Below, piece by piece: positions 1-64,000 of a DNA stretch of 64,000 nt. Position 1 is the stretch's first letter, and the number at the start of each line of letters is the position of its first letter. Under the pieces are notes generated by a model. That model worked only from the letters and a program-made list of their open reading frames with translations, ran no database searches and was not told where the DNA came from. Source of the stretch: Candidatus Poribacteria bacterium (GTDB lineage: Bacteria > Poribacteria > WGA-4E > WGA-3G); NCBI GenBank assembly GCA_965242965.1, contig OZ251518.1, positions 704,001-768,000 on the forward strand, given 5' to 3'. Both the position numbers and the translations under genes were made by a program.

Positions 1-241
1 GGACGAGTGTTTCTTGGAGACAGCAGGCGGCAGCATTGAGGTTACCCTCATCCCTGATGTTGCTGTGAACGTCGATGCCAAAGCACTCGGCGGCGCGGTG
101 AAGACTGCATTTCCGGTCGTCTCGGAGATTACGGGACCTGTTAGGCCTGGGTTATTGCAAGGTGCGATTAATGGCGGCGGACCGCCGTTGAAAATTCGCG
201 GCTTGGGCGGCGGCATCTCGCTGAAACAGGCGGATGAGTAG
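1..241 (+). CDS. C-terminal fragment of a DUF4097/putative adhesin-like beta-strand repeat protein (5' end outside window)
   Basis: Open frame runs to a stop at 241. The ending GAINGGGPPLKIRGLGGGISLKQ resembles DUF4097-family C-termini. Confidence 0.55.
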   Translation, partial: DECFLETAGGSIEVTLIPDVAVNVDAKALGGAVKTAFPVVSEITGPVRPGLLQGAINGGGPPLKIRGLGGGISLKQADE

Positions 242-610
242 TTTGTGATCGCCTGATCACAAACGGGTCAGGATCAGGCGATCCTGACCTACAGGGGTGA
301 GGAGGTCTGCCAGCCAAACGCATGGCGAGGGACAGGCCCTCGCCCTACGGTGCGGGGGTGGCGTTTTCACCGTAGCGCGGGGGCCTGTCCCCCGCGATGG
401 CTCAAGCACCGTTTTTTTTATCGTAGCGCGGGGGCCTGTCCCCCGCGATCGTTGGATTGCGCGAGCTCCGTCGTCACGATGTGTGTTTCCCCACTGTAGT
501 TTGTGATCGCCTGATCACAAACAGGTCAGGATCAGGCGATCCTGACCTACAGGGCCTGGAGATCGAACGATGGCGAGGGACAGGCCCTCGCCCTACGGTG
601 CGGGGGCGGC
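238..610. repeat. Intergenic mosaic of GTAG-anchored REP-like hairpins
   Basis: Contains GTAGTTTGTGATCGCCTGATCACAAAC paired with GGTCAGGATCAGGCGATCCTGACCTAC (twice), GGCGAGGGACAGGCCCTCGCCCTAC and GTAGCGCGGGGGCCTGTCCCCCGCG. Confidence 0.9.
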
Positions 611-650
611 GTTTTTTGGGGGCCTATCCCCAGCCCACCCAAAAATTTTC

Positions 651-678
651 TTGCAAAATTTTTGTGATTTGCTATAAT
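651..678 (+). promoter_or_regulatory. Sigma70-like promoter of the sugar ABC operon
   Basis: TTGCAA-N16-TATAAT with an extended -10 (TGc). Confidence 0.6.
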
Positions 679-756
679 GTTAAAAAATCGTTCGTGATTT
701 GCGACACAAACTTTAACGAGGCACCACGCCTCGCAATGCACACAAAGGAGCATAAC

Positions 757-2076
757 ATGATGAAAAACGTTCATATCAGGCTGGTATTCGTGTTAATCGT
801 TGCGTTGGCATGCGTCAGCGTGCCGGCGAACGCGCAGGAATCCCTGACTATCGTCTGGGCAGAATGGGATCCCGCGAATTATCTCGCCGAACTCTCCAAG
901 GATTTTACCGCCGAAACAGGGATTCCGGTCGATGTCGTCCAGATTCCGTGGGCAAATTTTCAGGACAAGGTATTCACTGCCTTCGTTGGGAAAAGCGACC
1001 TTTACGACATCGTCATCGGCGATAGCCAGTGGTTGGGGAGGAATTCTGTCGGTGGACACTACATTGAACTCACCGAGTGGATTAACGCCAACATCGACGT
1101 TGCGTCTATCTACGGTCCGGCGATGACAGCGTTCGCCGAGTATCCGAAAGCGAGTAAGAAGTATTGGGCATTGCCCGCGGAAGTGGATGCCGCTGGTTAC
1201 GTCTACCGGAAAGACCTTTTTGAAGACCCGGGTGAGATGTCGGCGTTCCAAGCGAAATACGGCTATGCGCTCGCGCCGCCGAAAACGTATGCGCAACTCC
1301 GCGATGTCGCCGAATTTTTCACGCGTCCGGCGGATGATCTCTACGGTATTGCGACGTGGTATAGCAAGGAATACGATGGCATCACGATGGGTTTCCAGCA
1401 GGTGATGTGGAGTTTCGGCGGCACCTACGGCGATGCGGCGAGTTACAAAGTGGCCGGGCATCTCAACACGGAGGATGCTGTCAAGGCACTTGAATTTTAC
1501 ACCGATTTGCTTCAATTCGCCCCGCCGGACGCGCCTAACTACTATTGGCAGGAGACGCTGAATGCCTATGTCTCTGGCAAGGTTGCGATGGCGATGAACT
1601 ATTTCGCTTTCTTCCCCGGTGTTGTCAACGCTGAGACGAACCCATTTTCGCACGACAAGAGCGGGTTCTTCATCGCACCCGCCGGTCCGAAGGGGCACTA
1701 TATCAGCATCGGTGGGCAGGGGATGTCCATTTCCGCGTATTCCAAAAATCAGGATATCGCGAAGCAGTATATGAAGTGGTTCATGCAGAAACCGGTTCAG
1801 GAGAAGTGGGCGGAACTCGGTGGTTTCACACCGCATAAAGAGGTGTTGCAATCGGATGCGTTTAAGAAGGCGACACCGTTTAACATGGCGTTCGCCGCGA
1901 GTTTCCCGTATCTTCGCGATTTCTGGGCGGTGCCGGAATATGCGGAACTGTTAGAGGTATGCCAAACGAATTGGAGTGAGGCTATCTCCAAAATCAAATC
2001 CGCGAAGAAGGCATTGGATGCCATTGCCCGCAAGCACGAGGAAATCTTCGAGGATGCTGGCTATTATGATGAGTGA
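757..2076 (+). CDS. Sugar ABC transporter substrate-binding protein (SBP family 1)
   Basis: RBS AAGGAG at 745-750, then ATG 757. Signal peptide MMKNVHIRLVFVLIVALACVSVPANA; motifs YRKDLF, PKTY, GKVAM. The ORF-track start at 457 only translates repeats. Confidence 0.9.
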   Translation: MMKNVHIRLVFVLIVALACVSVPANAQESLTIVWAEWDPANYLAELSKDFTAETGIPVDVVQIPWANFQDKVFTAFVGKSDLYDIVIGDSQWLGRNSVGGHYIELTEWINANIDVASIYGPAMTAFAEYPKASKKYWALPAEVDAAGYVYRKDLFEDPGEMSAFQAKYGYALAPPKTYAQLRDVAEFFTRPADDLYGIATWYSKEYDGITMGFQQVMWSFGGTYGDAASYKVAGHLNTEDAVKALEFYTDLLQFAPPDAPNYYWQETLNAYVSGKVAMAMNYFAFFPGVVNAETNPFSHDKSGFFIAPAGPKGHYISIGGQGMSISAYSKNQDIAKQYMKWFMQKPVQEKWAELGGFTPHKEVLQSDAFKKATPFNMAFAASFPYLRDFWAVPEYAELLEVCQTNWSEAISKIKSAKKALDAIARKHEEIFEDAGYYDE

Positions 2077-2097
2077 TGCCGCGTGCCGGATTTCATA

Positions 2098-2470
2098 ACC
2101 GTAGGGCGAGGGCCTGTCCCTCGCCATGCAACGATCGCGGGGGACAGGCCCCCGCGCTACGATAAAAAACGCCTCTCGTTACCGTAGGGCGAGGGCCTGT
2201 CCCTCGCCATGCCTCGGGTACGCGGACGCTCGAGGGGGACAGGCCCCCGCGCTACGGTTGGTGAGGCTGCCTCCTTTCACCGTAGGGCTTGGGCCCTCGG
2301 ATGCCATACGCGCATCCGAGCGGGTTTCCCTCGCCATGCTTGGGGTACAAGAACGTTCGCGGGGGACAGGCCCCCGCGCTACGGGTCCAGATGGGGTTCG
2401 CCTCGCCATGCAACGCTCGCGGGGGACAGGCCCCCGCGCTACGGGCCTAGATGGGGTTCTCCTCGCCGTG
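2098..2470. repeat. REP-like hairpin cluster between the SBP and permease genes
   Basis: Alternating GTAGGGCGAGGGCCTGTCCCTCGCC and CGCGGGGGACAGGCCCCCGCGCTAC copies. Confidence 0.9.
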
Positions 2471-2507
2471 CGGCGATGGCCCTAAACCCGCTTTCATCTG
2501 AAAATAT

Positions 2508-3410
2508 ATGCAAACAAACCGTTTCTCGCGTGGAATGAGCGACTACCAAGTCAAGATGGCATTCATCATGCCCACCATGATTTTGCTCATCTTGATGAAC
2601 ATTTTCCCGCTACTGTGGTCCCTCTATTTAAGTTTCCATCGCTATAAAGCCTCAATGCCGACAGCCGCGCGGTTTATCGGGACGCGCAACTACGCGCGCC
2701 TGCTGGCAGACCCCGAGATGTGGGGCTATTTCCAAACCACCGCCTATTTCGTCGTCTTAGCTGTCACGGCGCAATTCCTAATCGGGTTTGGACTTGCGCT
2801 GCTGCTGAATCGCGAGTTCCGGTATAAAGGCTTCATCACGACGCTCCTCCTGCTGCCGATGATGTTATCGCCTGTTGTCGTGGGGCTATTTTGGCGGTTC
2901 ATTCTCTCTTCCGATAACGCGGGCTTACTGAACTTCTTTCTCAGTCCTTTTCTCAAATCGCCTATCGGCTGGACGACAAACCCGAAAGTAGCGATGCTGG
3001 CGGTTGTCATCGTTGATACGTGGATGTGGTCCCCGTTTATGATGCTCATCGCGCTGGCAGGATTAAGCGCGGTGCCGAAATACCTCTATGAAGCCGCCGA
3101 TGTGGACAGAGCCTCCGCATGGTTCAAGTTCCGATGGATAACGTTACCGTTGGTATCGCCGCTCTTACTCATCGCGCTCTTGTTCCGCACGATGGACGCG
3201 TTCAAAATGTTTGACATTGTTTATGTCCTCACGCGCGAAGGCGGCCCGGGCACAGTCACGGAGACTGTCTCGATGAACCTCTATAAACTTGCGTTTCGGA
3301 ACTATAACACCGGCAAGGCGTGCGCGATGGCGTATATCCTGCTGGTTATTATCGTCGCGCTGAGCAACATCTACGTCAAATATCTCAATCGCGTCAAGGG
3401 AGAGGCATAA
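2508..3410 (+). CDS. Sugar ABC transporter permease (MalF/UgpA-like)
   Basis: Six hydrophobic segments; EAA loop YEAADVDRASAWFKFRWITLP; WMWSPF motif. Confidence 0.92.
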   Translation: MQTNRFSRGMSDYQVKMAFIMPTMILLILMNIFPLLWSLYLSFHRYKASMPTAARFIGTRNYARLLADPEMWGYFQTTAYFVVLAVTAQFLIGFGLALLLNREFRYKGFITTLLLLPMMLSPVVVGLFWRFILSSDNAGLLNFFLSPFLKSPIGWTTNPKVAMLAVVIVDTWMWSPFMMLIALAGLSAVPKYLYEAADVDRASAWFKFRWITLPLVSPLLLIALLFRTMDAFKMFDIVYVLTREGGPGTVTETVSMNLYKLAFRNYNTGKACAMAYILLVIIVALSNIYVKYLNRVKGEA

Positions 3411-3417
3411 CGCATTT

Positions 3418-4668
3418 ATGCAGAATCGAAAAAATTTTGGACACTATCTCATCCTCGCGCTCATCGCTGTCACCGTGGTCCTCTATATCATCCCAATTTA
3501 TTGGATTGTGGCGACATCGCTGAAGGCACCGGGGGACATCCATACCAAACTCCCGAAGTTTATTTTCAGCATCTCGTTGGAAAACTATCAGGAATTGATT
3601 GAGGAGGCGGAGAATGTGTGGGGAGTGGCGTTCCTTTTCATCGCGGAGGCGATTGGGGGGCTGCTTCTGTTCGCGTTTTTTTCAATTGCATGGAGGAGTC
3701 AAGACCGGGGGGGAGTATTTAAATGGGCAAAGCACATCGGTTTAGTTTGGAACGGCATCTTCGTTGTGACGTGCCTCTACAGTTTTTTCACCCTACCGCC
3801 GTTGCAGAGTCGCCTCCAGACAGATGTCCGCTTCCATTTTTTGACGTTAATCGTCTGCGCGGTGGTAACCTATCTCCTGATTTTCCCGGCATCGGTTAGC
3901 GTGCTGTGGAAACGGGGGGCGCGTTCATCGCCACCGCAAGATGCGAAAAGACAACGCCTTGCCTTTGTCGGTCCCACTATTTTTGCGACGATTGCAGTTT
4001 GCGTTGCGTTGGCAAACGGTGGTTCTAAGTATTTCTATCAACTGCTCAATAGCATCATCATCGGTGGCGGCAGCACGATTCTCGCCGTTGGGTTAGGCAC
4101 GCTGTCCGCGTATGCCTTCTCGCGGTTCAACATCGCCGGGAAAGACGATTTACTGTTTTTCATTCTCAGCACTCGGATGCTGCCGCCGGTTGTCGTGGTT
4201 ATTCCGATTTATCTGATGTATAGCGCGCTAGGGCTGCGCGATACGCACTTGGGGCTTATCCTCCTCTATACGACGTTCAACGTTTCGTTCGCGGTCTGGT
4301 TGATGAAAGGGTTTATTGACGAGATTCCAAAGGAGTATGAGGATGCCGCGCTCGTCGATGGCTACACGCGCTTCCAAACGTTTTTGAAGGTAGTGCTGCC
4401 GCAATCGGTGACAGGTATGGCGGCGACGGCGGTATTCTGTCTGATTACGGCGTGGAACGAATTCGCCTTCGCATTGGTGCTAACGGAAGTCGGCGGTAGA
4501 GCGGTGACTGCGCCGCCTTCGATTACCAGTGCCACCGGTTCTACGGGGATGGATTGGGGGAAAATTGCGGCAATGACGTTTGTTTTTCTCTTACCGGTTG
4601 CGATTTTTACGTTCCTGATGCGGAGTCATCTGTTGCGTGGTGTGACGTTTGGCGCGGTGAAAAAATGA
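3418..4668 (+). CDS. Sugar ABC transporter permease (MalG-like) with extra inserted TM segments
   Basis: EAA loop EYEDAALVDGYTRFQTF, AWNEF and the C-terminus LLRGVTFGAVKK. At 416 aa it is longer than the usual ~280. Confidence 0.9.
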   Translation: MQNRKNFGHYLILALIAVTVVLYIIPIYWIVATSLKAPGDIHTKLPKFIFSISLENYQELIEEAENVWGVAFLFIAEAIGGLLLFAFFSIAWRSQDRGGVFKWAKHIGLVWNGIFVVTCLYSFFTLPPLQSRLQTDVRFHFLTLIVCAVVTYLLIFPASVSVLWKRGARSSPPQDAKRQRLAFVGPTIFATIAVCVALANGGSKYFYQLLNSIIIGGGSTILAVGLGTLSAYAFSRFNIAGKDDLLFFILSTRMLPPVVVVIPIYLMYSALGLRDTHLGLILLYTTFNVSFAVWLMKGFIDEIPKEYEDAALVDGYTRFQTFLKVVLPQSVTGMAATAVFCLITAWNEFAFALVLTEVGGRAVTAPPSITSATGSTGMDWGKIAAMTFVFLLPVAIFTFLMRSHLLRGVTFGAVKK

Positions 4669-5035
4669 GTGGGTTTCATGTTTCGATGCACACCCGTAGG
4701 AGAGACCTCCCGGTCTCGATTTTTCCGGTAGGAGAGACCTCCTGGTCTCGATTCTCCCCAGTAGGAGAGACTCCGGGTCTTGATGCGCACCGTATCGGGA
4801 CAAGGATGTCCCTCCTACCGTAAGGCATCGGGCGCACCTCTGTAGTTCGGGAGCGCCTGATCCCGAACGGGTCAGGATCAGGCGATCCTAACCTACAAAG
4901 GAAGGCGTTTTTTCCTCGTAGCGCGGGGGCCTGTCCCCGCGACGTTGAGCGATTTATGAAACACCCTCAGTTTATGAAACACCCTCAGTTAAAATGACGT
5001 AAACCGTCGAGACCAGGAGGTCTCTCCTACGGAGA
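4667..5035. repeat. REP mosaic with MITE-like ends
   Basis: GTAGGAGAGACCTCCYGGTCTCGA copies, GGGACAAGGATGTCCCTCCTAC, a degenerate left end GAGTGGGTTTCATG and a tandemly duplicated right end TTTATGAAACACCCTCAG. Confidence 0.8.
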
Positions 5036-5797
5036 AGAGAGCTCCAATGCCTCGCGAACCGCTTGGCGAACCTCGGTGGCGATTTTTACTGCATGCTGTG
5101 CATTGGTGGCGGTTGCGGATTCGCCAGGGGACCGGAAATCCACTGCGTGCGTCGTAAATGCCGCAAAATCCGCATACCATGCGCGCCACGCAGGAAGCGT
5201 CGGCACGATTAAATCCAGCAATTCTTCTAGACTGTGTGTCCGCTGCACCGGAAGGTTCGCTTCTTGCAGCCACGCCTTCAGGAACTTCTCAATACACTGC
5301 TGCGCGTGAAAACAGATGGTATTATAGAAGTTTCGTGTTGCGCTGTGCTGGAGTTCCTTTACCGCGGCGTAATCCTCCTCAGCTCGCTCTATATACTCCA
5401 AAGTCAACGGATTCATCGGGTTTCCTACTTCCTTCTCGCGCTGTTCATCGGGCGTTTCCAATGCTTTTTTGGAAAAACCACCGGCATCATAAAGCACGTC
5501 GCCTTTTTCAAGAATTTCTCGGAGAAACCAATCATTGTGCGCGACACGATAGGCAATCTCTGCCGGCGACCGGACGAGTAAATCCGTGCGAAACCGATGC
5601 GGGATGCATCGCCGGATTTCTACCGCCTTGTCCCGTTGCGCCGATGCGGGAATCGGCATCACAACGAGTAGATCTACATCGGATGCTTCCGTTGGCGGGT
5701 TGCCATACGCATACGAACCAAAGAGAATAATTTGGAGTGGTGCGAATTCGCGCACGATGTCATCACAAGTTGCTTGAATCTCTTTTCGGGAAATCAT
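5027..5797 (-). CDS. MNT (minimal nucleotidyltransferase)-HEPN fusion, toxin-antitoxin-type
   Basis: N-terminal LFGSYAYG...SDVDLLVV (MNT); C-terminal ICFHAQQCIEKFLKA...RTHSLEELL (HEPN); RBS AGGAGG. Confidence 0.88.
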   Translation of the reverse strand: MISRKEIQATCDDIVREFAPLQIILFGSYAYGNPPTEASDVDLLVVMPIPASAQRDKAVEIRRCIPHRFRTDLLVRSPAEIAYRVAHNDWFLREILEKGDVLYDAGGFSKKALETPDEQREKEVGNPMNPLTLEYIERAEEDYAAVKELQHSATRNFYNTICFHAQQCIEKFLKAWLQEANLPVQRTHSLEELLDLIVPTLPAWRAWYADFAAFTTHAVDFRSPGESATATNAQHAVKIATEVRQAVREALELSSP

Positions 5798-5844
5798 GAG
5801 CTGTGCCTCCTTTGGGGACAGGTTGTCCGTGTCCTGGTTGAAAA

Positions 5845-6160
5845 AAACGCCTCTCCTTCACGTAGGGCGAGGGCCTGTCCCTCGCCATGCCCCGGTCTGA
5901 GCAGCAACCATCCGTGGTCTCTGGGCTGCGGGCGTTTTCCGCAGCGGTGGAGAGATCGCGGGGGACAGGCCCCCGCGCTACGGGAAAAAACGCCACCCCT
6001 CACCGTAGGGCGAGGGCCTGTCCCTCGCCATGCAACAATCGCGGGGGACAGGCCCCCGCGCTACGGAGCATCGAGACCAGGAGGTCTCGCCTACGAGGGA
6101 AGAGTCGAGACCAGGAGGTCTCTCCTACCAGGAAGGCATTGATATATGAAACCCTCTCAA
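5845..6160. repeat. REP mosaic ending in a MITE-like right end
   Basis: Hairpin pairs, two GAGACCAGGAGGTCTC copies and ATATGAAACCCTCTC. Confidence 0.8.
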
Positions 6161-6255
6161 GTTATATATAGGATACCATAATACCAAACTGAAATGCAAA
6201 CTTTTTTTACGCCTCACATCAAATTCGCATGAAGATTAAAGAGACTCAAAAAAAC

Positions 6256-6284
6256 TTGACAAATTTAATGCAACATGAGATAAT
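6256..6284 (+). promoter_or_regulatory. Sigma70-like promoter
   Basis: TTGACA-N17-GATAAT with TG extension, 50 nt upstream of ATG 6335. Confidence 0.65.
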
Positions 6285-6334
6285 GTGTATTAATTCTAAA
6301 CACCTTCATTTTTTGACGAAAGGAAATACGCACT

Positions 6335-7507
6335 ATGCCACTTGGTAGAAAAATACGATATGGAATGGTAGGCGGTGGGCCCGATGCCTTCATCGGGGCT
6401 GTTCACCGGAAAGCCGCTGCGCTTGATGGCGAAATCGACTTGGTTGCAGGCGCGTTTTCATCATCACCCGAAAAATCGCGACAACAAGGCGCGGCACTCT
6501 TCCTTGACGAAAACCGCGTCTACGGTTCTTACAAGGAAATGGCGGAAAAAGAGAGCCAGCTCCCCGAAGGCGAACGCATCGACTTTGTCTCAATCGTGAC
6601 ACCGAATCACGTTCATTTTGATGTCGCCAAAACCTTCATCGAAGCAGGGTTTCACGTCGTCTGCGATAAACCGATGACGACGACGGTAGCCGATGCTGAG
6701 GCACTCTGCCGTCTCGTCAAGGCGCACGATGTCATCTTCGCGCTGACGCATAACTACACCGGTTATCCGATGGTGAAGGAGGCGCGCGAGTTGGTGAAGG
6801 CGGGCAAACTCGGCACACTCCGCAAAATCGTCGTGGAGTATCCGCAGGGATGGCTCTCCACGTTTTTGGAAGACGAAGGCGCGAAGCAAGCCGTCTGGCG
6901 CACAGACCCGAGTCAAGCCGGTGCTTCATCTTGTATCGGGGACATCGGTTCGCATGCCGAGAATCTGGCGCACTATATCACCGGGCTTGAGATGGAGGAA
7001 ATCTGCGCCGACATGACGACGTTTGTCGAGGGGCGGCTGTTAGAAGACGATGGAAACCTCCTCGTGCATTATGAAAACGGCGTTCGCGGCGTGCTTTTCG
7101 CCTCGCAAATCTCTGTCGGCGAAGAGAATAACCTGCGCATCCGCGTTTACGGCACCGATGCCTCGCTAGAATGGCAGCAGGAAAACCCGAATTATCTCTA
7201 TGTTCGTGTCCCGGACGGACCGGAGCAGGTTTACAAGCGCGGTAACGACTATCTTTCGGAGATTGTGCAGCACAACAGCCGCATCCCGTTTGGGCATCCG
7301 GAGGCGTTCATTGAAGCGTTCGCGAATATTTATGTCAACGCGACTCGCACGATGGCTGCCAAAATCGCAGGTGAGGCACCGGGCGAATTTGACACCGATT
7401 TCCCCACCGTTCAGGATGGCGCGCGCGGCGTGCATTTCATCAACACCGCCGTGGAGAGCGGCAACCAACGCGGCTGGGTAGACGCGCGGTATACACCGCC
7501 AGCCTAA
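6335..7507 (+). CDS. Gfo/Idh/MocA family NAD(P)-dependent oxidoreductase
   Basis: GMVGGG Rossmann start, VTPNHVH, CDKP and GDIGSH motifs. Confidence 0.92.
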
Positions 7508-7805
7508 CCCGTAGCCTAACCCGTAGCGCGAGGGCCCGTCCCTCGCGAACGTTCAAACAACTTAACCTGTAGCGCGAGGGCCTGTCCCTCGCGAACGTTC
7601 AAACAACTTAACCGAGGGGGTTTCATAACTCCGTTTCGGAATTTATCCCGCCTTGGAGGGCGGGCGAATACCGGAAGGCATCGGGCGCACCTCTGTAGTT
7701 CGGGAGCGCCTGCTCCCGAACGGGTCAGGATCAGGCGATCCTGACCTACAGAGCGAGCATTCAAACAACTTAACCCGTAAGGCGAGGGAAACCTGTCCCT
7801 CGCAA
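7508..7805. repeat. REP mosaic with short tandem duplications
   Basis: GTAGCGCGAGGGCCTGTCCCTCGCGAACGTTCAAACAACTTAACC repeated; GTAGTTCGGGAGCGCCTGCTCCCGAAC; left end GAGGGGGTTTCATAAC. Confidence 0.85.
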
Positions 7806-7826
7806 ACATTCAAATAGGAGGATAAC

Positions 7827-8825
7827 ATGGCAAGACCTGTGACACTGTTTACAGGACAATGGGCAGATTTGACACTGGAAGAACTCGCACAGAAGGCGAG
7901 CGGCTGGGGCTACGATGGCTTAGAACTCGCCTGCTGGGGAGATCATTTTGAGGTAGACAAGGCCCTCGCCGATGACGGCTACTGCCAAGGCCGGCACGAT
8001 CTGCTAGCCAAATATGGGCTGAAGGTCTGGGCGATAAGCAATCATCTCGTCGGACAGGCAGTCTGCGATAACATTGATGCCCGGCACCAAGGCATCGTGC
8101 CAGAATACGTGTGGGGCGACGGCGACCCGGGAGGCGTTCAAGAACGCGCAGCCGAAGAGATGAAAAATACGGCGCGCGCCGCCGCGAAACTCGGCGTGAA
8201 CGTCGTCAATGGGTTTACTGGCAGCTCCATTTGGCACCTGCTTTACTCGTTCCCACCGAACGACCCGGGGCAAATTGATGCCGGGTTTGAAGATTTCGCG
8301 AACCGGTGGAATCCGATCTTTGACGTGTTTGACGAAGTCGGTGTCAGGTTCGGACTGGAAGTGCATCCCACCGAGATTGCGTTTGACATCGTCACGGCGG
8401 AGCGCGCCATTGAGGCACTTGATGGCAGGAAAACGTTCGGTTTTAACTATGACCCGAGCCATCTCGGTTATCAGGGTGTTGACTACGTCGCGTTCCTTGA
8501 ACGGCTGAGCGATCGGATTTATCACGTCCACATGAAAGATGTCTGGTGGGCTGACACGCCGCGGTTAGCAGGCGTTTTCGGCGGGCATTTGGATTTCGGC
8601 GATGCGCGGCGGTACTGGGATTTCCGCTCCATCGGGCGCGGCAAAATCCAGTTTGAGGAGATCATCCGAGCCCTCAACAACATGGGATATGACGGCCCTC
8701 TCTCCATTGAGTGGGAGGACAGCGGCATGGACAGGGAGCACGGTGCTCGCGAGTCCTGCAGTGCCGTGAAAGGGTATGATTTTGAGCCCTCCGATGTCGC
8801 CTTTGATGCGGCATTTGAGGATTAA
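7827..8825 (+). CDS. Sugar phosphate isomerase/epimerase family TIM-barrel protein (xylose isomerase-like)
   Basis: [31 protein letters not shown] and SIEWED metal-site motifs; RBS AGGAGG. Confidence 0.9.
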
Positions 8826-8827
8826 AT

Positions 8828-9175
8828 GAGAGTGTTTCATAACTCCGTTTCGGTATTTATCCAGCCTTGGAGGGCAGCGAATACCGGCAGGCATCGGGCC
8901 CATCTCTGTAGTTCGGGAGCGCCTGCTCCCGAACGGGTCAGGAGCAGGTGCTCCTGACTTACAGGGCCTGGGCGCGCGGACGATGGCGAGGGACAGGCCC
9001 TCGCCTGCCAATCGGTATTTATCCTGCCTTGGAGGACGGGCGAATACCGGCAGGCATTGGGCCCATCTCTGTAGTTCGGGAGCACCCGCTCCCGAACGGG
9101 TCAGGAGCAGGTGCTCCTGACTTACAGGGCCTGGCGCGCGGACGCAGGCGAGGGACAGGCCCTCGCCTGCCAATT
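8828..9175. repeat. MITE-like left end plus a tandemly duplicated ~175-bp REP unit
   Basis: GAGAGTGTTTCATAAC, then two near-identical CGGTATTTATCC...CCTCGCCTGCCAAT units. Confidence 0.85.
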
Positions 9176-9208
9176 TGATGTGCAAAAAAAGCATTCACAG
9201 GAGAAAAA

Positions 9209-10603
9209 ATGCCAATTGTCATACCGCGCCTCGTCGTAGAGGTGTTTCAACATACAAACTTCCGAGGCAAAATGGGGTATGTCGTTGAGCCCGTGCAGCA
9301 CACTCGGCATATCGGGTTTCAGGACAATATCTCATCGCTTCGCGTTTACAAAGGTCCGAACTTTTCGTCAAATCCGCACTACAAGGTTCTCCTTTATCAG
9401 CATACAAACTACCGTGGGCGAAAGTTGGCACTCGGGCCCGGATTTTATCCAAATTTGCACGATACTGCCTACAATTTTGGGGACAGAATTTCGTCCATTA
9501 ATTTCGGTTCCGCGCTAGAGGTAGTTGGGCCGGAGTGGGGCACGATTCCGCTAATTGTGGATTGTTACGAGCATGTTGAGTTCCGAGGCAGAAAAATCAC
9601 TATCCTGCGTGATATAGCGAATTTGCGAGATGCGCAGGGGCGTTCGTGGTTTGAAGATCGGATTTCGTCTATCCGCATTTTCAAAGGACCTGATTTTCCA
9701 TCGGATGGTGCTGAGGTTGTTTTCTACGAACATCCCGATTTTGAAGGCGCGAGCCTCCCTGTCCGCATGGAGCCGATGGAGTATAAGAAAGAATTGCCGA
9801 ACCTCCATCTGCTGCCACAAAGTTTCGGGGATTCCATCTCCGCCGTTAAGATTGAGGGTTGGGCATCGTCCGGTGAATTCACGGAAATGGTGTTTGAAGA
9901 CGAATTCATTGGGAATCGGATGCGTCCCGAATGGCGATGGGAGGACCCGAAGGGCGGCGGTGCCTGGGCGGAACGCCAAGGGTATTTACAAATGCGCACC
10001 GAACCAGGGCAAGACCTCTGGCACGGACCCAACGGCAGAGGCGGCGATATGAGTGCCCCGCGGTTGTTGATGGAAGTTGAAGGCGATTTTGCGATTGAGA
10101 CGCGGATGCCCATCACGCCGCAACAGCGCGAACATGGCGGGTTGCTTGTCTGGAAGCATGCCAACCAATTCCTCCGATTGGAGAAAACCTCGGGACCGCA
10201 CGCCTTCCGCGGCGATGTCCGGTTTGAAAGGCATGTCAACCGTGGTTATCAGCTGCGAGGACGCGGCGGCGGACTTAAAAACGCGCGTGAGCTCTTCCTC
10301 CGGATAGAGCGACGCGGGAATCAGTTTTCCTCCTTCGCTAGTGACAATGGAATTCAGTGGCGGAGTTGCGGACAGACGAATGTCGGGATGGGCCATCGGG
10401 TGCGTGTCGGTTTGCATGCGTTGTGTCCGGGAAATATTCCGCCTACGTTGACACGATTTGACTTTTTCCGTCTCTTTAAGCGGCGGAGTGAGGCGGCCGA
10501 GTATCGTCCGATTATTGCGCAGCCTGTCGGCCAGCAATCTGACGAGGAGCGCGAGCGTCTCGTCGCCGACCGGCGCGAACGCGCAATGCGAGATCTTGTA
10601 TAA
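9209..10603 (+). CDS. Betagamma-crystallin repeat protein with a C-terminal ConA-like (DUF1349-type) domain
   Basis: Four Greek-key motifs (FQHTNFRG..ISSLRV, YQHTNYRG..ISSINF, YEHVEFRG..ISSIRI, YEHPDFEG..ISAVKI). C-terminal DLW..APRL..GDF..GLLVW..LRIERRGN..VGL. Confidence 0.8.
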   Translation: MPIVIPRLVVEVFQHTNFRGKMGYVVEPVQHTRHIGFQDNISSLRVYKGPNFSSNPHYKVLLYQHTNYRGRKLALGPGFYPNLHDTAYNFGDRISSINFGSALEVVGPEWGTIPLIVDCYEHVEFRGRKITILRDIANLRDAQGRSWFEDRISSIRIFKGPDFPSDGAEVVFYEHPDFEGASLPVRMEPMEYKKELPNLHLLPQSFGDSISAVKIEGWASSGEFTEMVFEDEFIGNRMRPEWRWEDPKGGGAWAERQGYLQMRTEPGQDLWHGPNGRGGDMSAPRLLMEVEGDFAIETRMPITPQQREHGGLLVWKHANQFLRLEKTSGPHAFRGDVRFERHVNRGYQLRGRGGGLKNARELFLRIERRGNQFSSFASDNGIQWRSCGQTNVGMGHRVRVGLHALCPGNIPPTLTRFDFFRLFKRRSEAAEYRPIIAQPVGQQSDEERERLVADRRERAMRDLV

Positions 10604-10620
10604 GGGGCTGCCAATAAAGT

Positions 10621-10986
10621 GAGGGTGTTTCATAAATCGTCCAACGTCGCGAGGGACAGGCCCTCGCGCTACGGGGTAGAAGAGTTTCCATGCCACCGTA
10701 GGGCGGGGCCTGTCCCCCGCCATGCTGCAGTCTGGGGTAGAAGAGTTTCCATGCCACCGTAGGGCGGGGGCCTGTCCCCCGCCATGCTGCAGTCTACCGA
10801 AACCTCGCGAGGGACAGGCCCTCGCGCTACGGGATAGAAGACTTTCCGTGCCACCGTAGGGCGGGGGCCTGTCCCCCGCCATGCTGCGGTCTACCGAAAC
10901 CTCGCGAGGGACAGGCCCTCGCGCTACGGGGTAGGGTGACGCATCGAGACCTGGTGGGCGCGCCAACGGATTTATGAAACACCCTC
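10621..10986. mobile_element. Non-autonomous MITE with 18-bp TIRs and 8-bp target site duplication, carrying REP hairpins
   Basis: TIRs GAGGGTGTTTCATAAATC and GATTTATGAAACACCCTC; direct repeat AATAAAGT at 10613-10620 and 10987-10994. Confidence 0.85.
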
Positions 10987-11007
10987 AATAAAGTGAAGGA
11001 GGATATC

Positions 11008-11844
11008 ATGTTTCAGAAAAGCATCTGGATTCAGACGATAACCGCGCTACTGTTTATCCTTTTCGCGTCGCTGCAACCAGCCGATGCACTTGTCGGCGCG
11101 GTGGAAAACGGCTTAGTCGCGTACTGGTCCTTCGATAAAGACACGGTGCAGATAAAAAAACAGGCGACAGACCTTTTGTCAGGTCTCGCTGCCAACGTTT
11201 TCGGGGATCCGGAGTTAGCACCCGCCGCCGATTGCAAAGTCGGCGAGTGTATTCTATTTGATGGCAGCGTTGACAGGTTTCTTGTCGAAGATGCCGAACC
11301 GCCGAAAATCAACCGCGATTGGGACGAAATCACGCTGGAATGTTGGGTTTACATTACGGCGTTGGACGATAGTTGGAATCGCATCATCTCGCTTGATGAC
11401 ATGCCGACGAACAGCGCGGTTGCCAGTCTCTATTACGACGATGATGACAACCAGCACGGCTTTTTCATTCGCGCGGGCGGCAAATCGACGCAGGCTGCAC
11501 AGGATAACGTGTTGGAGGATATCCCGCTTGAGCAGTGGCTGCACCTCGTTGGAACTTACGATGGCGAGACGGTTCACTATTATGTGAACGGCCAGCAGAA
11601 GAAAAGGTATGCCATGAAGGGCGGCAAATTGCCGAAAGGCGGGCTGCTGCTTGGCATCGGTGACCGGTCGGACGGCTGCGATTGCGATACTATCCAGGGA
11701 TATATTGACGAATTCCGCATCTATGAACGCGCCCTGAGCGCGGCTGAAGTGAAAAACAACATGGATGCAGAAGGGCTGGATGTTAGTCCTTCCGCAGAGC
11801 AGTTGAGCGTCACGTGGGGGCATATCAAGGCGAGAAGGAGATAA
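11008..11844 (+). CDS. Secreted LamG-like jellyroll domain protein
   Basis: RBS GGAGG, signal peptide, LVAYWSFD, WLHLVGTYDG, GYIDEFRIYERALS; C-terminal VSPSAEQLSVTWGHIK motif. Confidence 0.88.
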   Translation: MFQKSIWIQTITALLFILFASLQPADALVGAVENGLVAYWSFDKDTVQIKKQATDLLSGLAANVFGDPELAPAADCKVGECILFDGSVDRFLVEDAEPPKINRDWDEITLECWVYITALDDSWNRIISLDDMPTNSAVASLYYDDDDNQHGFFIRAGGKSTQAAQDNVLEDIPLEQWLHLVGTYDGETVHYYVNGQQKKRYAMKGGKLPKGGLLLGIGDRSDGCDCDTIQGYIDEFRIYERALSAAEVKNNMDAEGLDVSPSAEQLSVTWGHIKARRR

Positions 11845-11887
11845 TGGCATCGAAAGCCGAGTCAATTATGGAAAGACGGAGAGAGAC

Positions 11888-12928
11888 ATGAATGCAACGA
11901 AGAGCAGAGCGGAATACAAAAATACCGGCATTGGCGTTATCGGTTGCGGCGGCATGGGCAGAAGCCTCGCTACCAGCGCGCACGCCGTTGAAGGGATAGA
12001 GGTTATCGCTGTCAGCGATTTGCATGAGGAACTGGCGAAGAAGCTCGCCGAAGACCTCGGGGCAACCTACACCTTAGATTACCACGAGTTGCTCGCCGAT
12101 GACAACATCTGCGCCGTGCTTATCGCTTCACCGCCGTTTATGCATAGTCCGATGGCTGTAAACGCGGCGAACGCCGGCAAGCATATCTTCTCCGAAAAAC
12201 CGATGGCCCCGACGCTCGCCGCTTGCGATGCGATGATAGCCGCCGCTGCGGACAACAACGTCAAACTCACCATCGGGCTCGTGTGCCGTTACCATGCGAC
12301 GCATTCTGCCGTGCGCGAGATTGTGCGTAGCGGAGAATTAGGCGCGCCTGTCTGCATGATGGTGCATCGGATTGGCGGGCCGTGGCGGAGCGGCGGACAT
12401 CACACCCCATGGCGATTGGCGCGCGCGAAATCAGGCGGCAGCCTCATGGAAATCAACGCGCACGAGATTGATTTCATGCGTTGGACCTGCGGTGAAGTCG
12501 CCTCTGTCTATGCCGCCGGCGGACAGTATATCCAACAAGAGAGTGACTATCCTGATGTCGTGCTTGCCTCGTTGCAGTTTAAGAACGGTGCTGTCGGACT
12601 GCTCCATTCCAGCCATGTTTCTGCTGTGGGAGGGTATGGCGGCCGTGTGGATTGCGAGGGCGGCTCCATCTATTTTCCACAGATTTGGGGTGGCGATGCG
12701 ACGCTCCAGATTAAGCCGTTTGAGGGTGAGGGTAGACGTATCAAGATTTCAGATATTCAGGTGCCGCCTCCGGTGCAGGAGGAAATCCGCGTCTTCGTTG
12801 AGGCAATCCGTAACGATACGCCGCCGCTGATTACTGGGGCTGATGGCCGCGCCGCCGTTGAAATCGCCTTGGCGGCGTATCAATCCGTTGAGAGTGGACA
12901 GCCGGTTGCGTTGCCGCTTTCTCAATAA
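11888..12928 (+). CDS. Gfo/Idh/MocA family oxidoreductase
   Basis: IGVIGCGGMG, SEKPMA, GGSLMEINAHEID. Confidence 0.92.
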   Translation: MNATKSRAEYKNTGIGVIGCGGMGRSLATSAHAVEGIEVIAVSDLHEELAKKLAEDLGATYTLDYHELLADDNICAVLIASPPFMHSPMAVNAANAGKHIFSEKPMAPTLAACDAMIAAAADNNVKLTIGLVCRYHATHSAVREIVRSGELGAPVCMMVHRIGGPWRSGGHHTPWRLARAKSGGSLMEINAHEIDFMRWTCGEVASVYAAGGQYIQQESDYPDVVLASLQFKNGAVGLLHSSHVSAVGGYGGRVDCEGGSIYFPQIWGGDATLQIKPFEGEGRRIKISDIQVPPPVQEEIRVFVEAIRNDTPPLITGADGRAAVEIALAAYQSVESGQPVALPLSQ

Positions 12929-13099
12929 ACCGTCGCCAGTCCTCGTAGGGCGAGGGCCTGTCCCTCGCCATGCTGCACGAGACCGGGAGGTCTCGCCTAC
13001 GGGGACATCGCCGCCTGTCTGTCGCCACGTTGAAACGCTGAACATCGAGACCGGGAGGTCTCGCCTACCTCAAACTACGATTTTGAATGAGGAAAAACT

Positions 13100-14038
13100 A
13101 TGAAAATCTCTGTCTGGGATGGTGGGCTTTCAGATGCCTACCTGAGACAAGTCACGCAGCTCGGTGCCGATTGCATCGATTTTGGAAACGGGGGCTCTTT
13201 CCCCGGTGTCAACGAACAAGGTTATCCGGATTTGGATGAGCTCCTGAAAATCAAAAAGCGTATCCGTTCCTGGGGGTTGGACATCAATCGTGTCACGCTT
13301 CCGAATATCACCGAGAAGTTCATGAAGGGACAGCCCGGTGGTGAGAAAGAGTTAGAGAATACGTGCAACGCGCTCCGCGTTTTCGCCGAAGCCGGGGTGC
13401 CTATTGCGCGGCAACGCTTTTGGGGCGATACGTTTGACTACCTGATGACGCGCTATTCTGCTGTGCATAGAGGCGGCTATATCTCCCGTGGGGAGAGCCG
13501 CGCCGCTACAAAGAATCCGCCGCCCACTCCGACGGTGGCAGAGCTTGACGTGTGGTGGGAGCGTTTCTGCGAGATTTACGGTGCCCTTGTCCCAATCGCT
13601 GATGAATACGGCATCAAACTTGCCATTCATCCGTCAGATGTGCCGAATCCGGATACGCCGCTTGGCAGTCTGGGTTTTCATCGGGTTATTGATGCGTTTC
13701 CAAGCAAAAATGTCGGTTACCTCTATTGCTGCGGTACCCGTGCGGAAGCCGGTGGGAGTGCTATCGTTCTTGATGAAATCAATAACTATGGGCGCAAGGG
13801 ACGCATTTTTATGATTCATTTGCGGAACGTGCGCGGCAGTCTTGCGACAGCGGGTGCTTTTGAGGAAACTCTCTTGGATGATGGCGATATGAACGTGTTC
13901 AAGATTATCCTTGAACTGCGGAAAGTCGGGTTTGATGGGTGCATTAACGCCGATCACATTCCGAAGTTGGAGGGGGATGTCGGCTTGGCGTATTCAGTGG
14001 GGTATATCAAGGCACTGTTTGCGGCGTTGGCGGTGTAA
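13100..14038 (+). CDS. Mannonate dehydratase (UxuA)-like TIM-barrel protein
   Basis: KLAIHPSDVP, IHLRNVRG, FEETLLDDGD and ADHIP match UxuA-family motifs; true substrate uncertain. Confidence 0.75.
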   Translation: MKISVWDGGLSDAYLRQVTQLGADCIDFGNGGSFPGVNEQGYPDLDELLKIKKRIRSWGLDINRVTLPNITEKFMKGQPGGEKELENTCNALRVFAEAGVPIARQRFWGDTFDYLMTRYSAVHRGGYISRGESRAATKNPPPTPTVAELDVWWERFCEIYGALVPIADEYGIKLAIHPSDVPNPDTPLGSLGFHRVIDAFPSKNVGYLYCCGTRAEAGGSAIVLDEINNYGRKGRIFMIHLRNVRGSLATAGAFEETLLDDGDMNVFKIILELRKVGFDGCINADHIPKLEGDVGLAYSVGYIKALFAALAV

Positions 14039-14087
14039 GATTCCTATTTCGCTGAGGGTTTCGTAGGGCGAGGGCCTGTCCCTCGCC

Positions 14088-14606
14088 CTATTCGTTGATG
14101 AGCGATTCGCGCGCATGTTTCGTTTTTCTTATCGCGTCGGCAATATTGCCTTCATAACTGCATCGCGTTGTATAAATCAAGGATTCTTGCCCGCGAAAAA
14201 TCACTCCGGCCCGTTTACTTCGTTTTCTGCGCCGCGTCTTGGGAATTCTCCCACCGTGGACAAGGAGTGGTATACAAATCGTTTTGACATTCCTTGGCAC
14301 TATGCGAGCGGCAATGCGCGCACCTTCTTGCAGCTGCTTGATGGCTTCCGACGCGTCAACTTGTCCACGCTTGAGTTCCATTGGGACGGTAACGAGACTT
14401 TCCTGTTCCGTGTCAATGGAAAAGAGGATAAAGTCGCATTGCGCTTTCACGGCTCTGTCTTTTGGAAACGCGAGATCAACGTCTAACATCACCCGCTCGC
14501 GCGGGAGGTTCGCCAAAGAGACGCGACATCCTTCTCGTGTGTAAGACTTGGCTTCCCTATCGCCTATCCACCGGCGAATGTCGTCAAGCACCTCATGTAG
14601 ATTCAC
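14088..14606 (-). CDS. Hypothetical protein with a PD-(D/E)xK-like nuclease motif, coupled to the ATPase
   Basis: GTG at 14606 behind GGAAGGTGG overlaps the ATPase stop. Motif CDFILF...PMELKRG...EAIKQL; basic C-terminus. Confidence 0.6.
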   Translation of the reverse strand: MNLHEVLDDIRRWIGDREAKSYTREGCRVSLANLPRERVMLDVDLAFPKDRAVKAQCDFILFSIDTEQESLVTVPMELKRGQVDASEAIKQLQEGARIAARIVPRNVKTICIPLLVHGGRIPKTRRRKRSKRAGVIFRGQESLIYTTRCSYEGNIADAIRKTKHARESLINE

Positions 14607-15801
14607 TTGCACTACCACCTTCCTGCTTTTCGACGTGGGTTTGGAGAGCCACCGCACGGTTATATTGAGTTTCGGAAACGTCTTCATATTCTTCCGGATA
14701 GATGCCGCCTCTCACTTCAAAGGGCAGTTCTGTCACTGCGCCACACCGTCGGAACCGCCAAACGCCTACCTCCTCTGGCAGCAGCCACGTTTCGATTTTT
14801 TCCTCTTTTTCGTCTAGCATTCCTTCCAGCATCAGGGTGCTGATTTCTTCGACGAGCCAATCGCTGTGGGTTGTGACGAGCACTTTCACGCCAGCGCGAA
14901 CTAACCGGCCAAGCGTTAACGCGAGGTTCACTTGTGCACCGGGATGCAGGTGCGCCTCCGGTTCCTCAATGATGAGGAAATCACCCGGGTGAACGATGCT
15001 CCGGAGAAACATGACTAACGGCGCGAGTTCGGCTACCACGGAAGAGGCATGCCTTAGCGCGAGTTCGGTTTTCGCACCGTACGGACGGTAGCGCACCTCC
15101 GGATACCCACACGCCGAGGGACTCACGTGTAAATGGCCGGAAAGCACCTCTGCTTCCAATCTTTTTGCAAGATACCGCATGTTGCCATTTTGCGTCTTGT
15201 CCTCCTGATAGCCGCGGATGTGCTGCAGAAAGGCTGCGGGGATGCATGATAGGAACGGCATCTCTAGCAGGGGTTCATCCTTCATATAGGGGGCGTGTTC
15301 TCTCAATGAATTGGCAATGAGCCGCTGTTGCTGCATCAGCCCACTGCGAGCCGCCGGGAGGTAGTACCGATTTCCTGCATGCCAACTGGCAGCGGAGCCG
15401 TTGTCGGTTTCTGAACGGAGTGTCCACGCTGCATCGGCGGCTGTCACGTGGATACCCCAGCCATCAGCGGCACCATTGCGCACTTTTAGTGAGAGTGACA
15501 TCTCGTCCGGATGTTCTCCTGTCACTCGTTGAAGTGCCGAAATCGTTTCCAAATCGAAGCAATTTCTGAGTTCCCTCTCTAAGTCAGTATAGACGATGTC
15601 TTCAGCGGCTTTTGGTGCGCTGCCTGCGAAAACACCGTGCAACGCATAAACGAGCGTCGCGAAATAGGTTTTACCGGTGTTGCTCGGGCCGAGGAATACG
15701 GTAAGTGGCCGTAAGTCGACTGTGCCTTCGGGAATCGGACCGAAGTTGCGGACAGCAATTTCCACTTTCGGTTGCGGTGCGGTGTCATTAAGGTTGCTCA
15801 T
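14593..15801 (-). CDS. AAA_15/AAA_21 (AbiEii-like) ABC-type ATPase
   Basis: VRNFGPI start, Walker A GPSNTGKT, Walker B IIEEPEAHLHP, H-loop TTHS. Confidence 0.88.
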   Translation of the reverse strand: MSNLNDTAPQPKVEIAVRNFGPIPEGTVDLRPLTVFLGPSNTGKTYFATLVYALHGVFAGSAPKAAEDIVYTDLERELRNCFDLETISALQRVTGEHPDEMSLSLKVRNGAADGWGIHVTAADAAWTLRSETDNGSAASWHAGNRYYLPAARSGLMQQQRLIANSLREHAPYMKDEPLLEMPFLSCIPAAFLQHIRGYQEDKTQNGNMRYLAKRLEAEVLSGHLHVSPSACGYPEVRYRPYGAKTELALRHASSVVAELAPLVMFLRSIVHPGDFLIIEEPEAHLHPGAQVNLALTLGRLVRAGVKVLVTTHSDWLVEEISTLMLEGMLDEKEEKIETWLLPEEVGVWRFRRCGAVTELPFEVRGGIYPEEYEDVSETQYNRAVALQTHVEKQEGGSASEST

Positions 15802-16140
15802 CGTCAGTTCTCCTGTTAAGATTTGATGAAAAGTTTGATACTATGATACCATATTTTCGCGGAGAAATCAATCCAAAAACCGAAATACCGCGGCGGCATT
15901 TCGGTTTCCATCTACGATGAAAAAACGTCGCCCCTTCACGTAGGGCGAGGGCCTGTCCCTCGCCATCGTCCGCGCAATCCAACGATCGCGGGGGCCTGTC
16001 CCCCGCGCTACAGTAACGGGAGGGTTTCTTGGTCGAAAAACGCCCCCTTCCGCGTAGGGCGAGGGCCTGTCCCTCGCCATGCTGCGGTTTACCGGACGTT
16101 CGCGGGGGATAGGCCCCTGCACTACGAAAAAAAACGTCTC

Positions 16141-16314
16141 TTAGGTCCGTAGGACCTTAATGTCTATAGCCGGCGCGCCTGCGAAGAATCCTAAGGTCCT
16201 TTAGGTCCTTAATAGATTTTGCGAAGTCTGCGCGTGTTTTTTATTAAGGACCTAAAGGACCTTGATAGAGAGCGACACGTTTTTCTATAGACATTAAGGA
16301 CCTAAAGGACCTAA
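16141..16314. repeat. AGGTCC/CTATAG four-hairpin palindromic element embedded in a REP cluster (15920-16440)
   Basis: AGGTCCGTAGGACCTTAATGTCTATAG ... CTATAGACATTAAGGACCTAAAGGACCT form inverted arms around two internal hairpins. Confidence 0.85.
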
Positions 16315-16647
16315 AACGTCACCGCTTGACGATGGAGCTCGCGGGGGCCTGTCCCCCGCGCTACGGGAACATTGAGACCGGGAGGGCGCACCGGCAGGAA
16401 GAAATCGAGACCGGGAGGTCTCTCCTACCGGGAAGGCATCGAAATATGGAACACCCACTTTCAATTATCTTGCAATGCTTCCGCTGCTCGTGTAAGATAG
16501 GCCAGATAAGATAGGACAAACGCAGGGCGGCACCAGGTAGGCGCGCAATTTCAATTGTGCGCGGTTTCAAATCGCACCTACCAGTGAAGAATGATAATGC
16601 ATTTGCGTCCGTCCTATAAGATGGAAAACAGAAAGGAGGTTTGACTC

Positions 16648-17478
16648 ATGATAGGCATCTCTTATCATGCAGGCGGCATGAAGGACCTGCCGCTGAAACA
16701 GGTTATCGGTATCCTCGCCGAAGTCGGCTACGATGCCATTGAGATGATGTGCGGCCCCGATGCACACATTCTGTCAGGAGAAGTGAACAGCGCGTTGCTC
16801 AAAGAGGTCAGGGCGATGACGGAAGACCACGGCTTAAAAGTCGCTGTCATCAATCCGTTTACCGGAAAAGGGTTATATCACCTCGCACTGGAGGATAAGC
16901 AAACCGCGATGGACCATTATGCTTTGCTCCAAGATGTCGCGGTGGCACTTGGTGCGCACGGCGTTAATTTCCTCACTGGTTACGGTGGCGACAAAGGTGA
17001 CGCGTTCGCGTGGCGGCTTCTCGTTGACGTGCTGAAACCGATCTGCCGTCGCGCAGAAGAACTCGGCATCACGATGCATATCCATAACCACGAGGCGACG
17101 ACGATCGATGCCTCTTCCAAGGTTACTTTATTGATTGAGCATGTCGGTTCTGATGCGTTGAAGGCACTCAACGACATCACCAATTTCTATCACCTCGGCG
17201 AGGATATCGCGGCGGTGACAGAGAAGTTGGGCGCGTTCACGGCGCACTGCCATGTCAAAGGTGTGACAGGCATGTATCCGTATAGCACTTTCCTCATTCC
17301 CGGTGAGGAGGGAGACGCGTTAGATTTCCGCACTTTCGCTGAGGCGTTAGGCAAGGTAGGCTACGATAAATACGTTTCGGTGGAGACTTTTCCGCACATG
17401 CGGATGGAGAAGGCGCGCATCGCTTATGAGATGATGGCGGGGACGTTGCAAGAGTTGGGGCTGCGGGAAGTTCGGTAG
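16648..17478 (+). CDS. Sugar phosphate isomerase/epimerase family TIM-barrel protein
   Basis: GYDAIE, IHNHE, DITN, HCHVKG, SVE; RBS AGGAGG. Confidence 0.88.
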   Translation: MIGISYHAGGMKDLPLKQVIGILAEVGYDAIEMMCGPDAHILSGEVNSALLKEVRAMTEDHGLKVAVINPFTGKGLYHLALEDKQTAMDHYALLQDVAVALGAHGVNFLTGYGGDKGDAFAWRLLVDVLKPICRRAEELGITMHIHNHEATTIDASSKVTLLIEHVGSDALKALNDITNFYHLGEDIAAVTEKLGAFTAHCHVKGVTGMYPYSTFLIPGEEGDALDFRTFAEALGKVGYDKYVSVETFPHMRMEKARIAYEMMAGTLQELGLREVR

Positions 17479-17496
17479 GAGAAACCTTGAAACTCG

Positions 17497-17523
17497 GTAG
17501 GCGCGCTTTCAGAACGCGCCTAC
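17497..17523. terminator. GTAG-type hairpin between convergent genes, possibly a bidirectional terminator
   Basis: GTAGGCGCG-CTTTCAGAA-CGCGCCTAC. Confidence 0.45.
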
Positions 17524-17539
17524 CCGAGATGAGACGCGC

Positions 17540-18328
17540 CTACAACTCTAATGCCTTAATGCCCGGCCAATCGCGCCACATATCCTCGTTGGGCGGTTCC
17601 TCCTGCGTCTGCGGCAGTTCTGTCTTCCGGAAATCGTAAAGCACCGCTTGCCGAATCTGCCGCGAATAATTATGTCCAGCCGCATGCCCAATGCGATGAT
17701 GCCAGAACACAATATCACCGGCGTTGCCGTAACACTCAACACCCGGCTCCCGGCTGAGCCGCTCCCGGTCTGCGTCATACGCCGGTTTCGGTTCGTTCTT
17801 ATACTGCGAATGGTAATCGTAATAGAACGTGCGATGGCTCCCCGGCCAGACGGTGAACCCGCCGCCTTCCGGTGGCACATCGTCAATATAGCCGACAACA
17901 CCGAGGTGAAACGGATGCGCGTCGACGTGACACCCGATCGATTTCTTCGGGACATCGCCGTATGGCAGCGTGCAGTAGATGCCGCGCACGCGTTCGGGCC
18001 GAACGAGATTCCCTTCACCTAAAAACTGCTCTGCCATCCGCCAGACATTTGCATCGGTGGCGAGGAGGCGCACCATCCACTCTTCACCGCCCGGTTCCCG
18101 GAAGTTCCAACGGAAGCCTTTCCGCTTGTTGTCGGAAGCCTCGTTTTCTTCTTCGGGCGCGAAGGGGCCTATCCACGTTTCAGGATTCTCGCGAGTCCGT
18201 CCTAACGGGGCTCCCTCCCAAAGTCGCGTCCGCGCGCGTTCCATCAATTCTGGGTCGAGGACATTCCGTTTGACCAGGTAGCCGTTGTCTCTGAAAAATG
18301 CAATCTCTTCACGTGTGAGTTCAATCAT
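17540..18328 (-). CDS. Phytanoyl-CoA dioxygenase (PhyH) family Fe(II)/2OG protein
   Basis: LTREEIAFFRDNGYLV, HVD, GGFTVWPGSH, GDIVFWHHRIGHAA..N..R. Confidence 0.9.
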   Translation of the reverse strand: MIELTREEIAFFRDNGYLVKRNVLDPELMERARTRLWEGAPLGRTRENPETWIGPFAPEEENEASDNKRKGFRWNFREPGGEEWMVRLLATDANVWRMAEQFLGEGNLVRPERVRGIYCTLPYGDVPKKSIGCHVDAHPFHLGVVGYIDDVPPEGGGFTVWPGSHRTFYYDYHSQYKNEPKPAYDADRERLSREPGVECYGNAGDIVFWHHRIGHAAGHNYSRQIRQAVLYDFRKTELPQTQEEPPNEDMWRDWPGIKALEL

Positions 18329-18387
18329 GATTCCGCTCCTTTTGTATTATGAGTTTAACGTTTCTTTTAAGAAAAAGCAAGAAAAAT

Positions 18388-18470
18388 ATGAGCAGGATTG
18401 AGCAGGATTTACAAGATTGAGCAAGATATGAGCAGGATTTACAAGAAAAGACAAGATTAGCAAGATTATA
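18388..18470. repeat. Short degenerate tandem repeat (CAGGATT/CAAGATT, ~9-10 nt period)
   Basis: gagcaggattgagcaggatttacaagattgagcaagatatgagcaggatttacaagaaaagacaagattagcaagatt. Confidence 0.75.
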
Positions 18471-18775
18471 TGAGAGTGTTTCATAACTCGCTCAACGCCG
18501 CAGGGGACAAGTCCCCGCGCTACGATGAAAAAAACGCCGCCCCTTCACGTAGGGCGAGGGCCCTCGGATGCCACACGCGCATCCGAGCGGGTTTCCCTCG
18601 CCACGCGTTCTGCTGTCAGACCGCATCCCCCCCCCCTGTAGGTCAGGATCGCCTGATCCTGACCCGTTTGGGAGCGGGTGCTCCCGAACTACAGATGTCT
18701 CTCTTACGGTATTGCATCGAGACCAGGAGGTCTCTCCTACCGAAGCATTGAGACTAGGAGGTCTCTCCTACGGGA
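18471..18775. repeat. MITE-like left end plus REP mosaic
   Basis: GAGAGTGTTTCATAAC followed by four hairpin families. Confidence 0.8.
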
Positions 18776-18818
18776 ATATCTCTTGACACGAAACCCAATT
18801 TCAATTACCATAAACCGC

Positions 18819-21023
18819 ATGCGAAAATCGATAACCATCTTTATTCTGCTATCACTTTTATATCCGATGCTTCTGTTTGCGCATCAGGAAGGCACAGGCG
18901 AGCATGTCGTTTCGGCATATCGCATTGCCGAGGAGCCGCCGCACATTGACGGTAAACTTGACGATACGGTGTGGCAGCACGCCGAACCTGTCCGTGGTTT
19001 CGTTCAGTTGGAACCCGCGCGCGGCGAAGCGGCGACAGACGATACGGAATTCCGCATTGCCTACGATGCGCATCACCTTTACGTCGCCTTCCGATGCTAC
19101 GATGCCGAACCCAAAAAGGTCATCAATCGTATCACGCGGCGCGGCGATGTCTACGAATCCGATGTCATCGCTTTCTTTTTGGATCCGCACCATGATCACC
19201 GGACCGGCTACAAATTCGCCACAACCCCCGGCGGTGTCCAAAGCGATAATTACCGTTATGAAGACACGCGGCGCGATAGCAATTGGAAAGGCATCTGGTG
19301 GGTGGAAGGCACTATTGATGCACTCGGCTGGACAGCGGAGTTTAAAATTCCGTTCGCCAACTTCCGATTTACCGATAAACCGACGCAAACTTGGGGATTT
19401 GACGTTGAAAGAGTCAACCGCCGAAAAAGCGAAGTCACTGTCTGGAAGCAGTTGACGCAGGCGGGTGTCGTCACGCGGATGTCCGACCTCGGGCATATGG
19501 TGGGCATTGCTGATATTGACACGGGAAAGAACTTTGAAATCTCGCCTTATCTGTTAGGCGGCGGTTCCGATGAATCAGATGCGGCTGGCGGACAATTCGG
19601 GACTGGTGTGGATGTCCAATACAATCTCACCAGCGCGCTGAAGGCAAACATGACGCTGAATCCCGACTTCGCGCAAGTTGAAGCAGACCAGCTGGAGATT
19701 AATCTGACCCGGTTTCCGACGCGTTTTCCCGAGAAACGTCCGTTTTTTGTAGAGGGAAATAGTTTTTTTGAGACACCGTATGATTTGGTGTTTAGTCGCC
19801 GGATTGGGAGTCGGGGCAATATCTTGTGGGGCGGCAAACTTACCGGGAAAGTCGGTGAGTATTCGCTCGGGGTTTTGGGAAACCAGACCGGGGAATTTGG
19901 GCTTTTCAATGAAACAGATTCGCCGCTAGAAACGCAGGCAGAGTCGGCGTGGTTTTCGGCGGTGCGGCTCAAACGCGACATCCTCAAACGTTCTAACATC
20001 GGGATTTTGGTGGCGAACAAGGAGCAGGCGGATACGCACAGCCGCGTCGGTGGTGTTGACATGAACCTCGCGCTCGGCAAAACCTATCATCTTACCGGGC
20101 AATATGCTGGCAGTTTCCACCCGGGCGAGGATACGGACAACTTCGCCGCCACCGTCGATTTCGCGCAGCGGAACTATCTCTGGAGCAGCCTTGTCGGAGT
20201 GGAGCATGTTGCGCCGAACTTTGACATCAACCAGACAGGATTTCTCCGCAAGGAGCGGCATCGCGGGTGGCAGCGCGTCTATCTGCGGGGCTCCTATGCG
20301 CCGAAGTGGGCAACGCGGGATATTTATGCGAGCCTCAGCACCCGTTTATCGCAAAACCTCTGGACACCGGCATATTTTACCGATTGGGCATCGCGCAATC
20401 CTGAATTAGCCATCTCGCCTGAATTTGACGAAGACTTGTTGGATTGGTATGTCCGCGCTGAGGTGAGCCTCGGATTCAGGGAGAAGTTTTTTGATGGCAT
20501 TCAGGCTTACTACTACCGCAGCCGCGAGGTGGAGCTCACCGAGGTTTTCACGGCGAACGGCTACGGGTTTTTTGTCGATACCAATTCCACGAAGCCAATT
20601 GAGGTTGGCGTGGGAGTAACGTTCGCGGACTATTTCAACTTCACGCGGCAGCAGACTGGCAAACAGCGGCAGCTTCTCTTTGCGTTAACGCTTCGGCCCC
20701 GGAGTAATTTTTCGGTGGAATTAGACAGCAGTTATGCGCAGACACTCGATCTGGCGGGCACAATTGATGGCAGATTTTTCGTCAGTTCCTTGCGCGGTAC
20801 CTATCTATTCACACGTGAGACGTTCCTGCGTATTTTCGCGCAGACCGGGCGTGAACGGCCGTTCTCCACCGATGTCAACGAAGACTATTTGTTGAGTCTC
20901 TTGTTCGGTTGGGAGTATCGTCCGAAGAGTCATTTCTTCGTTGCCTACAATGAGGCTTGGCGCAATGGCGCGTTGGATAATCGCGTGCTTGTGGTGAAGG
21001 TGACGTATCTTTACAATTTGTAG
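18819..21023 (+). CDS. Secreted CBM9-like/DUF5916 domain protein with a probable outer-membrane beta-barrel
   Basis: Signal peptide MRKSITIFILLSLLYPMLLFA; PHIDGKLDD..W, GWTAEFKIPF, NPDFAQVEAD, EKRPFFVEG; C-terminal VKVTYLYNL. Confidence 0.82.
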   Translation: MRKSITIFILLSLLYPMLLFAHQEGTGEHVVSAYRIAEEPPHIDGKLDDTVWQHAEPVRGFVQLEPARGEAATDDTEFRIAYDAHHLYVAFRCYDAEPKKVINRITRRGDVYESDVIAFFLDPHHDHRTGYKFATTPGGVQSDNYRYEDTRRDSNWKGIWWVEGTIDALGWTAEFKIPFANFRFTDKPTQTWGFDVERVNRRKSEVTVWKQLTQAGVVTRMSDLGHMVGIADIDTGKNFEISPYLLGGGSDESDAAGGQFGTGVDVQYNLTSALKANMTLNPDFAQVEADQLEINLTRFPTRFPEKRPFFVEGNSFFETPYDLVFSRRIGSRGNILWGGKLTGKVGEYSLGVLGNQTGEFGLFNETDSPLETQAESAWFSAVRLKRDILKRSNIGILVANKEQADTHSRVGGVDMNLALGKTYHLTGQYAGSFHPGEDTDNFAATVDFAQRNYLWSSLVGVEHVAPNFDINQTGFLRKERHRGWQRVYLRGSYAPKWATRDIYASLSTRLSQNLWTPAYFTDWASRNPELAISPEFDEDLLDWYVRAEVSLGFREKFFDGIQAYYYRSREVELTEVFTANGYGFFVDTNSTKPIEVGVGVTFADYFNFTRQQTGKQRQLLFALTLRPRSNFSVELDSSYAQTLDLAGTIDGRFFVSSLRGTYLFTRETFLRIFAQTGRERPFSTDVNEDYLLSLLFGWEYRPKSHFFVAYNEAWRNGALDNRVLVVKVTYLYNL

Positions 21024-21532
21024 TAGGAGGGACATCCTTGTCCCGAAGCATCGAGACCGGGAGGTCTCTCCTACCGGGCGAGATCGCGGGGGACAGGCCC
21101 CCGCGCTACGGTAAAAAACGTCCCCTTCACCGTAGGGCGAGGGCCTGTCCCTCGCCATGCTTTTTGCTAGCAGACCGCATCCCCCCTGTAGGTCAGGATC
21201 GCCTGATCCTGACCCGTTTGTGATCAGGCGATCACAAACTACAGATAGGGGAGAACAAAAAACGTCTCTTGTTCTCTTCAGGTCCGTAGGACCTTAATGT
21301 CTATAGCCTGCGCGCCCGCGAAGAATCCTAAGGTCCTTTAGGTCCTTAATAGGTTTTGCCAGGGCCGCGTGTTTTTATTAAGGACCTAAAGGACCTTGAA
21401 AACGGGCCGACACGTGCTGCTATAGACATGTAGGACCTAAAGGACCTAAGATGGCCTCTTGACGCTGGCGATCGCGGGGGACAGGCCCCCGCGCTACGGG
21501 AACATCGAGACCAGGAGGTCTCTCCTACCGGG
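21024..21532. repeat. REP mosaic including an AGGTCC/CTATAG element (21279-21450)
   Basis: Same element as 16141-16314, plus five GTAG hairpin families. Confidence 0.85.
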
Positions 21533-21545
21533 GTGCAAAATTTCG

Positions 21546-23156
21546 TTACCGGACACCGAGTGCCGAGGGACGTTCTTGCACGACAGGAATCACATAACTC
21601 CGAATCGTCAGCCCATCCAATTCCTCTGTTTCGACACGCGGCACCGGCGTTTGACGATGGTCGAACACGACGTAATATCCCTGCTGCATGCCTTCCGCTT
21701 GGAGATAGACGGCGAGTTGCTGCTTGCCGGCTTGATGTGATTTCTCGCCTTGCCAAATTTTGGTTTCAACGATATGCTTCTGCCCGGCGTGGAAAATCAC
21801 CAGGTCTGCCCGGCCGCGCCCGGTTTGCACTTCCAGCAGCATGTTGCCGCGCACCTGCCTTACAAACTGATCGAGATAGGCGAACAGCAGAGACTGCCCT
21901 ATGTATTCTTGGGGTGTTTGCGGCACCTGGAGTATACGAAACCCTGCGCGTGCGATGAAGTCGCGGAAGTTATCTAGCAGCCCAGCCATGTCAATTCCAC
22001 CAGCAGGCGTGAGGTAATCGTAATAACCGTTGCCGGTATCCTGCGGATAATATTCTGCCTCTAGTCCGTTAATCGTCGGTTTGAAGGTTTGCAGGATACG
22101 GTATAAATAGATGGGATTGGCGATCTCGCACTGCCGGTTCGCGCCACGTTTGATAACCCCGTAGGTGGCAAGTTCGCTGATGTCCTCATCGTCTAGATTG
22201 AAGTCTTGGCTTCCATCGTCCGAGGTGATGCGCATTAGCACGCGTTGAAAGCGCGGGTTCCGACGAACATTGGTAGTGAGGTGCGTGATATTGACGTTCC
22301 GTTCGGTCAGGATTTCCTTGTGTGCCTCCAAAAAGTGCGCCATGCCGATCGTCTCGGCTTTTGGAATGTCCATCTCTTCGGTGAGTATCTGCGCCATACG
22401 GTTGACGAGGAACGGCTGTCCGCCTGTCTGTTTATGCAGATTTTCAACCACTTCTGGCGCGAATGCTTGCCCCACTTCATCGGTATATTGTCCGAACAGT
22501 TCATGCACTTGTGTTAAGGTAAAGTTGGGTAGACTGAAGTCGTCTTGGATATTAAACGGCGAAACAGACCAGTCGTAGTTCAACTGCGACACACTCTTCA
22601 CACCGGTAATGCCGACGCTATAGGGGCAGCGGGGCAGCTCTTCATCATCGGTGAGGTAGATGCGGCGGAGTGTGTAGAGAAAATCGCTTAGTGCCGCGGG
22701 CGGAATGCCGTCAAACTCGTCGATGACGATGACAACCCGTTGTTCTGGTAACAATCCCGCGAGGTGCCGAAAGAACCTTCCCATTGAGAAGTGATCGGTG
22801 AGGGTTGTGCTTTCTAGAAAACGCGCGAGGGCATCCGGCAGAACCTGCCCGCGCCGGCGGAATACCTTGCGGATTTCCTCGTGAATATCTTCATAAAGAT
22901 AGTGGTAGAAATCTGCCAGTGACGCGTTGCGAAACACTTGGAAATCGAGTTGGATAGGCAAATAGTCGGGTGCCTCCGCTGTCAGTCGCTGGAAAGCCCA
23001 GTGAAAAAAGGTGGTTTTGCCTGTCTGCCGCGGCGCGAAAAGCACGATGTATTTTCCCTGTTTCACGCGGTTGATGAAATCGGCGAGTTCTGTCTCGCGG
23101 GGGACGACGTAGTGTTTGTCAGGATAGACGCGTCCTTGCGTCCAAAAATTTCTCAT
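21546..23156 (-). CDS. AAA-like ATPase fused to a C-terminal PD-(D/E)xK nuclease domain
   Basis: Walker A APRQTGKTT, Walker B IVIDEFD, SPFNI, TGGQPFLVN; C-terminal EVQTGRGRADL..IVETK. Confidence 0.85.
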   Translation of the reverse strand: MRNFWTQGRVYPDKHYVVPRETELADFINRVKQGKYIVLFAPRQTGKTTFFHWAFQRLTAEAPDYLPIQLDFQVFRNASLADFYHYLYEDIHEEIRKVFRRRGQVLPDALARFLESTTLTDHFSMGRFFRHLAGLLPEQRVVIVIDEFDGIPPAALSDFLYTLRRIYLTDDEELPRCPYSVGITGVKSVSQLNYDWSVSPFNIQDDFSLPNFTLTQVHELFGQYTDEVGQAFAPEVVENLHKQTGGQPFLVNRMAQILTEEMDIPKAETIGMAHFLEAHKEILTERNVNITHLTTNVRRNPRFQRVLMRITSDDGSQDFNLDDEDISELATYGVIKRGANRQCEIANPIYLYRILQTFKPTINGLEAEYYPQDTGNGYYDYLTPAGGIDMAGLLDNFRDFIARAGFRILQVPQTPQEYIGQSLLFAYLDQFVRQVRGNMLLEVQTGRGRADLVIFHAGQKHIVETKIWQGEKSHQAGKQQLAVYLQAEGMQQGYYVVFDHRQTPVPRVETEELDGLTIRSYVIPVVQERPSALGVR

Positions 23157-23294
23157 CGGGGTGGCTCCTTATTGTCTCGTGCTTCAAGTTTAATTATTCT
23201 ATCAATTTGCGAAAATGAAATCAAGGAAATTCCGCGAGATAGGAGCATTGCGCGGTAAGGATCGTTAATCTTAATCTTGACTTAGACATTTTTC

Positions 23295-23323
23295 TTGACA
23301 AAGGTGTAGGAATAGGGTATAAT
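23295..23323 (+). promoter_or_regulatory. Perfect consensus sigma70 promoter, copy 1 (no + strand gene downstream)
   Basis: TTGACA-N17-TATAAT inside a ~55-bp block repeated at 24762-24816. Confidence 0.8.
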
Positions 23324-23349
23324 AATAATCTAATGGACAAGACAAGAAT

Positions 23350-23630
23350 TCAAGACCGGGAGGTCTCTCCTACTGGAAGCGATCGCGGGGGACAGGCCCC
23401 CGCGCTACGATGAAAAAAAACGCCCCCTTCACCGTAGGGCGAGGGCCTGTCCCTCGCCATGATGAAGTTCGGTTACGGTGTTTGTCGAGACCGGGAGGTT
23501 TCTCCTACTGAAGAGATCGAGACCGGGAGGTTTCTCCTACTAGACGAGATCGCGGAGGACAGGCCCCCGCGCTACGATGGAAAAAACGTCCCCTTCACCG
23601 TAGGGCGAGGGCCTGTCCCTCGCCATTTTT
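23350..23630. repeat. REP mosaic downstream of the duplicated promoter
   Basis: GAGACC hairpins and two REP doublets; shares unique linkers with 24905-24946 and 25560-25760. Confidence 0.85.
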
Positions 23631-23704
23631 TGACGCGGTGGGTTCGGGGAGGACAGCCTCCAGCGGCCGCTGCTATGCCGGTTTCCTAATTGTAACGCGC
23701 CTTT

Positions 23705-24193
23705 TCAATCAGGAGTCATAGTACTGCCAGAGTTTCCCTCCTGTAACCATGTATATGGATTTTCAACGCGCACGTGGAGATGTTCACTAAGACGTTTCGC
23801 GCGTTTGAGCATGCTGTCGTCTGTCGTCAGAAGGACCGCTGCATCTGCACTCTCCGCGCAGGCAATATGCAAGGCATCAAACCACTTAAAACCGAGGGCT
23901 TCTAACTGAGTGGCGCGTGCAGTTTCCGTTTCGCCAATAAGAACCATTTGCTGCGCTAGATTAAATGTGGCAGATATCTCATCGCGTTCTGTCAAATGAG
24001 GGTTCTCATCAACTTCATTGACTAAAACCTCACTGATAATCCAATGCAGTTGTCCTGTTGAAAAATAGTCAAGGATTTCTTCAACGGCCTCGGTTTCAGC
24101 GCGCACCCGGTCTTGCGTCTGGTCGTCATAGGGGCGGCCTAGACAACAGGTATCCAGATAGATTTTCTGATAGGGGTGGAACTGCATTTGCAC
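23705..24193 (-). CDS. PIN-domain (VapC-like) toxin
   Basis: IYLDTCCLGRPYDDQ, DALHIACAE, LLTTDD, VENP. Confidence 0.9.
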   Translation of the reverse strand: MQMQFHPYQKIYLDTCCLGRPYDDQTQDRVRAETEAVEEILDYFSTGQLHWIISEVLVNEVDENPHLTERDEISATFNLAQQMVLIGETETARATQLEALGFKWFDALHIACAESADAAVLLTTDDSMLKRAKRLSEHLHVRVENPYTWLQEGNSGSTMTPD

Positions 24194-24201
24194 GAAGGCA
24201 T

Positions 24202-24687
24202 CTACTCCTTTTCTCTCAGCGGATTATTCTCGCGCTTCTCGCGGATTCGCGCCAGAAATTCTTCCTTATCCACTGTGTCCAGCCAGTTGCGACGCGCAAC
24301 CGTGGCATCGCCTGTCCCCGGTTTACACAACCTGCCGAATTTCATCAGGGCGGCGGCACCCAGCTGCTCTCCAATCGCATGGAGCCCAAACTGATAAAGT
24401 GCCGAATCTGTCATTTCATTGATGGCCTCCCACAGTTCACTGCGGGCACAACTTATAGGCAGGCTTGACTCTGGCTGCTGCGGTGCCAACTCTTGCATCC
24501 CTTGTGCAATCGTCTCCGCCTCCATGCGCTCCACCCATTTATAGCGGGCTGCGGCCTGCTCGCCGCGAGAAATTTGACTATATTGAAGAAACCGCTTCAA
24601 CCCAACCGGACCTAGGTTATCCAAAAGCACCTCAAGAACCAGGAGATATACCTTCCGGTCTGTCATATCTCGGATGTTCATTTCCAC
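24202..24687 (-). CDS. Putative antitoxin built from two tandem copies of one domain
   Basis: Lies directly upstream of the PIN gene. Halves MTDRKVYLLVLEVLLDNLGPVGLKRF..RYKW and MTDSALYQFGLHAIGEQLGAAALMKF..RRNW align. Confidence 0.7.
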   Translation of the reverse strand: MEMNIRDMTDRKVYLLVLEVLLDNLGPVGLKRFLQYSQISRGEQAAARYKWVERMEAETIAQGMQELAPQQPESSLPISCARSELWEAINEMTDSALYQFGLHAIGEQLGAAALMKFGRLCKPGTGDATVARRNWLDTVDKEEFLARIREKRENNPLREKE

Positions 24688-24769
24688 TCACCTCCAATTA
24701 TCTATTTTACCTTAAGGTTTCGCAAAATGTCAAGCAGATTTTCCAAGCGAAATAGAGACTTCATTTTTC

Positions 24770-24798
24770 TTGACAAAAGTGTAGGAATAGGGTATAAT
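24770..24798 (+). promoter_or_regulatory. Perfect consensus sigma70 promoter, copy 2
   Basis: TTGACA-N17-TATAAT with one mismatch relative to the block at 23295. Confidence 0.8.
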
Positions 24799-24971
24799 AA
24801 TAATCTAATGGACAAGCATCAAGACCGGGAGGGATTTCCTACTGGGTAGGAGGGACATCCTTGTCCCGACATTGACAAGACATCGAGACCAGGAGGTCTC
24901 TCCTACCGGTGTTTGTTGAGACCAGGAGGTCTCTCCTACTGAAGAAATGTATAAAAAGGAGGTATTGACAG

Positions 24972-25550
24972 ATGAAAATTATGATGTGTTTATTTTTGTT
25001 GGTGTTTTTTGCATCGCCGATATGCGGTGCGCTCACCGACGCGGATTTGGAACAGATTCGCAAGATTACGGAGACTGCCAATGCGAAAACGGAGGCACGT
25101 ATCAAGGCATACGTAGACCTCAAAATCGAGGCATCGGAGAAGGCAACCATAGCCAAAATCGAGGCGTTGGAGAAGGCAACCACAGCCAGAATCGACGCAG
25201 TGAAAACCGAAATCGAGGGATTGCGGGTGGCAACCGCAACCGAAATCAAAGGATTGCGGGAGGCAAACACAATTGAGGTTCGCGCGGTGAAAGAGGAGGT
25301 CAAAACATCGCGCGCTACCCTCTATTGGTGGATAGGGTTGTCAATAGCGGCGTTCGGTTTTTTCTATCACCAGTTGAACGGGATACAACGGACACTGGGG
25401 CGGTTGCTGGAACGCACTGACATCATCGTAGAGGAATGGATGCGGCGTTCGGCGGAGTTGGATGCGGAGCGAGAGGAAAATGCGGCGTTGCGCGCCGAGA
25501 ACGAACGCCTGAAAGCACAACTCGGTGCCAAGGAGAGTTTGAAGGTATAA
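24972..25550 (+). CDS. Membrane-anchored coiled-coil protein (signal peptide, 11-residue repeats, TM helix, C-terminal coiled coil)
   Basis: RBS AGGAGGT; KIEASEKATIA/KIEALEKATTA repeats; TM LYWWIGLSIAAFGFFY. Confidence 0.75.
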   Translation: MKIMMCLFLLVFFASPICGALTDADLEQIRKITETANAKTEARIKAYVDLKIEASEKATIAKIEALEKATTARIDAVKTEIEGLRVATATEIKGLREANTIEVRAVKEEVKTSRATLYWWIGLSIAAFGFFYHQLNGIQRTLGRLLERTDIIVEEWMRRSAELDAEREENAALRAENERLKAQLGAKESLKV

Positions 25551-25903
25551 AGCCTCTTTTACCGTAGGGCGAGGGCCTGTCCCTCGCCGTGTTGCAGTTC
25601 GGTTACGGTGTTTGTCGAGACCGGGAGGTCTCTCCTACCGATGTTGCGTTGAGCGCGGGAGGGTTCTCCTGCTGGACGCGATCGCGGTGGACAGGCCCCC
25701 GCGCTACGATGAAAAAAACGCCCTATTCACCGTAGGGCGAGGGCCTGTCCCTCGCCGTGCAGGGGGATGACGAACGATCGCGGGGGACAGGCCCCCGCGC
25801 TACGGTACATAGAGTGCAACTGAAAATCGCGGGGGACAGGCCCCCGCGCTACGATGAATAAAAACGCCCCCTTCACCGTAGGGCGCGAAAAGGAGGCACA
25901 CAC

Positions 25904-26698
25904 ATGGTTTCCGCAAAAGCGATTCAAGAAACTTGTAATGACATCATCCGTGAATTCGCACCGCAACAAGTTATCCTCTTCGGTTCTTACGCGTATGGCA
26001 CACCGACAGAAGACTCCGATGTCGATCTGTTTGTCGTGATGACAGGCATGAAATCAAACGCGCGCGAGGAAGCATGGGAAATGAAAAAACGCCTCCCTGA
26101 GCGGTTCCGTCTCGATTTACACGTGCGCTCACCGGAAGAGTTGGCGTATCGCGTCTCGCATAACGACTGGTTTCTGCGCGAGATTCTCGAAAAAGGCGAT
26201 GTGCTTTATGAAAATGGACAAACCTCCTCGGGCGCGAAGGCTTATCCCGCGCCCGGTCGGTTGGAGGCTTTGGTGCCGATTTGGCAGGAGGCAGGTGCGA
26301 TGAACCCGTTGACACTTGAATGGGTAGAGTTGGCTGAGGCCGATTATGGTTCGGTGAAGTTGCATCTTGAGCATGCATTCAAACCCCCGTTCTATAATAT
26401 CATTTGTTTCCACGCGCAGCAGTGTATCGAAAAATACCTGAAGGCGTGGTTACAGGAAGCGAACCTCCCGACACCGCGCACGCACGAATTGAATGAGTTA
26501 TTGGATTTGTGCGTGCCGACGCGCCCGGCGTGGGAAGCGTGGCGCAGTGATTTTTCGGCGTTTGATAAATACGCTGTCGATGCGCGTTATCCCGGTTATA
26601 TCGCGACGGAAGCGGATGCTGAGCATGCAGTGGGCATCTGCAACGAGGTGCGTCAGACAGTTCGCGACATGCTGGCACTCGGCGAAGAGGCGGACTGA
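25904..26698 (+). CDS. MNT-HEPN fusion, paralog of 5027-5797
   Basis: LFGSYAYG..SDVDLFVV; ICFHAQQCIEKYLKA, RTHEL, ARYPG; RBS AGGAGG. Confidence 0.88.
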   Translation: MVSAKAIQETCNDIIREFAPQQVILFGSYAYGTPTEDSDVDLFVVMTGMKSNAREEAWEMKKRLPERFRLDLHVRSPEELAYRVSHNDWFLREILEKGDVLYENGQTSSGAKAYPAPGRLEALVPIWQEAGAMNPLTLEWVELAEADYGSVKLHLEHAFKPPFYNIICFHAQQCIEKYLKAWLQEANLPTPRTHELNELLDLCVPTRPAWEAWRSDFSAFDKYAVDARYPGYIATEADAEHAVGICNEVRQTVRDMLALGEEAD

Positions 26699-26731
26699 AT
26701 CCTGTTGAACAGGCCGCTGCGATTTTTTTTC

Positions 26732-26760
26732 TTGACAAATCTATCGCGTTTTGGCATAAT
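26732..26760 (+). promoter_or_regulatory. Sigma70-like promoter reading into a repeat cluster
   Basis: TTGACA-N17-CATAAT with TG extension. Confidence 0.6.
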
Positions 26761-27194
26761 AGAAATTATTAGTTATTCGGGTGCCGTTCTTCTATAGACA
26801 TTAAGGTCTTCCAGACCTTAAGAAAAACCTGTTCCGCCGTAGGCGAGTTCGGCCACGGCATCAAGACCGGGAGGGCTCTCCTACCGGACGACGATCGCGG
26901 GGGACAGGCCCCCGCGCGACGGTCAAAAAAACGCCTCCCCCTTCAACGTAGGGCGAGGGCCTGTCCCTCGCCATGCCGGGAATGACGAGAGATCGCGGGG
27001 GACAGGCCCCCGCGCGACGGTCAAAAAAACGCCTCCCCCTTCAACGTAGGGCGAGGGCCTGTCCCTCGCCATGCATGCCGCGTGGCGAGGCGGTGCGCAA
27101 ATAAACTTGACAACTTGCTTGGAAGAAGGTATCCTAACGTGACAGAAACTCCTCTGACATGCGGCCTCCGACTTTCATCAAGAAGGAGACGTTC

Positions 27195-27677
27195 ATGTCA
27201 AAGGGAGAAAAACCGAGTAAATTTGAGAGTCTAATGCGCTTACTAGATAACAATGGTGGGCCCGTGCTGGCATTGCTGGCCTTGTTGGCCTTCGTTGTTT
27301 ATCTGGTTTACGCGCATGTTTATCCGACTAACGCCGTGGTGAAGACGTTGGAGCGGCATGGCAGTGCTGCACAAGTTGTCTCCGTTGCGTTCATTTTACT
27401 GGTTGCGTTAGTTGCATGGGGGTATAGAAAAGTGTTATTTAAGATTGCTGAGCGGGAACAGCTCAGAGAACGCGTCATCCGATCGGAGGCGCACACCGCC
27501 GAATGGAAAGAACGTGCCACCCAGTTGGAAGCGCGCAACGCTGAGTTGGAAGACAGCAAAGCCCAATGGGAGCAACGCTTCACCCAATCGGAAGCGCGCA
27601 ACGCCGAACTTGAACGGCGCATCGCCGAATTGGAAAACGGAAGACAGCAGCCTCCCGATGAGGAAGAACAGCACTAA
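27195..27677 (+). CDS. Two-TM membrane protein with C-terminal coiled coil, copy 1
   Basis: RBS AAGGAG then ATG 27195; two hydrophobic helices; LEARNAELE heptads; acidic tail PPDEEE. Confidence 0.75.
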   Translation: MSKGEKPSKFESLMRLLDNNGGPVLALLALLAFVVYLVYAHVYPTNAVVKTLERHGSAAQVVSVAFILLVALVAWGYRKVLFKIAEREQLRERVIRSEAHTAEWKERATQLEARNAELEDSKAQWEQRFTQSEARNAELERRIAELENGRQQPPDEEEQH

Positions 27678-27944
27678 GTTGACCGCGTTTCGCGCGGCGG
27701 AGTGCATCGAGACCGGGAGGTCTCTCCTACTGGTAGGAGGGACATCCTTGTCCCGACAGTGACAAAAATCGAGACCGGGAGGTCTCTCCTACGGGACGAA
27801 CGATCGCGGGGGACAGGCCCCCGCGCTACGTAATAACGGTCCGGTCCATCGTAGGGCGAGGGCCTGTCCCTCGCCATGCCAGGGAATGACGACAATCGCG
27901 GGGGACAGGCCCCCGCGCTACGGTGTATGGATAGGGAGACGTTC

Positions 27945-28406
27945 ATGTCAAAGGGAGAAAAACCAAGTAAATTTGAGAATCTGATGCGCTTACTAGATAA
28001 CAATGGTGGACCGGTGCTTGCATTTCTTGCATTGCTTGCCTTCCTTGCTTATCTCACTTACGCGCATGTTTATCCGACTAACGCCGTGGTGAAGACGTTG
28101 GAGCGGCATGGCAGTGCTGCACAAGTTGTCTCCGTTGCGTTCATTTTACTGGTTGCGTTAGTCGCATGGGGGTATAGAAAAGTGTTATTTAAGATTGCTG
28201 AGCGGGAACAGCTCAGAGAACGCGTCATCCGATCGGAGGCGCACACCGCCGAATGGAAAGCACGCGCCACCCAATTGGAAGCGCGCAACGCTGAGTTGGA
28301 AGACAGCAAGACTGAGTTGGAAGACAGCAACGCTGAACTCAGAGCGCGCATCGCCGAATTGGAAAACGGAAGACGGCAGCCTCCCGATGAGGAAGAACGG
28401 GACTAA
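27945..28406 (+). CDS. Two-TM membrane protein with C-terminal coiled coil, copy 2
   Basis: Near-identical to copy 1 but one heptad shorter; RBS GGAG. Confidence 0.75.
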   Translation: MSKGEKPSKFENLMRLLDNNGGPVLAFLALLAFLAYLTYAHVYPTNAVVKTLERHGSAAQVVSVAFILLVALVAWGYRKVLFKIAEREQLRERVIRSEAHTAEWKARATQLEARNAELEDSKTELEDSNAELRARIAELENGRRQPPDEEERD

Positions 28407-28677
28407 GCCCATCGCGTTTCGCGCGATGGAGTGCATCGAGACCGGGAGGTCTCTCCTACGGGACGACGCTCGCGGGGGACAGGCCCCCGCGCTACGTAAT
28501 AACGGCCCGTTCCGCGGCCCGTAGGGCGAGGGCCTGTCCCTCGCCATGCCAGGGATGAACGAACGCTCGCGGGGGACAGGCCCCCGCGCTACGTAATAAT
28601 GGCACGTTCCGCGGCCCGTAGGGCGAGGGCCTGTCCCTCGCCGTGCCGGGGAATAACGAATGCCGTTCTCCTATAGA

Positions 28678-28981
28678 CATTTTACTGGTTGCATTAGTTG
28701 CCTGGAGGTATAGAAACATGTTATTTAAGGTTGCCGAGCGTGAAGAGTTAATAGCGCGCATCGCCGAATTGGAAGAACGCAAGGCCAAATTGGAAGAACG
28801 CGACGCTGAACTGAAATGGCGAGCTGCCGTACTAACTGCACTGGAACAGGGGGGTGCCAAATTTGTTGAACTAGAACGGCGTGTTACCGAACTTGAATCG
28901 CGCGATGCAAAAAAAACAGCGCGCATTGCCGAATTGGAAAACGGAAGACAGCAGCCACCCGATGAGGAAGAACAGCAATAA
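28678..28981 (+). pseudogene. 5'-truncated third copy of the coiled-coil gene, possibly expressed from ATG 28718 as a soluble 87-aa protein
   Basis: Homology starts at CATTTTACTGGTTGC, fused to a CTATAGACAT repeat. GGAGGT-N8-ATG at 28718; same ELENGRQQPPDEEE tail. Confidence 0.6.
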
Positions 28982-28996
28982 CGACCCGTTCTCCCA

Positions 28997-30060
28997 CCGT
29001 AGGGCGAGGGCCTGTCCCTCGCCATGCCGGGGGATGGCGAGGGACGTTCCTCTATAGACATTCAGGCCGAGGGCTGTCCTGAAATCAGCGCAGCCTTGCG
29101 AACCAAAAGGTCTTAGGTCCTTTAGGACCTACATGTCTATAGCACACCGTGCTGGCCACTTTTCAAGGTCCTTTAGGTCCTTAATAATGGGAGATATGCC
29201 TTCGTCAAGCACATTAAGGTCCTACGGACCTTAGGATTTTTCATGTGCCGTTTTTCTATAGACATTAAGGTCTTACAGACCTTAAGAGGGACGACGAACG
29301 CTCGCGGGGGACAGGCCCCCGCGCTACGTAATAATGGCACGTTCCGCGGCCCGTAGGGCGAGGGCCTGTCCCTCGCCATGCCGGGGGATGGCGAGGGACG
29401 TTCCTCTATAGACATTCAGGCAGAGGGGCTGTCCTGAATCAGCGCAGCCTTGCAAACCAAAAGGGTCTTAGGTCCTTTAGGACCTTAATGTCTATAGCAC
29501 ACCGTGCTGGCCGCTTTTCAAGGTCCTTTAGGTCCTTAATAATGGGAGACAGGCCGTCGTAAAGCACATTAAGGTCCTACGGACCTTAGATTTTTCAGGT
29601 GCCGTTTTTCTATAGACATTAAGGTCTTACAGACCTTAAGAGGGACGACGAACGCTCGCGGGGGACAGGCCCCCGCGCTACGGTAAAAAAAACGTCCCCT
29701 TCACCGTAGGGCGAGGGCCTGTCCCTCGCCATGCCGGGGGATGGCGAGGGACGTTCCTCTATAGACATTCAGGCCGATGGGCTGTCCTGAATCAGCGCAG
29801 CCTTGCAAACCAAAGGGTCTTAGGTCCTTTAGGACCTTAATGTCTATAGCACACCGTGCTGGCCACTTTTCAAGGTCCTTTAGGTCCTTAATAATGGGAG
29901 ATATGCCTTCGTCAAGCACATTAAGGTCCTACGGACCTTAGGATTTTTCAGGTGCCGTTTTTCTATAGACATTAAGGTCTTACAGACCTTAAGAGGGACG
30001 ACGAACGATCGCGGGGGACAGGCCCCCGCGCTACGTAATAATGGCACGTTCCGCGGCCCG
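28997..30060. repeat. Three tandem ~354-bp composite repeat units (REP doublet plus CTATAG-associated hairpins)
   Basis: Units start near 28997, 29351 and 29703 with nearly identical sequence. Confidence 0.92.
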
Positions 30061-30277
30061 TAGGGCGAGGGCCTGTCCCTCGCCGTGCCTGGGTCTACCG
30101 GACGATCGCGGGGGACAGGCCCCCGCGCTACGGTAAAAAAACGTCTCCGCGCTACGATAAAAAAAGGGCCGCCGCGCGCGACGTGAGAAAAAAAACTGAA
30201 AAAATCGCGGAAAAGACCAAAAAAATCGCATTTTTATTATTTTTTTCACTTTTTTTCGTTTTTTTTTCAACTTTTTC

Positions 30278-30388
30278 TTGACAAAAAACGTCATATATGG
30301 CATAATTGACGCAAATAACGCAAAAATGTCAACCAACTCGCGGTTTTTGTCGATTTTTCTTGCATAAATCGCGCGAATAGGGTATCAT
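30278..30388 (+). promoter_or_regulatory. Tandem sigma70-like promoters of the giant gene, preceded by A/T tracts
   Basis: TTGACA-N17-CATAAT (30278-30306) and TTGCAT-N17-TATCAT (30360-30388); A and T runs at 30185-30277. Confidence 0.65.
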
Positions 30389-30437
30389 TTAGCAAATTCT
30401 GACGCAATAGAGGAGAAAAACGTGAAGAATCGCTCTC

Positions 30438-33400
30438 ATGGATACTCCGGCAACGTTGTTAAGGAAGCACGCGGCAATAATATCCGCGCTCAACAAAGCT
30501 TGCACACGCAAAACGTGGGCGAGCCAATCGCGTTCTCGCGTTCAAAAAATGACTATGCATTACACAGATCGGGACTTAACCCCCCCCTTAACTATACGGA
30601 TGTTAACCTCCGATACACCAGAGCGACGCGCCGGTGAAATCGGGGGCCATCGAGACCAGGAGGTCTTGCCTACGGTGGTGCATCGAGACCAGGAGGTCTC
30701 GCCTACCGGGATATTGCATCGAGGCCAGGAGGTCTCGCCTACGGGGAGCAATCGGGACGCTCGCCGCCGAATATCGGTTGCGGGGCTACTCGCGTTCGCG
30801 CTCGCCTGCGCGCTATTCGCATTGCCACACAATGCCGCCGCGCAAATACTCGCGGGAGGCTATGGCCCAAGCGGTTTCACACCGGCGGCACTGTTTCGGA
30901 ATACCACGCCACGCTTTGTCACAACCTACGAGGACAATCGGTTCGTGATGCGGCTGACCACGGGGCCCGGCGGCTATCTCTATGACTCGCGAAATCCGAG
31001 CGGAGACGGCTCGAACATCCGCTTTGAGATACTGCGCGATACTTACCACGACAGTCAGTCTAACGTTGTGACCGGCTGGTGGGGAGATAATTCCCACTTC
31101 GAAGTGCTGAATACCGCAAGAGATGGATACCAGCGCGGCACAATCCTATTCAAGACTGCTCCAGACTACGAAAATCCGACCGACAGGCGGCTTAGGTACC
31201 AAAGACATCAACCGCTGAGGAACCCCTGGTTGCCGCACCTCGGGCGTGAAGAATCGCCCTGGTACACCCGGTCTTATCGGGAGGATAACCAATATTGGCT
31301 CTCGGTCCGCGTCACGCTTGACGGGGTCGCGGGCGCGCATCCTACCTATCTCACAATACCTGTCTATGTTGAGAAAGACCTGGATAAGGAACCCCCGGTT
31401 TTCCGGGACACTTTGCCCTCCCTTTTCCATGTTACCGAAAATCACAGACTCGTGACGCAATTGCGACTTGGGGGCAGCAATGCGCATATCTATGATCTCG
31501 CGAACCCGCAAGGACAAAGCGAAGGCCGCTCAATAACCCTCGGCATCACAAGCTGGGGTGATGGCGGCAAGTTTAGCGTCTTTAACAGCCCGAGTGGTAT
31601 CTACGGCAGAGGTGCAATCGTATTCAACGCTGCACCCGACAAGGAGAATCCAACCGACATACTCATCGCTGGGACCTCGCCGGCGGGTAACAACGGCTAT
31701 CACTTGGAACTCTCCGCCAGCGTGACAGACAGACTCGGCGCAACGCATACCTCAAAGCAGAAGCTGATTGTTCGTGTTGTGAACGAATGGGACACGCCGC
31801 CGCAGAAACCCATCAACCTCCGGCAGACCGCGGTGGGCTCCGGCTCGGGCGAAGCCGGGCGCACGGTGACACTCAAGTGGACCCAGCCTGTTATTCAGAG
31901 TAGAGATGACGCGCCTTGGAAATACCTGGTCCAAGTGTGGGGGTGGGATCCTGACCGGCGTGTGCTCAGCACCTTTATTAACATCCCGAGATTTGATTTC
32001 CAGCAGCCCGGTATCCCAGAACAAGAACATCAGATTGTGCTGCCGAGCAACGGTATCTTTCTCGTCCAGGTTAAACCGTCAAATCGGCGAGACGGCACGC
32101 CTTCAGACAAGATACCCGTGGTGACGAACGGCGTGAACACGAACCCGGCATTTAGCAGCGGGACCCAGTTCTGGATTCCCGAGCACCAGACTCGCGTATC
32201 GAATTTCACTGCCGCTGCAACCGATGCCGATCCAGAAGACAGAAGGATACGTTATGAATTGAACACAACGTTCGGTGATGCCGCGCTGTTCCAAATCGAC
32301 AGCACTACCGGTGCATTCTCTTTCCGTCAACCACCGGACTATGAAAACCCGCGCGACGTGAAGACAGTCTTAAGCAGCTTCCAGACATCCCCTGCGGGAG
32401 ACAACGTCTATCTCGTCAAATTCAAAGCGACAGGCGATGTCCCGGATACCTACAAATCTTACACGGTAGGCTATAAACCGAGTCCTGACCGGGCGCGCAG
32501 CACCGAGCAGCTAGTGACTATCACCGTTTTCGATGTAATAGAGCATCTCGGCACGCCTGACGCGCCAACGGTGACAGTGTCAGCTCAGGTGGACACGAAC
32601 GGTAGGAATAAACTGCTCGTGCGTTGGGATGCCCCTGATAACACTGGCCCGCCGATTATCGGCTACGATCTGCAGTATCGCGATACTGCTACACTGCCAT
32701 TCACCGGGAACGGCAACGATGTGGCTTTCACTGGTGCCGGCACCTCCCTCATCTACGCGCGCTCCAACGGCAATGTGAATTATCAGTTCCGCGTCAGGGC
32801 GAAGAACAACGATGGCAAAAGCCTCTGGTCTGACTGGGGGAGCGTCGTCATTAATACGCCGCCAGTTTTCAGCAGTGCGAACACCGCCAACGTTGCTGAA
32901 AATACGACAAGCACGGGCATCACGGTGACTGCCACCGATGCCGATACAGGCGATACTGCACCCCGTTATGCGATAACCGGTGGTGTTGATGCCGGGAAGT
33001 TTACGCTGGATAGCACCACCGGCGTGCTCACATTCACGAACGCACCCGACTATGATAACCCCACCGATCTGGCAAGCACGGATCCGGTGAATGCAGCGAA
33101 CAACAACGTCTATCTCGTCCAGGTGACAGCGACGAGTGGGGTGGCACCGCGCCTCGCCACTGCCTCGCAATTGATTACCGTGACGGTGACAAACGTGATT
33201 GAACCGCCCGGGACACCTGACGCGCCGACGGTAGTCTCAGGTTTTTCCGCCAACTCTATCCTGCTCCTGAACGTCACATGGACTGCTCCCTCCAATACGG
33301 GTCCGGCGATTGACGATTACGATGTCCGGTACCGCTTCAAAGTCACGAGTGGAAATCCGATTCCGTGGACAGATGCGGGACATACCGGCACCGCCACATC

Positions 33401-36400
33401 TCTGCAGCTCACGAATGCGCTGAATAACACCACTTATGAGGTGCAAGTGCGCGCACACAATACGGAAGGCTGGAGCCCCTGGTCTGACTCCGGGGAGGAG
33501 ACAGCCATTGACAATAATGCCCCGCGGTTTACGATGAGTAGCACCAGCTTCGAAGTGCCCGAGCATTACTACAAACCGTGGCGAAAAATTGCGCAACTTA
33601 CCGCCGTGGACGATGACAACTTGGATGACGTTCGCAGCTTCAGTATTGTCGGTGGTGCCGATGCACAGAAATTCAAATTATTTTCTTCTGGCCAGTTGTG
33701 GTGGGATTTTTTTATCAACAGACTCCCCGCGCCTGACTACGAAAATCCCGTGGATGCGGCGAGCACCACAGTGCCCAAAGCGACTGCAGGCGATAATGTC
33801 TATAGCATTGTTGTTCAAGTTGAGAGCGAGGGGATTGCGCCCGGGATGACCGCTCAACAACGAGTCGCAAGGCGCAGGAGCACACGCCAGACACTTACCA
33901 TCACGGTGACAGACGTGGATGAGCCACCCGGGGCACTTACCTCACTTGCGGCGCAACCTCATAGTTCTAATGAGACGCATCTGGATGTGTCTTGGCAGCC
34001 CCCGAACATGACAGGGAAACCGCCGATCACCGGCTATGATGTGCGGTATCGGAAGCAGGGCACTACTGCCTGGTCGATTGTCAGTGCGAAGTATGTTCCT
34101 CTCTTTGCAGGCGCGTCGCGGACGGGTGCCCTGTTGAACGTCGGCCAGGATACTGGCACCGGTGACAAATACATCGTGCTGGACAGGTTGACGAAAAGTA
34201 CCACGTATGAGGTGCAGCTGCGCGCCAAGAACGATGAAGGCAAGGGCCCTTGGTCTGACTCTGCAACCGCTACGACGAACGCGCAACCGACGGTTACCCC
34301 CACCAGTTTTACGGTGCAGGAAAATCAACGCAGTGTTGGAACGTTCTCAGTTACCGATAGCGACCAGCAAGACAACGCCTATATCACTTACGCTATCCCC
34401 GCGATCTCTGTCTCCCTCAGCCCAGACCACGCGCAATTCACGGTAGATGCGCAGGGCAATCTGCAAACGGTGTCGGCGAGTGGCTTGGACTATGAAAACC
34501 CGACATCTGCCAGCGGCACCAATACATATACCTTTACGTTGCAGGTGCGGAGCGGACCAGCTGCGAATCATAAGCGGAATCGCATAAGTTTGCCGACTAT
34601 CACCGTAACGGTAACGAACGGAAACGAACTCCCTGGGAAGCCTAGTCCACCCGGGGTGTCCCCTGCGCCTGCTAGTAATTCCAAGTTAGACGTGACTTGG
34701 AGTGCGCCGAGCAACCCGGGTCCTGCGATAAAATACTACAATCTGCGGTATCGGAAAGGCACCACAGGCAGTTTTACAGTGTTGAATGCCAACATTCTGC
34801 CTCCTAGCGGGGGAGCTGTTCCGGCGCGGCGGCTCACGGGTTTGCAGGCGGATAGCAGTTATGAGGTGCAAGTGCGCGCCGTGAACGGCGAGGGCAGCGG
34901 CCCCTGGTCTGACTCTGGGACCGGCAGGACGAATGCTGCTGGTGCAGATCCGCTAACGGATAATCAGGTACCGCGGTTTACCAGTAACGCGAGTTTTTCT
35001 GTCGTTGAGAATACGACAGCGGTAGGGACGGTGACGGCGACAGATGCGGATACACAGGATAACGTCACCGGCTATACCCTCGGTGGCGCGGATAGTTCAA
35101 AGTTCCAGATTACCGGCGGTGGTGTGTTAACTTTCATAACCGCACCCGACCATGAAGCCCCGGTCTCAACCGATAGCTCAAACCTCTATATCGTCACCGT
35201 CACTGCGTCAAGCGGTGTCGGGAATAGAGCGCGGACAGCGAGCCAGGTCGTTTCTGTAACGGTGACAGACGTGCCGCCTCCGACTGCCCCCGATTCCATT
35301 GATGTCAGACCTACTTCGGGCACCTCTTTGACTTTGAGTTGGAGTGCGGCTTCAACAACCGCCGGGTATGCTGTGACGGATTACGATGTTCGTTATAGTG
35401 GGGATAGTGGGACTACGTGGACAGATGTGGCGCACGACACTGACGCTAGAAGCGCGACGATCTCGTCGTTGTCTTCCAATATTGATTACTCGATACAAGT
35501 GCGTGCGACAAGTTATGAAGGCACGGGCCCCTGGTCTCCCTCCGCTACCGGGTGGACGAATGCGCCCCCGGTGGTAACCGCGGATAAACTCTACACGGTA
35601 GTCGAAAACAGTCCTCCGTCGACCACAATTGCGACGTTTACGGCTAGCGATGCGGATTCGCGGGATGGCACGCCGACGCTGGTGCTTGAGGGTGCCGATA
35701 AAAGTCAGTTCGTGCTTTCTTCGTCAGGGGTGTTAACCTTCAAGGTGGCACCTAATTTTGAAAGACCCACGGATGTGCTTAATACGGCTCCGACGGCACC
35801 GGCGGATCGTTCTGAGCATTGGGATAACGACTATAGTCTGCGGGTCAAGGCGACGAGTGGCACGGGGCAGCGGTTGGCAAGCACATATACCCCGTGGTTT
35901 AAAGTGCGTGTGACAAACATTCCGCCGCCGGAGAAACCGGCTGCCCCGACGCTCACGGCGGCTTCTGCCACGCCTAGCGAGTTGGGTGTGACCTGGACTG
36001 CGCCGACGACAACGAGTGGGTATCCGATAACCGACTACGATTTGCGGTTTCGGAGAGTCACCAGCGAGAACAACGGTATTTACGCGTATCCCCGGCACAG
36101 CGGGACTAGCAGAACAAAAACTTTGAGGTATTTGGCGACTGGGACAGCGTATGAGGTGCAGGTGCGCGCGAGAAATAGTGAGGGCACTGGCCCCTGGTCG
36201 GATGTTGCGCAGCGTTCGACCGCGGCGAATGCTGCACCTACGTTCAGCACCACTGCGTTCTCGGTAAACGAAGGGCTATCCACTGTCGGCACCGTGATTG
36301 CAACCGATTCGGATTCTGCCGATTCGGTTGTGAAGTATGAGATAGGTGGCGGTTCGGATAGCGCGAAGTTCTCCATCGTTGAAGAGGGGGAAAATGCCGG

Positions 36401-39400
36401 GAAGTTGACTTTCGTCTCGCTTCCCGATTTCGAGAATCCGACAGATATTGCGCATAGCGCGCCGACACCGACGAATGCTGCGGCGAACAACGAGTATATC
36501 GTTTTCATCGTGGCGACGAGCGGCACAGCCGCGCGCGAAGAGCAAACGTATCAGCGCATCACCGTGACGGTGAATGACGTGAACGAAGCACCTGTTTTAA
36601 GTCCCATCACGCTCAGCGCGGTTGAGGAGAATACCACGGCGGTGACGACAGTAACCGCAACAGACCCGGATGAGACATCGGGTGGAGAGGCGAGGGATGT
36701 CATCACCTATACGCTCAGCGGTGCCGATAGTGGGAAGTTTCAGATTACACCGGAGGGTGTGTTGACGTTCGTCACGGCACCGGATTTTGAGAACCCCGGC
36801 GATGTCCTCAGTACCACCCCGACGAATCCAGCATCGGATAACGAGTATGTTGTGGTTGTGACAGCGACGAGTGCGGCGGGAACGCCGCGGGAGTTATCTG
36901 CTCCATCGCGCACGCTGATCGTGGAGGTATCCGATGCCCTCGAGCCGCCGGCTGCACCCGATGCACCGTCGGTGTCCGCGGTGACAGGCTGGCCTGATAA
37001 GTTAGACGTGACATGGACTGCACCGGCGAACACCGGGAAGCCGGCGATACTGCATTACCATGTCCAGTATCAAAAGAGTGGTGCGGCGGATTGGACATCG
37101 CATAGTAGCGAGATAGCTGCAGCCACTACCACGTTGCGCATCACGGGGTTAGAGAGCGGTGCGTCCTATAACGTGCAGGTGCGCGCCGATAATGTCGAGG
37201 GTGAAGGCACCTGGTCGCGCTCGGGCACCGGCACAACAAACGCGCTGACATCGTGGCTGCCGCAGTTCGGTTCTGTCGATCCGACGTATCCGGTGGCAGA
37301 GAATACGACAGCGGTGGGGACAATCACGGCGACAGATGCCACGAATGCCGACGTGACATTCTCTATTCCGGGGACAGATACTGCTGGCGGCGTGGATAGA
37401 GCGAAGTTCTCCATTACCGCGGGCGGCGTGTTAACGTTCAATACCGCGCCGAATTATGAAGATGCGCAGGATGCTGAGAGCACATCGCCTGCTAATGCGG
37501 CGGGTAATAACGAATATATCGTCAAAGTGGAAGCGGCGGCGAGTGGCCGTGGAAGTGCCACGCAGACAGTCACCGTGCGCGTGACAGACGTTGATGAGGA
37601 ACCCGGCAAACCGCTTGCACCGACGGTGAGAGCAGCGACTGCCACGCCGACGAAATTAAGCGTCACCTGGACAGCACCTACAAACACGGGACCTGATATT
37701 AACGACTACGATGTGCAGTATCGCGCCGGTAGCACCGGGCAGTTCACCGATGCAAGTTACGATGGCACGGGCACTTCCACAACGTTGACAGGTTTGACGC
37801 AGGGGACAGCGTATGAGGTGCAGGTGCGCGCGACGAATCCTGAAGACACGGGCTCCTGGTCTGACAGCGGCAGCGCGACAACAGCGGGGAATGCGAAGCC
37901 GAGTTTTACTACGATGGCTTTCTCGGTCGTGGAGAACATCACCGGCGTAGGGACGGTAACAGCCACCGATAGTGATTCCGGTGATAGTATCACGCGATAT
38001 GCGATAACAGGTGGTGCGGATAGCACGAAGTTTTCGATAACGGAGACCGGCGCGAACATCGGGAAATTGGTGTTCAGTGCTGCGCCCGATTTTGAAGCGA
38101 ACGGTTCGGCGGCGAGTAATAACAGTTACAAGGTGGAAATTACGGCGACGAGCGGCACAGCAGACCGGCAGGCGACGACAGCGGCGACGTTCACCATCAC
38201 GGTGACAAACGCGGTGGAGAAGCCAATCGCACCGGGGAGGCCCACAGTGGAAGCGGTTACGACGAACCCGGCGGCGTTGAGTGTGAGTTGGAGTGCGCCT
38301 GCGAATGCAGGGAAGCCAGCGATAACCGGGTATCAGTTGCAGTATCGCAAGGGGAGCACGGGAACTTTCTCGTCAGCGGCGGGGACGGTGACAGGGACAT
38401 CGACGACGCTGCGAGGATTGGATACCGGCACCTCGTATCAGGTGCGGGTGCAGGCGACGAACGCCGATGGAGATAGCACCTGGTCTGACCCGGGCACCGG
38501 CACAACGGCGACGAATGTGAAACCCACTTTCTCATCGACAACCCTCTCGGTTGCGGAAAACGAAACGACGGTAGACACCGTCACTGCCACCGATAGCGAT
38601 GCGAGTGATAGCGTCACGCGGTATCAGATAACGGGTGGTGCAGACCGGGCGAAGTTTTCGATTACGGAGACAGGGACGAATATTGGGAAATTGGTATTTG
38701 ATTCGGCACCGGATTACGAGGCAAGTGCCTCGGCGGCGGGTAATAACACCTACAAGATCCACATTACGGTGACGAGCGGCACCGGTGCCCGGCAGTTGAC
38801 AACGGCTCGCGCGTTCACCATCACGGTGACAGACGCGCCGGAACCACCGGCTGCCCCCGGCACACCGTCGGTGTCCGCGGTGACAGGCTGGCCCGATAGG
38901 TTAGACGTGACATGGACAGCACCGGCAAACACCGGCAAGCCTGCGATACAACACTACCATGTGCGATATGGCGTGGATGAAGCCACGGTGAGTTGGACAG
39001 AGAAAACCGGGACAGCAGATGAGATTACGGGAACGCTGACAACGCGCCTAACGGGGTTATCGTCCGGCGAGACCTATCAGGTGCAGGTGCGTGCCGATAA
39101 TGCCGAGGGAACAGGCACCTGGTCGCGCTCGGGCAAAGGCACGACAACTGCGCTGACAGCGTTGCTGCCGCCGGCGTTCGGTTCTGTCAATCCTCTAACG
39201 TATGATGTAGAGGAGAATACGACAGCGGTGGGGACAATCACGCCGACGAATACCCGGGTGACGTTCTCTATTCCAACGACAGCTGCCACCGGCGGCGTGG
39301 ATAGAGCGAAGTTCTCCATTACGTCTAACGGCGTGTTGACGTTCGTTACCGCGCCGGATTATGAAAATGCGCAGGATCTTGCAAGCACCTCGCCTAGCAA

Positions 39401-42400
39401 TGCAGCGGGTAACAACGAATATATCGTGAAGGTGAAAGCGGCGGCGAGTGGCTGGGGGAGTGTCACGCAGACAGTCCTTGTAACGGTGACAAACGCGCTT
39501 GAACCACCGGCTGCCCCCGGCACACCGTCGGTGTCCGCGGTGGAAAACTGGCCCGATAGGTTAGACGTGACATGGATAGCACCGTTGAATACCGGCAAGC
39601 CGGCAATACAACACTACCATGTGCGTTATGGCGTAGATGGAGCCTCGGTGACTTGGACAGAGAAAACCGGGACAGCCGATGAGATTACGGGGACGCTGAC
39701 AACGCGCCTGACAGGGTTAGCATCTGGCGAGACATATCAGGTGCAGGTGCGCGCCGATAATGCCGAGGGGACAGGCACCTGGTCGCGCTCGGGCACGGGG
39801 ACAACAAACGCGCTGACATCGTGGCTGCCGCAGTTCGGCAGTGTAGATCCGACTTATGATGTGGCGGAGAATACGACAGCGGTGCAGACAATCACGGCAA
39901 CAGATGCCACGAATGCCCAAATAACGTTCTCTATTCCGGGGACGGATGCCACCGGTGGCGTGGATAGAGCCAAGTTCTCTATTACCGCGGGAGGTGTGTT
40001 GACATTTGTAGCCGCGCCGAATTATGAAGATGCGCAGGATGCTGAAAGCACATCGCCAGTTAACGCGGCGGGTAATAACGAATATATTGTGAAGGTGCAA
40101 GCCGCGGCGAGTGGTAGGGGGAGTGCCACGCAGACAGTCACCGTGCGCGTGACAAACGTTAGAGAGAAACCCGGCAAGCCGCTTGCACCGACGGTGAGGG
40201 CGGCGGATGCCACGCCGACGAAATTGAGTGTCACCTGGGCTGCACCTACAAACACGGGACCGGCAATTGACGACTACGATGTGCAGTATCGCGCCGGTAG
40301 CACAGGGTTATTCACCGATGCGAGTTACGATGGCACGGGCACTTCCACAACGCTGACAGGTTTGACGCAGGGGACACTGTATGAGGTGCAGGTGCGCGCG
40401 ACGAGTGATGAAGGCACGGGCTCCTGGTCTGACAGCGGCAGCGCGACGACAGCGGGGAATGCGAAGCCGAGTTTCACCACGACAGCCCTCTCCGTTGAGG
40501 AAAACCTCACCAGCGTAGGGACGGTAACAGCCACTGATAGCGATATCGGTGATAGCATCGCGGGGTATGCGATAACGGGTGGTGCGGATGAAACGAAGTT
40601 TTCGATAACGGCATCGACAGGCGCGTTGGTTTTCCAAACCGCACCGGATTTTGAGGCGAACGGTTCGGCGGCGAGTAATAACAGTTACAAGGTGGAAATT
40701 ACGGCGACGAGCGGCACCGGCGCGCGACTCGCAACGAAAGCGGCGACGTTTACCATCACGGTGACAAATGCAATGGAGAAGCCAATCGCACCGGGGATGC
40801 CCACAGTGAACGGGGTTGCGACGAATCCGGCGGCGTTGAGTGTGAGTTGGAGTGCACCTGCCAACGCGGGCAAGCCGGCGATAACCGGGTATCAGTTGCA
40901 GTATCGCAAGGGGAGCGAGAATTTCACGTTGGCGGCAGGAACGGTGACAGGGACATCAACGACGCTGCGCGGGTTGGATACCGGCACATCGTATGATGTG
41001 GAGGTGCGCGCCGTGAACGTCGATGGCGAGAGCCCCTGGTCTGACACCGGCACCGGCACAACGACGACGAATGTGAAGCCGAGTTTCACGAGTAGCGCGA
41101 CGTTCTCGGTTGTGGAAAATACCACAGCGGTAGGCACTGTCACTGCCACCGATAGCGATACCGATGATAGTGTCACGGGATATGCAGTCACCGGTGGTGC
41201 GGATAGCGCGAAGTTTTCGATAACGGCATCGACAGGCGCATTGGTATTCAGTGCTGCACCCGATTACGAGGCGAATGCCTCCGCCGCAGGGAATAATACC
41301 TACAAGGTCCAAGTCACGGCGACGAGCGGCACCGGTGCCCGGCAGACAACAGCCGCGCAGGCGATTACCGTGACGGTGACAGATGCCACCGAGAAGCCGT
41401 TAGTCCCCACCGGGCTTAAGATAACAGCGACGACGCTCACGAGTCTCACGGCTGGCTGGAATGCGCCGAATAATGTAGGGAGGCCCGCGCTGCGCGGTTA
41501 TGATGTTACGTATCGGCAAGGGAACAGCGGCGCATGGACAGATGCAGGGCACACCGGTGTCGGCACATCGCAGATGCTGAGTTCGTTGACATCGGGGAGG
41601 AGTTATCAGGTGCGGGTGCTCGCGAAAAATGACGATGGTTCAAGTGGTTGGACATCGCCTGTCACCGGCACCACGGAGACAGACACCGCCCCGAGTTTCA
41701 CCAGTGCGGCAAGTTTCTCGCTTGATGAAAACACGACAACTGTCGGCACGGTAGTCGCCACTGATAGCGATTCCGGTGATAGTATCTTGCGGTATGCGAT
41801 AACCGGTGGTGCAGATCAGGCGAAGTTTTCGATTACGGAGACCGGCGCGAACATCGGGAAATTGGTGTTCAGTGCTGCGCCGGATCACGAGGCGAAGGCC
41901 TCCGCCGCAGGAAACAATACCTACAAAGTCCAAGTCACGGCGACGAGCGGTCAGGGCACTCGCAGTCTTTCAACGGCGCAGAGCATTACTGTCACCGTTA
42001 ACAATGTCAACGAGCCGCCTGCGAAGCCTGGCACACCGGTAGTGCAAGCAGTCGCCTACTACGTCGATAAGTTAGATGTGAGTTGGGACCCACCAACGAA
42101 CACCGGGAAGCCGGCGATACTGCATTACCATGTCCAGTATCAAAAGAGTAGTGCGACGAATTGGACATTGCACAGTAGCGAGATAGCTGCAGGCACTACC
42201 ACGTTGCGCCTCACGGGGTTAGAGGCCAGTGCCACCTATAACGTGCAGGTGCGCGCCGATAATAACGAGGGAGAAGGCACCTGGTCTAATTCCGGGATTG
42301 GTACGACGAATGCGAATGCGGTGTTACTGCCGACGTTCGACCCGCCCGAAGGAACAGGCGGTGATGGGCCAACAATAGACCCGCCATCAGGCGTTGATGC

Positions 42401-45400
42401 CCTCTATACCGTTGCAGAGAATACGACAGCGGTGGCGACAATCACGGCGACAGATCGCACGAATGCCCAAGTGACATTCTCTATCCCAACGACAGATGCC
42501 ACCGGTGGCGTGGATAGAGAGAGGTTCTCCATTACTCGGCTGGGCGGCGTGTTGAGGTTCGTTGCCGCGCCGAATTATGAAAATCCGCAGGATGTTGCAA
42601 GCACATCGCCTGTTAATGCGGCGAATAACAACGAATATATTGTGAAGGTGACAGCGACGGCGAGTGGCAGGGGAAGTGCCACGCAGACGCTCCGTGTAAC
42701 GGTGACTGACGTTAGAGAGAAACCCGGCAAGCCGCTTGCACCGACGGTGAGGGCAGCGACTGCCACGCCAACGCAATTGAGTGTCACGTGGGCTGCACCT
42801 ACAAACACGGGCCCGGCGATAACCGACTACGATGTGCAGTATCGCGCCGGTAGCACAGGGACGTTCACCGATGCAAGTTACGATGGCACGGTTACCTCAA
42901 CAACGCTGACAGGTTTGACACAAGGGACAGCGTATGAGGTGCAGGTGCGCGCGACGAGTCCTGAAGACACGGGCTCCTGGTCTGACAGCGGCAGTGGAAC
43001 AACAGCGGGGAACGCGAAGCCGAGTTTCACCACGACAGCCCTCTCGGTTGAGGAAAACCTCACCAGCGTAGGGACGGTGACAGCCACCGATGCCGATGAT
43101 ACCGTCACGGGGTATGCGATAACGGGTGGTGCAGATGAGACGAAGTTTACGATTACAAAGACAGGGACGAACAAAGGCAAGTTAGTCTTTAATACTGCCC
43201 CCGATTACGAGGCGAACGGTTCTGACGCAGGGGACAATGCCTACAAGGTGGAAATTACGGCGACGAGCGGCACCGGCGCGCGACTCGCAACGACAGCGGC
43301 GACGTTCACCATCACGGTGACAAATGCAGTGGAGAAGCCAATCGCACCGGGGATGCCCACAGTGGAAGCGGTTGCGACGAACCCTGCCCAGTTGAGTGTG
43401 AGTTGGACTGCGCCTGCGAATGCAGGGAAGCCGGCGATAACCGGGTATCAGTTGCAGTATCGCAAGGGGAACACGGGGAATTTCACGTCAGCGGCAGGGA
43501 CGGTAACAAGGACATCGACGACGCTGCGCGGGTTAGATACCGGCACATCGTATCAGGTGCAGGTGCAGGCGAAGAATGACGATGGGAAGAGCCTCTGGTC
43601 TGCCTCGGGCACCGGCACAACGGCGACGAATGCTGCACCGAGTTTCTCAACGACATCCCCGTTCTCCGTTCCGGAAAACACGACAGCGGTAGGCACCGTC
43701 ACGGCGACAGATGCCGATACCGATGATACCGTCACGGGGTATGCGATAACGGGTGGTGCTGATGAGACGAAGTTTTCCATTACGGCGACGACAGGTGCAT
43801 TGGTTTTCCAAACCGCACCGGATTACGAGGCGAACGCCTCCGCCGCAGGAAACAATACCTACAAAGTAGAAGTCACGGCGACGAGCGGCACCGGTGCCCG
43901 CATTCTTTCAACGGCGCAGAGCATTACTGTCACCGTCGGCGATGTGGATGAGCCGCCTGCGAAGCCTGGCACACCGGTAGTGCAAGCAGTCGCCCACTAC
44001 GACGATAAGTTAAAGGTGAGTTGGACTGCACCGGCGAACACCGGCAAGCCGGCGATAACCGATTACGATGTGCAGTATCAGAAGAACGGCGCGGCATCGT
44101 GGGAAACCCATGCACATGATGGAACAGGCGTTACCACGCAGCTGACAGGTTTGGATGAGAACACGAAGTATTTCGTGAAGGTGCAGGCGATAAGCCACGA
44201 AGGAGAAACCTGGTCTGACGCTGGCAGCGGTAGAACGAATGTGAATGCGGTGTTGCTGCCGGAGTTCGAGCCGCCCGAAGGAACAGGCGGTGATGGGCCA
44301 ACAATAGACCCGCCATCAGGCATTGATGCCCTCTATACCGTTGCAGAGAATACGACAGCGGTGGCGACAATCACGGCGACAGATCGCACGAATGCCCAGG
44401 TGACATTCTCTATTCCGGGGACGGATGCCACCGGTGGCGTGGATAGAGAGAGGTTCTCCATTACTACGGGCGGCGTGTTGACGTTCAGTGCCGCGCCGGA
44501 TTATGAAAATCCGCAGGATGTTGCAAGCACCTCGCCTGTTAATGCGGCGAATAACAACGAATATATTGTGAAGGTCCAAGCGACGGCGACTGGCAGGGGA
44601 AGTGCCACGCAGACAGTCCGTGTAACGGTGACAGATGTCAACGAGGGCCCGGCTTTCAGTTCGGCGAGTGCTTTCTCGGTGCAAGAGAATATCACGGCGG
44701 TTACCACGGTGACAGCCACGGATCCGGATAGAGAAAGCGATGGCGCGACAGCCCGCGATAGCATCACCTACACAGTGGAGGGCACCGATGCCAGCCTCTT
44801 CTCTATTAGTTCTACCGGCGCGCTGTCATTCTCCACTGCGCCAAACTTTGAAGTTCCCGGTGACAAAGCGAGCATTGAACCGGAGAACGCCGCCGAGAAT
44901 AACGAATACCTTGTGACTGTCAAAGCGACGAGTGGTACGGTAGCGCGAGCGAAGTCTGCGAAACTCCCGCTGGTTGTCACCGTTACGGATATGCCGGAGA
45001 AACCCGGAAAACCCGCTAAGCCGACGGTGACTGCTGTCACCAACAGCGTAACGAAGTTGGACGTGAGTTGGAACCCGCCCGATAATACGGGGCCTCCTAT
45101 CAGCGGCTACAATGTGCAGTATAAGAAAAGCACGGCAGGTTCATTCACGGATATTAGTGGTGACATCACTACCGTATCAAAACGCCTCACCAGCCTCCTT
45201 CCGGAGACCTCTTATCAGGTGCGGGTGCGCGCGAAAAGTGTTGAAGGGATAGGTGCCTGGTCTGACCCGGAGACAGGAACAACGAATGCCTACTCTGACA
45301 TCAGCCCGAGTCAAGACAATCGCAGACCGCGTTTCACGACGAGCAATAGTTTCAGCGTTCCGGAAAATAGCACGGCAGTGACGACAGTGAATGCGGTAGA

Positions 45401-48400
45401 TGACGATTCCGGCGATGGGGCTCCCAGTTATGAAATCACCGGTGGTGCGGATAGCGCGAAGTTTTCGATTACGGCATCAACAGGCGCGTTGGTATTCAGT
45501 CCTGCACCCGATTACGAGGCGAAGGCCTCCGCCGCAGGAAACAATACCTACAAAGTGGAAATCACGGCGACAACCGGTGGTAATGGCGACAGGCGGTTAA
45601 CGGCATCGCAAAATCTGACGATTACCGTTACCAATGCAAACGAACCGCCGGATGCACCAACAGGCTTGACGGTGAACGGTTCCACGACTACGCCGATGCA
45701 ACTTGACGTGAGTTGGACTGCGCCTACTGTGCCGACCAGCATTCCCTCACTGAGCGGATATGATGTGGAGTATCGGAAAGGCGCAACTGGGAGCTGGTCT
45801 TCGTTAACACACACCGGCACTGGCAGGACAGCCGCCATTACTAGTTTGATGGCAGGTGCGAGTTATCAGGTGCGGGTGCGCGCGAAAAACAGTGAAGGCA
45901 AGAGCGGATGGGCACAAGAAAGTGGCACTACGGCGGGGAACGCGAAGCCCATTTTCTCAACGACAACCTTCTCCGTTGACGAAAACACGACAGCGGTAGG
46001 CACCGTCACTGCCACCGATAGCGATGATACCGTCACGGGGTATGCGATAACGGGTGGTGCTGATGAGACGAAGTTTTCCATTACTGCATCGACAGGCGCG
46101 TTGGTTTTTGATCCGGCACCAAATTACGAGGCGAAGGCCTCCGCCGCAGGAAACAATACCTACAAAGTGGAAATCACGGCGACGAGCGGCACCGGTGCCC
46201 GGCAGGCAACGAACGCGCAGCCGTTCACCATCACGGTGACAAATGTGCTTGAAGCACCGGAGAAACCGGAGAAACCGACGGTGACTGGTCTTCCTGAATA
46301 TCCAAAGCGGCTCAAGGTCAGTTGGACTGTGCCTACGAACACGGGCCCGGAGATAACCGAGTATCAGTTACAGTATCGTCAGGAGGGCGTGGTGGCTTTC
46401 ACGAAAGCTGCAGGTGCCGTAACAACAGGCACTTCGACGACGCTGCGCGGTTTCACGCCAGGGACAACTTATGAGGTGCAGGTGAAGGCGAAAAACGCCG
46501 AGGGCACCAGCACCTGGTCAGATACCGGCAGCGGCAGCACGGCGGCGAATGCCGACGCAGTGTTCGCAAACTCCGACACTGCCAGTGTGGACGAAAACAG
46601 TCCTATAACTACCAACATCCTCACGCTGAATGCCACGGATGCAGATGCCGGTGACAGCGTCAGTTATAGCCTTAGCGGTGGTGCAGATGCCGGCGCGTTT
46701 ACGATTGCGGATACCAATAAATTGCGATTCACAACGGTGCCTAATCATGAGAGTCCGACAGATGCGGCGAGCACATCGCCTAGCAACGCGGCGCGCAACA
46801 ACGAATACATCGTTGTCGTCAAGGCTACCAGTGGCACCGATGAACGCATGACCACGGCCAAACAAACGCTGACGATTACCGTCACGGATGTTCGCGAACC
46901 TCCCGATAAGCCGACAGCACCGAGTATCTCCGATGCTACCCTCACGACGCTAAAGGTGAGTTGGACTGCGCCAGCCAACGCGGGCAAGCCGACGATAGAC
47001 GATTACGATGTCCAGTATGCGAAGAACGTCGCGAATCCGACATGGGTATCACATATGCACGTGGGTGCCAGCAGGTCCACGACGCTGACAGGGTTGGATA
47101 CCGGCACGACATACCAAGTGCGGGTGATGGCGAAAAACGACGAGGGGAACAGCACCTGGTCTGACACTAGCACAGGCACGACAATCGTCAACCGCGGTCC
47201 GGCGTTCAGCAGTACCGCAGCCACTGCGAGTGTCGACGAGAATTCCGCAATCACGACAGACATATATACGTTTATTGATGGGACGGCCGCAACGGATGCC
47301 GATCCGCAAGACAGCGTCACCGGTTACACGGTGACAGGCGGTGCCGATAAGACGAAGTTTGAGATTCAGGATACGAACAAACTGCGGCTGAAGAATGTGC
47401 CGGATTATGAGGCGCAGTCCTCCTATGTGGTAGAAGTGAAAGCGACGAGCGGTGCCGGCGCGCGTGCACTCCAAAGTGATGCGCTGACAATTACCGTCAG
47501 CGTTACTGATGTCCCCGAGCCGCCCAATACGCCGGATGCACCACGCATCACGGAAACTGCGCTCACCACATTGAATGTGAGTTGGAGTGAGCCAGACAAC
47601 GACGGCAAGCCGCCGATAACCGACTATGATGTGCGGTATGGCAAAAACGGCGCGAATCCGATGGTGTGGGTGGCGCATACACACGTGGGAGCCGGCAGGT
47701 CCACGACGCTGAGAGACTTGGATACCGGCACGAATTATGATGTGCAAGTGCTGGCGAGAAACGACGAGGGTGCCAGCGACTGGTCCCCCTCCGGCAAAGG
47801 GATGACAATCGTCAACAAAGGTCCGAAGTTTGAGACATCTCAGGTACTGGGCATTGATGAAAATCAGGTGATTGTCGGCCTGTTAACTGCCATGGATCCG
47901 GACGCAGAAGTTGACAACACCTTTACCTACAAGATTGTTGGCGGTGCAGATGGAAACCTCTTTGTGATTGGGGCTAGCGTTAGCAACGCGGAGGGGCAGT
48001 TTGCCGCCGTGCGGGGTGCAGAAAGCAACGCTCAAGAAGCAAGCATCCCCGGCCTGCTGAAGTTTAAGAGCGGTATGGCACCGGACTATGAGAACCCTGA
48101 AGACTCCGATAAAAACAGAGAGTATATCGTCACCGTCGAAGTGACAAGTGGAACCGGGGCTCGCGCCATGTCAACAAGACAAGACTTCAAGGTGAACACG
48201 AGAGACGTGAGGCCACGCAACGTCGAACAGCCGATAGTCACACCTGTTGATGGCGACGGCACCAAGTTGAAAGTGGAGTGGGCAGCCCCGAGGAGGGAGA
48301 TCTCAGACCTGCCAGTCAACGGTTATCGTGTCCAGTATAGTGCCGATAAGTCGGGGCTATGGACAGAGCACGACTACGAAGGTGCTGAACCCCCAGACCC

Positions 48401-51400
48401 GGCACTGGTGCTCAGCGGGTTGAAACCGAGTACCGAGTATGAAGTCCAAGTCCAAGCGCGAAGTTTAGACAGAGGCTCCTGGGAGGACAGCGATTGGTCT
48501 GAATCTGGCGAAGCCACGACAGATTCCGCAGATCCGGCGCGGGATGGGAGTAATTCGCCGCCGCGCTTCATGAGCAAGGCGCAGCCGACTATTCCCGAAA
48601 ATACCATGCCGGTGATAACGCTCGTCGCCGTTGATGACGATGAACAAGACAAAATCATGGGCTTTGAAATCACCGGCGGCGCGGATGCAGCGATGTTTAT
48701 GATTGAAAATCACGACGAGCTGCGGTTCAAAAAAGCACCGGACTATGAAGCCATGATGGAGGACAGCAATAGCGAAGACGGTGATGACACCGAACCGACG
48801 AACGCCGACGAACTTGACGCATGTCTCGTGGAAGTCATGGCGACAAGCGGCACAGGGAAACGCGCGAAAACGGTGAAACAGATGCTGTCGGTGCGCGTCA
48901 CCGATGTTTCCGGTCCCGAAAGACCGGCGAAGCCGAAGGTTTCATCGGTTGCTGGCAGCACCAGCAAACTCCGCGTGAAATGGCGCGCCCCGGAAAGTTT
49001 CGGGCTCCCCATCAGCGATTACGATGTGCAGTATCGCGCCGATAGTGCGGGGGCATGGAAAAACGCGAAGTATGATGGCACCGGCACCAGCACCGATTTA
49101 ACGGGGTTGGAGGCGAAGGAAACCTATCTCGTGCAGGTGCGCGCGCGGAATAGCGAAGGCAGAAGCCCCTGGTCACCGAGCGGGAGCGGCTCCCCAAGTG
49201 CAGAGCCGACTGCCGATGCACCGGACACCGATTCCGGCGATCCTGACGAGGAAGGTGAATTGCCACCCGATGGCGCGCCCGCAGTGCCTGTCATCATCGA
49301 GCACAAAACCGTCGTCATCAACGAAATCGGCAACCGCACCGAGGATAAATACGACTGGGTGGAGTTGTTCAATCGCGCTTACGAGGACGTTAGTTTGAAG
49401 GACTGGAGTCTCAGCATCGTTGATAAGTCGGTTGTGCACGATGTGGCGCGGGACGCGCTGGAGTCAGCCGATGGTTCAATGCACGATGTGGAACTCGTTC
49501 ACTTCAAGACAGACATCACAATTCCGGCGCGCGGCTATTTACTCGTGATGCACAGCGATCCGCTGGCGAAAGAAAATCCGTTGGCGGGCGGCATCGCATT
49601 GGCAACCCCGCGGGAGAAGCCGCTGCCTGGGCAAGAACAATTAATGTCATCGCTGCCGTTGTCTCAGTGCTACATTGATACCGGGCTTTCGCTGCCGGAT
49701 GGCGACTTCCTGCTCATCCTGCGCGATAGCGCGACGGCGGAAGGCACCGACGAACACCTCCGCGATGTCGCCGGCAATTACTACAAACCCGCCCTGGTCG
49801 GCGCGGAACCGACGTTGATGTGGCCGCTGATACTAGATGTCCGCGATGTCTCCAACTTCAACTTCCGTAGCGATGAGGTGTGGGCGCGGGAGAACACGCG
49901 CATCGATGGATTCTGTGAGAACGCCTTCGTGCAGGCACCTTACACCGGGGTCGGCTATGACAGAGCGATTGCGCCGACGGATGCCGGTGGGAAGCATAGC
50001 GGCACTCCCGGCTATGCCAACGACGCACTCAAGACGAAAGCGGCGGATTTAGAGGATCCGAATTGCGTCTCCATCAGCGAGGTGATGTTTGCTACCGATA
50101 CCGTAGCGCGAGGGCCTGTCCCTCGCGATGCCGGCACTAACATCAACGGCCTCCCGCAATGGATAGAGGTATTCAACTGCTCGGAAACCGAGGCGGTGAG
50201 CATGGAAAATTGGCGGTTGGAGATTCGGAACCGTAGCAATGGCGGCGCGCGGGCGAAAGCGACGCTCATTTTCAACCAGGCACTGCTTATCCCGCCGCGT
50301 CAGACGGTGCTGCTTGTCTCCTCGTCAGAGCGCGCGATAAAACCGCGCACGGCAGGACGCGGACTCATCTCCAGCGAACCTTGGCCGACGAGTGAACATC
50401 TGCCTGAGGCGTATATCTACTCACTCTACGATGAAGCAGCCGCACAACTTCGGATGACATCCCGAAACGATAAGGTGCTGAGCCTCACCGGGTTCACGCT
50501 AACGTTGAAGGATATGACTGACGAGGTGGTAGATGTGATTGGTAATCATGTTGAAGGCGAGCCGATTGCGTGGCAGTTGCCAGTATCCAAGAGTGAATCG
50601 GGAGCGCGGAGTTCCATGCTGCGTCGTTATGTCGATGGAGACGCGGTTGATGGACAGTCGGCGGAGGCTTGGGTATCCGCCGCCGAGACGCATCTCGCCG
50701 GTGTCCAAAACGGGCTCTATTACGGTGATGCCACCGATATCAGCACACCGGGCTATCGGGGCAGCATGCTCACCACGTTTGAGATGGCGGCGACAGGCAC
50801 CAGCATCGAGCTCACCTGGCAGACCGCGTCTGAATCGAACACCGCAGGCTTTTATGTCCTCCGGTGTGACACGCGCGATGGCGAATTCGTGACGTGCAAC
50901 GATTTACTCATCCCGGGCGCAGGCACGACAAGCACACCGCAAACTTACGCATGGACAGATGCTAAGAAGACAGCCGGTGTCGCCTATTGGTATCGCTTGG
51001 AGGAAGAGTCGTTTGCGGGGGTGCGGCAAGTCTTGGCGAAGCGGCAATTGACGTTTGCTAAAGCAGATGTCAACGGCGATGGCGAGGTAAATGTGCAGGA
51101 CCTGGTTTTCGCCGCCGCCGGCAATGGACAGCCTGTCCCGCAGGCGCAAAAACAGAATCCCGATGTCAACGGTGATGGTATCGTCAATCCGCAGGATGTC
51201 CAAGCAGTGCTCGGTGTGTTAGAGGCGAAGCCGGGGGCTGCGCCAGCGTATCCGCGGCTCACGGCGAATCTCCTGCAACCGTGGATTGACGAAGCGAAGC
51301 GGCTGAATCTACCCGATGCGACTTTCCAGCGCGGTATTCGTGAATTGGAACGCCTCGCCGCTGCATTGGCAATTCCGAAGGAGACAGCACTCTTGCCGAA

Positions 51401-51671
51401 CTATCCGAATCCGTTCAACCCGGAGACGTGGATACCTTATGACTTGGCAGAGGCAGTCTCGGTGACGTTGACATTTTATGATGTGCGCGGTCGCGTGGTG
51501 CGGACATTGGCATTAGGGCATCGTCCGGCGGGTGTTTACCGCACTAAGGCGCGCGCAGCCTATTGGGATGGCAGAAATGCGCAAGGTGAGCGTGTGGCGA
51601 GTGGTATCTATTTCTACACCTTCACCGCTGGCGATTTCACTGCCACCGGCAAGTTAGTTGTTAGAAAGTAG
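30438..51671 (+). CDS. Giant secreted/surface protein: ~26 FN3 alternating with ~29 cadherin-like domains, two lamin-tail domains, a dockerin-like pair and a C-terminal FlgD-Ig/sorting-like domain (start uncertain)
   Basis: Cadherin-like V.EN.T.V..V.ATD.D..Y.ITGGAD..KF.I..APDYE; FN3 P..P.V..L.V.W.AP..Y.VQYR..YEVQVRA.N..G.WS; VVINEI and ISEVMF..QWIEVFN; DVNGDG twice; ETALLPNYPNPFNPETWIPY. Signal peptide at aa ~109-136. Domain counts were made by eye. Confidence 0.9.
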   Translation: MDTPATLLRKHAAIISALNKACTRKTWASQSRSRVQKMTMHYTDRDLTPPLTIRMLTSDTPERRAGEIGGHRDQEVLPTVVHRDQEVSPTGILHRGQEVSPTGSNRDARRRISVAGLLAFALACALFALPHNAAAQILAGGYGPSGFTPAALFRNTTPRFVTTYEDNRFVMRLTTGPGGYLYDSRNPSGDGSNIRFEILRDTYHDSQSNVVTGWWGDNSHFEVLNTARDGYQRGTILFKTAPDYENPTDRRLRYQRHQPLRNPWLPHLGREESPWYTRSYREDNQYWLSVRVTLDGVAGAHPTYLTIPVYVEKDLDKEPPVFRDTLPSLFHVTENHRLVTQLRLGGSNAHIYDLANPQGQSEGRSITLGITSWGDGGKFSVFNSPSGIYGRGAIVFNAAPDKENPTDILIAGTSPAGNNGYHLELSASVTDRLGATHTSKQKLIVRVVNEWDTPPQKPINLRQTAVGSGSGEAGRTVTLKWTQPVIQSRDDAPWKYLVQVWGWDPDRRVLSTFINIPRFDFQQPGIPEQEHQIVLPSNGIFLVQVKPSNRRDGTPSDKIPVVTNGVNTNPAFSSGTQFWIPEHQTRVSNFTAAATDADPEDRRIRYELNTTFGDAALFQIDSTTGAFSFRQPPDYENPRDVKTVLSSFQTSPAGDNVYLVKFKATGDVPDTYKSYTVGYKPSPDRARSTEQLVTITVFDVIEHLGTPDAPTVTVSAQVDTNGRNKLLVRWDAPDNTGPPIIGYDLQYRDTATLPFTGNGNDVAFTGAGTSLIYARSNGNVNYQFRVRAKNNDGKSLWSDWGSVVINTPPVFSSANTANVAENTTSTGITVTATDADTGDTAPRYAITGGVDAGKFTLDSTTGVLTFTNAPDYDNPTDLASTDPVNAANNNVYLVQVTATSGVAPRLATASQLITVTVTNVIEPPGTPDAPTVVSGFSANSILLLNVTWTAPSNTGPAIDDYDVRYRFKVTSGNPIPWTDAGHTGTATSLQLTNALNNTTYEVQVRAHNTEGWSPWSDSGEETAIDNNAPRFTMSSTSFEVPEHYYKPWRKIAQLTAVDDDNLDDVRSFSIVGGADAQKFKLFSSGQLWWDFFINRLPAPDYENPVDAASTTVPKATAGDNVYSIVVQVESEGIAPGMTAQQRVARRRSTRQTLTITVTDVDEPPGALTSLAAQPHSSNETHLDVSWQPPNMTGKPPITGYDVRYRKQGTTAWSIVSAKYVPLFAGASRTGALLNVGQDTGTGDKYIVLDRLTKSTTYEVQLRAKNDEGKGPWSDSATATTNAQPTVTPTSFTVQENQRSVGTFSVTDSDQQDNAYITYAIPAISVSLSPDHAQFTVDAQGNLQTVSASGLDYENPTSASGTNTYTFTLQVRSGPAANHKRNRISLPTITVTVTNGNELPGKPSPPGVSPAPASNSKLDVTWSAPSNPGPAIKYYNLRYRKGTTGSFTVLNANILPPSGGAVPARRLTGLQADSSYEVQVRAVNGEGSGPWSDSGTGRTNAAGADPLTDNQVPRFTSNASFSVVENTTAVGTVTATDADTQDNVTGYTLGGADSSKFQITGGGVLTFITAPDHEAPVSTDSSNLYIVTVTASSGVGNRARTASQVVSVTVTDVPPPTAPDSIDVRPTSGTSLTLSWSAASTTAGYAVTDYDVRYSGDSGTTWTDVAHDTDARSATISSLSSNIDYSIQVRATSYEGTGPWSPSATGWTNAPPVVTADKLYTVVENSPPSTTIATFTASDADSRDGTPTLVLEGADKSQFVLSSSGVLTFKVAPNFERPTDVLNTAPTAPADRSEHWDNDYSLRVKATSGTGQRLASTYTPWFKVRVTNIPPPEKPAAPTLTAASATPSELGVTWTAPTTTSGYPITDYDLRFRRVTSENNGIYAYPRHSGTSRTKTLRYLATGTAYEVQVRARNSEGTGPWSDVAQRSTAANAAPTFSTTAFSVNEGLSTVGTVIATDSDSADSVVKYEIGGGSDSAKFSIVEEGENAGKLTFVSLPDFENPTDIAHSAPTPTNAAANNEYIVFIVATSGTAAREEQTYQRITVTVNDVNEAPVLSPITLSAVEENTTAVTTVTATDPDETSGGEARDVITYTLSGADSGKFQITPEGVLTFVTAPDFENPGDVLSTTPTNPASDNEYVVVVTATSAAGTPRELSAPSRTLIVEVSDALEPPAAPDAPSVSAVTGWPDKLDVTWTAPANTGKPAILHYHVQYQKSGAADWTSHSSEIAAATTTLRITGLESGASYNVQVRADNVEGEGTWSRSGTGTTNALTSWLPQFGSVDPTYPVAENTTAVGTITATDATNADVTFSIPGTDTAGGVDRAKFSITAGGVLTFNTAPNYEDAQDAESTSPANAAGNNEYIVKVEAAASGRGSATQTVTVRVTDVDEEPGKPLAPTVRAATATPTKLSVTWTAPTNTGPDINDYDVQYRAGSTGQFTDASYDGTGTSTTLTGLTQGTAYEVQVRATNPEDTGSWSDSGSATTAGNAKPSFTTMAFSVVENITGVGTVTATDSDSGDSITRYAITGGADSTKFSITETGANIGKLVFSAAPDFEANGSAASNNSYKVEITATSGTADRQATTAATFTITVTNAVEKPIAPGRPTVEAVTTNPAALSVSWSAPANAGKPAITGYQLQYRKGSTGTFSSAAGTVTGTSTTLRGLDTGTSYQVRVQATNADGDSTWSDPGTGTTATNVKPTFSSTTLSVAENETTVDTVTATDSDASDSVTRYQITGGADRAKFSITETGTNIGKLVFDSAPDYEASASAAGNNTYKIHITVTSGTGARQLTTARAFTITVTDAPEPPAAPGTPSVSAVTGWPDRLDVTWTAPANTGKPAIQHYHVRYGVDEATVSWTEKTGTADEITGTLTTRLTGLSSGETYQVQVRADNAEGTGTWSRSGKGTTTALTALLPPAFGSVNPLTYDVEENTTAVGTITPTNTRVTFSIPTTAATGGVDRAKFSITSNGVLTFVTAPDYENAQDLASTSPSNAAGNNEYIVKVKAAASGWGSVTQTVLVTVTNALEPPAAPGTPSVSAVENWPDRLDVTWIAPLNTGKPAIQHYHVRYGVDGASVTWTEKTGTADEITGTLTTRLTGLASGETYQVQVRADNAEGTGTWSRSGTGTTNALTSWLPQFGSVDPTYDVAENTTAVQTITATDATNAQITFSIPGTDATGGVDRAKFSITAGGVLTFVAAPNYEDAQDAESTSPVNAAGNNEYIVKVQAAASGRGSATQTVTVRVTNVREKPGKPLAPTVRAADATPTKLSVTWAAPTNTGPAIDDYDVQYRAGSTGLFTDASYDGTGTSTTLTGLTQGTLYEVQVRATSDEGTGSWSDSGSATTAGNAKPSFTTTALSVEENLTSVGTVTATDSDIGDSIAGYAITGGADETKFSITASTGALVFQTAPDFEANGSAASNNSYKVEITATSGTGARLATKAATFTITVTNAMEKPIAPGMPTVNGVATNPAALSVSWSAPANAGKPAITGYQLQYRKGSENFTLAAGTVTGTSTTLRGLDTGTSYDVEVRAVNVDGESPWSDTGTGTTTTNVKPSFTSSATFSVVENTTAVGTVTATDSDTDDSVTGYAVTGGADSAKFSITASTGALVFSAAPDYEANASAAGNNTYKVQVTATSGTGARQTTAAQAITVTVTDATEKPLVPTGLKITATTLTSLTAGWNAPNNVGRPALRGYDVTYRQGNSGAWTDAGHTGVGTSQMLSSLTSGRSYQVRVLAKNDDGSSGWTSPVTGTTETDTAPSFTSAASFSLDENTTTVGTVVATDSDSGDSILRYAITGGADQAKFSITETGANIGKLVFSAAPDHEAKASAAGNNTYKVQVTATSGQGTRSLSTAQSITVTVNNVNEPPAKPGTPVVQAVAYYVDKLDVSWDPPTNTGKPAILHYHVQYQKSSATNWTLHSSEIAAGTTTLRLTGLEASATYNVQVRADNNEGEGTWSNSGIGTTNANAVLLPTFDPPEGTGGDGPTIDPPSGVDALYTVAENTTAVATITATDRTNAQVTFSIPTTDATGGVDRERFSITRLGGVLRFVAAPNYENPQDVASTSPVNAANNNEYIVKVTATASGRGSATQTLRVTVTDVREKPGKPLAPTVRAATATPTQLSVTWAAPTNTGPAITDYDVQYRAGSTGTFTDASYDGTVTSTTLTGLTQGTAYEVQVRATSPEDTGSWSDSGSGTTAGNAKPSFTTTALSVEENLTSVGTVTATDADDTVTGYAITGGADETKFTITKTGTNKGKLVFNTAPDYEANGSDAGDNAYKVEITATSGTGARLATTAATFTITVTNAVEKPIAPGMPTVEAVATNPAQLSVSWTAPANAGKPAITGYQLQYRKGNTGNFTSAAGTVTRTSTTLRGLDTGTSYQVQVQAKNDDGKSLWSASGTGTTATNAAPSFSTTSPFSVPENTTAVGTVTATDADTDDTVTGYAITGGADETKFSITATTGALVFQTAPDYEANASAAGNNTYKVEVTATSGTGARILSTAQSITVTVGDVDEPPAKPGTPVVQAVAHYDDKLKVSWTAPANTGKPAITDYDVQYQKNGAASWETHAHDGTGVTTQLTGLDENTKYFVKVQAISHEGETWSDAGSGRTNVNAVLLPEFEPPEGTGGDGPTIDPPSGIDALYTVAENTTAVATITATDRTNAQVTFSIPGTDATGGVDRERFSITTGGVLTFSAAPDYENPQDVASTSPVNAANNNEYIVKVQATATGRGSATQTVRVTVTDVNEGPAFSSASAFSVQENITAVTTVTATDPDRESDGATARDSITYTVEGTDASLFSISSTGALSFSTAPNFEVPGDKASIEPENAAENNEYLVTVKATSGTVARAKSAKLPLVVTVTDMPEKPGKPAKPTVTAVTNSVTKLDVSWNPPDNTGPPISGYNVQYKKSTAGSFTDISGDITTVSKRLTSLLPETSYQVRVRAKSVEGIGAWSDPETGTTNAYSDISPSQDNRRPRFTTSNSFSVPENSTAVTTVNAVDDDSGDGAPSYEITGGADSAKFSITASTGALVFSPAPDYEAKASAAGNNTYKVEITATTGGNGDRRLTASQNLTITVTNANEPPDAPTGLTVNGSTTTPMQLDVSWTAPTVPTSIPSLSGYDVEYRKGATGSWSSLTHTGTGRTAAITSLMAGASYQVRVRAKNSEGKSGWAQESGTTAGNAKPIFSTTTFSVDENTTAVGTVTATDSDDTVTGYAITGGADETKFSITASTGALVFDPAPNYEAKASAAGNNTYKVEITATSGTGARQATNAQPFTITVTNVLEAPEKPEKPTVTGLPEYPKRLKVSWTVPTNTGPEITEYQLQYRQEGVVAFTKAAGAVTTGTSTTLRGFTPGTTYEVQVKAKNAEGTSTWSDTGSGSTAANADAVFANSDTASVDENSPITTNILTLNATDADAGDSVSYSLSGGADAGAFTIADTNKLRFTTVPNHESPTDAASTSPSNAARNNEYIVVVKATSGTDERMTTAKQTLTITVTDVREPPDKPTAPSISDATLTTLKVSWTAPANAGKPTIDDYDVQYAKNVANPTWVSHMHVGASRSTTLTGLDTGTTYQVRVMAKNDEGNSTWSDTSTGTTIVNRGPAFSSTAATASVDENSAITTDIYTFIDGTAATDADPQDSVTGYTVTGGADKTKFEIQDTNKLRLKNVPDYEAQSSYVVEVKATSGAGARALQSDALTITVSVTDVPEPPNTPDAPRITETALTTLNVSWSEPDNDGKPPITDYDVRYGKNGANPMVWVAHTHVGAGRSTTLRDLDTGTNYDVQVLARNDEGASDWSPSGKGMTIVNKGPKFETSQVLGIDENQVIVGLLTAMDPDAEVDNTFTYKIVGGADGNLFVIGASVSNAEGQFAAVRGAESNAQEASIPGLLKFKSGMAPDYENPEDSDKNREYIVTVEVTSGTGARAMSTRQDFKVNTRDVRPRNVEQPIVTPVDGDGTKLKVEWAAPRREISDLPVNGYRVQYSADKSGLWTEHDYEGAEPPDPALVLSGLKPSTEYEVQVQARSLDRGSWEDSDWSESGEATTDSADPARDGSNSPPRFMSKAQPTIPENTMPVITLVAVDDDEQDKIMGFEITGGADAAMFMIENHDELRFKKAPDYEAMMEDSNSEDGDDTEPTNADELDACLVEVMATSGTGKRAKTVKQMLSVRVTDVSGPERPAKPKVSSVAGSTSKLRVKWRAPESFGLPISDYDVQYRADSAGAWKNAKYDGTGTSTDLTGLEAKETYLVQVRARNSEGRSPWSPSGSGSPSAEPTADAPDTDSGDPDEEGELPPDGAPAVPVIIEHKTVVINEIGNRTEDKYDWVELFNRAYEDVSLKDWSLSIVDKSVVHDVARDALESADGSMHDVELVHFKTDITIPARGYLLVMHSDPLAKENPLAGGIALATPREKPLPGQEQLMSSLPLSQCYIDTGLSLPDGDFLLILRDSATAEGTDEHLRDVAGNYYKPALVGAEPTLMWPLILDVRDVSNFNFRSDEVWARENTRIDGFCENAFVQAPYTGVGYDRAIAPTDAGGKHSGTPGYANDALKTKAADLEDPNCVSISEVMFATDTVARGPVPRDAGTNINGLPQWIEVFNCSETEAVSMENWRLEIRNRSNGGARAKATLIFNQALLIPPRQTVLLVSSSERAIKPRTAGRGLISSEPWPTSEHLPEAYIYSLYDEAAAQLRMTSRNDKVLSLTGFTLTLKDMTDEVVDVIGNHVEGEPIAWQLPVSKSESGARSSMLRRYVDGDAVDGQSAEAWVSAAETHLAGVQNGLYYGDATDISTPGYRGSMLTTFEMAATGTSIELTWQTASESNTAGFYVLRCDTRDGEFVTCNDLLIPGAGTTSTPQTYAWTDAKKTAGVAYWYRLEEESFAGVRQVLAKRQLTFAKADVNGDGEVNVQDLVFAAAGNGQPVPQAQKQNPDVNGDGIVNPQDVQAVLGVLEAKPGAAPAYPRLTANLLQPWIDEAKRLNLPDATFQRGIRELERLAAALAIPKETALLPNYPNPFNPETWIPYDLAEAVSVTLTFYDVRGRVVRTLALGHRPAGVYRTKARAAYWDGRNAQGERVASGIYFYTFTAGDFTATGKLVVRK

Positions 51672-51687
51672 TGGTCGGCTCCCGGCC

Positions 51688-52555
51688 CCCGTAGCGCGAG
51701 GGCCTGTCCCTCGCGATCGCATCGGTAGGGCGCGGCTCTGTAGTTCGGGATCGCCTGATCCCGAACGGGCAAGATGGCCGTTTCCGTAGCGCGAGGGCCT
51801 GTCCCTCGCGATTGTATCGGTGAAAAAAAACGGTTTTTGTTCTCTTCAGGTCCTTTAGGTCCTGCATGTCTATAGCACGCCGCGACATGAAGAGCCCTAA
51901 GGTCCTTTAGGTCCTTAATAGCTTTTGACGCGCCGCGTGTTTTCCGATTAAGGTCCTAACGGACCTTGAAAAGGGGGGAGCGCGTGTATCTATAGACATT
52001 TAGGTCCTAACGGACCTAGAAACGGCATCGTGACGCTAGCGATCGCGGGGGACAGGCCCCCGCGCTACAATAAAAAAGACGGTGCTCGTTATCGTAGGGC
52101 GTGGGCCTGTCCCGCGCCGTGCTGAGGATACTCAATACGCTAGCGATCGCGGGGGACAGGCCCCCGCGCTACGATGAAAAAGACGGTGCTCGTTATCGTA
52201 GGGCGTGGGCCTGTCCCGCGCCGTGCTGAGGATACTCAATACGCTAGCGATCGCGGGGGACAGGCCCCCGCGCTACGATAAAAGAGACGGTGCTCGTTAC
52301 CGTAGGGCGCGGGCCTGTCCCGCGCCGTGCTGAGGATACTCGATATGCCGTAGGGCGCGGGCCTGTCCCGCGCCAGGCCGCATGACGAAAAACGCTCTTC
52401 AGGTCCTTTAGGTCCTGCATGTCTAGAGCACGCCGCATCACGAAAAACTAAGGTCCGTAGGACCTTAATCGCCGAGGTATTGCATCGAGACCGGGAGGTC
52501 TCTCCTACGGGGTGCCCGCTGGCCCCGTAGCGCGAGGGCCTGTCCCTCGCGATCG
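51688..52555. repeat. REP mosaic with an AGGTCC/CTATAG element (51848-52020) and three tandem ~104-bp units (52033-52345)
   Basis: ACGCTAGCGATCGCGGGGGACAGG...GCTGAGGATACTC occurs three times. Confidence 0.9.
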
Positions 52556-52570
52556 AAAAGGAGAAAATAA

Positions 52571-55500
52571 ATGAAACAGACTTTTAAAACCAGTATCCAC
52601 AATTGTTTAACATCCCTGTGCATTGCAGGTATTATCACCGCGTTGGCTCTCCCGATGCCGACGCACGCCCAAGAAATAATAGAGAGCCCCACCATCAGTG
52701 CTATTCGCATCTATACCCCGAAAAACGGGGTTACCGTGGCGGTCAGCGACACAAATGAGTTAATTGCAAGTGGCGATGAAACCGAGGAGTCTCCAGTTGA
52801 CGAGGTAACCGAGAATACCTACATCACTGTCGGCACAGACATCTGGATTGAGGTAGTCTTTGACCCGGGCATCGATGCCGCTACCGCAATGCCTGTGGGG
52901 GATGCTGAGCCCGAAATTGACGCAGCGGCGGCAGCAATAGGAATGAGACTAGACCGGGGTGGTCCCGTCGATTCCGTGCGCGGACGCGACTATCTGAAAC
53001 CCGCGGTGCCTTATCCCAATAAACCTAAACCAGGAGAAAGTGACCCGAATCCTGTCTATACCAGCATCTTCTACAAATACACGGTTCAGGAAGGGGATTT
53101 GGATTTGGATGGCGGCTGGTTTGACGAAACCCCCTTTCAGGGAGGAAAACTCTACACTGAGGACAGTAGCGATCCCCTGGAGCTAAAACCTATTGACTTT
53201 GACAGCGGCGAACAACTTGCTAATTTCACTGAAACTGTCATCTACCCCAAAATCGCCGCTGTGCCTACCGAGATTACCGATATTAGAATCTACACCGGTG
53301 ATGTTCAGGTTGATGATAAGGGACAGCGGATAACGGATCCCAACACCGGCACCGAGATAATCAATGAGGATACCACCGTAGGCGTTGACGAACATATCTG
53401 GATTGAGATAGCGTTTAACATTCCAATCCATTCAACGAATGCCGCCATCCGCGCAGCGTTTGACAGGGGCGGGCCCAATAACGAGGATCCAGCCCGGGGA
53501 CGCGGCTTTCTCGGTCTGGACTCAGAAAAGGGGCATGATTACACCAAAACGGTTGCTGGAGGCTATCCTACCCTTCTCTACAAATACACTGTGCAAGAAG
53601 GAGACATGGATCTGGATGGCGGTTGGATGGACGAAACCCCTTTTGAGTGGGACAAGATGCGATTCGGCGGCGTTACTGATAAGACTTATAGGGAGAATCC
53701 CACTGATTTTACGCGGCATGGAAGCGGCGTTTTGCTGCCGCCCTACACGAAACGTATTTGGTATCCTACAATTGACGGCACCGCTGCTTTTGATGGCATC
53801 ATCGATTTAAGCGGGACGATTTTCAAGAACGATTTCCTTGTTGTGCATCCCTTCTCTCTTGACACGGGCGGCCTGGAAATTCTCGCCGCCCAGAGTTTAG
53901 AAACCGACGGTGAGTGGGAGAATTTAGAGGTATTTTTCCGCAACAGCGGCACGATTGAACTTCTCGCGCCACAAGGGTTGGGGATAAAGGAACGCGCCGT
54001 AGTCATCAGCGAAGTAATGTGGGGACTCGATGCCGCCGCCACGCCGGAGACAGCCAGCCAATGGATTGAGCTCTATAACATGGGTTTCGCGGGGACAGGG
54101 AATACCCTCTCTCTTGGTGAGTGGAAACTGCACTTTGTCAAAGGCGATTTTATCGTCCGTTCGGAAGTGAGCCTAAGTAGTGGAGACTACGATGTCATCG
54201 ATCAGGTGAGTAATGCGGGGTTCGGGTGGAATAGTTTCGTTGGGAATGTGCCTGGGCAGAATGGGCGTAGCGAGCGCGGTGAGTTGAACAATCAAGATGT
54301 CAAAGCCATCATTTCCATGTATCGTGAAATTGATTATGATACCGCTAGTCGCGCAAATGCAACCGATGACGATAAGTTCACGGCGGCGAAAGATGGCACG
54401 AACGGTGCGAATTGGAGTGCGGCTGCGCCACCCTCGAAGAACCTCGCCGACCCGAGAGTCGGCACCCCTGGTGACATTCCTCCGCCGCAGCCGGTGTTTG
54501 ACGCGACCCCTGTCCCGCGCACACCCGTTATCTTCAACGAAATCGGCAACGCGAACGGCAGCGACGGCGATTGGATAGAACTCCGCAACGTTACCAACCG
54601 AGAGGTAAACGTCGGCAAGTGGGAGATTAGCCTGCTGAACGCGAATAAGAGGGATGTCCGATTGGCAGTGATCCCCGAAGGCGAAGAGTTTGTCATCCCG
54701 GCGAGAGGTGTGTTGCTCATCGTGGCCACGCCGCCCGAAGAAAGTAGGCTCGCGCGCGGCATCGAATTCGGCGTTGAAGCACGAGATATTGAGCGCGCCG
54801 GCCTCGCGCACCTGTATCACGTCGCCGATGAATCAGACGATGAGTTGGCTCTTCCTGACTCTGGCAAATACCTCCTCATTCTCCGCAGCGAGAGCGATAA
54901 GCGCGCCACGCATGAAGCCATTATTGATGTTGCCGGAAATTACTTTGAGGACAAGGACGCGGACACTTACCGCACAAAGGTCTGGCCACTCCACGGCACC
55001 CTCGCTCCAAGAACTAACGACAAGGAAGAGGATTTGGATGCCCCCACCGTCTGGCGGCGCGCCAACCCGAATAGGGTGGGATACCACAAAGATGCTTGGA
55101 GAGAAGCGGCATGGACAGGACTCGGCTACGATAGAGCCGTCAAAGATACCCGCGCCAATGGCGGCACACCCGGGTATCCCAACGATGCCATTAAGAATCG
55201 AACCACCGAATTTGCAAACGATGTCTACGTCACTATCAGCGAGATTATGTTTGCTTCTGGCGATGGCAAATTGCCGCAGTGGATCGAACTCTATAACAGT
55301 TCCGAAACGCAGGCTGTCAACTTGAAGGACTGGCGATTGGACATTGAGAATTATGATTCTGAAGATTTGGGCTATCGGTTGAACGCCACACTCATCTTGG
55401 GTGAGAAGACGCTTTATCCGAACCAGACGCTTCTCATCGTCTCCCGCCGCGGGCAAAACTCCGAGGCGGATCACTTCCCCAATGAACGCATCTATAACTT

Positions 55501-56236
55501 ATGGGCAAATGCGGCACATCGCAAAGAACTACAGATGGTAAACCAGCGAGATCCGGTGCTGAGTGAAGTCGGTTTTTCGCTGCGGCTGAGCGATAGCAAG
55601 CAGGTGCCGATAGATGTCGTGGGCAATCTTGATGGCAATAAGCGCACCCGTAATGATAAACCCACGTGGGATTTGCCATCTGGTTGGACCAAGGATGACG
55701 AACGCCAGTCGATGATTCGCCGGTATGTGCAAGGCACGCGTGTCGCGCTAGATGGCACGGAGCCGGATGGATGGATACCCGCCGGTGCCACAAAGTTCCG
55801 GTATGTGCCGCTGTCCTATTACTACGGGCATGTTGACGACTTAGGCACACCTCTGTTCCGCAGTGGCGGGCCCTTGCCCGTTGAATTGGAGCACTTCGGC
55901 GTTTCGAGATGGACCTCAGACGGCGTGGTGATAACCTGGGCAACCGCATCGGAGATGGATAATGCCGGTTTCAACATTCTGCGACGCGAGGGACTTGAAG
56001 GCGTATTCCGCGTGGTGACACCGGTGTTGATTCCGGGTGCAGGCACGACAGGCGAGCGTAGCACCTATACCTTCACCGATAACACCGCCAAGGCTGGCGT
56101 GCTTTACTTCTATCAAATCGAAGATGTCTCCTTTGACGGCATGCATCAGGTATTAGCGACGCGTCGAATGAAAGGGCATGTCACGCCTGCGCATCGCGCG
56201 GTTACCACCTTCGGGGAAGTCAAGAAAGGGAATTGA
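52571..56236 (+). CDS. Secreted lamin-tail-domain protein with two N-terminal repeats of an unrecognised domain
   Basis: RBS AAGGAG, signal peptide ending THA-Q. IRIYT..IWIE..DRGGP..YKYTVQEGD.DLDGGW occurs twice. Three LTDs (ISEVMW, FNEIG, ISEIMF); LPVEL domain; C-terminal VTPAHRAVTTFGEVKK. Confidence 0.85.
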   Translation: MKQTFKTSIHNCLTSLCIAGIITALALPMPTHAQEIIESPTISAIRIYTPKNGVTVAVSDTNELIASGDETEESPVDEVTENTYITVGTDIWIEVVFDPGIDAATAMPVGDAEPEIDAAAAAIGMRLDRGGPVDSVRGRDYLKPAVPYPNKPKPGESDPNPVYTSIFYKYTVQEGDLDLDGGWFDETPFQGGKLYTEDSSDPLELKPIDFDSGEQLANFTETVIYPKIAAVPTEITDIRIYTGDVQVDDKGQRITDPNTGTEIINEDTTVGVDEHIWIEIAFNIPIHSTNAAIRAAFDRGGPNNEDPARGRGFLGLDSEKGHDYTKTVAGGYPTLLYKYTVQEGDMDLDGGWMDETPFEWDKMRFGGVTDKTYRENPTDFTRHGSGVLLPPYTKRIWYPTIDGTAAFDGIIDLSGTIFKNDFLVVHPFSLDTGGLEILAAQSLETDGEWENLEVFFRNSGTIELLAPQGLGIKERAVVISEVMWGLDAAATPETASQWIELYNMGFAGTGNTLSLGEWKLHFVKGDFIVRSEVSLSSGDYDVIDQVSNAGFGWNSFVGNVPGQNGRSERGELNNQDVKAIISMYREIDYDTASRANATDDDKFTAAKDGTNGANWSAAAPPSKNLADPRVGTPGDIPPPQPVFDATPVPRTPVIFNEIGNANGSDGDWIELRNVTNREVNVGKWEISLLNANKRDVRLAVIPEGEEFVIPARGVLLIVATPPEESRLARGIEFGVEARDIERAGLAHLYHVADESDDELALPDSGKYLLILRSESDKRATHEAIIDVAGNYFEDKDADTYRTKVWPLHGTLAPRTNDKEEDLDAPTVWRRANPNRVGYHKDAWREAAWTGLGYDRAVKDTRANGGTPGYPNDAIKNRTTEFANDVYVTISEIMFASGDGKLPQWIELYNSSETQAVNLKDWRLDIENYDSEDLGYRLNATLILGEKTLYPNQTLLIVSRRGQNSEADHFPNERIYNLWANAAHRKELQMVNQRDPVLSEVGFSLRLSDSKQVPIDVVGNLDGNKRTRNDKPTWDLPSGWTKDDERQSMIRRYVQGTRVALDGTEPDGWIPAGATKFRYVPLSYYYGHVDDLGTPLFRSGGPLPVELEHFGVSRWTSDGVVITWATASEMDNAGFNILRREGLEGVFRVVTPVLIPGAGTTGERSTYTFTDNTAKAGVLYFYQIEDVSFDGMHQVLATRRMKGHVTPAHRAVTTFGEVKKGN

Positions 56237-56267
56237 GTCCTGTGCTACAGTCTGGTAGGCTGAGTGC

Positions 56268-56810
56268 TCGCGGGGGACAGGCCCCCGCGCTATTGATAGG
56301 TTGAGCCATCGCGGGGGACAGGCCCCCGCGCTACGGTGTAGAGAGCGATTCTCTCCTATAGGGGATGGCCGGTTACCGTAGCGCGAGGGCCTGTCCCTCG
56401 CGATCTCCATCGTTAAGAGATGGCGTTTTAGGTCCTTTAGGACCTAAGAGACGTTTTTTTCGTAATGCGGGGGCCCTCGGATGCCACACGTGCATCCGAG
56501 TGGGTTTCCCCCGCGATCGTTGGAGTGCGCGGACGATGGCGAGGGACAGGCCCTCGCCCTACGATGAATACCGTTTTTTTTTTTTTCGTTTTCCCCTCTC
56601 TGTAGTTTGTGATCGCCTGATCACAAACGGGTCAAGATCAGGCGATCTTGACCTACAGGGCCTGGCGCGTGCATGAACGATGGCGAGGGACAGGCCCTCG
56701 CCCTACGATGAAGGGGGGCTTTCTGCCGCCGCGCCCCCAGTAGGAGAGACCTCCCGGTCTCGATTTCTGCCGGGCGATCGCGGGGGACAGGCCCCCGCGC
56801 TACGGTGTAA
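56268..56810. repeat. REP mosaic
   Basis: Multiple hairpin families as elsewhere in the window. Confidence 0.88.
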
Positions 56811-56883
56811 AAAACATTGCACCCTCTCTCCAAAACACAACAAAAAAATTGCCAAAAACGTTGAAATATGCTATAATAGTCTC

Positions 56884-57249
56884 ATGAAAGACTTTTTACT
56901 TCTCTTTTTCAACGTTTTATTAACTGTCATAGGGCAAATCTTGTTCAAACAGGGGATGAACTTGGTTGGCCGTATCGACAACGTTCGGAACGCACTCCCG
57001 AAACTAACGCAGGCGTTCCTGAACCCCTATATCCTCAGCGGCATCGCGATATATGGGTTCACGACACTCGTCTGGCTAGTAATTCTGTCCCGCGTCAAAC
57101 TCAGCATCGCCTATCCAATGCTGAGCTCCGGGTATGTGCTGTCCATCTTGTTTTCGTGGTTGCTTTTCAAAGAGTCCATCCCCAGAGTCCGCGTCATTGG
57201 TGCCCTGGTGATATGCATCGGTGTTTACCTCGTAGCGCAAGGAGATTAA
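56884..57249 (+). CDS. Small multidrug/EamA-like 4-TM transporter (ArnE/ArnF-like)
   Basis: GQILFKQG, LSRVKLSIAYPMLS, LFKESI. ATG 56884 lies 6 nt after TATAAT. Confidence 0.85.
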   Translation: MKDFLLLFFNVLLTVIGQILFKQGMNLVGRIDNVRNALPKLTQAFLNPYILSGIAIYGFTTLVWLVILSRVKLSIAYPMLSSGYVLSILFSWLLFKESIPRVRVIGALVICIGVYLVAQGD

Positions 57250-57255
57250 CGAGAA

Positions 57256-59034
57256 ATGCCTGTTAAACCGGTGCCCCGTTCAACCGGCAGTTGCTTCATC
57301 GCCTCATGTTTATCGGCGATGCTGCCAGGGCTTGGACAACTCTACTTGTCACAATTCGTGAAAGGCGCGGTGTTGCTCTTTGTTTTCGGCACCGCCGCCG
57401 GGCTCTTCTACATCAATTCGCTACCCGTGACAGAATGGCGCGATTTATTGCGATTCCAACCTCCCCCAGTAGCCGAGACCTCGGGGGAAGCCGATGACGA
57501 GCCAGAGGAGACTGGCTACGCCATTCACCTCTGGACGTTTGACGATGGCGAAAAGTTGATGTTTCGGCCCCTCTGGTATCTGAAGATCAGCGCGCTCATT
57601 CAGGCTGGGCTCTGTTGGCTGTATGCTGTCCTCAATGTATGGAGCGGACGGAGCGGTGATCCCGGTGAACCGCGACAGCGCGGGCGCGCCTACCTCATCC
57701 CTATTTTAATGTGTCTCGCCGTATTCGCGCTCGGCTGCCAAGATATGGGAAACCGAGGGCTCGGAAAGGCAGAAAAACTTCTGCAAACCGGGATGTCGCA
57801 GGAAGCCGCTGATCAGTTAGAGGCGTTCATTGCAGCCCAACCAGAACATCCAAAGGCACGAATGTTGCTCGGTGAGGCTTACGATGAACTGGGCCGCTAT
57901 AACGATGCGCTGGAGCAGTTCCGGATGGCATCGCAACTTTATGTGGCGCAACCGACGGAACGGGTGGAAGCGCGCTTGCGTTTGGCACGCACCTACCTCA
58001 AGTTCGGCGATAGAGACTCCGCTTTTCAGGTTCTCCGGCTCATCCTACACGGCACATCAGATGCCGATGTCTTGCGCGATATCACGTCCCTCGTCGGTGA
58101 TAGTTACCGGGCGAAGCAGTTGACTCACGGCGACTCCGACAACTATTCGCCTACCTTTTCGCCGGACGGCACACAGATTGCCTTCGCATCGTTCCGGCTG
58201 GACAACGGCGAAATCTATCTGATGGATTTAAACGGGCGCATCCGCAAGCGCGTCACCTTCACCACCGATTTTAACGATAGTTCGCCGGCGTTCCTGAAAG
58301 CACCCAACCATCTCTTCTATAGCAGTGCGCCGAAGTCTTCACGGGAAGTGAAGGTGCTTCTCCAGAGCAGCGGCTCAACGCCGATTTATTCCGCGTTTAA
58401 CGTGACGCACATTCATAGTAAGGTGACCCGGGCCGTTTTGCCGATGAGTTTCGGTGCGCGTGTGCCGCGCGCATCCCCTACCGCAAATCAGGTAGTTTAC
58501 GAATCGAACGCCGATGGCAACCTTGAGTTGTATCTGCTTAATCTAGATGGGCTTGACCTGGGTAAAATCACCCCCGAGCAAGTTCAGCCGAAACGCATCA
58601 CTATCAACGAAAGGGACGATGGCAGTCCGGCATTCTTTCCCGATGGCAAGCGAATTATCTTTGTCTCCTCAAGGAATGAGTCCCCAGGAAATGAGGTCTA
58701 CCAACTCTACACGATAGACATTGATGGGAAAAACGAGAGGCATTTCAACCCGAACCGTTACGATTGCTATAATCCCACCGTATCCCCCGATGGCAAGACG
58801 ATTGCGTATGTCTGGGCGCGGGATGGTGACATGGAGATTTACCTCATCGATGCCGATGGCAAGAATGCGCGGCGGGTAACTGGCGATATCGGTGTATCCA
58901 TTCATCCTGCCTTCTCGCCTGATGGCCGCCACCTCGCTTTCGTTTCAGATAGAAGTGATACGTTTCACATCTACCTGATGTCATTTGATGAACCTGTCAC
59001 ACGTGAGGAGTTAGTCGCGCGGTTGCAACGGTAA
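57256..59034 (+). CDS. Membrane protein with TPR repeats and a TolB-like (PD40) beta-propeller
   Basis: N-terminal LSAMLPGLGQLYL TM module, TPR helices and repeated P.FSPDG..IAF/IAY motifs. Confidence 0.85.
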   Translation: MPVKPVPRSTGSCFIASCLSAMLPGLGQLYLSQFVKGAVLLFVFGTAAGLFYINSLPVTEWRDLLRFQPPPVAETSGEADDEPEETGYAIHLWTFDDGEKLMFRPLWYLKISALIQAGLCWLYAVLNVWSGRSGDPGEPRQRGRAYLIPILMCLAVFALGCQDMGNRGLGKAEKLLQTGMSQEAADQLEAFIAAQPEHPKARMLLGEAYDELGRYNDALEQFRMASQLYVAQPTERVEARLRLARTYLKFGDRDSAFQVLRLILHGTSDADVLRDITSLVGDSYRAKQLTHGDSDNYSPTFSPDGTQIAFASFRLDNGEIYLMDLNGRIRKRVTFTTDFNDSSPAFLKAPNHLFYSSAPKSSREVKVLLQSSGSTPIYSAFNVTHIHSKVTRAVLPMSFGARVPRASPTANQVVYESNADGNLELYLLNLDGLDLGKITPEQVQPKRITINERDDGSPAFFPDGKRIIFVSSRNESPGNEVYQLYTIDIDGKNERHFNPNRYDCYNPTVSPDGKTIAYVWARDGDMEIYLIDADGKNARRVTGDIGVSIHPAFSPDGRHLAFVSDRSDTFHIYLMSFDEPVTREELVARLQR

Positions 59035-59056
59035 TTCACACATCGCTCCCAGTATC

Positions 59057-59745
59057 TGTAGTTCGGGAGCGCCCGCTCCCGAACGGGTCAGGATCAGGCG
59101 ATCCTGAACTACAGGGGGGATGCGGTCTGCTGGCAAAACGATGGCGAGGGACAGGCCCTCGCCCTACGGTGTAGGGGCGGCGTTTTTTCCCGTAGCGCGG
59201 GGGCCTGTCCCCCGCGATGGTTCAAGAACCGTTTTTTATCGTAGCGCGGGGGCCTGTCCCCCGCGATCGTTGGAGTGCGCGGACGATGTCGAGACCAGGA
59301 GGTCTCTCCTATCGGGGACATCGTCAAGCGACGTTTTTCCCGTAGCGCGAGCGATGGCGAGGGACAGGCCCTCGCCCTACGGTGAAGGGGATGCGTTTTT
59401 TTATCGTAGCGCGGGGGCCTGTCCCCCGCGATTGTTGGAGTGCGCGTGCATGCAGCATGGCGAGGGACAGGCCCTCGCCCTACGTGAAAGGGCGGCGTTT
59501 TTTTCACCGTTACCAGAAGGCATCGGGCCCACTGTAGTTCGGGAGCACCTGCTCCCGAACGGGTCAGGATCAGGCGATCCTGAACTACAGAGGGGATGCG
59601 GTCTGCTGGCAAAACGATGGCGAGGGACAGGCCCTCGCCCTACGGTGAAGTACCGTTTTTTTCAAGAGAAAGAGCGACGTTTTTCCCGTAGCGCGAGCGA
59701 TGGCGAGGGACAGGCCCTCGCCCTACGGTGAAGTACCGTTTTTTT
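59057..59745. repeat. REP mosaic with internal duplications
   Basis: The GTAGTTCGGGAGC...GATCCTGAACTAC block occurs twice, with multiple doublets. Confidence 0.88.
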
Positions 59746-59768
59746 TTTCGGATAAACAGGAACCAAAA

Positions 59769-60740
59769 ATGCCAAACATGATTCGCGTAACAAAACCCGA
59801 AGGATTCGGCAACATCCAACTCGAAGAAGTGCCGATACCCCCAATAACCGCGCGCCAACTCCGCGTCAAAACCGATACGACGTTAATTAGCCGCGGCTCT
59901 GAACTCTTTCGGCGATACATCCGCGAAGAGGCTGTCTCTCCCGCAATTATGGGATATTCCCTCACCGGCGTAGTGAACGAAATCGGTGCCGAGGTAACAG
60001 GCTATCACGTCGGCGCGCGCGTCATGGCGGTGGCACCGCACGCGCAATATGCCATCGCAGAACCTAATGATACCGATGGCCGCATCGTCCCCCTTCCCGA
60101 CGATGTCTCCTTTGAAGAGGGGACATTTTTGCCGCTGGCGACAAGCGCAGTCGCTTGGGCTGATTCGTCCGGTGTGAAGCCCGGCGATACCGTCGTTATT
60201 TTAGGACAAGGCTTAGTCGGCAGCCTGATGCTGCAAGTCATGCGCGGTTATCAGCCGGCGCGTATTATCACCGTTGACGCGCTCCCGTTCCGCTGTGAGA
60301 TGTCGCTTAAACTCGGCGCGGATGCCACTGTTAACGCTAGTGACGAATCCCCAGTTCAAGCTGTGCGTCGCCTCACCGATGGAAAAGGCGCGGAATTAGT
60401 CATAGACTGCGTCGGTGGTTACGCCGGTGTCAAATCGTTTCCGCAGGCACAGGAAATGACGCGGCGAATGGGCACAATCCAACTCATCGCGCTTTATCAG
60501 CAAGCACCGCTTACGTTAGATGCGTCAAAGATGATGAGCAAACGTCTCGTCGCCGGTATCTTGACAGAGGAACCGCGTTCACAAATTGCGGCGCGTGCCT
60601 TGCGGAAAATCCAGAACGGCGAAATCCGTGCCGCCGAGATGATCACGCATCGGTTTCACTACACCGAAGCGAAAGCGGCGTTTGACTTACTCTGGAACTC
60701 ACCCGGCGATGCCCTCGGAGTCCTTATCAAATGGGAGTAG
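59769..60740 (+). CDS. MDR/zinc-binding alcohol dehydrogenase family protein
   Basis: ISRGSE, GYSLTGVV, VVILGQGLVG, VIDCVG, ITHRF. Confidence 0.88.
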   Translation: MPNMIRVTKPEGFGNIQLEEVPIPPITARQLRVKTDTTLISRGSELFRRYIREEAVSPAIMGYSLTGVVNEIGAEVTGYHVGARVMAVAPHAQYAIAEPNDTDGRIVPLPDDVSFEEGTFLPLATSAVAWADSSGVKPGDTVVILGQGLVGSLMLQVMRGYQPARIITVDALPFRCEMSLKLGADATVNASDESPVQAVRRLTDGKGAELVIDCVGGYAGVKSFPQAQEMTRRMGTIQLIALYQQAPLTLDASKMMSKRLVAGILTEEPRSQIAARALRKIQNGEIRAAEMITHRFHYTEAKAAFDLLWNSPGDALGVLIKWE

Positions 60741-61291
60741 AAGAAATTACATTTGATACCGAATTGCGCGGCATGCCGATGCGTTTTTCAGCAACGTGGG
60801 GACTTTTCTCGCCGAGAGGCATTGACGCTGGCACGCAGTTGCTCATCGAATATCTTGATGTTCGAGAAGGCGATACCTGCCTTGATTTGGGCTGCGGCTA
60901 TGGTGTCATCGGTATTACCATGGCGAAGTGCGCGCCGACAGCGAATGTCTATATGGTGGACAAAGATTTCGTCGCGGTAGACTATGCGCGCAGGAACGTT
61001 AAGCAAAACGGACTTCAGAATTGTCACGTCTTTTTGAGCAATGGGTTTAGCCATCTCCCTGATATCCGGTTTGATGTCATCGCGTCTAATCTGCCTGCGA
61101 ATGTCGGCAAGGAGCTCTTACACATTTTTTTTACCGATGCGAAAACGCGGCTGAAACCGGGTGGTAGGTTTTATGTCGTTACTATCTCTGGGCTTCGTGA
61201 GTTTATCAAGCGACATTTTCGGGACATTTTCGGGAACTATCGCAAACTGAAACAGCGGCACACGCATACGGTTGCGATGGCAGTTGTGTAA
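60731..61291 (+). CDS. Class I SAM-dependent methyltransferase (MTS/RsmC-like small domain)
   Basis: GLFSPRGIDAGTQLL, LDLGCGYGVIG, SNLP. Confidence 0.88.
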   Translation: MGVEEITFDTELRGMPMRFSATWGLFSPRGIDAGTQLLIEYLDVREGDTCLDLGCGYGVIGITMAKCAPTANVYMVDKDFVAVDYARRNVKQNGLQNCHVFLSNGFSHLPDIRFDVIASNLPANVGKELLHIFFTDAKTRLKPGGRFYVVTISGLREFIKRHFRDIFGNYRKLKQRHTHTVAMAVV

Positions 61292-61707
61292 TATAAAATT
61301 CATGGGATTTCCGCAGCCGTTCCGCTATTCGTAGGGCGAGGGCCTGTCCCTCGCCATGCTGCGATCGCGGAGGACAGGCCCCCGCGCTACGGTTTGCAAG
61401 GCCGCCTCCGTTTCACCGTAGGGCGAGGGCCTGTCCCTTGCCATGCTGTGATCGCGGGTGCCCCGTTCGGGATCAGGCGATCCCGAACTACAGTGTCTGT
61501 TTCTCGCCATTTGACGCTCGCGGGGGCCTGTCCCCCGCGCTACGGTATCCCGAGCGGCTTCTTTTACCGTAGTGCGAGGGCCTGTCCCTCGCCATGTTTC
61601 GGTGCGCGAAGGCCTCGCGGGGGACAGGCCCCCGCGCTACGTGCGATACCGTATCTGTTCCGTAGTGCGAGGGCCTATCCCTCGCCGTGTGTTTTTTTAT
61701 TCTAAAT

Positions 61708-61736
61708 TTGACATCGGCGGAGATATTGGGTATAAT
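61708..61736 (+). promoter_or_regulatory. Perfect consensus sigma70 promoter
   Basis: TTGACA-N17-TATAAT upstream of RBS AAGGAG and ATG 61785. Confidence 0.8.
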
Positions 61737-61784
61737 TAACGTAGTTCGAAATGCACACCCAACTATACAAAAGGAGACACACTC

Positions 61785-63287
61785 ATGCAATTCGCAAAAT
61801 TTTATCTGCTGTGCTGCTTCGTTACAGTATGGATTGTAGCGATGGCGGCGGCAACGGCACACGCAGCAGACCAGGGGCAAAATGCCTTTCAAAAAATGTC
61901 ACAATACCCGCGAGAACATTGGCATAACATCACCCTCATGGGCACCAAGATCGGCTATATGCATACCTATCGTGGAAACGCCGTTTATCAAGGCGAAGCC
62001 GTACAGCGCAGCAAAGTTGATATGGTGATGAGCCTGAAAGGATTCGGGACAGACGTGAAGATTGAGACGACGCGTCTTGAATACATCGGCGCAGATCTGG
62101 TGCCGCGCTACTTTCTTTCAACCTCTAATGAAGCCGGTTCAAAACAGCTGGAAGGCAGGATTGTAGACGGTGTCGCCTACATCAAGGTGACGCTCAACGG
62201 AGAAACGATGGAAACCGAAACCCCTATCCCACCAGAAACAGTTTCCGAATTCATGTTCGCAGGCGCGCTGTTGTCTCAAAAACCGATTCGCATCGGCGAT
62301 AAAAAGACCTTTCAGGTGTTCAACTCCGATCTCCTCAAAACAGTCAAGACAGAACTTGAAGTCATCGCCGAAGAAACCTTAACCTATCAGGGAGAGGAGA
62401 AACAGGTTTACGTCCTCAAGCAGAAAACCGATGTGATGGGCGGCATTACCGCACAAGTATGGATGGACAGCGATGTGGTAATCTACCGCACCGAAGTGCC
62501 GTTAATGGGACTCTCCATGGCGATGACGAAAACCGACAGAGAAACCGCGCTCGGCGACATTGGAGAGGTTGACATCATTCTGCGAACCCGTATCCTCCCT
62601 GGCGGTAAACGTCCAACGCCGGAAGCAGAACGCCTCGTCGCCTATATCAAACTCACTGAAGGTAGCATCGCCAAAGCGGTGATGTCTACTGCCTTCCAGC
62701 AACTCGCGGTTACCTCGGAACAGGCAGGCACCCTTTCAATTCAGGTGCCGACAATAGATGCAGAGAGTTGTCCTGATTTACCGATTCAGGACGAAGAAAG
62801 CGCGTTTCTCGGTTCAAGTGCCTATATTCAGACAGGCCACCCCGAAATCCACGCGAAGGCAGTCGAAATTTTAGCAGGCGAAACCAATTCATGGCGTGCA
62901 GCAGAACAGTTGTGCAAATGGGTTTACACCGCCATCACCGATAAAACATTGAGCGGCGGCTTCAACTCCTCACTGACAACGTTAGGTTCACGTTCCGGGG
63001 ATTGCACGGAGCATACCGTGCTGTTTATCGCGCTGGCGCGTTCGGTCGGCATTCCAGCACGAATCTGTTCCGGACTCATCTTCTCGCGGGATGCGTTCTA
63101 TTACCACTTCTGGCCCGAGGTCTACGTAGGACGCTGGGTGCAGATGGATCCGACGCTAGGACAGACTCTCGCCGATGCAAATCACATCCAACTCGGTGGT
63201 GGCACTGTGGAGTCGGATACGCTGCTAGAATTCGCGGAAGGTGTCTTTCGGACGCTGAATCAATTGGAAATTGTCGTCATTGAATAA
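61785..63287 (+). CDS. Secreted transglutaminase-like domain protein
   Basis: Signal peptide; catalytic triad in GDCTEH, YHFWPEVY and MDPT. Confidence 0.88.
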   Translation: MQFAKFYLLCCFVTVWIVAMAAATAHAADQGQNAFQKMSQYPREHWHNITLMGTKIGYMHTYRGNAVYQGEAVQRSKVDMVMSLKGFGTDVKIETTRLEYIGADLVPRYFLSTSNEAGSKQLEGRIVDGVAYIKVTLNGETMETETPIPPETVSEFMFAGALLSQKPIRIGDKKTFQVFNSDLLKTVKTELEVIAEETLTYQGEEKQVYVLKQKTDVMGGITAQVWMDSDVVIYRTEVPLMGLSMAMTKTDRETALGDIGEVDIILRTRILPGGKRPTPEAERLVAYIKLTEGSIAKAVMSTAFQQLAVTSEQAGTLSIQVPTIDAESCPDLPIQDEESAFLGSSAYIQTGHPEIHAKAVEILAGETNSWRAAEQLCKWVYTAITDKTLSGGFNSSLTTLGSRSGDCTEHTVLFIALARSVGIPARICSGLIFSRDAFYYHFWPEVYVGRWVQMDPTLGQTLADANHIQLGGGTVESDTLLEFAEGVFRTLNQLEIVVIE

Positions 63288-63288
63288 T

Positions 63289-63550
63289 TGAGGGGTGTTT
63301 CATAAATCGTTCAACTAGGAGATATCGCTTGCATCGAGACCGGAAGGCATTGGGCCCACCTCTGTAGTTCGGGATCGCCTGATCCCGAACGGGTCAGGAT
63401 CAGGCGATCCTGACCTACAGGGGTGACACGGTTTGGCAGCCAAACGCATGGCGAGGGACAGGCCCTCGCCCTACGGTGAAGGGGCCCGTTTTTTCCCGGA
63501 AGGACGAAAAGAATATCCTCAAAAACGTAGTCATTGACAACGTCAATGAC
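63289..63550. repeat. MITE-like left end, REP hairpins and a GTAGTCATTGACAACGTCAATGAC palindrome
   Basis: GAGGGGTGTTTCATAAATCG directly after the stop codon; perfect 9-bp inverted repeat at 63530-63550. Confidence 0.75.
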
Positions 63551-63614
63551 GGACCTGGCAAGAAAACTTTATTGATAAAGTAACGCTGTCCGAACGCCTT
63601 GCGAACAACAAAAA

Positions 63615-64000
63615 ATGGCATTTCTTAATCCACTTTTCCTCTTTGGACTACTCGCCGCCGGCATTCCATTGCTTATCCATCTCTGGAATCGCCGGCGCGT
63701 GGTGACAATAGATTTTAGCAGCCTAATGTTCCTCGTAGCGGCGCATCGCCAAAATGTCCGCCGCGTCCAACTCAAAAACCTCCTGATTCTGCTCCTGCGG
63801 ATGCTCATCATCGCGCTTATCGCATTAGCGTTAGCGCGTCCGTTTTTAACGCTAGGTTTACCGCTGTCCGCTGTCCGCGCGAAAACCGATGTCGTCGTTA
63901 TCCTAGACAACTCCTACAGCATGGCGTATGAAGGCGTTGACGGCGTGGCGTTTGAAAAGGCGAAGGCGTTAGGCACCGAAGTTCTCCGCTCCCTCCGGCA
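63615..64000 (+). CDS. BatA-domain/vWA protein, 3' end outside window
   Basis: MAFLNPLFLFGLLAAGIPLLIHLWNRRR..FSSLMFL..LLLRML..ALARP..VVILDNSYSM. Confidence 0.88.
   Translation, partial: MAFLNPLFLFGLLAAGIPLLIHLWNRRRVVTIDFSSLMFLVAAHRQNVRRVQLKNLLILLLRMLIIALIALALARPFLTLGLPLSAVRAKTDVVVILDNSYSMAYEGVDGVAFEKAKALGTEVLRSLR

What the first reader, a model, noticed from the sequence alone, without database searches (positions are those of the whole stretch)
30411..30640. Poly-C tract may act as a phase-variable switch for the 7077-aa giant adhesin
Seen: the only strong RBS (AGGAG, 30411-30415) precedes GTG 30422, whose 71-aa ORF is one base out of frame with the giant ORF. A C8 run (30580-30587) lies in the overlap. 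Deleting one C gives ...SGLNPP-LTIRMLTS..., in frame with the 21-kb gene. The in-frame ATGs (30438, 30549, 30599) have no clear RBS. Established: slipped-strand homopolymer switching controls many bacterial adhesins. Inference: this assembly captures the OFF (or frameshift-dependent) state.
Basis: partly seen in the sequence, partly recalled or inferred. Interest (0 to 1): 0.75.

Follow-up and report, generated by a model that had tools for sequence, protein, structure and literature searches.

The report
Poly-C frame switch before giant adhesin
A run of eight C's lies inside the real start region of a 7,000-residue surface-protein gene of a sponge symbiont and sets whether the gene is read in frame, and the same device precedes about fifty other surface-protein genes in this genome.

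Summary
GAGGAG 30410-15, GTG 30422, the 71-aa ORF, C8 at 30580-87 and the one-base frame offset are all present. Two details are wrong: the third ATG is at 30600, and three more AGGAGG sites lie in REP-like units at 30658-30732.

In the only ortholog found (same genus, G002), the conserved GGAG-GTG start reads through C8 into the signal peptide and a 6181-codon frame. The frame break here is one extra base next to the run. Contigs from four public runs give further alleles at the run's 3' edge, covering all three frame relations, including C7 against C8 on otherwise like flanks.

The genome is a Candidatus Poribacteria sponge symbiont. It has 62 matches to the poly-C + GTTAA motif, against 9 in a control. 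Of these, 53 have an SD-preceded start, mostly out of frame. Poly-C runs also sit at the 5' ends of DNA-methylase genes.

Heritable slipped-strand phase variation is the best reading, at about 0.55. Programmed recoding on the run and a REP-borne bypass start remain open. No read-level or RNA data were available.

The parts
30278..30306 (+). sigma-70-like promoter TTGACA-17-CATAAT ahead of the leader
   Evidence: 11 of 12 matches with TG before the second hexamer. The region gave 4 sites against 1.1 +/- 1.2 in shuffles.
30410..30415 (+). Shine-Dalgarno GAGGAG, 6 nt before GTG 30422
   Evidence: GGAG and the 12 bases AAACGTGAAGAA are conserved in G002; the genome's GGAGG-to-start spacing peaks at 5-9 nt.
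30422..30637 (+). Leader ORF as assembled (71 aa), ending at TGA 30635-37. Its first 53 codons are the conserved N-terminal leader of the giant protein.
   Evidence: All 4 indels against G002 between the GTG and the run are multiples of 3.
30580..30587 (+). C8 run, the frame-setting tract (encodes Pro-Pro)
   Evidence: It is C8 in G000, G002, X2, X6 and X10, and C7 in one X1 contig.
30588..30607 (+). Post-tract motif TTAACTATACGGATGTTAAC. It includes the variable bases 30588-90 and GTTAAC 30602-07. GTTAAC reads Leu-Thr in the giant frame and contains a TAA stop in the frame one base further on.
   Evidence: indels of 2, 3 and 4 bases at 30587-90; motif shared by about 50 loci; palindrome 30597-30612.
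30648..30758 (+). Three REP-like units, each a hairpin GAGACC-AGGA-GGTCTC carrying AGGAGG, inserted in frame between the motif and the signal peptide. They are absent from G002.
   Evidence: 3 copies, spacing 33 and 36; 87-column gap in G002; 77 other places in the genome match residues about 64-110; about 1,419 core copies; X6 has one unit fewer.
30675..30677 (+). In-frame GTG, 11 nt after AGGAGG 30658-63: a candidate bypass start
   Evidence: 11-nt spacing lies in the tail of the genome's distribution (17 cases against a background of about 5).
30753..30842 (+). Signal peptide (RDARRRISVAGLLAFALACALFALPHNAAA)
   Evidence: read by eye. Similarity to G002 runs from residue 108 onward.
30438..51671 (+). 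Giant ORF as listed (7077 aa), with fn3, cadherin, lamin-tail and dockerin domains
51402..51665 (+). C-terminal T9SS type A sorting domain
   Evidence: TIGR04183, 31.1 bits against a cut-off of 23. FlgD_ig, 32.8 bits.

Best explanation
The C8 run lies inside the true 5' coding leader of the giant surface-protein gene.

Proposed reading of the locus:
- Transcription starts at the TTGACA-17-CATAAT promoter.
- Translation starts at GTG 30422, behind GAGGAG.
- About 53 leader codons lead into the run (Pro-Pro), then the motif ..T-I-R-x-L-T-S-D.., then the Sec signal peptide and the 7,000-residue fn3/cadherin/LTD protein with a T9SS-type C-terminal sorting domain.

The length of the pyrimidine run (the C's plus the bases just 3' of it) decides whether the leader is in frame with the rest. 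In this assembly it is one base too long. Ribosomes from GTG 30422 therefore stop at TGA 30635 and the giant protein is not made from that start. This is the OFF state.

Loss of one base (C7) or gain of two by slipped-strand mispairing at replication would restore the fusion. The locus is one of about 50 in this Poribacteria genome that share the same poly-C leader cassette. Most are out of frame at any one time. This is a contingency repertoire of eukaryote-like surface proteins, and poly-C runs also sit at the 5' ends of DNA-methylase/R-M genes.

Shown: the anatomy, the conserved start, the in-frame ortholog, the allele series and the repertoire. Inferred: that the changes are frequent and reversible at the DNA level.
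For: (1) Ortholog. It was found in 1 of 40 relatives searched (G002, same genus).
- GGAG plus AAACGTGAAGAA are conserved.
- All 4 indels between the GTG and the run are multiples of 3.
- The run is C8.
- There is one base fewer right after the run (C8-TT-ACT against C8-TTA-ACT).
- The GTG frame runs without a stop through the run into the signal peptide and a 6181-codon open frame.

(2) No conserved alternative start.
- ATG 30600 is CTG in G002, X2 and X6.
- G002 has no ATG/GTG/TTG in frame between the motif and the hydrophobic core.

(3) The SD spacing of 6 nt lies at the genome's optimum.

(4) Alleles in contigs of four runs, with frame relation to the giant gene:
- Reference: C8-TTAACT, out of frame.
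- X2 (depth 33.5) and X10 (depth 2.4): 3 bases fewer, same frame as the reference.
- X6 (depth 26.7): 2 bases fewer, third frame, stopping at the TAA in GTTAAC.
- One X1 contig (depth 900.8): 4 bases fewer, i.e. C7-ACT, in frame.
- The X1 contig and X10 share the flank and 30615G but differ by one C.
- No other indel lies in 30422-30676 in X2, X6 or X10; the gap counts of records 17, 25 and 9 are fully accounted for.

(5) Repertoire.
- 118 C/G runs of 8 or more.
- 62 regex matches to C6+ ..GTTAA against 9 in the control. Of these, 53 have an SD-preceded start open to the run, with frame relation 0/1/2 = 7/11/35.
- 18 have a motif frame open for 400 or more codons.
- Natural in-frame examples L053, L054, L055 and L060 (1109-1985 aa) all carry a lamin-tail domain like the giant.

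(6) 6 of 7 other genes with a 5' poly-C run are DNA methylases or R-M enzymes.

(7) 16 of 25 flank-defined tract families hold more than one run length.

(8) The out-of-frame paralogs keep intact frames of 1400-2200 codons, so they are not decaying.
Against: - The run is C8 in 5 of 6 alleles, including another species. Frame differences lie in the 0-3 bases beside it.
- The alleles also differ by SNPs. They are therefore co-existing strains, not shown to be switch variants of one clone.
- All runs were Logan contigs, which drop rare variants, so no length distribution was seen.
- mutS1 and mutL are intact.
- The two largest tract families do not vary in length: 11 copies all C8 and 5 copies all C7.
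- 35 of 53 loci share the same offset, needing one more base. This could instead mean a selected recoding configuration, or under-called C runs in a long-read assembly.
- The four X2 SNPs at 30619, 30622, 30625 and 30628 all fall on third positions of the 71-aa ORF's frame. They are synonymous there and non-synonymous in the giant frame (my count gives p about 0.045). This hints that the short ORF is translated as such.
- Codon-position analysis of the leader against G002 was inconclusive.
Confidence: 0.55

Rival explanations
1. Programmed recoding rather than heritable switching. The leader ORF normally ends at the TAA inside GTTAA, giving a peptide ..T-P-P-x4-R-stop. A fraction of transcripts (RNA polymerase slippage adding a C) or of ribosomes (-1 or +1 slip of tRNA-Pro on the C run) passes into the downstream frame. 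The downstream gene is then made at a set low level, or in response to a signal.
For: - 35 of 53 cassette loci have the same offset, in which the start frame stops exactly at the TAA of GTTAA.
- The offset holds in the two largest families with no length variation, although their 1500-codon ORFs stay intact.
- GTTAA is conserved at the nucleotide level across unrelated downstream genes and into another genus (G009).
- Leaders whose gene has its own start carry terminator-like hairpins 50-100 nt after the run: L059 has 5 sites against 0.8 +/- 1.0 in shuffles, and L001 has one at 1095-1111. The in-frame leader ORF of L001 stops directly against the gene's ATG.
- From established knowledge, CCC-C sites are prone to +1 slips of tRNA-Pro, and long homopolymers are prone to transcriptional slippage.
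Against: - At the giant locus the alleles occupy all three frame relations, so no single configuration is kept.
- The L001-type family is spread 3/4/4 over the three relations.
- Near-identical paralogs differ in run length: C8/C10, C8/C9 and C9/C12.
- Poly-C runs at R-M genes fit DNA-level switching.
- No RNA data exist to show slippage.
Confidence: 0.2
2. In this species the giant protein starts at in-frame GTG 30675, served by the AGGAGG of the first REP-like unit. The upstream 71-aa ORF is then a separate upstream ORF, perhaps coupling to that start, and the run no longer gates the gene.
For: - AGGAGG 30658-63 lies 11 nt before in-frame GTG 30675, which leaves a 33-residue n-region ahead of the hydrophobic core.
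- The REP units are present in every strain of this species that was laid. 4 of the 5 alleles are out of frame. The units are absent from G002, which is in frame.
- The leader ORF stops 38 nt before GTG 30675.
- The periodicity of the X2 SNPs favours the 71-aa frame.
Against: - An 11-nt spacing is in the tail of the genome's distribution (17 cases; the peak is at 5-9 nt).
- The SD sits in the loop and stem of a hairpin.
- The unit is a genome-wide repeat with about 1,419 copies, so its SD-like loop need not function here.
- X6 lacks one unit.
- An in-frame allele (C7) coexists in X1.
Confidence: 0.15
3. The offset is an assembly or sequencing error at a homopolymer, or the gene's 5' end is simply broken in this strain.
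For: - The genome is in 2 contigs, which suggests a long-read assembly.
- 35 of 53 cassette loci would be put in frame by one more C, the direction in which homopolymers are typically under-called.
Against: - C8 at this locus is seen independently in X2 (33.5x), X6 (26.7x) and X10 and in G002.
- This locus needs one base fewer, not one more.
- X1 has contigs over 30588-30600 with no indel row besides the minority allele.
- The 7077-codon frame is intact.
- C6 and G6 runs inside genes are in frame 140 times, against 3 apparent shifts.
Confidence: 0.05

Closest known systems
Neisseria Opa proteins: repeat tract inside the signal-peptide-coding region (recalled, not tested here)
   Same: A slippage-prone repeat sits in the 5' coding leader ahead of the mature surface protein. 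A multi-copy family has most copies out of frame at any time.
   Different: Opa uses CTCTT pentamers, whereas this is a C homopolymer. Here the leader is a long extension (about 50 codons plus a conserved post-tract motif) upstream of the signal peptide. It is shared by unrelated protein families, some of which have their own start codon.
Poly-G/C contingency loci of Campylobacter jejuni, Haemophilus, Helicobacter and Bordetella. Search listings seen: PMC8355987, PMC1891110, PMC4209511, PMC2831843.
   Same: G/C homopolymers of 7-12 lie at the 5' ends of surface-structure and R-M/methylase genes. A repertoire of tens of loci shows mixed ON and OFF states.
   Different: The host here is an uncultured sponge symbiont with intact mutS/mutL. 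The tracts are embedded in a conserved cassette (SD-start, leader, poly-C, ..TAC N4 GTTAAC) that those systems lack.
Programmed frameshifting and transcriptional slippage (dnaX, IS elements). Review PMC5009743 was seen in a listing only.
   Same: A homopolymer forms the slip site. A conserved stop lies just downstream in the zero frame. The offset is constant in most copies.
   Different: No stimulatory structure has been shown. C runs are not the classical slip sites. The giant locus does not keep one offset.
Eukaryote-like repeat proteins of Poribacteria (PMC3909097; one passage read)
   Same: fn3, cadherin, LRR and Ig-like domain proteins with signal peptides in sponge-associated Poribacteria.
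   Different: That paper's main text has no occurrence of 'phase varia' or 'homopolymer'. The leader cassette is not described there.

Membership tests
Simple-sequence-repeat contingency (phase-variable) locus | Homopolymer of about 7 or more in the 5' coding region or promoter | tested here: met
   C8 at 30580-87, 158 nt after the conserved start.
Simple-sequence-repeat contingency (phase-variable) locus | Tract length sets the reading frame of the gene | tested here: met
   A 7082-aa ORF results with one C fewer. The G002 ortholog is continuous.
Simple-sequence-repeat contingency (phase-variable) locus | Tract length differs among close strains | tested here: inconclusive
   C7 against C8 on like flanks (X1 contig against X10). 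The pyrimidine run is 7-10 over 6 alleles, but the C run itself is C8 in 5 of 6.
Simple-sequence-repeat contingency (phase-variable) locus | Reversible switching within a clonal population | not testable with these tools
   Only Logan contigs were on hand, not reads.
Simple-sequence-repeat contingency (phase-variable) locus | Genome-wide repertoire including R-M/methylase genes | tested here: met
   53 cassette loci. 6 of 7 other 5' poly-C genes are methylases or R-M enzymes.
Programmed -1 frameshift / transcriptional slippage site | Same frame offset conserved across homologous sites | tested here: inconclusive
   35 of 53 loci genome-wide share one offset, but the giant locus shows all three offsets.
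Programmed -1 frameshift / transcriptional slippage site | RNA or protein product differs from the DNA frame | not testable with these tools
   No RNA holder was listed, and there are no proteomic data.
T9SS type A cargo | C-terminal type A sorting domain above the curated cut-off | tested here: met
   TIGR04183 scores 31.1 bits against a cut-off of 23 at residues 912-999 of window:48669-51668.
T9SS type A cargo | T9SS machinery in the genome | not tested
   No search for PorV, SprA or PorU genes was run.
Leader-peptide transcription attenuator | Terminator hairpin after the leader ORF | tested here: not met
   No terminator-like site lies after the run on the + strand in 29800-31000. Such sites do occur in sister leaders L001 and L059.
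Known RNA family (Rfam 15) | Match at or near the gathering score | tested here: not met
   Window 28500-31500 and 12 sister loci gave only chance-level hits.

The most novel reading that the evidence does not exclude
The poly-C leader is a genus-wide 'slippage-gated' regulatory cassette. It is a conserved upstream ORF whose default product ends ..T-P-P-x4-R at the TAA inside GTTAAC. A slip on the C run, whether heritable, transcriptional or ribosomal, carries ribosomes past that stop. They then fuse to the signal peptide, couple to the gene's own start, or read through a terminator. One device would in this way control about 50 eukaryote-like surface-protein genes of a sponge symbiont.
Probability: 0.25. 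Interest if true: 0.85.

Novelty: new variant of a known kind. Interest (0 to 1): 0.66.

Why it matters
Sponge symbionts are thought to use eukaryote-like surface proteins (fn3, cadherin, LRR) to deal with the host. How they vary or regulate them is unknown, because these bacteria are uncultured. A repertoire of about 50 such genes, each behind the same frame-setting poly-C leader, would suggest stochastic surface variation, so far described mainly in pathogens, in an ancient animal-microbe mutualism. Poly-C runs at the 5' ends of DNA-methylase genes point the same way. It also gives a concrete, sequence-readable marker (run length per locus) that can be scored in existing sponge metagenomes. 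For annotation, it means the giant gene's start, and those of many paralogs, are miscalled by ORF finders.

Tried and rejected
- Rfam on window 28500-31500 and on 12 sister loci gave only chance-level hits.
- More alleles or orthologs were sought without result:
  - a DNA pattern in metagenome contigs (0 matches);
  - a protein query in genome contigs and in metagenome contigs (no relative confirmed, and near genomes may be left out);
  - two protein-database searches with the in-frame G002 N-terminus (none, and only proteins of 701-2000 and 220-700 aa were searched, so giant proteins could not appear).
- No RNA holder was listed for the locus.
- Codon-position analysis of the leader against G002 did not single out a frame.
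- RNA folds of eight leaders pair the C run with a downstream G run in some cases, but not at this locus or in G002. I did not pursue this.
- I considered a sigma-54 site and a promoter inside the leader (GTTGAC before the run). I dropped both. The spacing is off by one for sigma-54. GTTGAY reads as conserved Val-Asp codons with third-position variation (my reading).
- Literature: 'Poribacteria' + 'phase variation' gave 1 paper, off topic. 'sponge symbiont'/'homopolymeric'/'phase-variable' gave no paper holding the first term among the 10 listed. 'Poribacteria'/'homopolymer'/'frameshift' gave nothing on topic among the 8 listed.
Full report
**Observation.** The sequence shows GAGGAG at 30410-15, GTG at 30422, a 71-aa ORF 30422..30637, the 7077-aa ORF 30438..51671 and C8 at 30580-87. 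The GTG frame and the giant frame differ by one base. With one C fewer, a single 7082-aa ORF starts 158 nt before the run.

The third in-frame ATG is at 30600, not 30599. AGGAG is also not the only strong SD: three AGGAGG lie at 30658-63, 30691-96 and 30727-32 inside three REP-like units at 30648-30758.

A sigma-70-like promoter, TTGACA-17-CATAAT, lies at 30278-30306. The giant protein carries fn3, cadherin, lamin-tail and dockerin domains. It has a C-terminal T9SS type A sorting domain above cut-off. It is preceded by a signal peptide at about 30753-30842 (read by eye).

**Where translation starts.** Among 40 relatives, only one same-genus genome (G002) has an ortholog. It is 61% identical from residue 108 on, with a 6181-codon open frame. 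The DNA alignment shows the following:
- GGAG and the 12 bases around the GTG are conserved.
- Four indels lie between the GTG and the run, all multiples of three.
- The run is C8 in both genomes.
- There is one base fewer directly after the run in G002 (C8-TT-ACT against C8-TTA-ACT).
- The three REP-like units (87 columns) are absent from G002.

In G002 the GTG frame runs without a stop through the run, the motif ..PPLTIRLLTSD.. and the signal peptide. ATG 30600 is CTG in G002. G002 has no ATG/GTG/TTG in frame between the motif and the hydrophobic core. The SD-to-GTG spacing of 6 nt lies at the genome's optimum of 5-9 nt, and the 16S tail motif is present. GTG 30422 is therefore the ancestral start, and the run lies in coding sequence.

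**Alleles.** Runs that hold the locus are sponge metagenomes and coded organisms. All are kept as contigs, and none is on record as RNA. I laid four runs on 30200-32300:

| Source | Depth | Change at 30587-90 | Frame relation to the giant gene |
|---|---|---|---|
| X2 | 33.5 | 3 bases fewer | as the reference (out of frame) |
| X10 | 2.4 | 3 bases fewer | as the reference (out of frame) |
| X6 | 26.7 | 2 bases fewer | third frame; leader stops at the TAA inside GTTAAC |
| one X1 contig | 900.8 | 4 bases fewer (C7-ACT) | in frame |

The gap counts of the spanning contigs (records 17, 25 and 9) are fully explained by the listed indels, so no other indel lies in the leader. The X1 contig and X10 share the flank and 30615G but differ by one C.

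Together with G002, six alleles cover all three frame relations (2 in frame). The pyrimidine run (C's plus following T's) ranges from 7 to 10, but the C run itself is C8 in five of six. The alleles also differ by SNPs, so they are strains. Contigs cannot show minority lengths.

**Genome context.** A same-family genome (G009) is titled Candidatus Poribacteria.

The own genome has 118 C/G runs of 8 or more. Counts fall 283, 48, 34, 15 for C6 to C9, that is, a shoulder at C8-C9. By flank these 118 runs divide as 34 GTTAA-type, 12 of a repeated leader family, 25 between REP elements and 47 other.

The pattern C7+ N9-15 GTTAAC gives the following counts:
- 44 matches against 1 control in this genome;
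- 22/0 in G002, 6/0 in G001 and 8/0 in G009;
- 0 to 3 in the other 37 genomes.

A stricter form matched only the Poribacteria record among all species representatives; near genomes may be left out.

Of 62 looser matches (control 9), 53 have an SD-preceded start whose frame is open to the run. The start usually lies 121-161 nt upstream. The frame relation to the motif frame is 0/1/2 = 7/11/35.

Relation 2 means that the start frame stops at the TAA inside GTTAA. Eighteen loci have a motif frame open for 400 or more codons (13/3/2 for relations 2/0/1).

Four natural in-frame examples of 1109-1985 aa carry LRR, Big or fn3 domains. All four carry a lamin-tail domain like the giant.

In other loci the gene has its own SD and ATG, and the in-frame leader ORF ends beside it. 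In L001 its TGA abuts the ATG. These leaders hold terminator-like hairpins 50-100 nt after the run.

Nineteen of the 118 runs lie at or near the 5' end of an ORF of at least 373 aa at one of the three lengths. In 10 of these the long ORF exists only at plus or minus one base. Six of seven such genes outside the cassette are DNA methylases or R-M enzymes. Sixteen of 25 flank-defined tract families hold more than one run length, but the two largest (11 copies at C8, 5 copies at C7) do not.

**Mechanism.** The best reading is a slipped-strand frame switch in the coding leader, with this assembly in an OFF state (confidence about 0.55). Shown: the conserved start, the in-frame ortholog, the allele series, the repertoire and the R-M genes. 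Inferred: frequent, reversible DNA-level change.

Several points argue against it:
- The C8 core is stable.
- mutS1 and mutL are intact.
- The largest families are invariant.
- The bias to one offset may instead reflect programmed recoding on the run (rival, 0.2) or under-called homopolymers.

Under-calling does not explain this locus. C8 is seen in three other data sets, and the locus needs one base fewer.

A third reading (0.15) is that the REP-borne AGGAGG and GTG 30675 now start the protein in this species. All laid strains carry REP units and 4 of 5 alleles are out of frame, while G002 lacks the units and is in frame. However, the 11-nt spacing is marginal and the SD lies in a hairpin.

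Four X2 SNPs at 30619, 30622, 30625 and 30628 fall on third positions of the 71-aa frame. This is a weak hint (p about 0.045 by my count) that the short ORF is itself translated.

**Comparison and novelty.** The device works like homopolymer contingency loci and like repeat tracts in signal-peptide-coding regions. The latter, for Neisseria Opa, is recalled. For the former I saw only search listings.

It differs in three ways. The leader cassette is conserved. It is shared by unrelated genes and includes a stop placed in the next frame. The host is an uncultured sponge symbiont.

A Poribacteria single-cell genomics paper reports fn3 and cadherin genes with signal peptides. Its main text has no occurrence of 'phase varia' or 'homopolymer' (PMC3909097, one passage and term counts). 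My searches found nothing on topic. Supplements were not looked at.

**Open.** Three things are missing: read-level run-length distributions, RNA against DNA run lengths, and peptides across the junction. All are specified under next steps.

Noticed in passing
window 30648-30758; genome-wide: A REP-like unit of about 33 nt (hairpin GAGACC-AGGA-GGTCTC, with the loop forming AGGAGG) has about 1,419 core copies in the genome. Here three units sit in frame inside the leader. They are flanked by a 12-nt direct repeat (30633-44 and 30745-56) that looks like a target-site duplication. X6 has one unit fewer.
   Followed up: partly
G000:C1, 25 of the 118 C/G runs of 8 or more (e.g. 638043, 4133828): Poly-C runs lie between two REP elements of another family, in the form ..gcgctacgataaaaaacg-C8-tcaccgtagggcgaggg... 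They are not in a leader and their role is unknown.
   Followed up: no
G000:C1:471799, 473397, 1552913, 2065549, 2324431, 3440209: DNA methylase and R-M genes (N6_N4_Mtase, Eco57I-type, with Mrr_cat) have poly-C runs of 7-11 at their 5' ends. Two neighbouring paralogs (C8 and C9) are both out of frame.
   Followed up: partly
G000:C1:1749431 and 3688167: Two ATGs 4 nt apart (ATGAATG) lie behind one SD and ahead of a C9 run. Two of the three run-length classes therefore give the 2,040-aa ORF, and only the assembled C9 does not.
   Followed up: no
window 30594-30628: Eight SNPs in 35 nt separate the reference from X2 just after the run, against 1-3 in the 158 nt before it (13 of the 15 X2 differences are listed). 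This may be gene conversion between leader cassettes.
   Followed up: no
L014 (G002), upstream of the GTG: G002 has at least two tandem copies of a roughly 74-nt unit holding a promoter-like TTGAAG..TAAAAT ahead of the leader, where G000 has a single TTGACA-17-CATAAT.
   Followed up: no
window 29900-30140: The intergenic region upstream holds hairpin repeats of two further families (aaggtcc-tac-ggacctt, and cgcgggggacaggcccccgcg), followed by A- and T-rich tracts.
   Followed up: no
G000:C1, 11-13 loci such as 1635662: A leader of about 480 nt (GTG at -151, C8, motif ..HPQALSK.., terminator-like hairpin) is nearly identical upstream of different genes of 200-700 aa. No copy differs in overall length at the run; the C9 and C7 copies arise by substitution at the run's edge.
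   Followed up: partly
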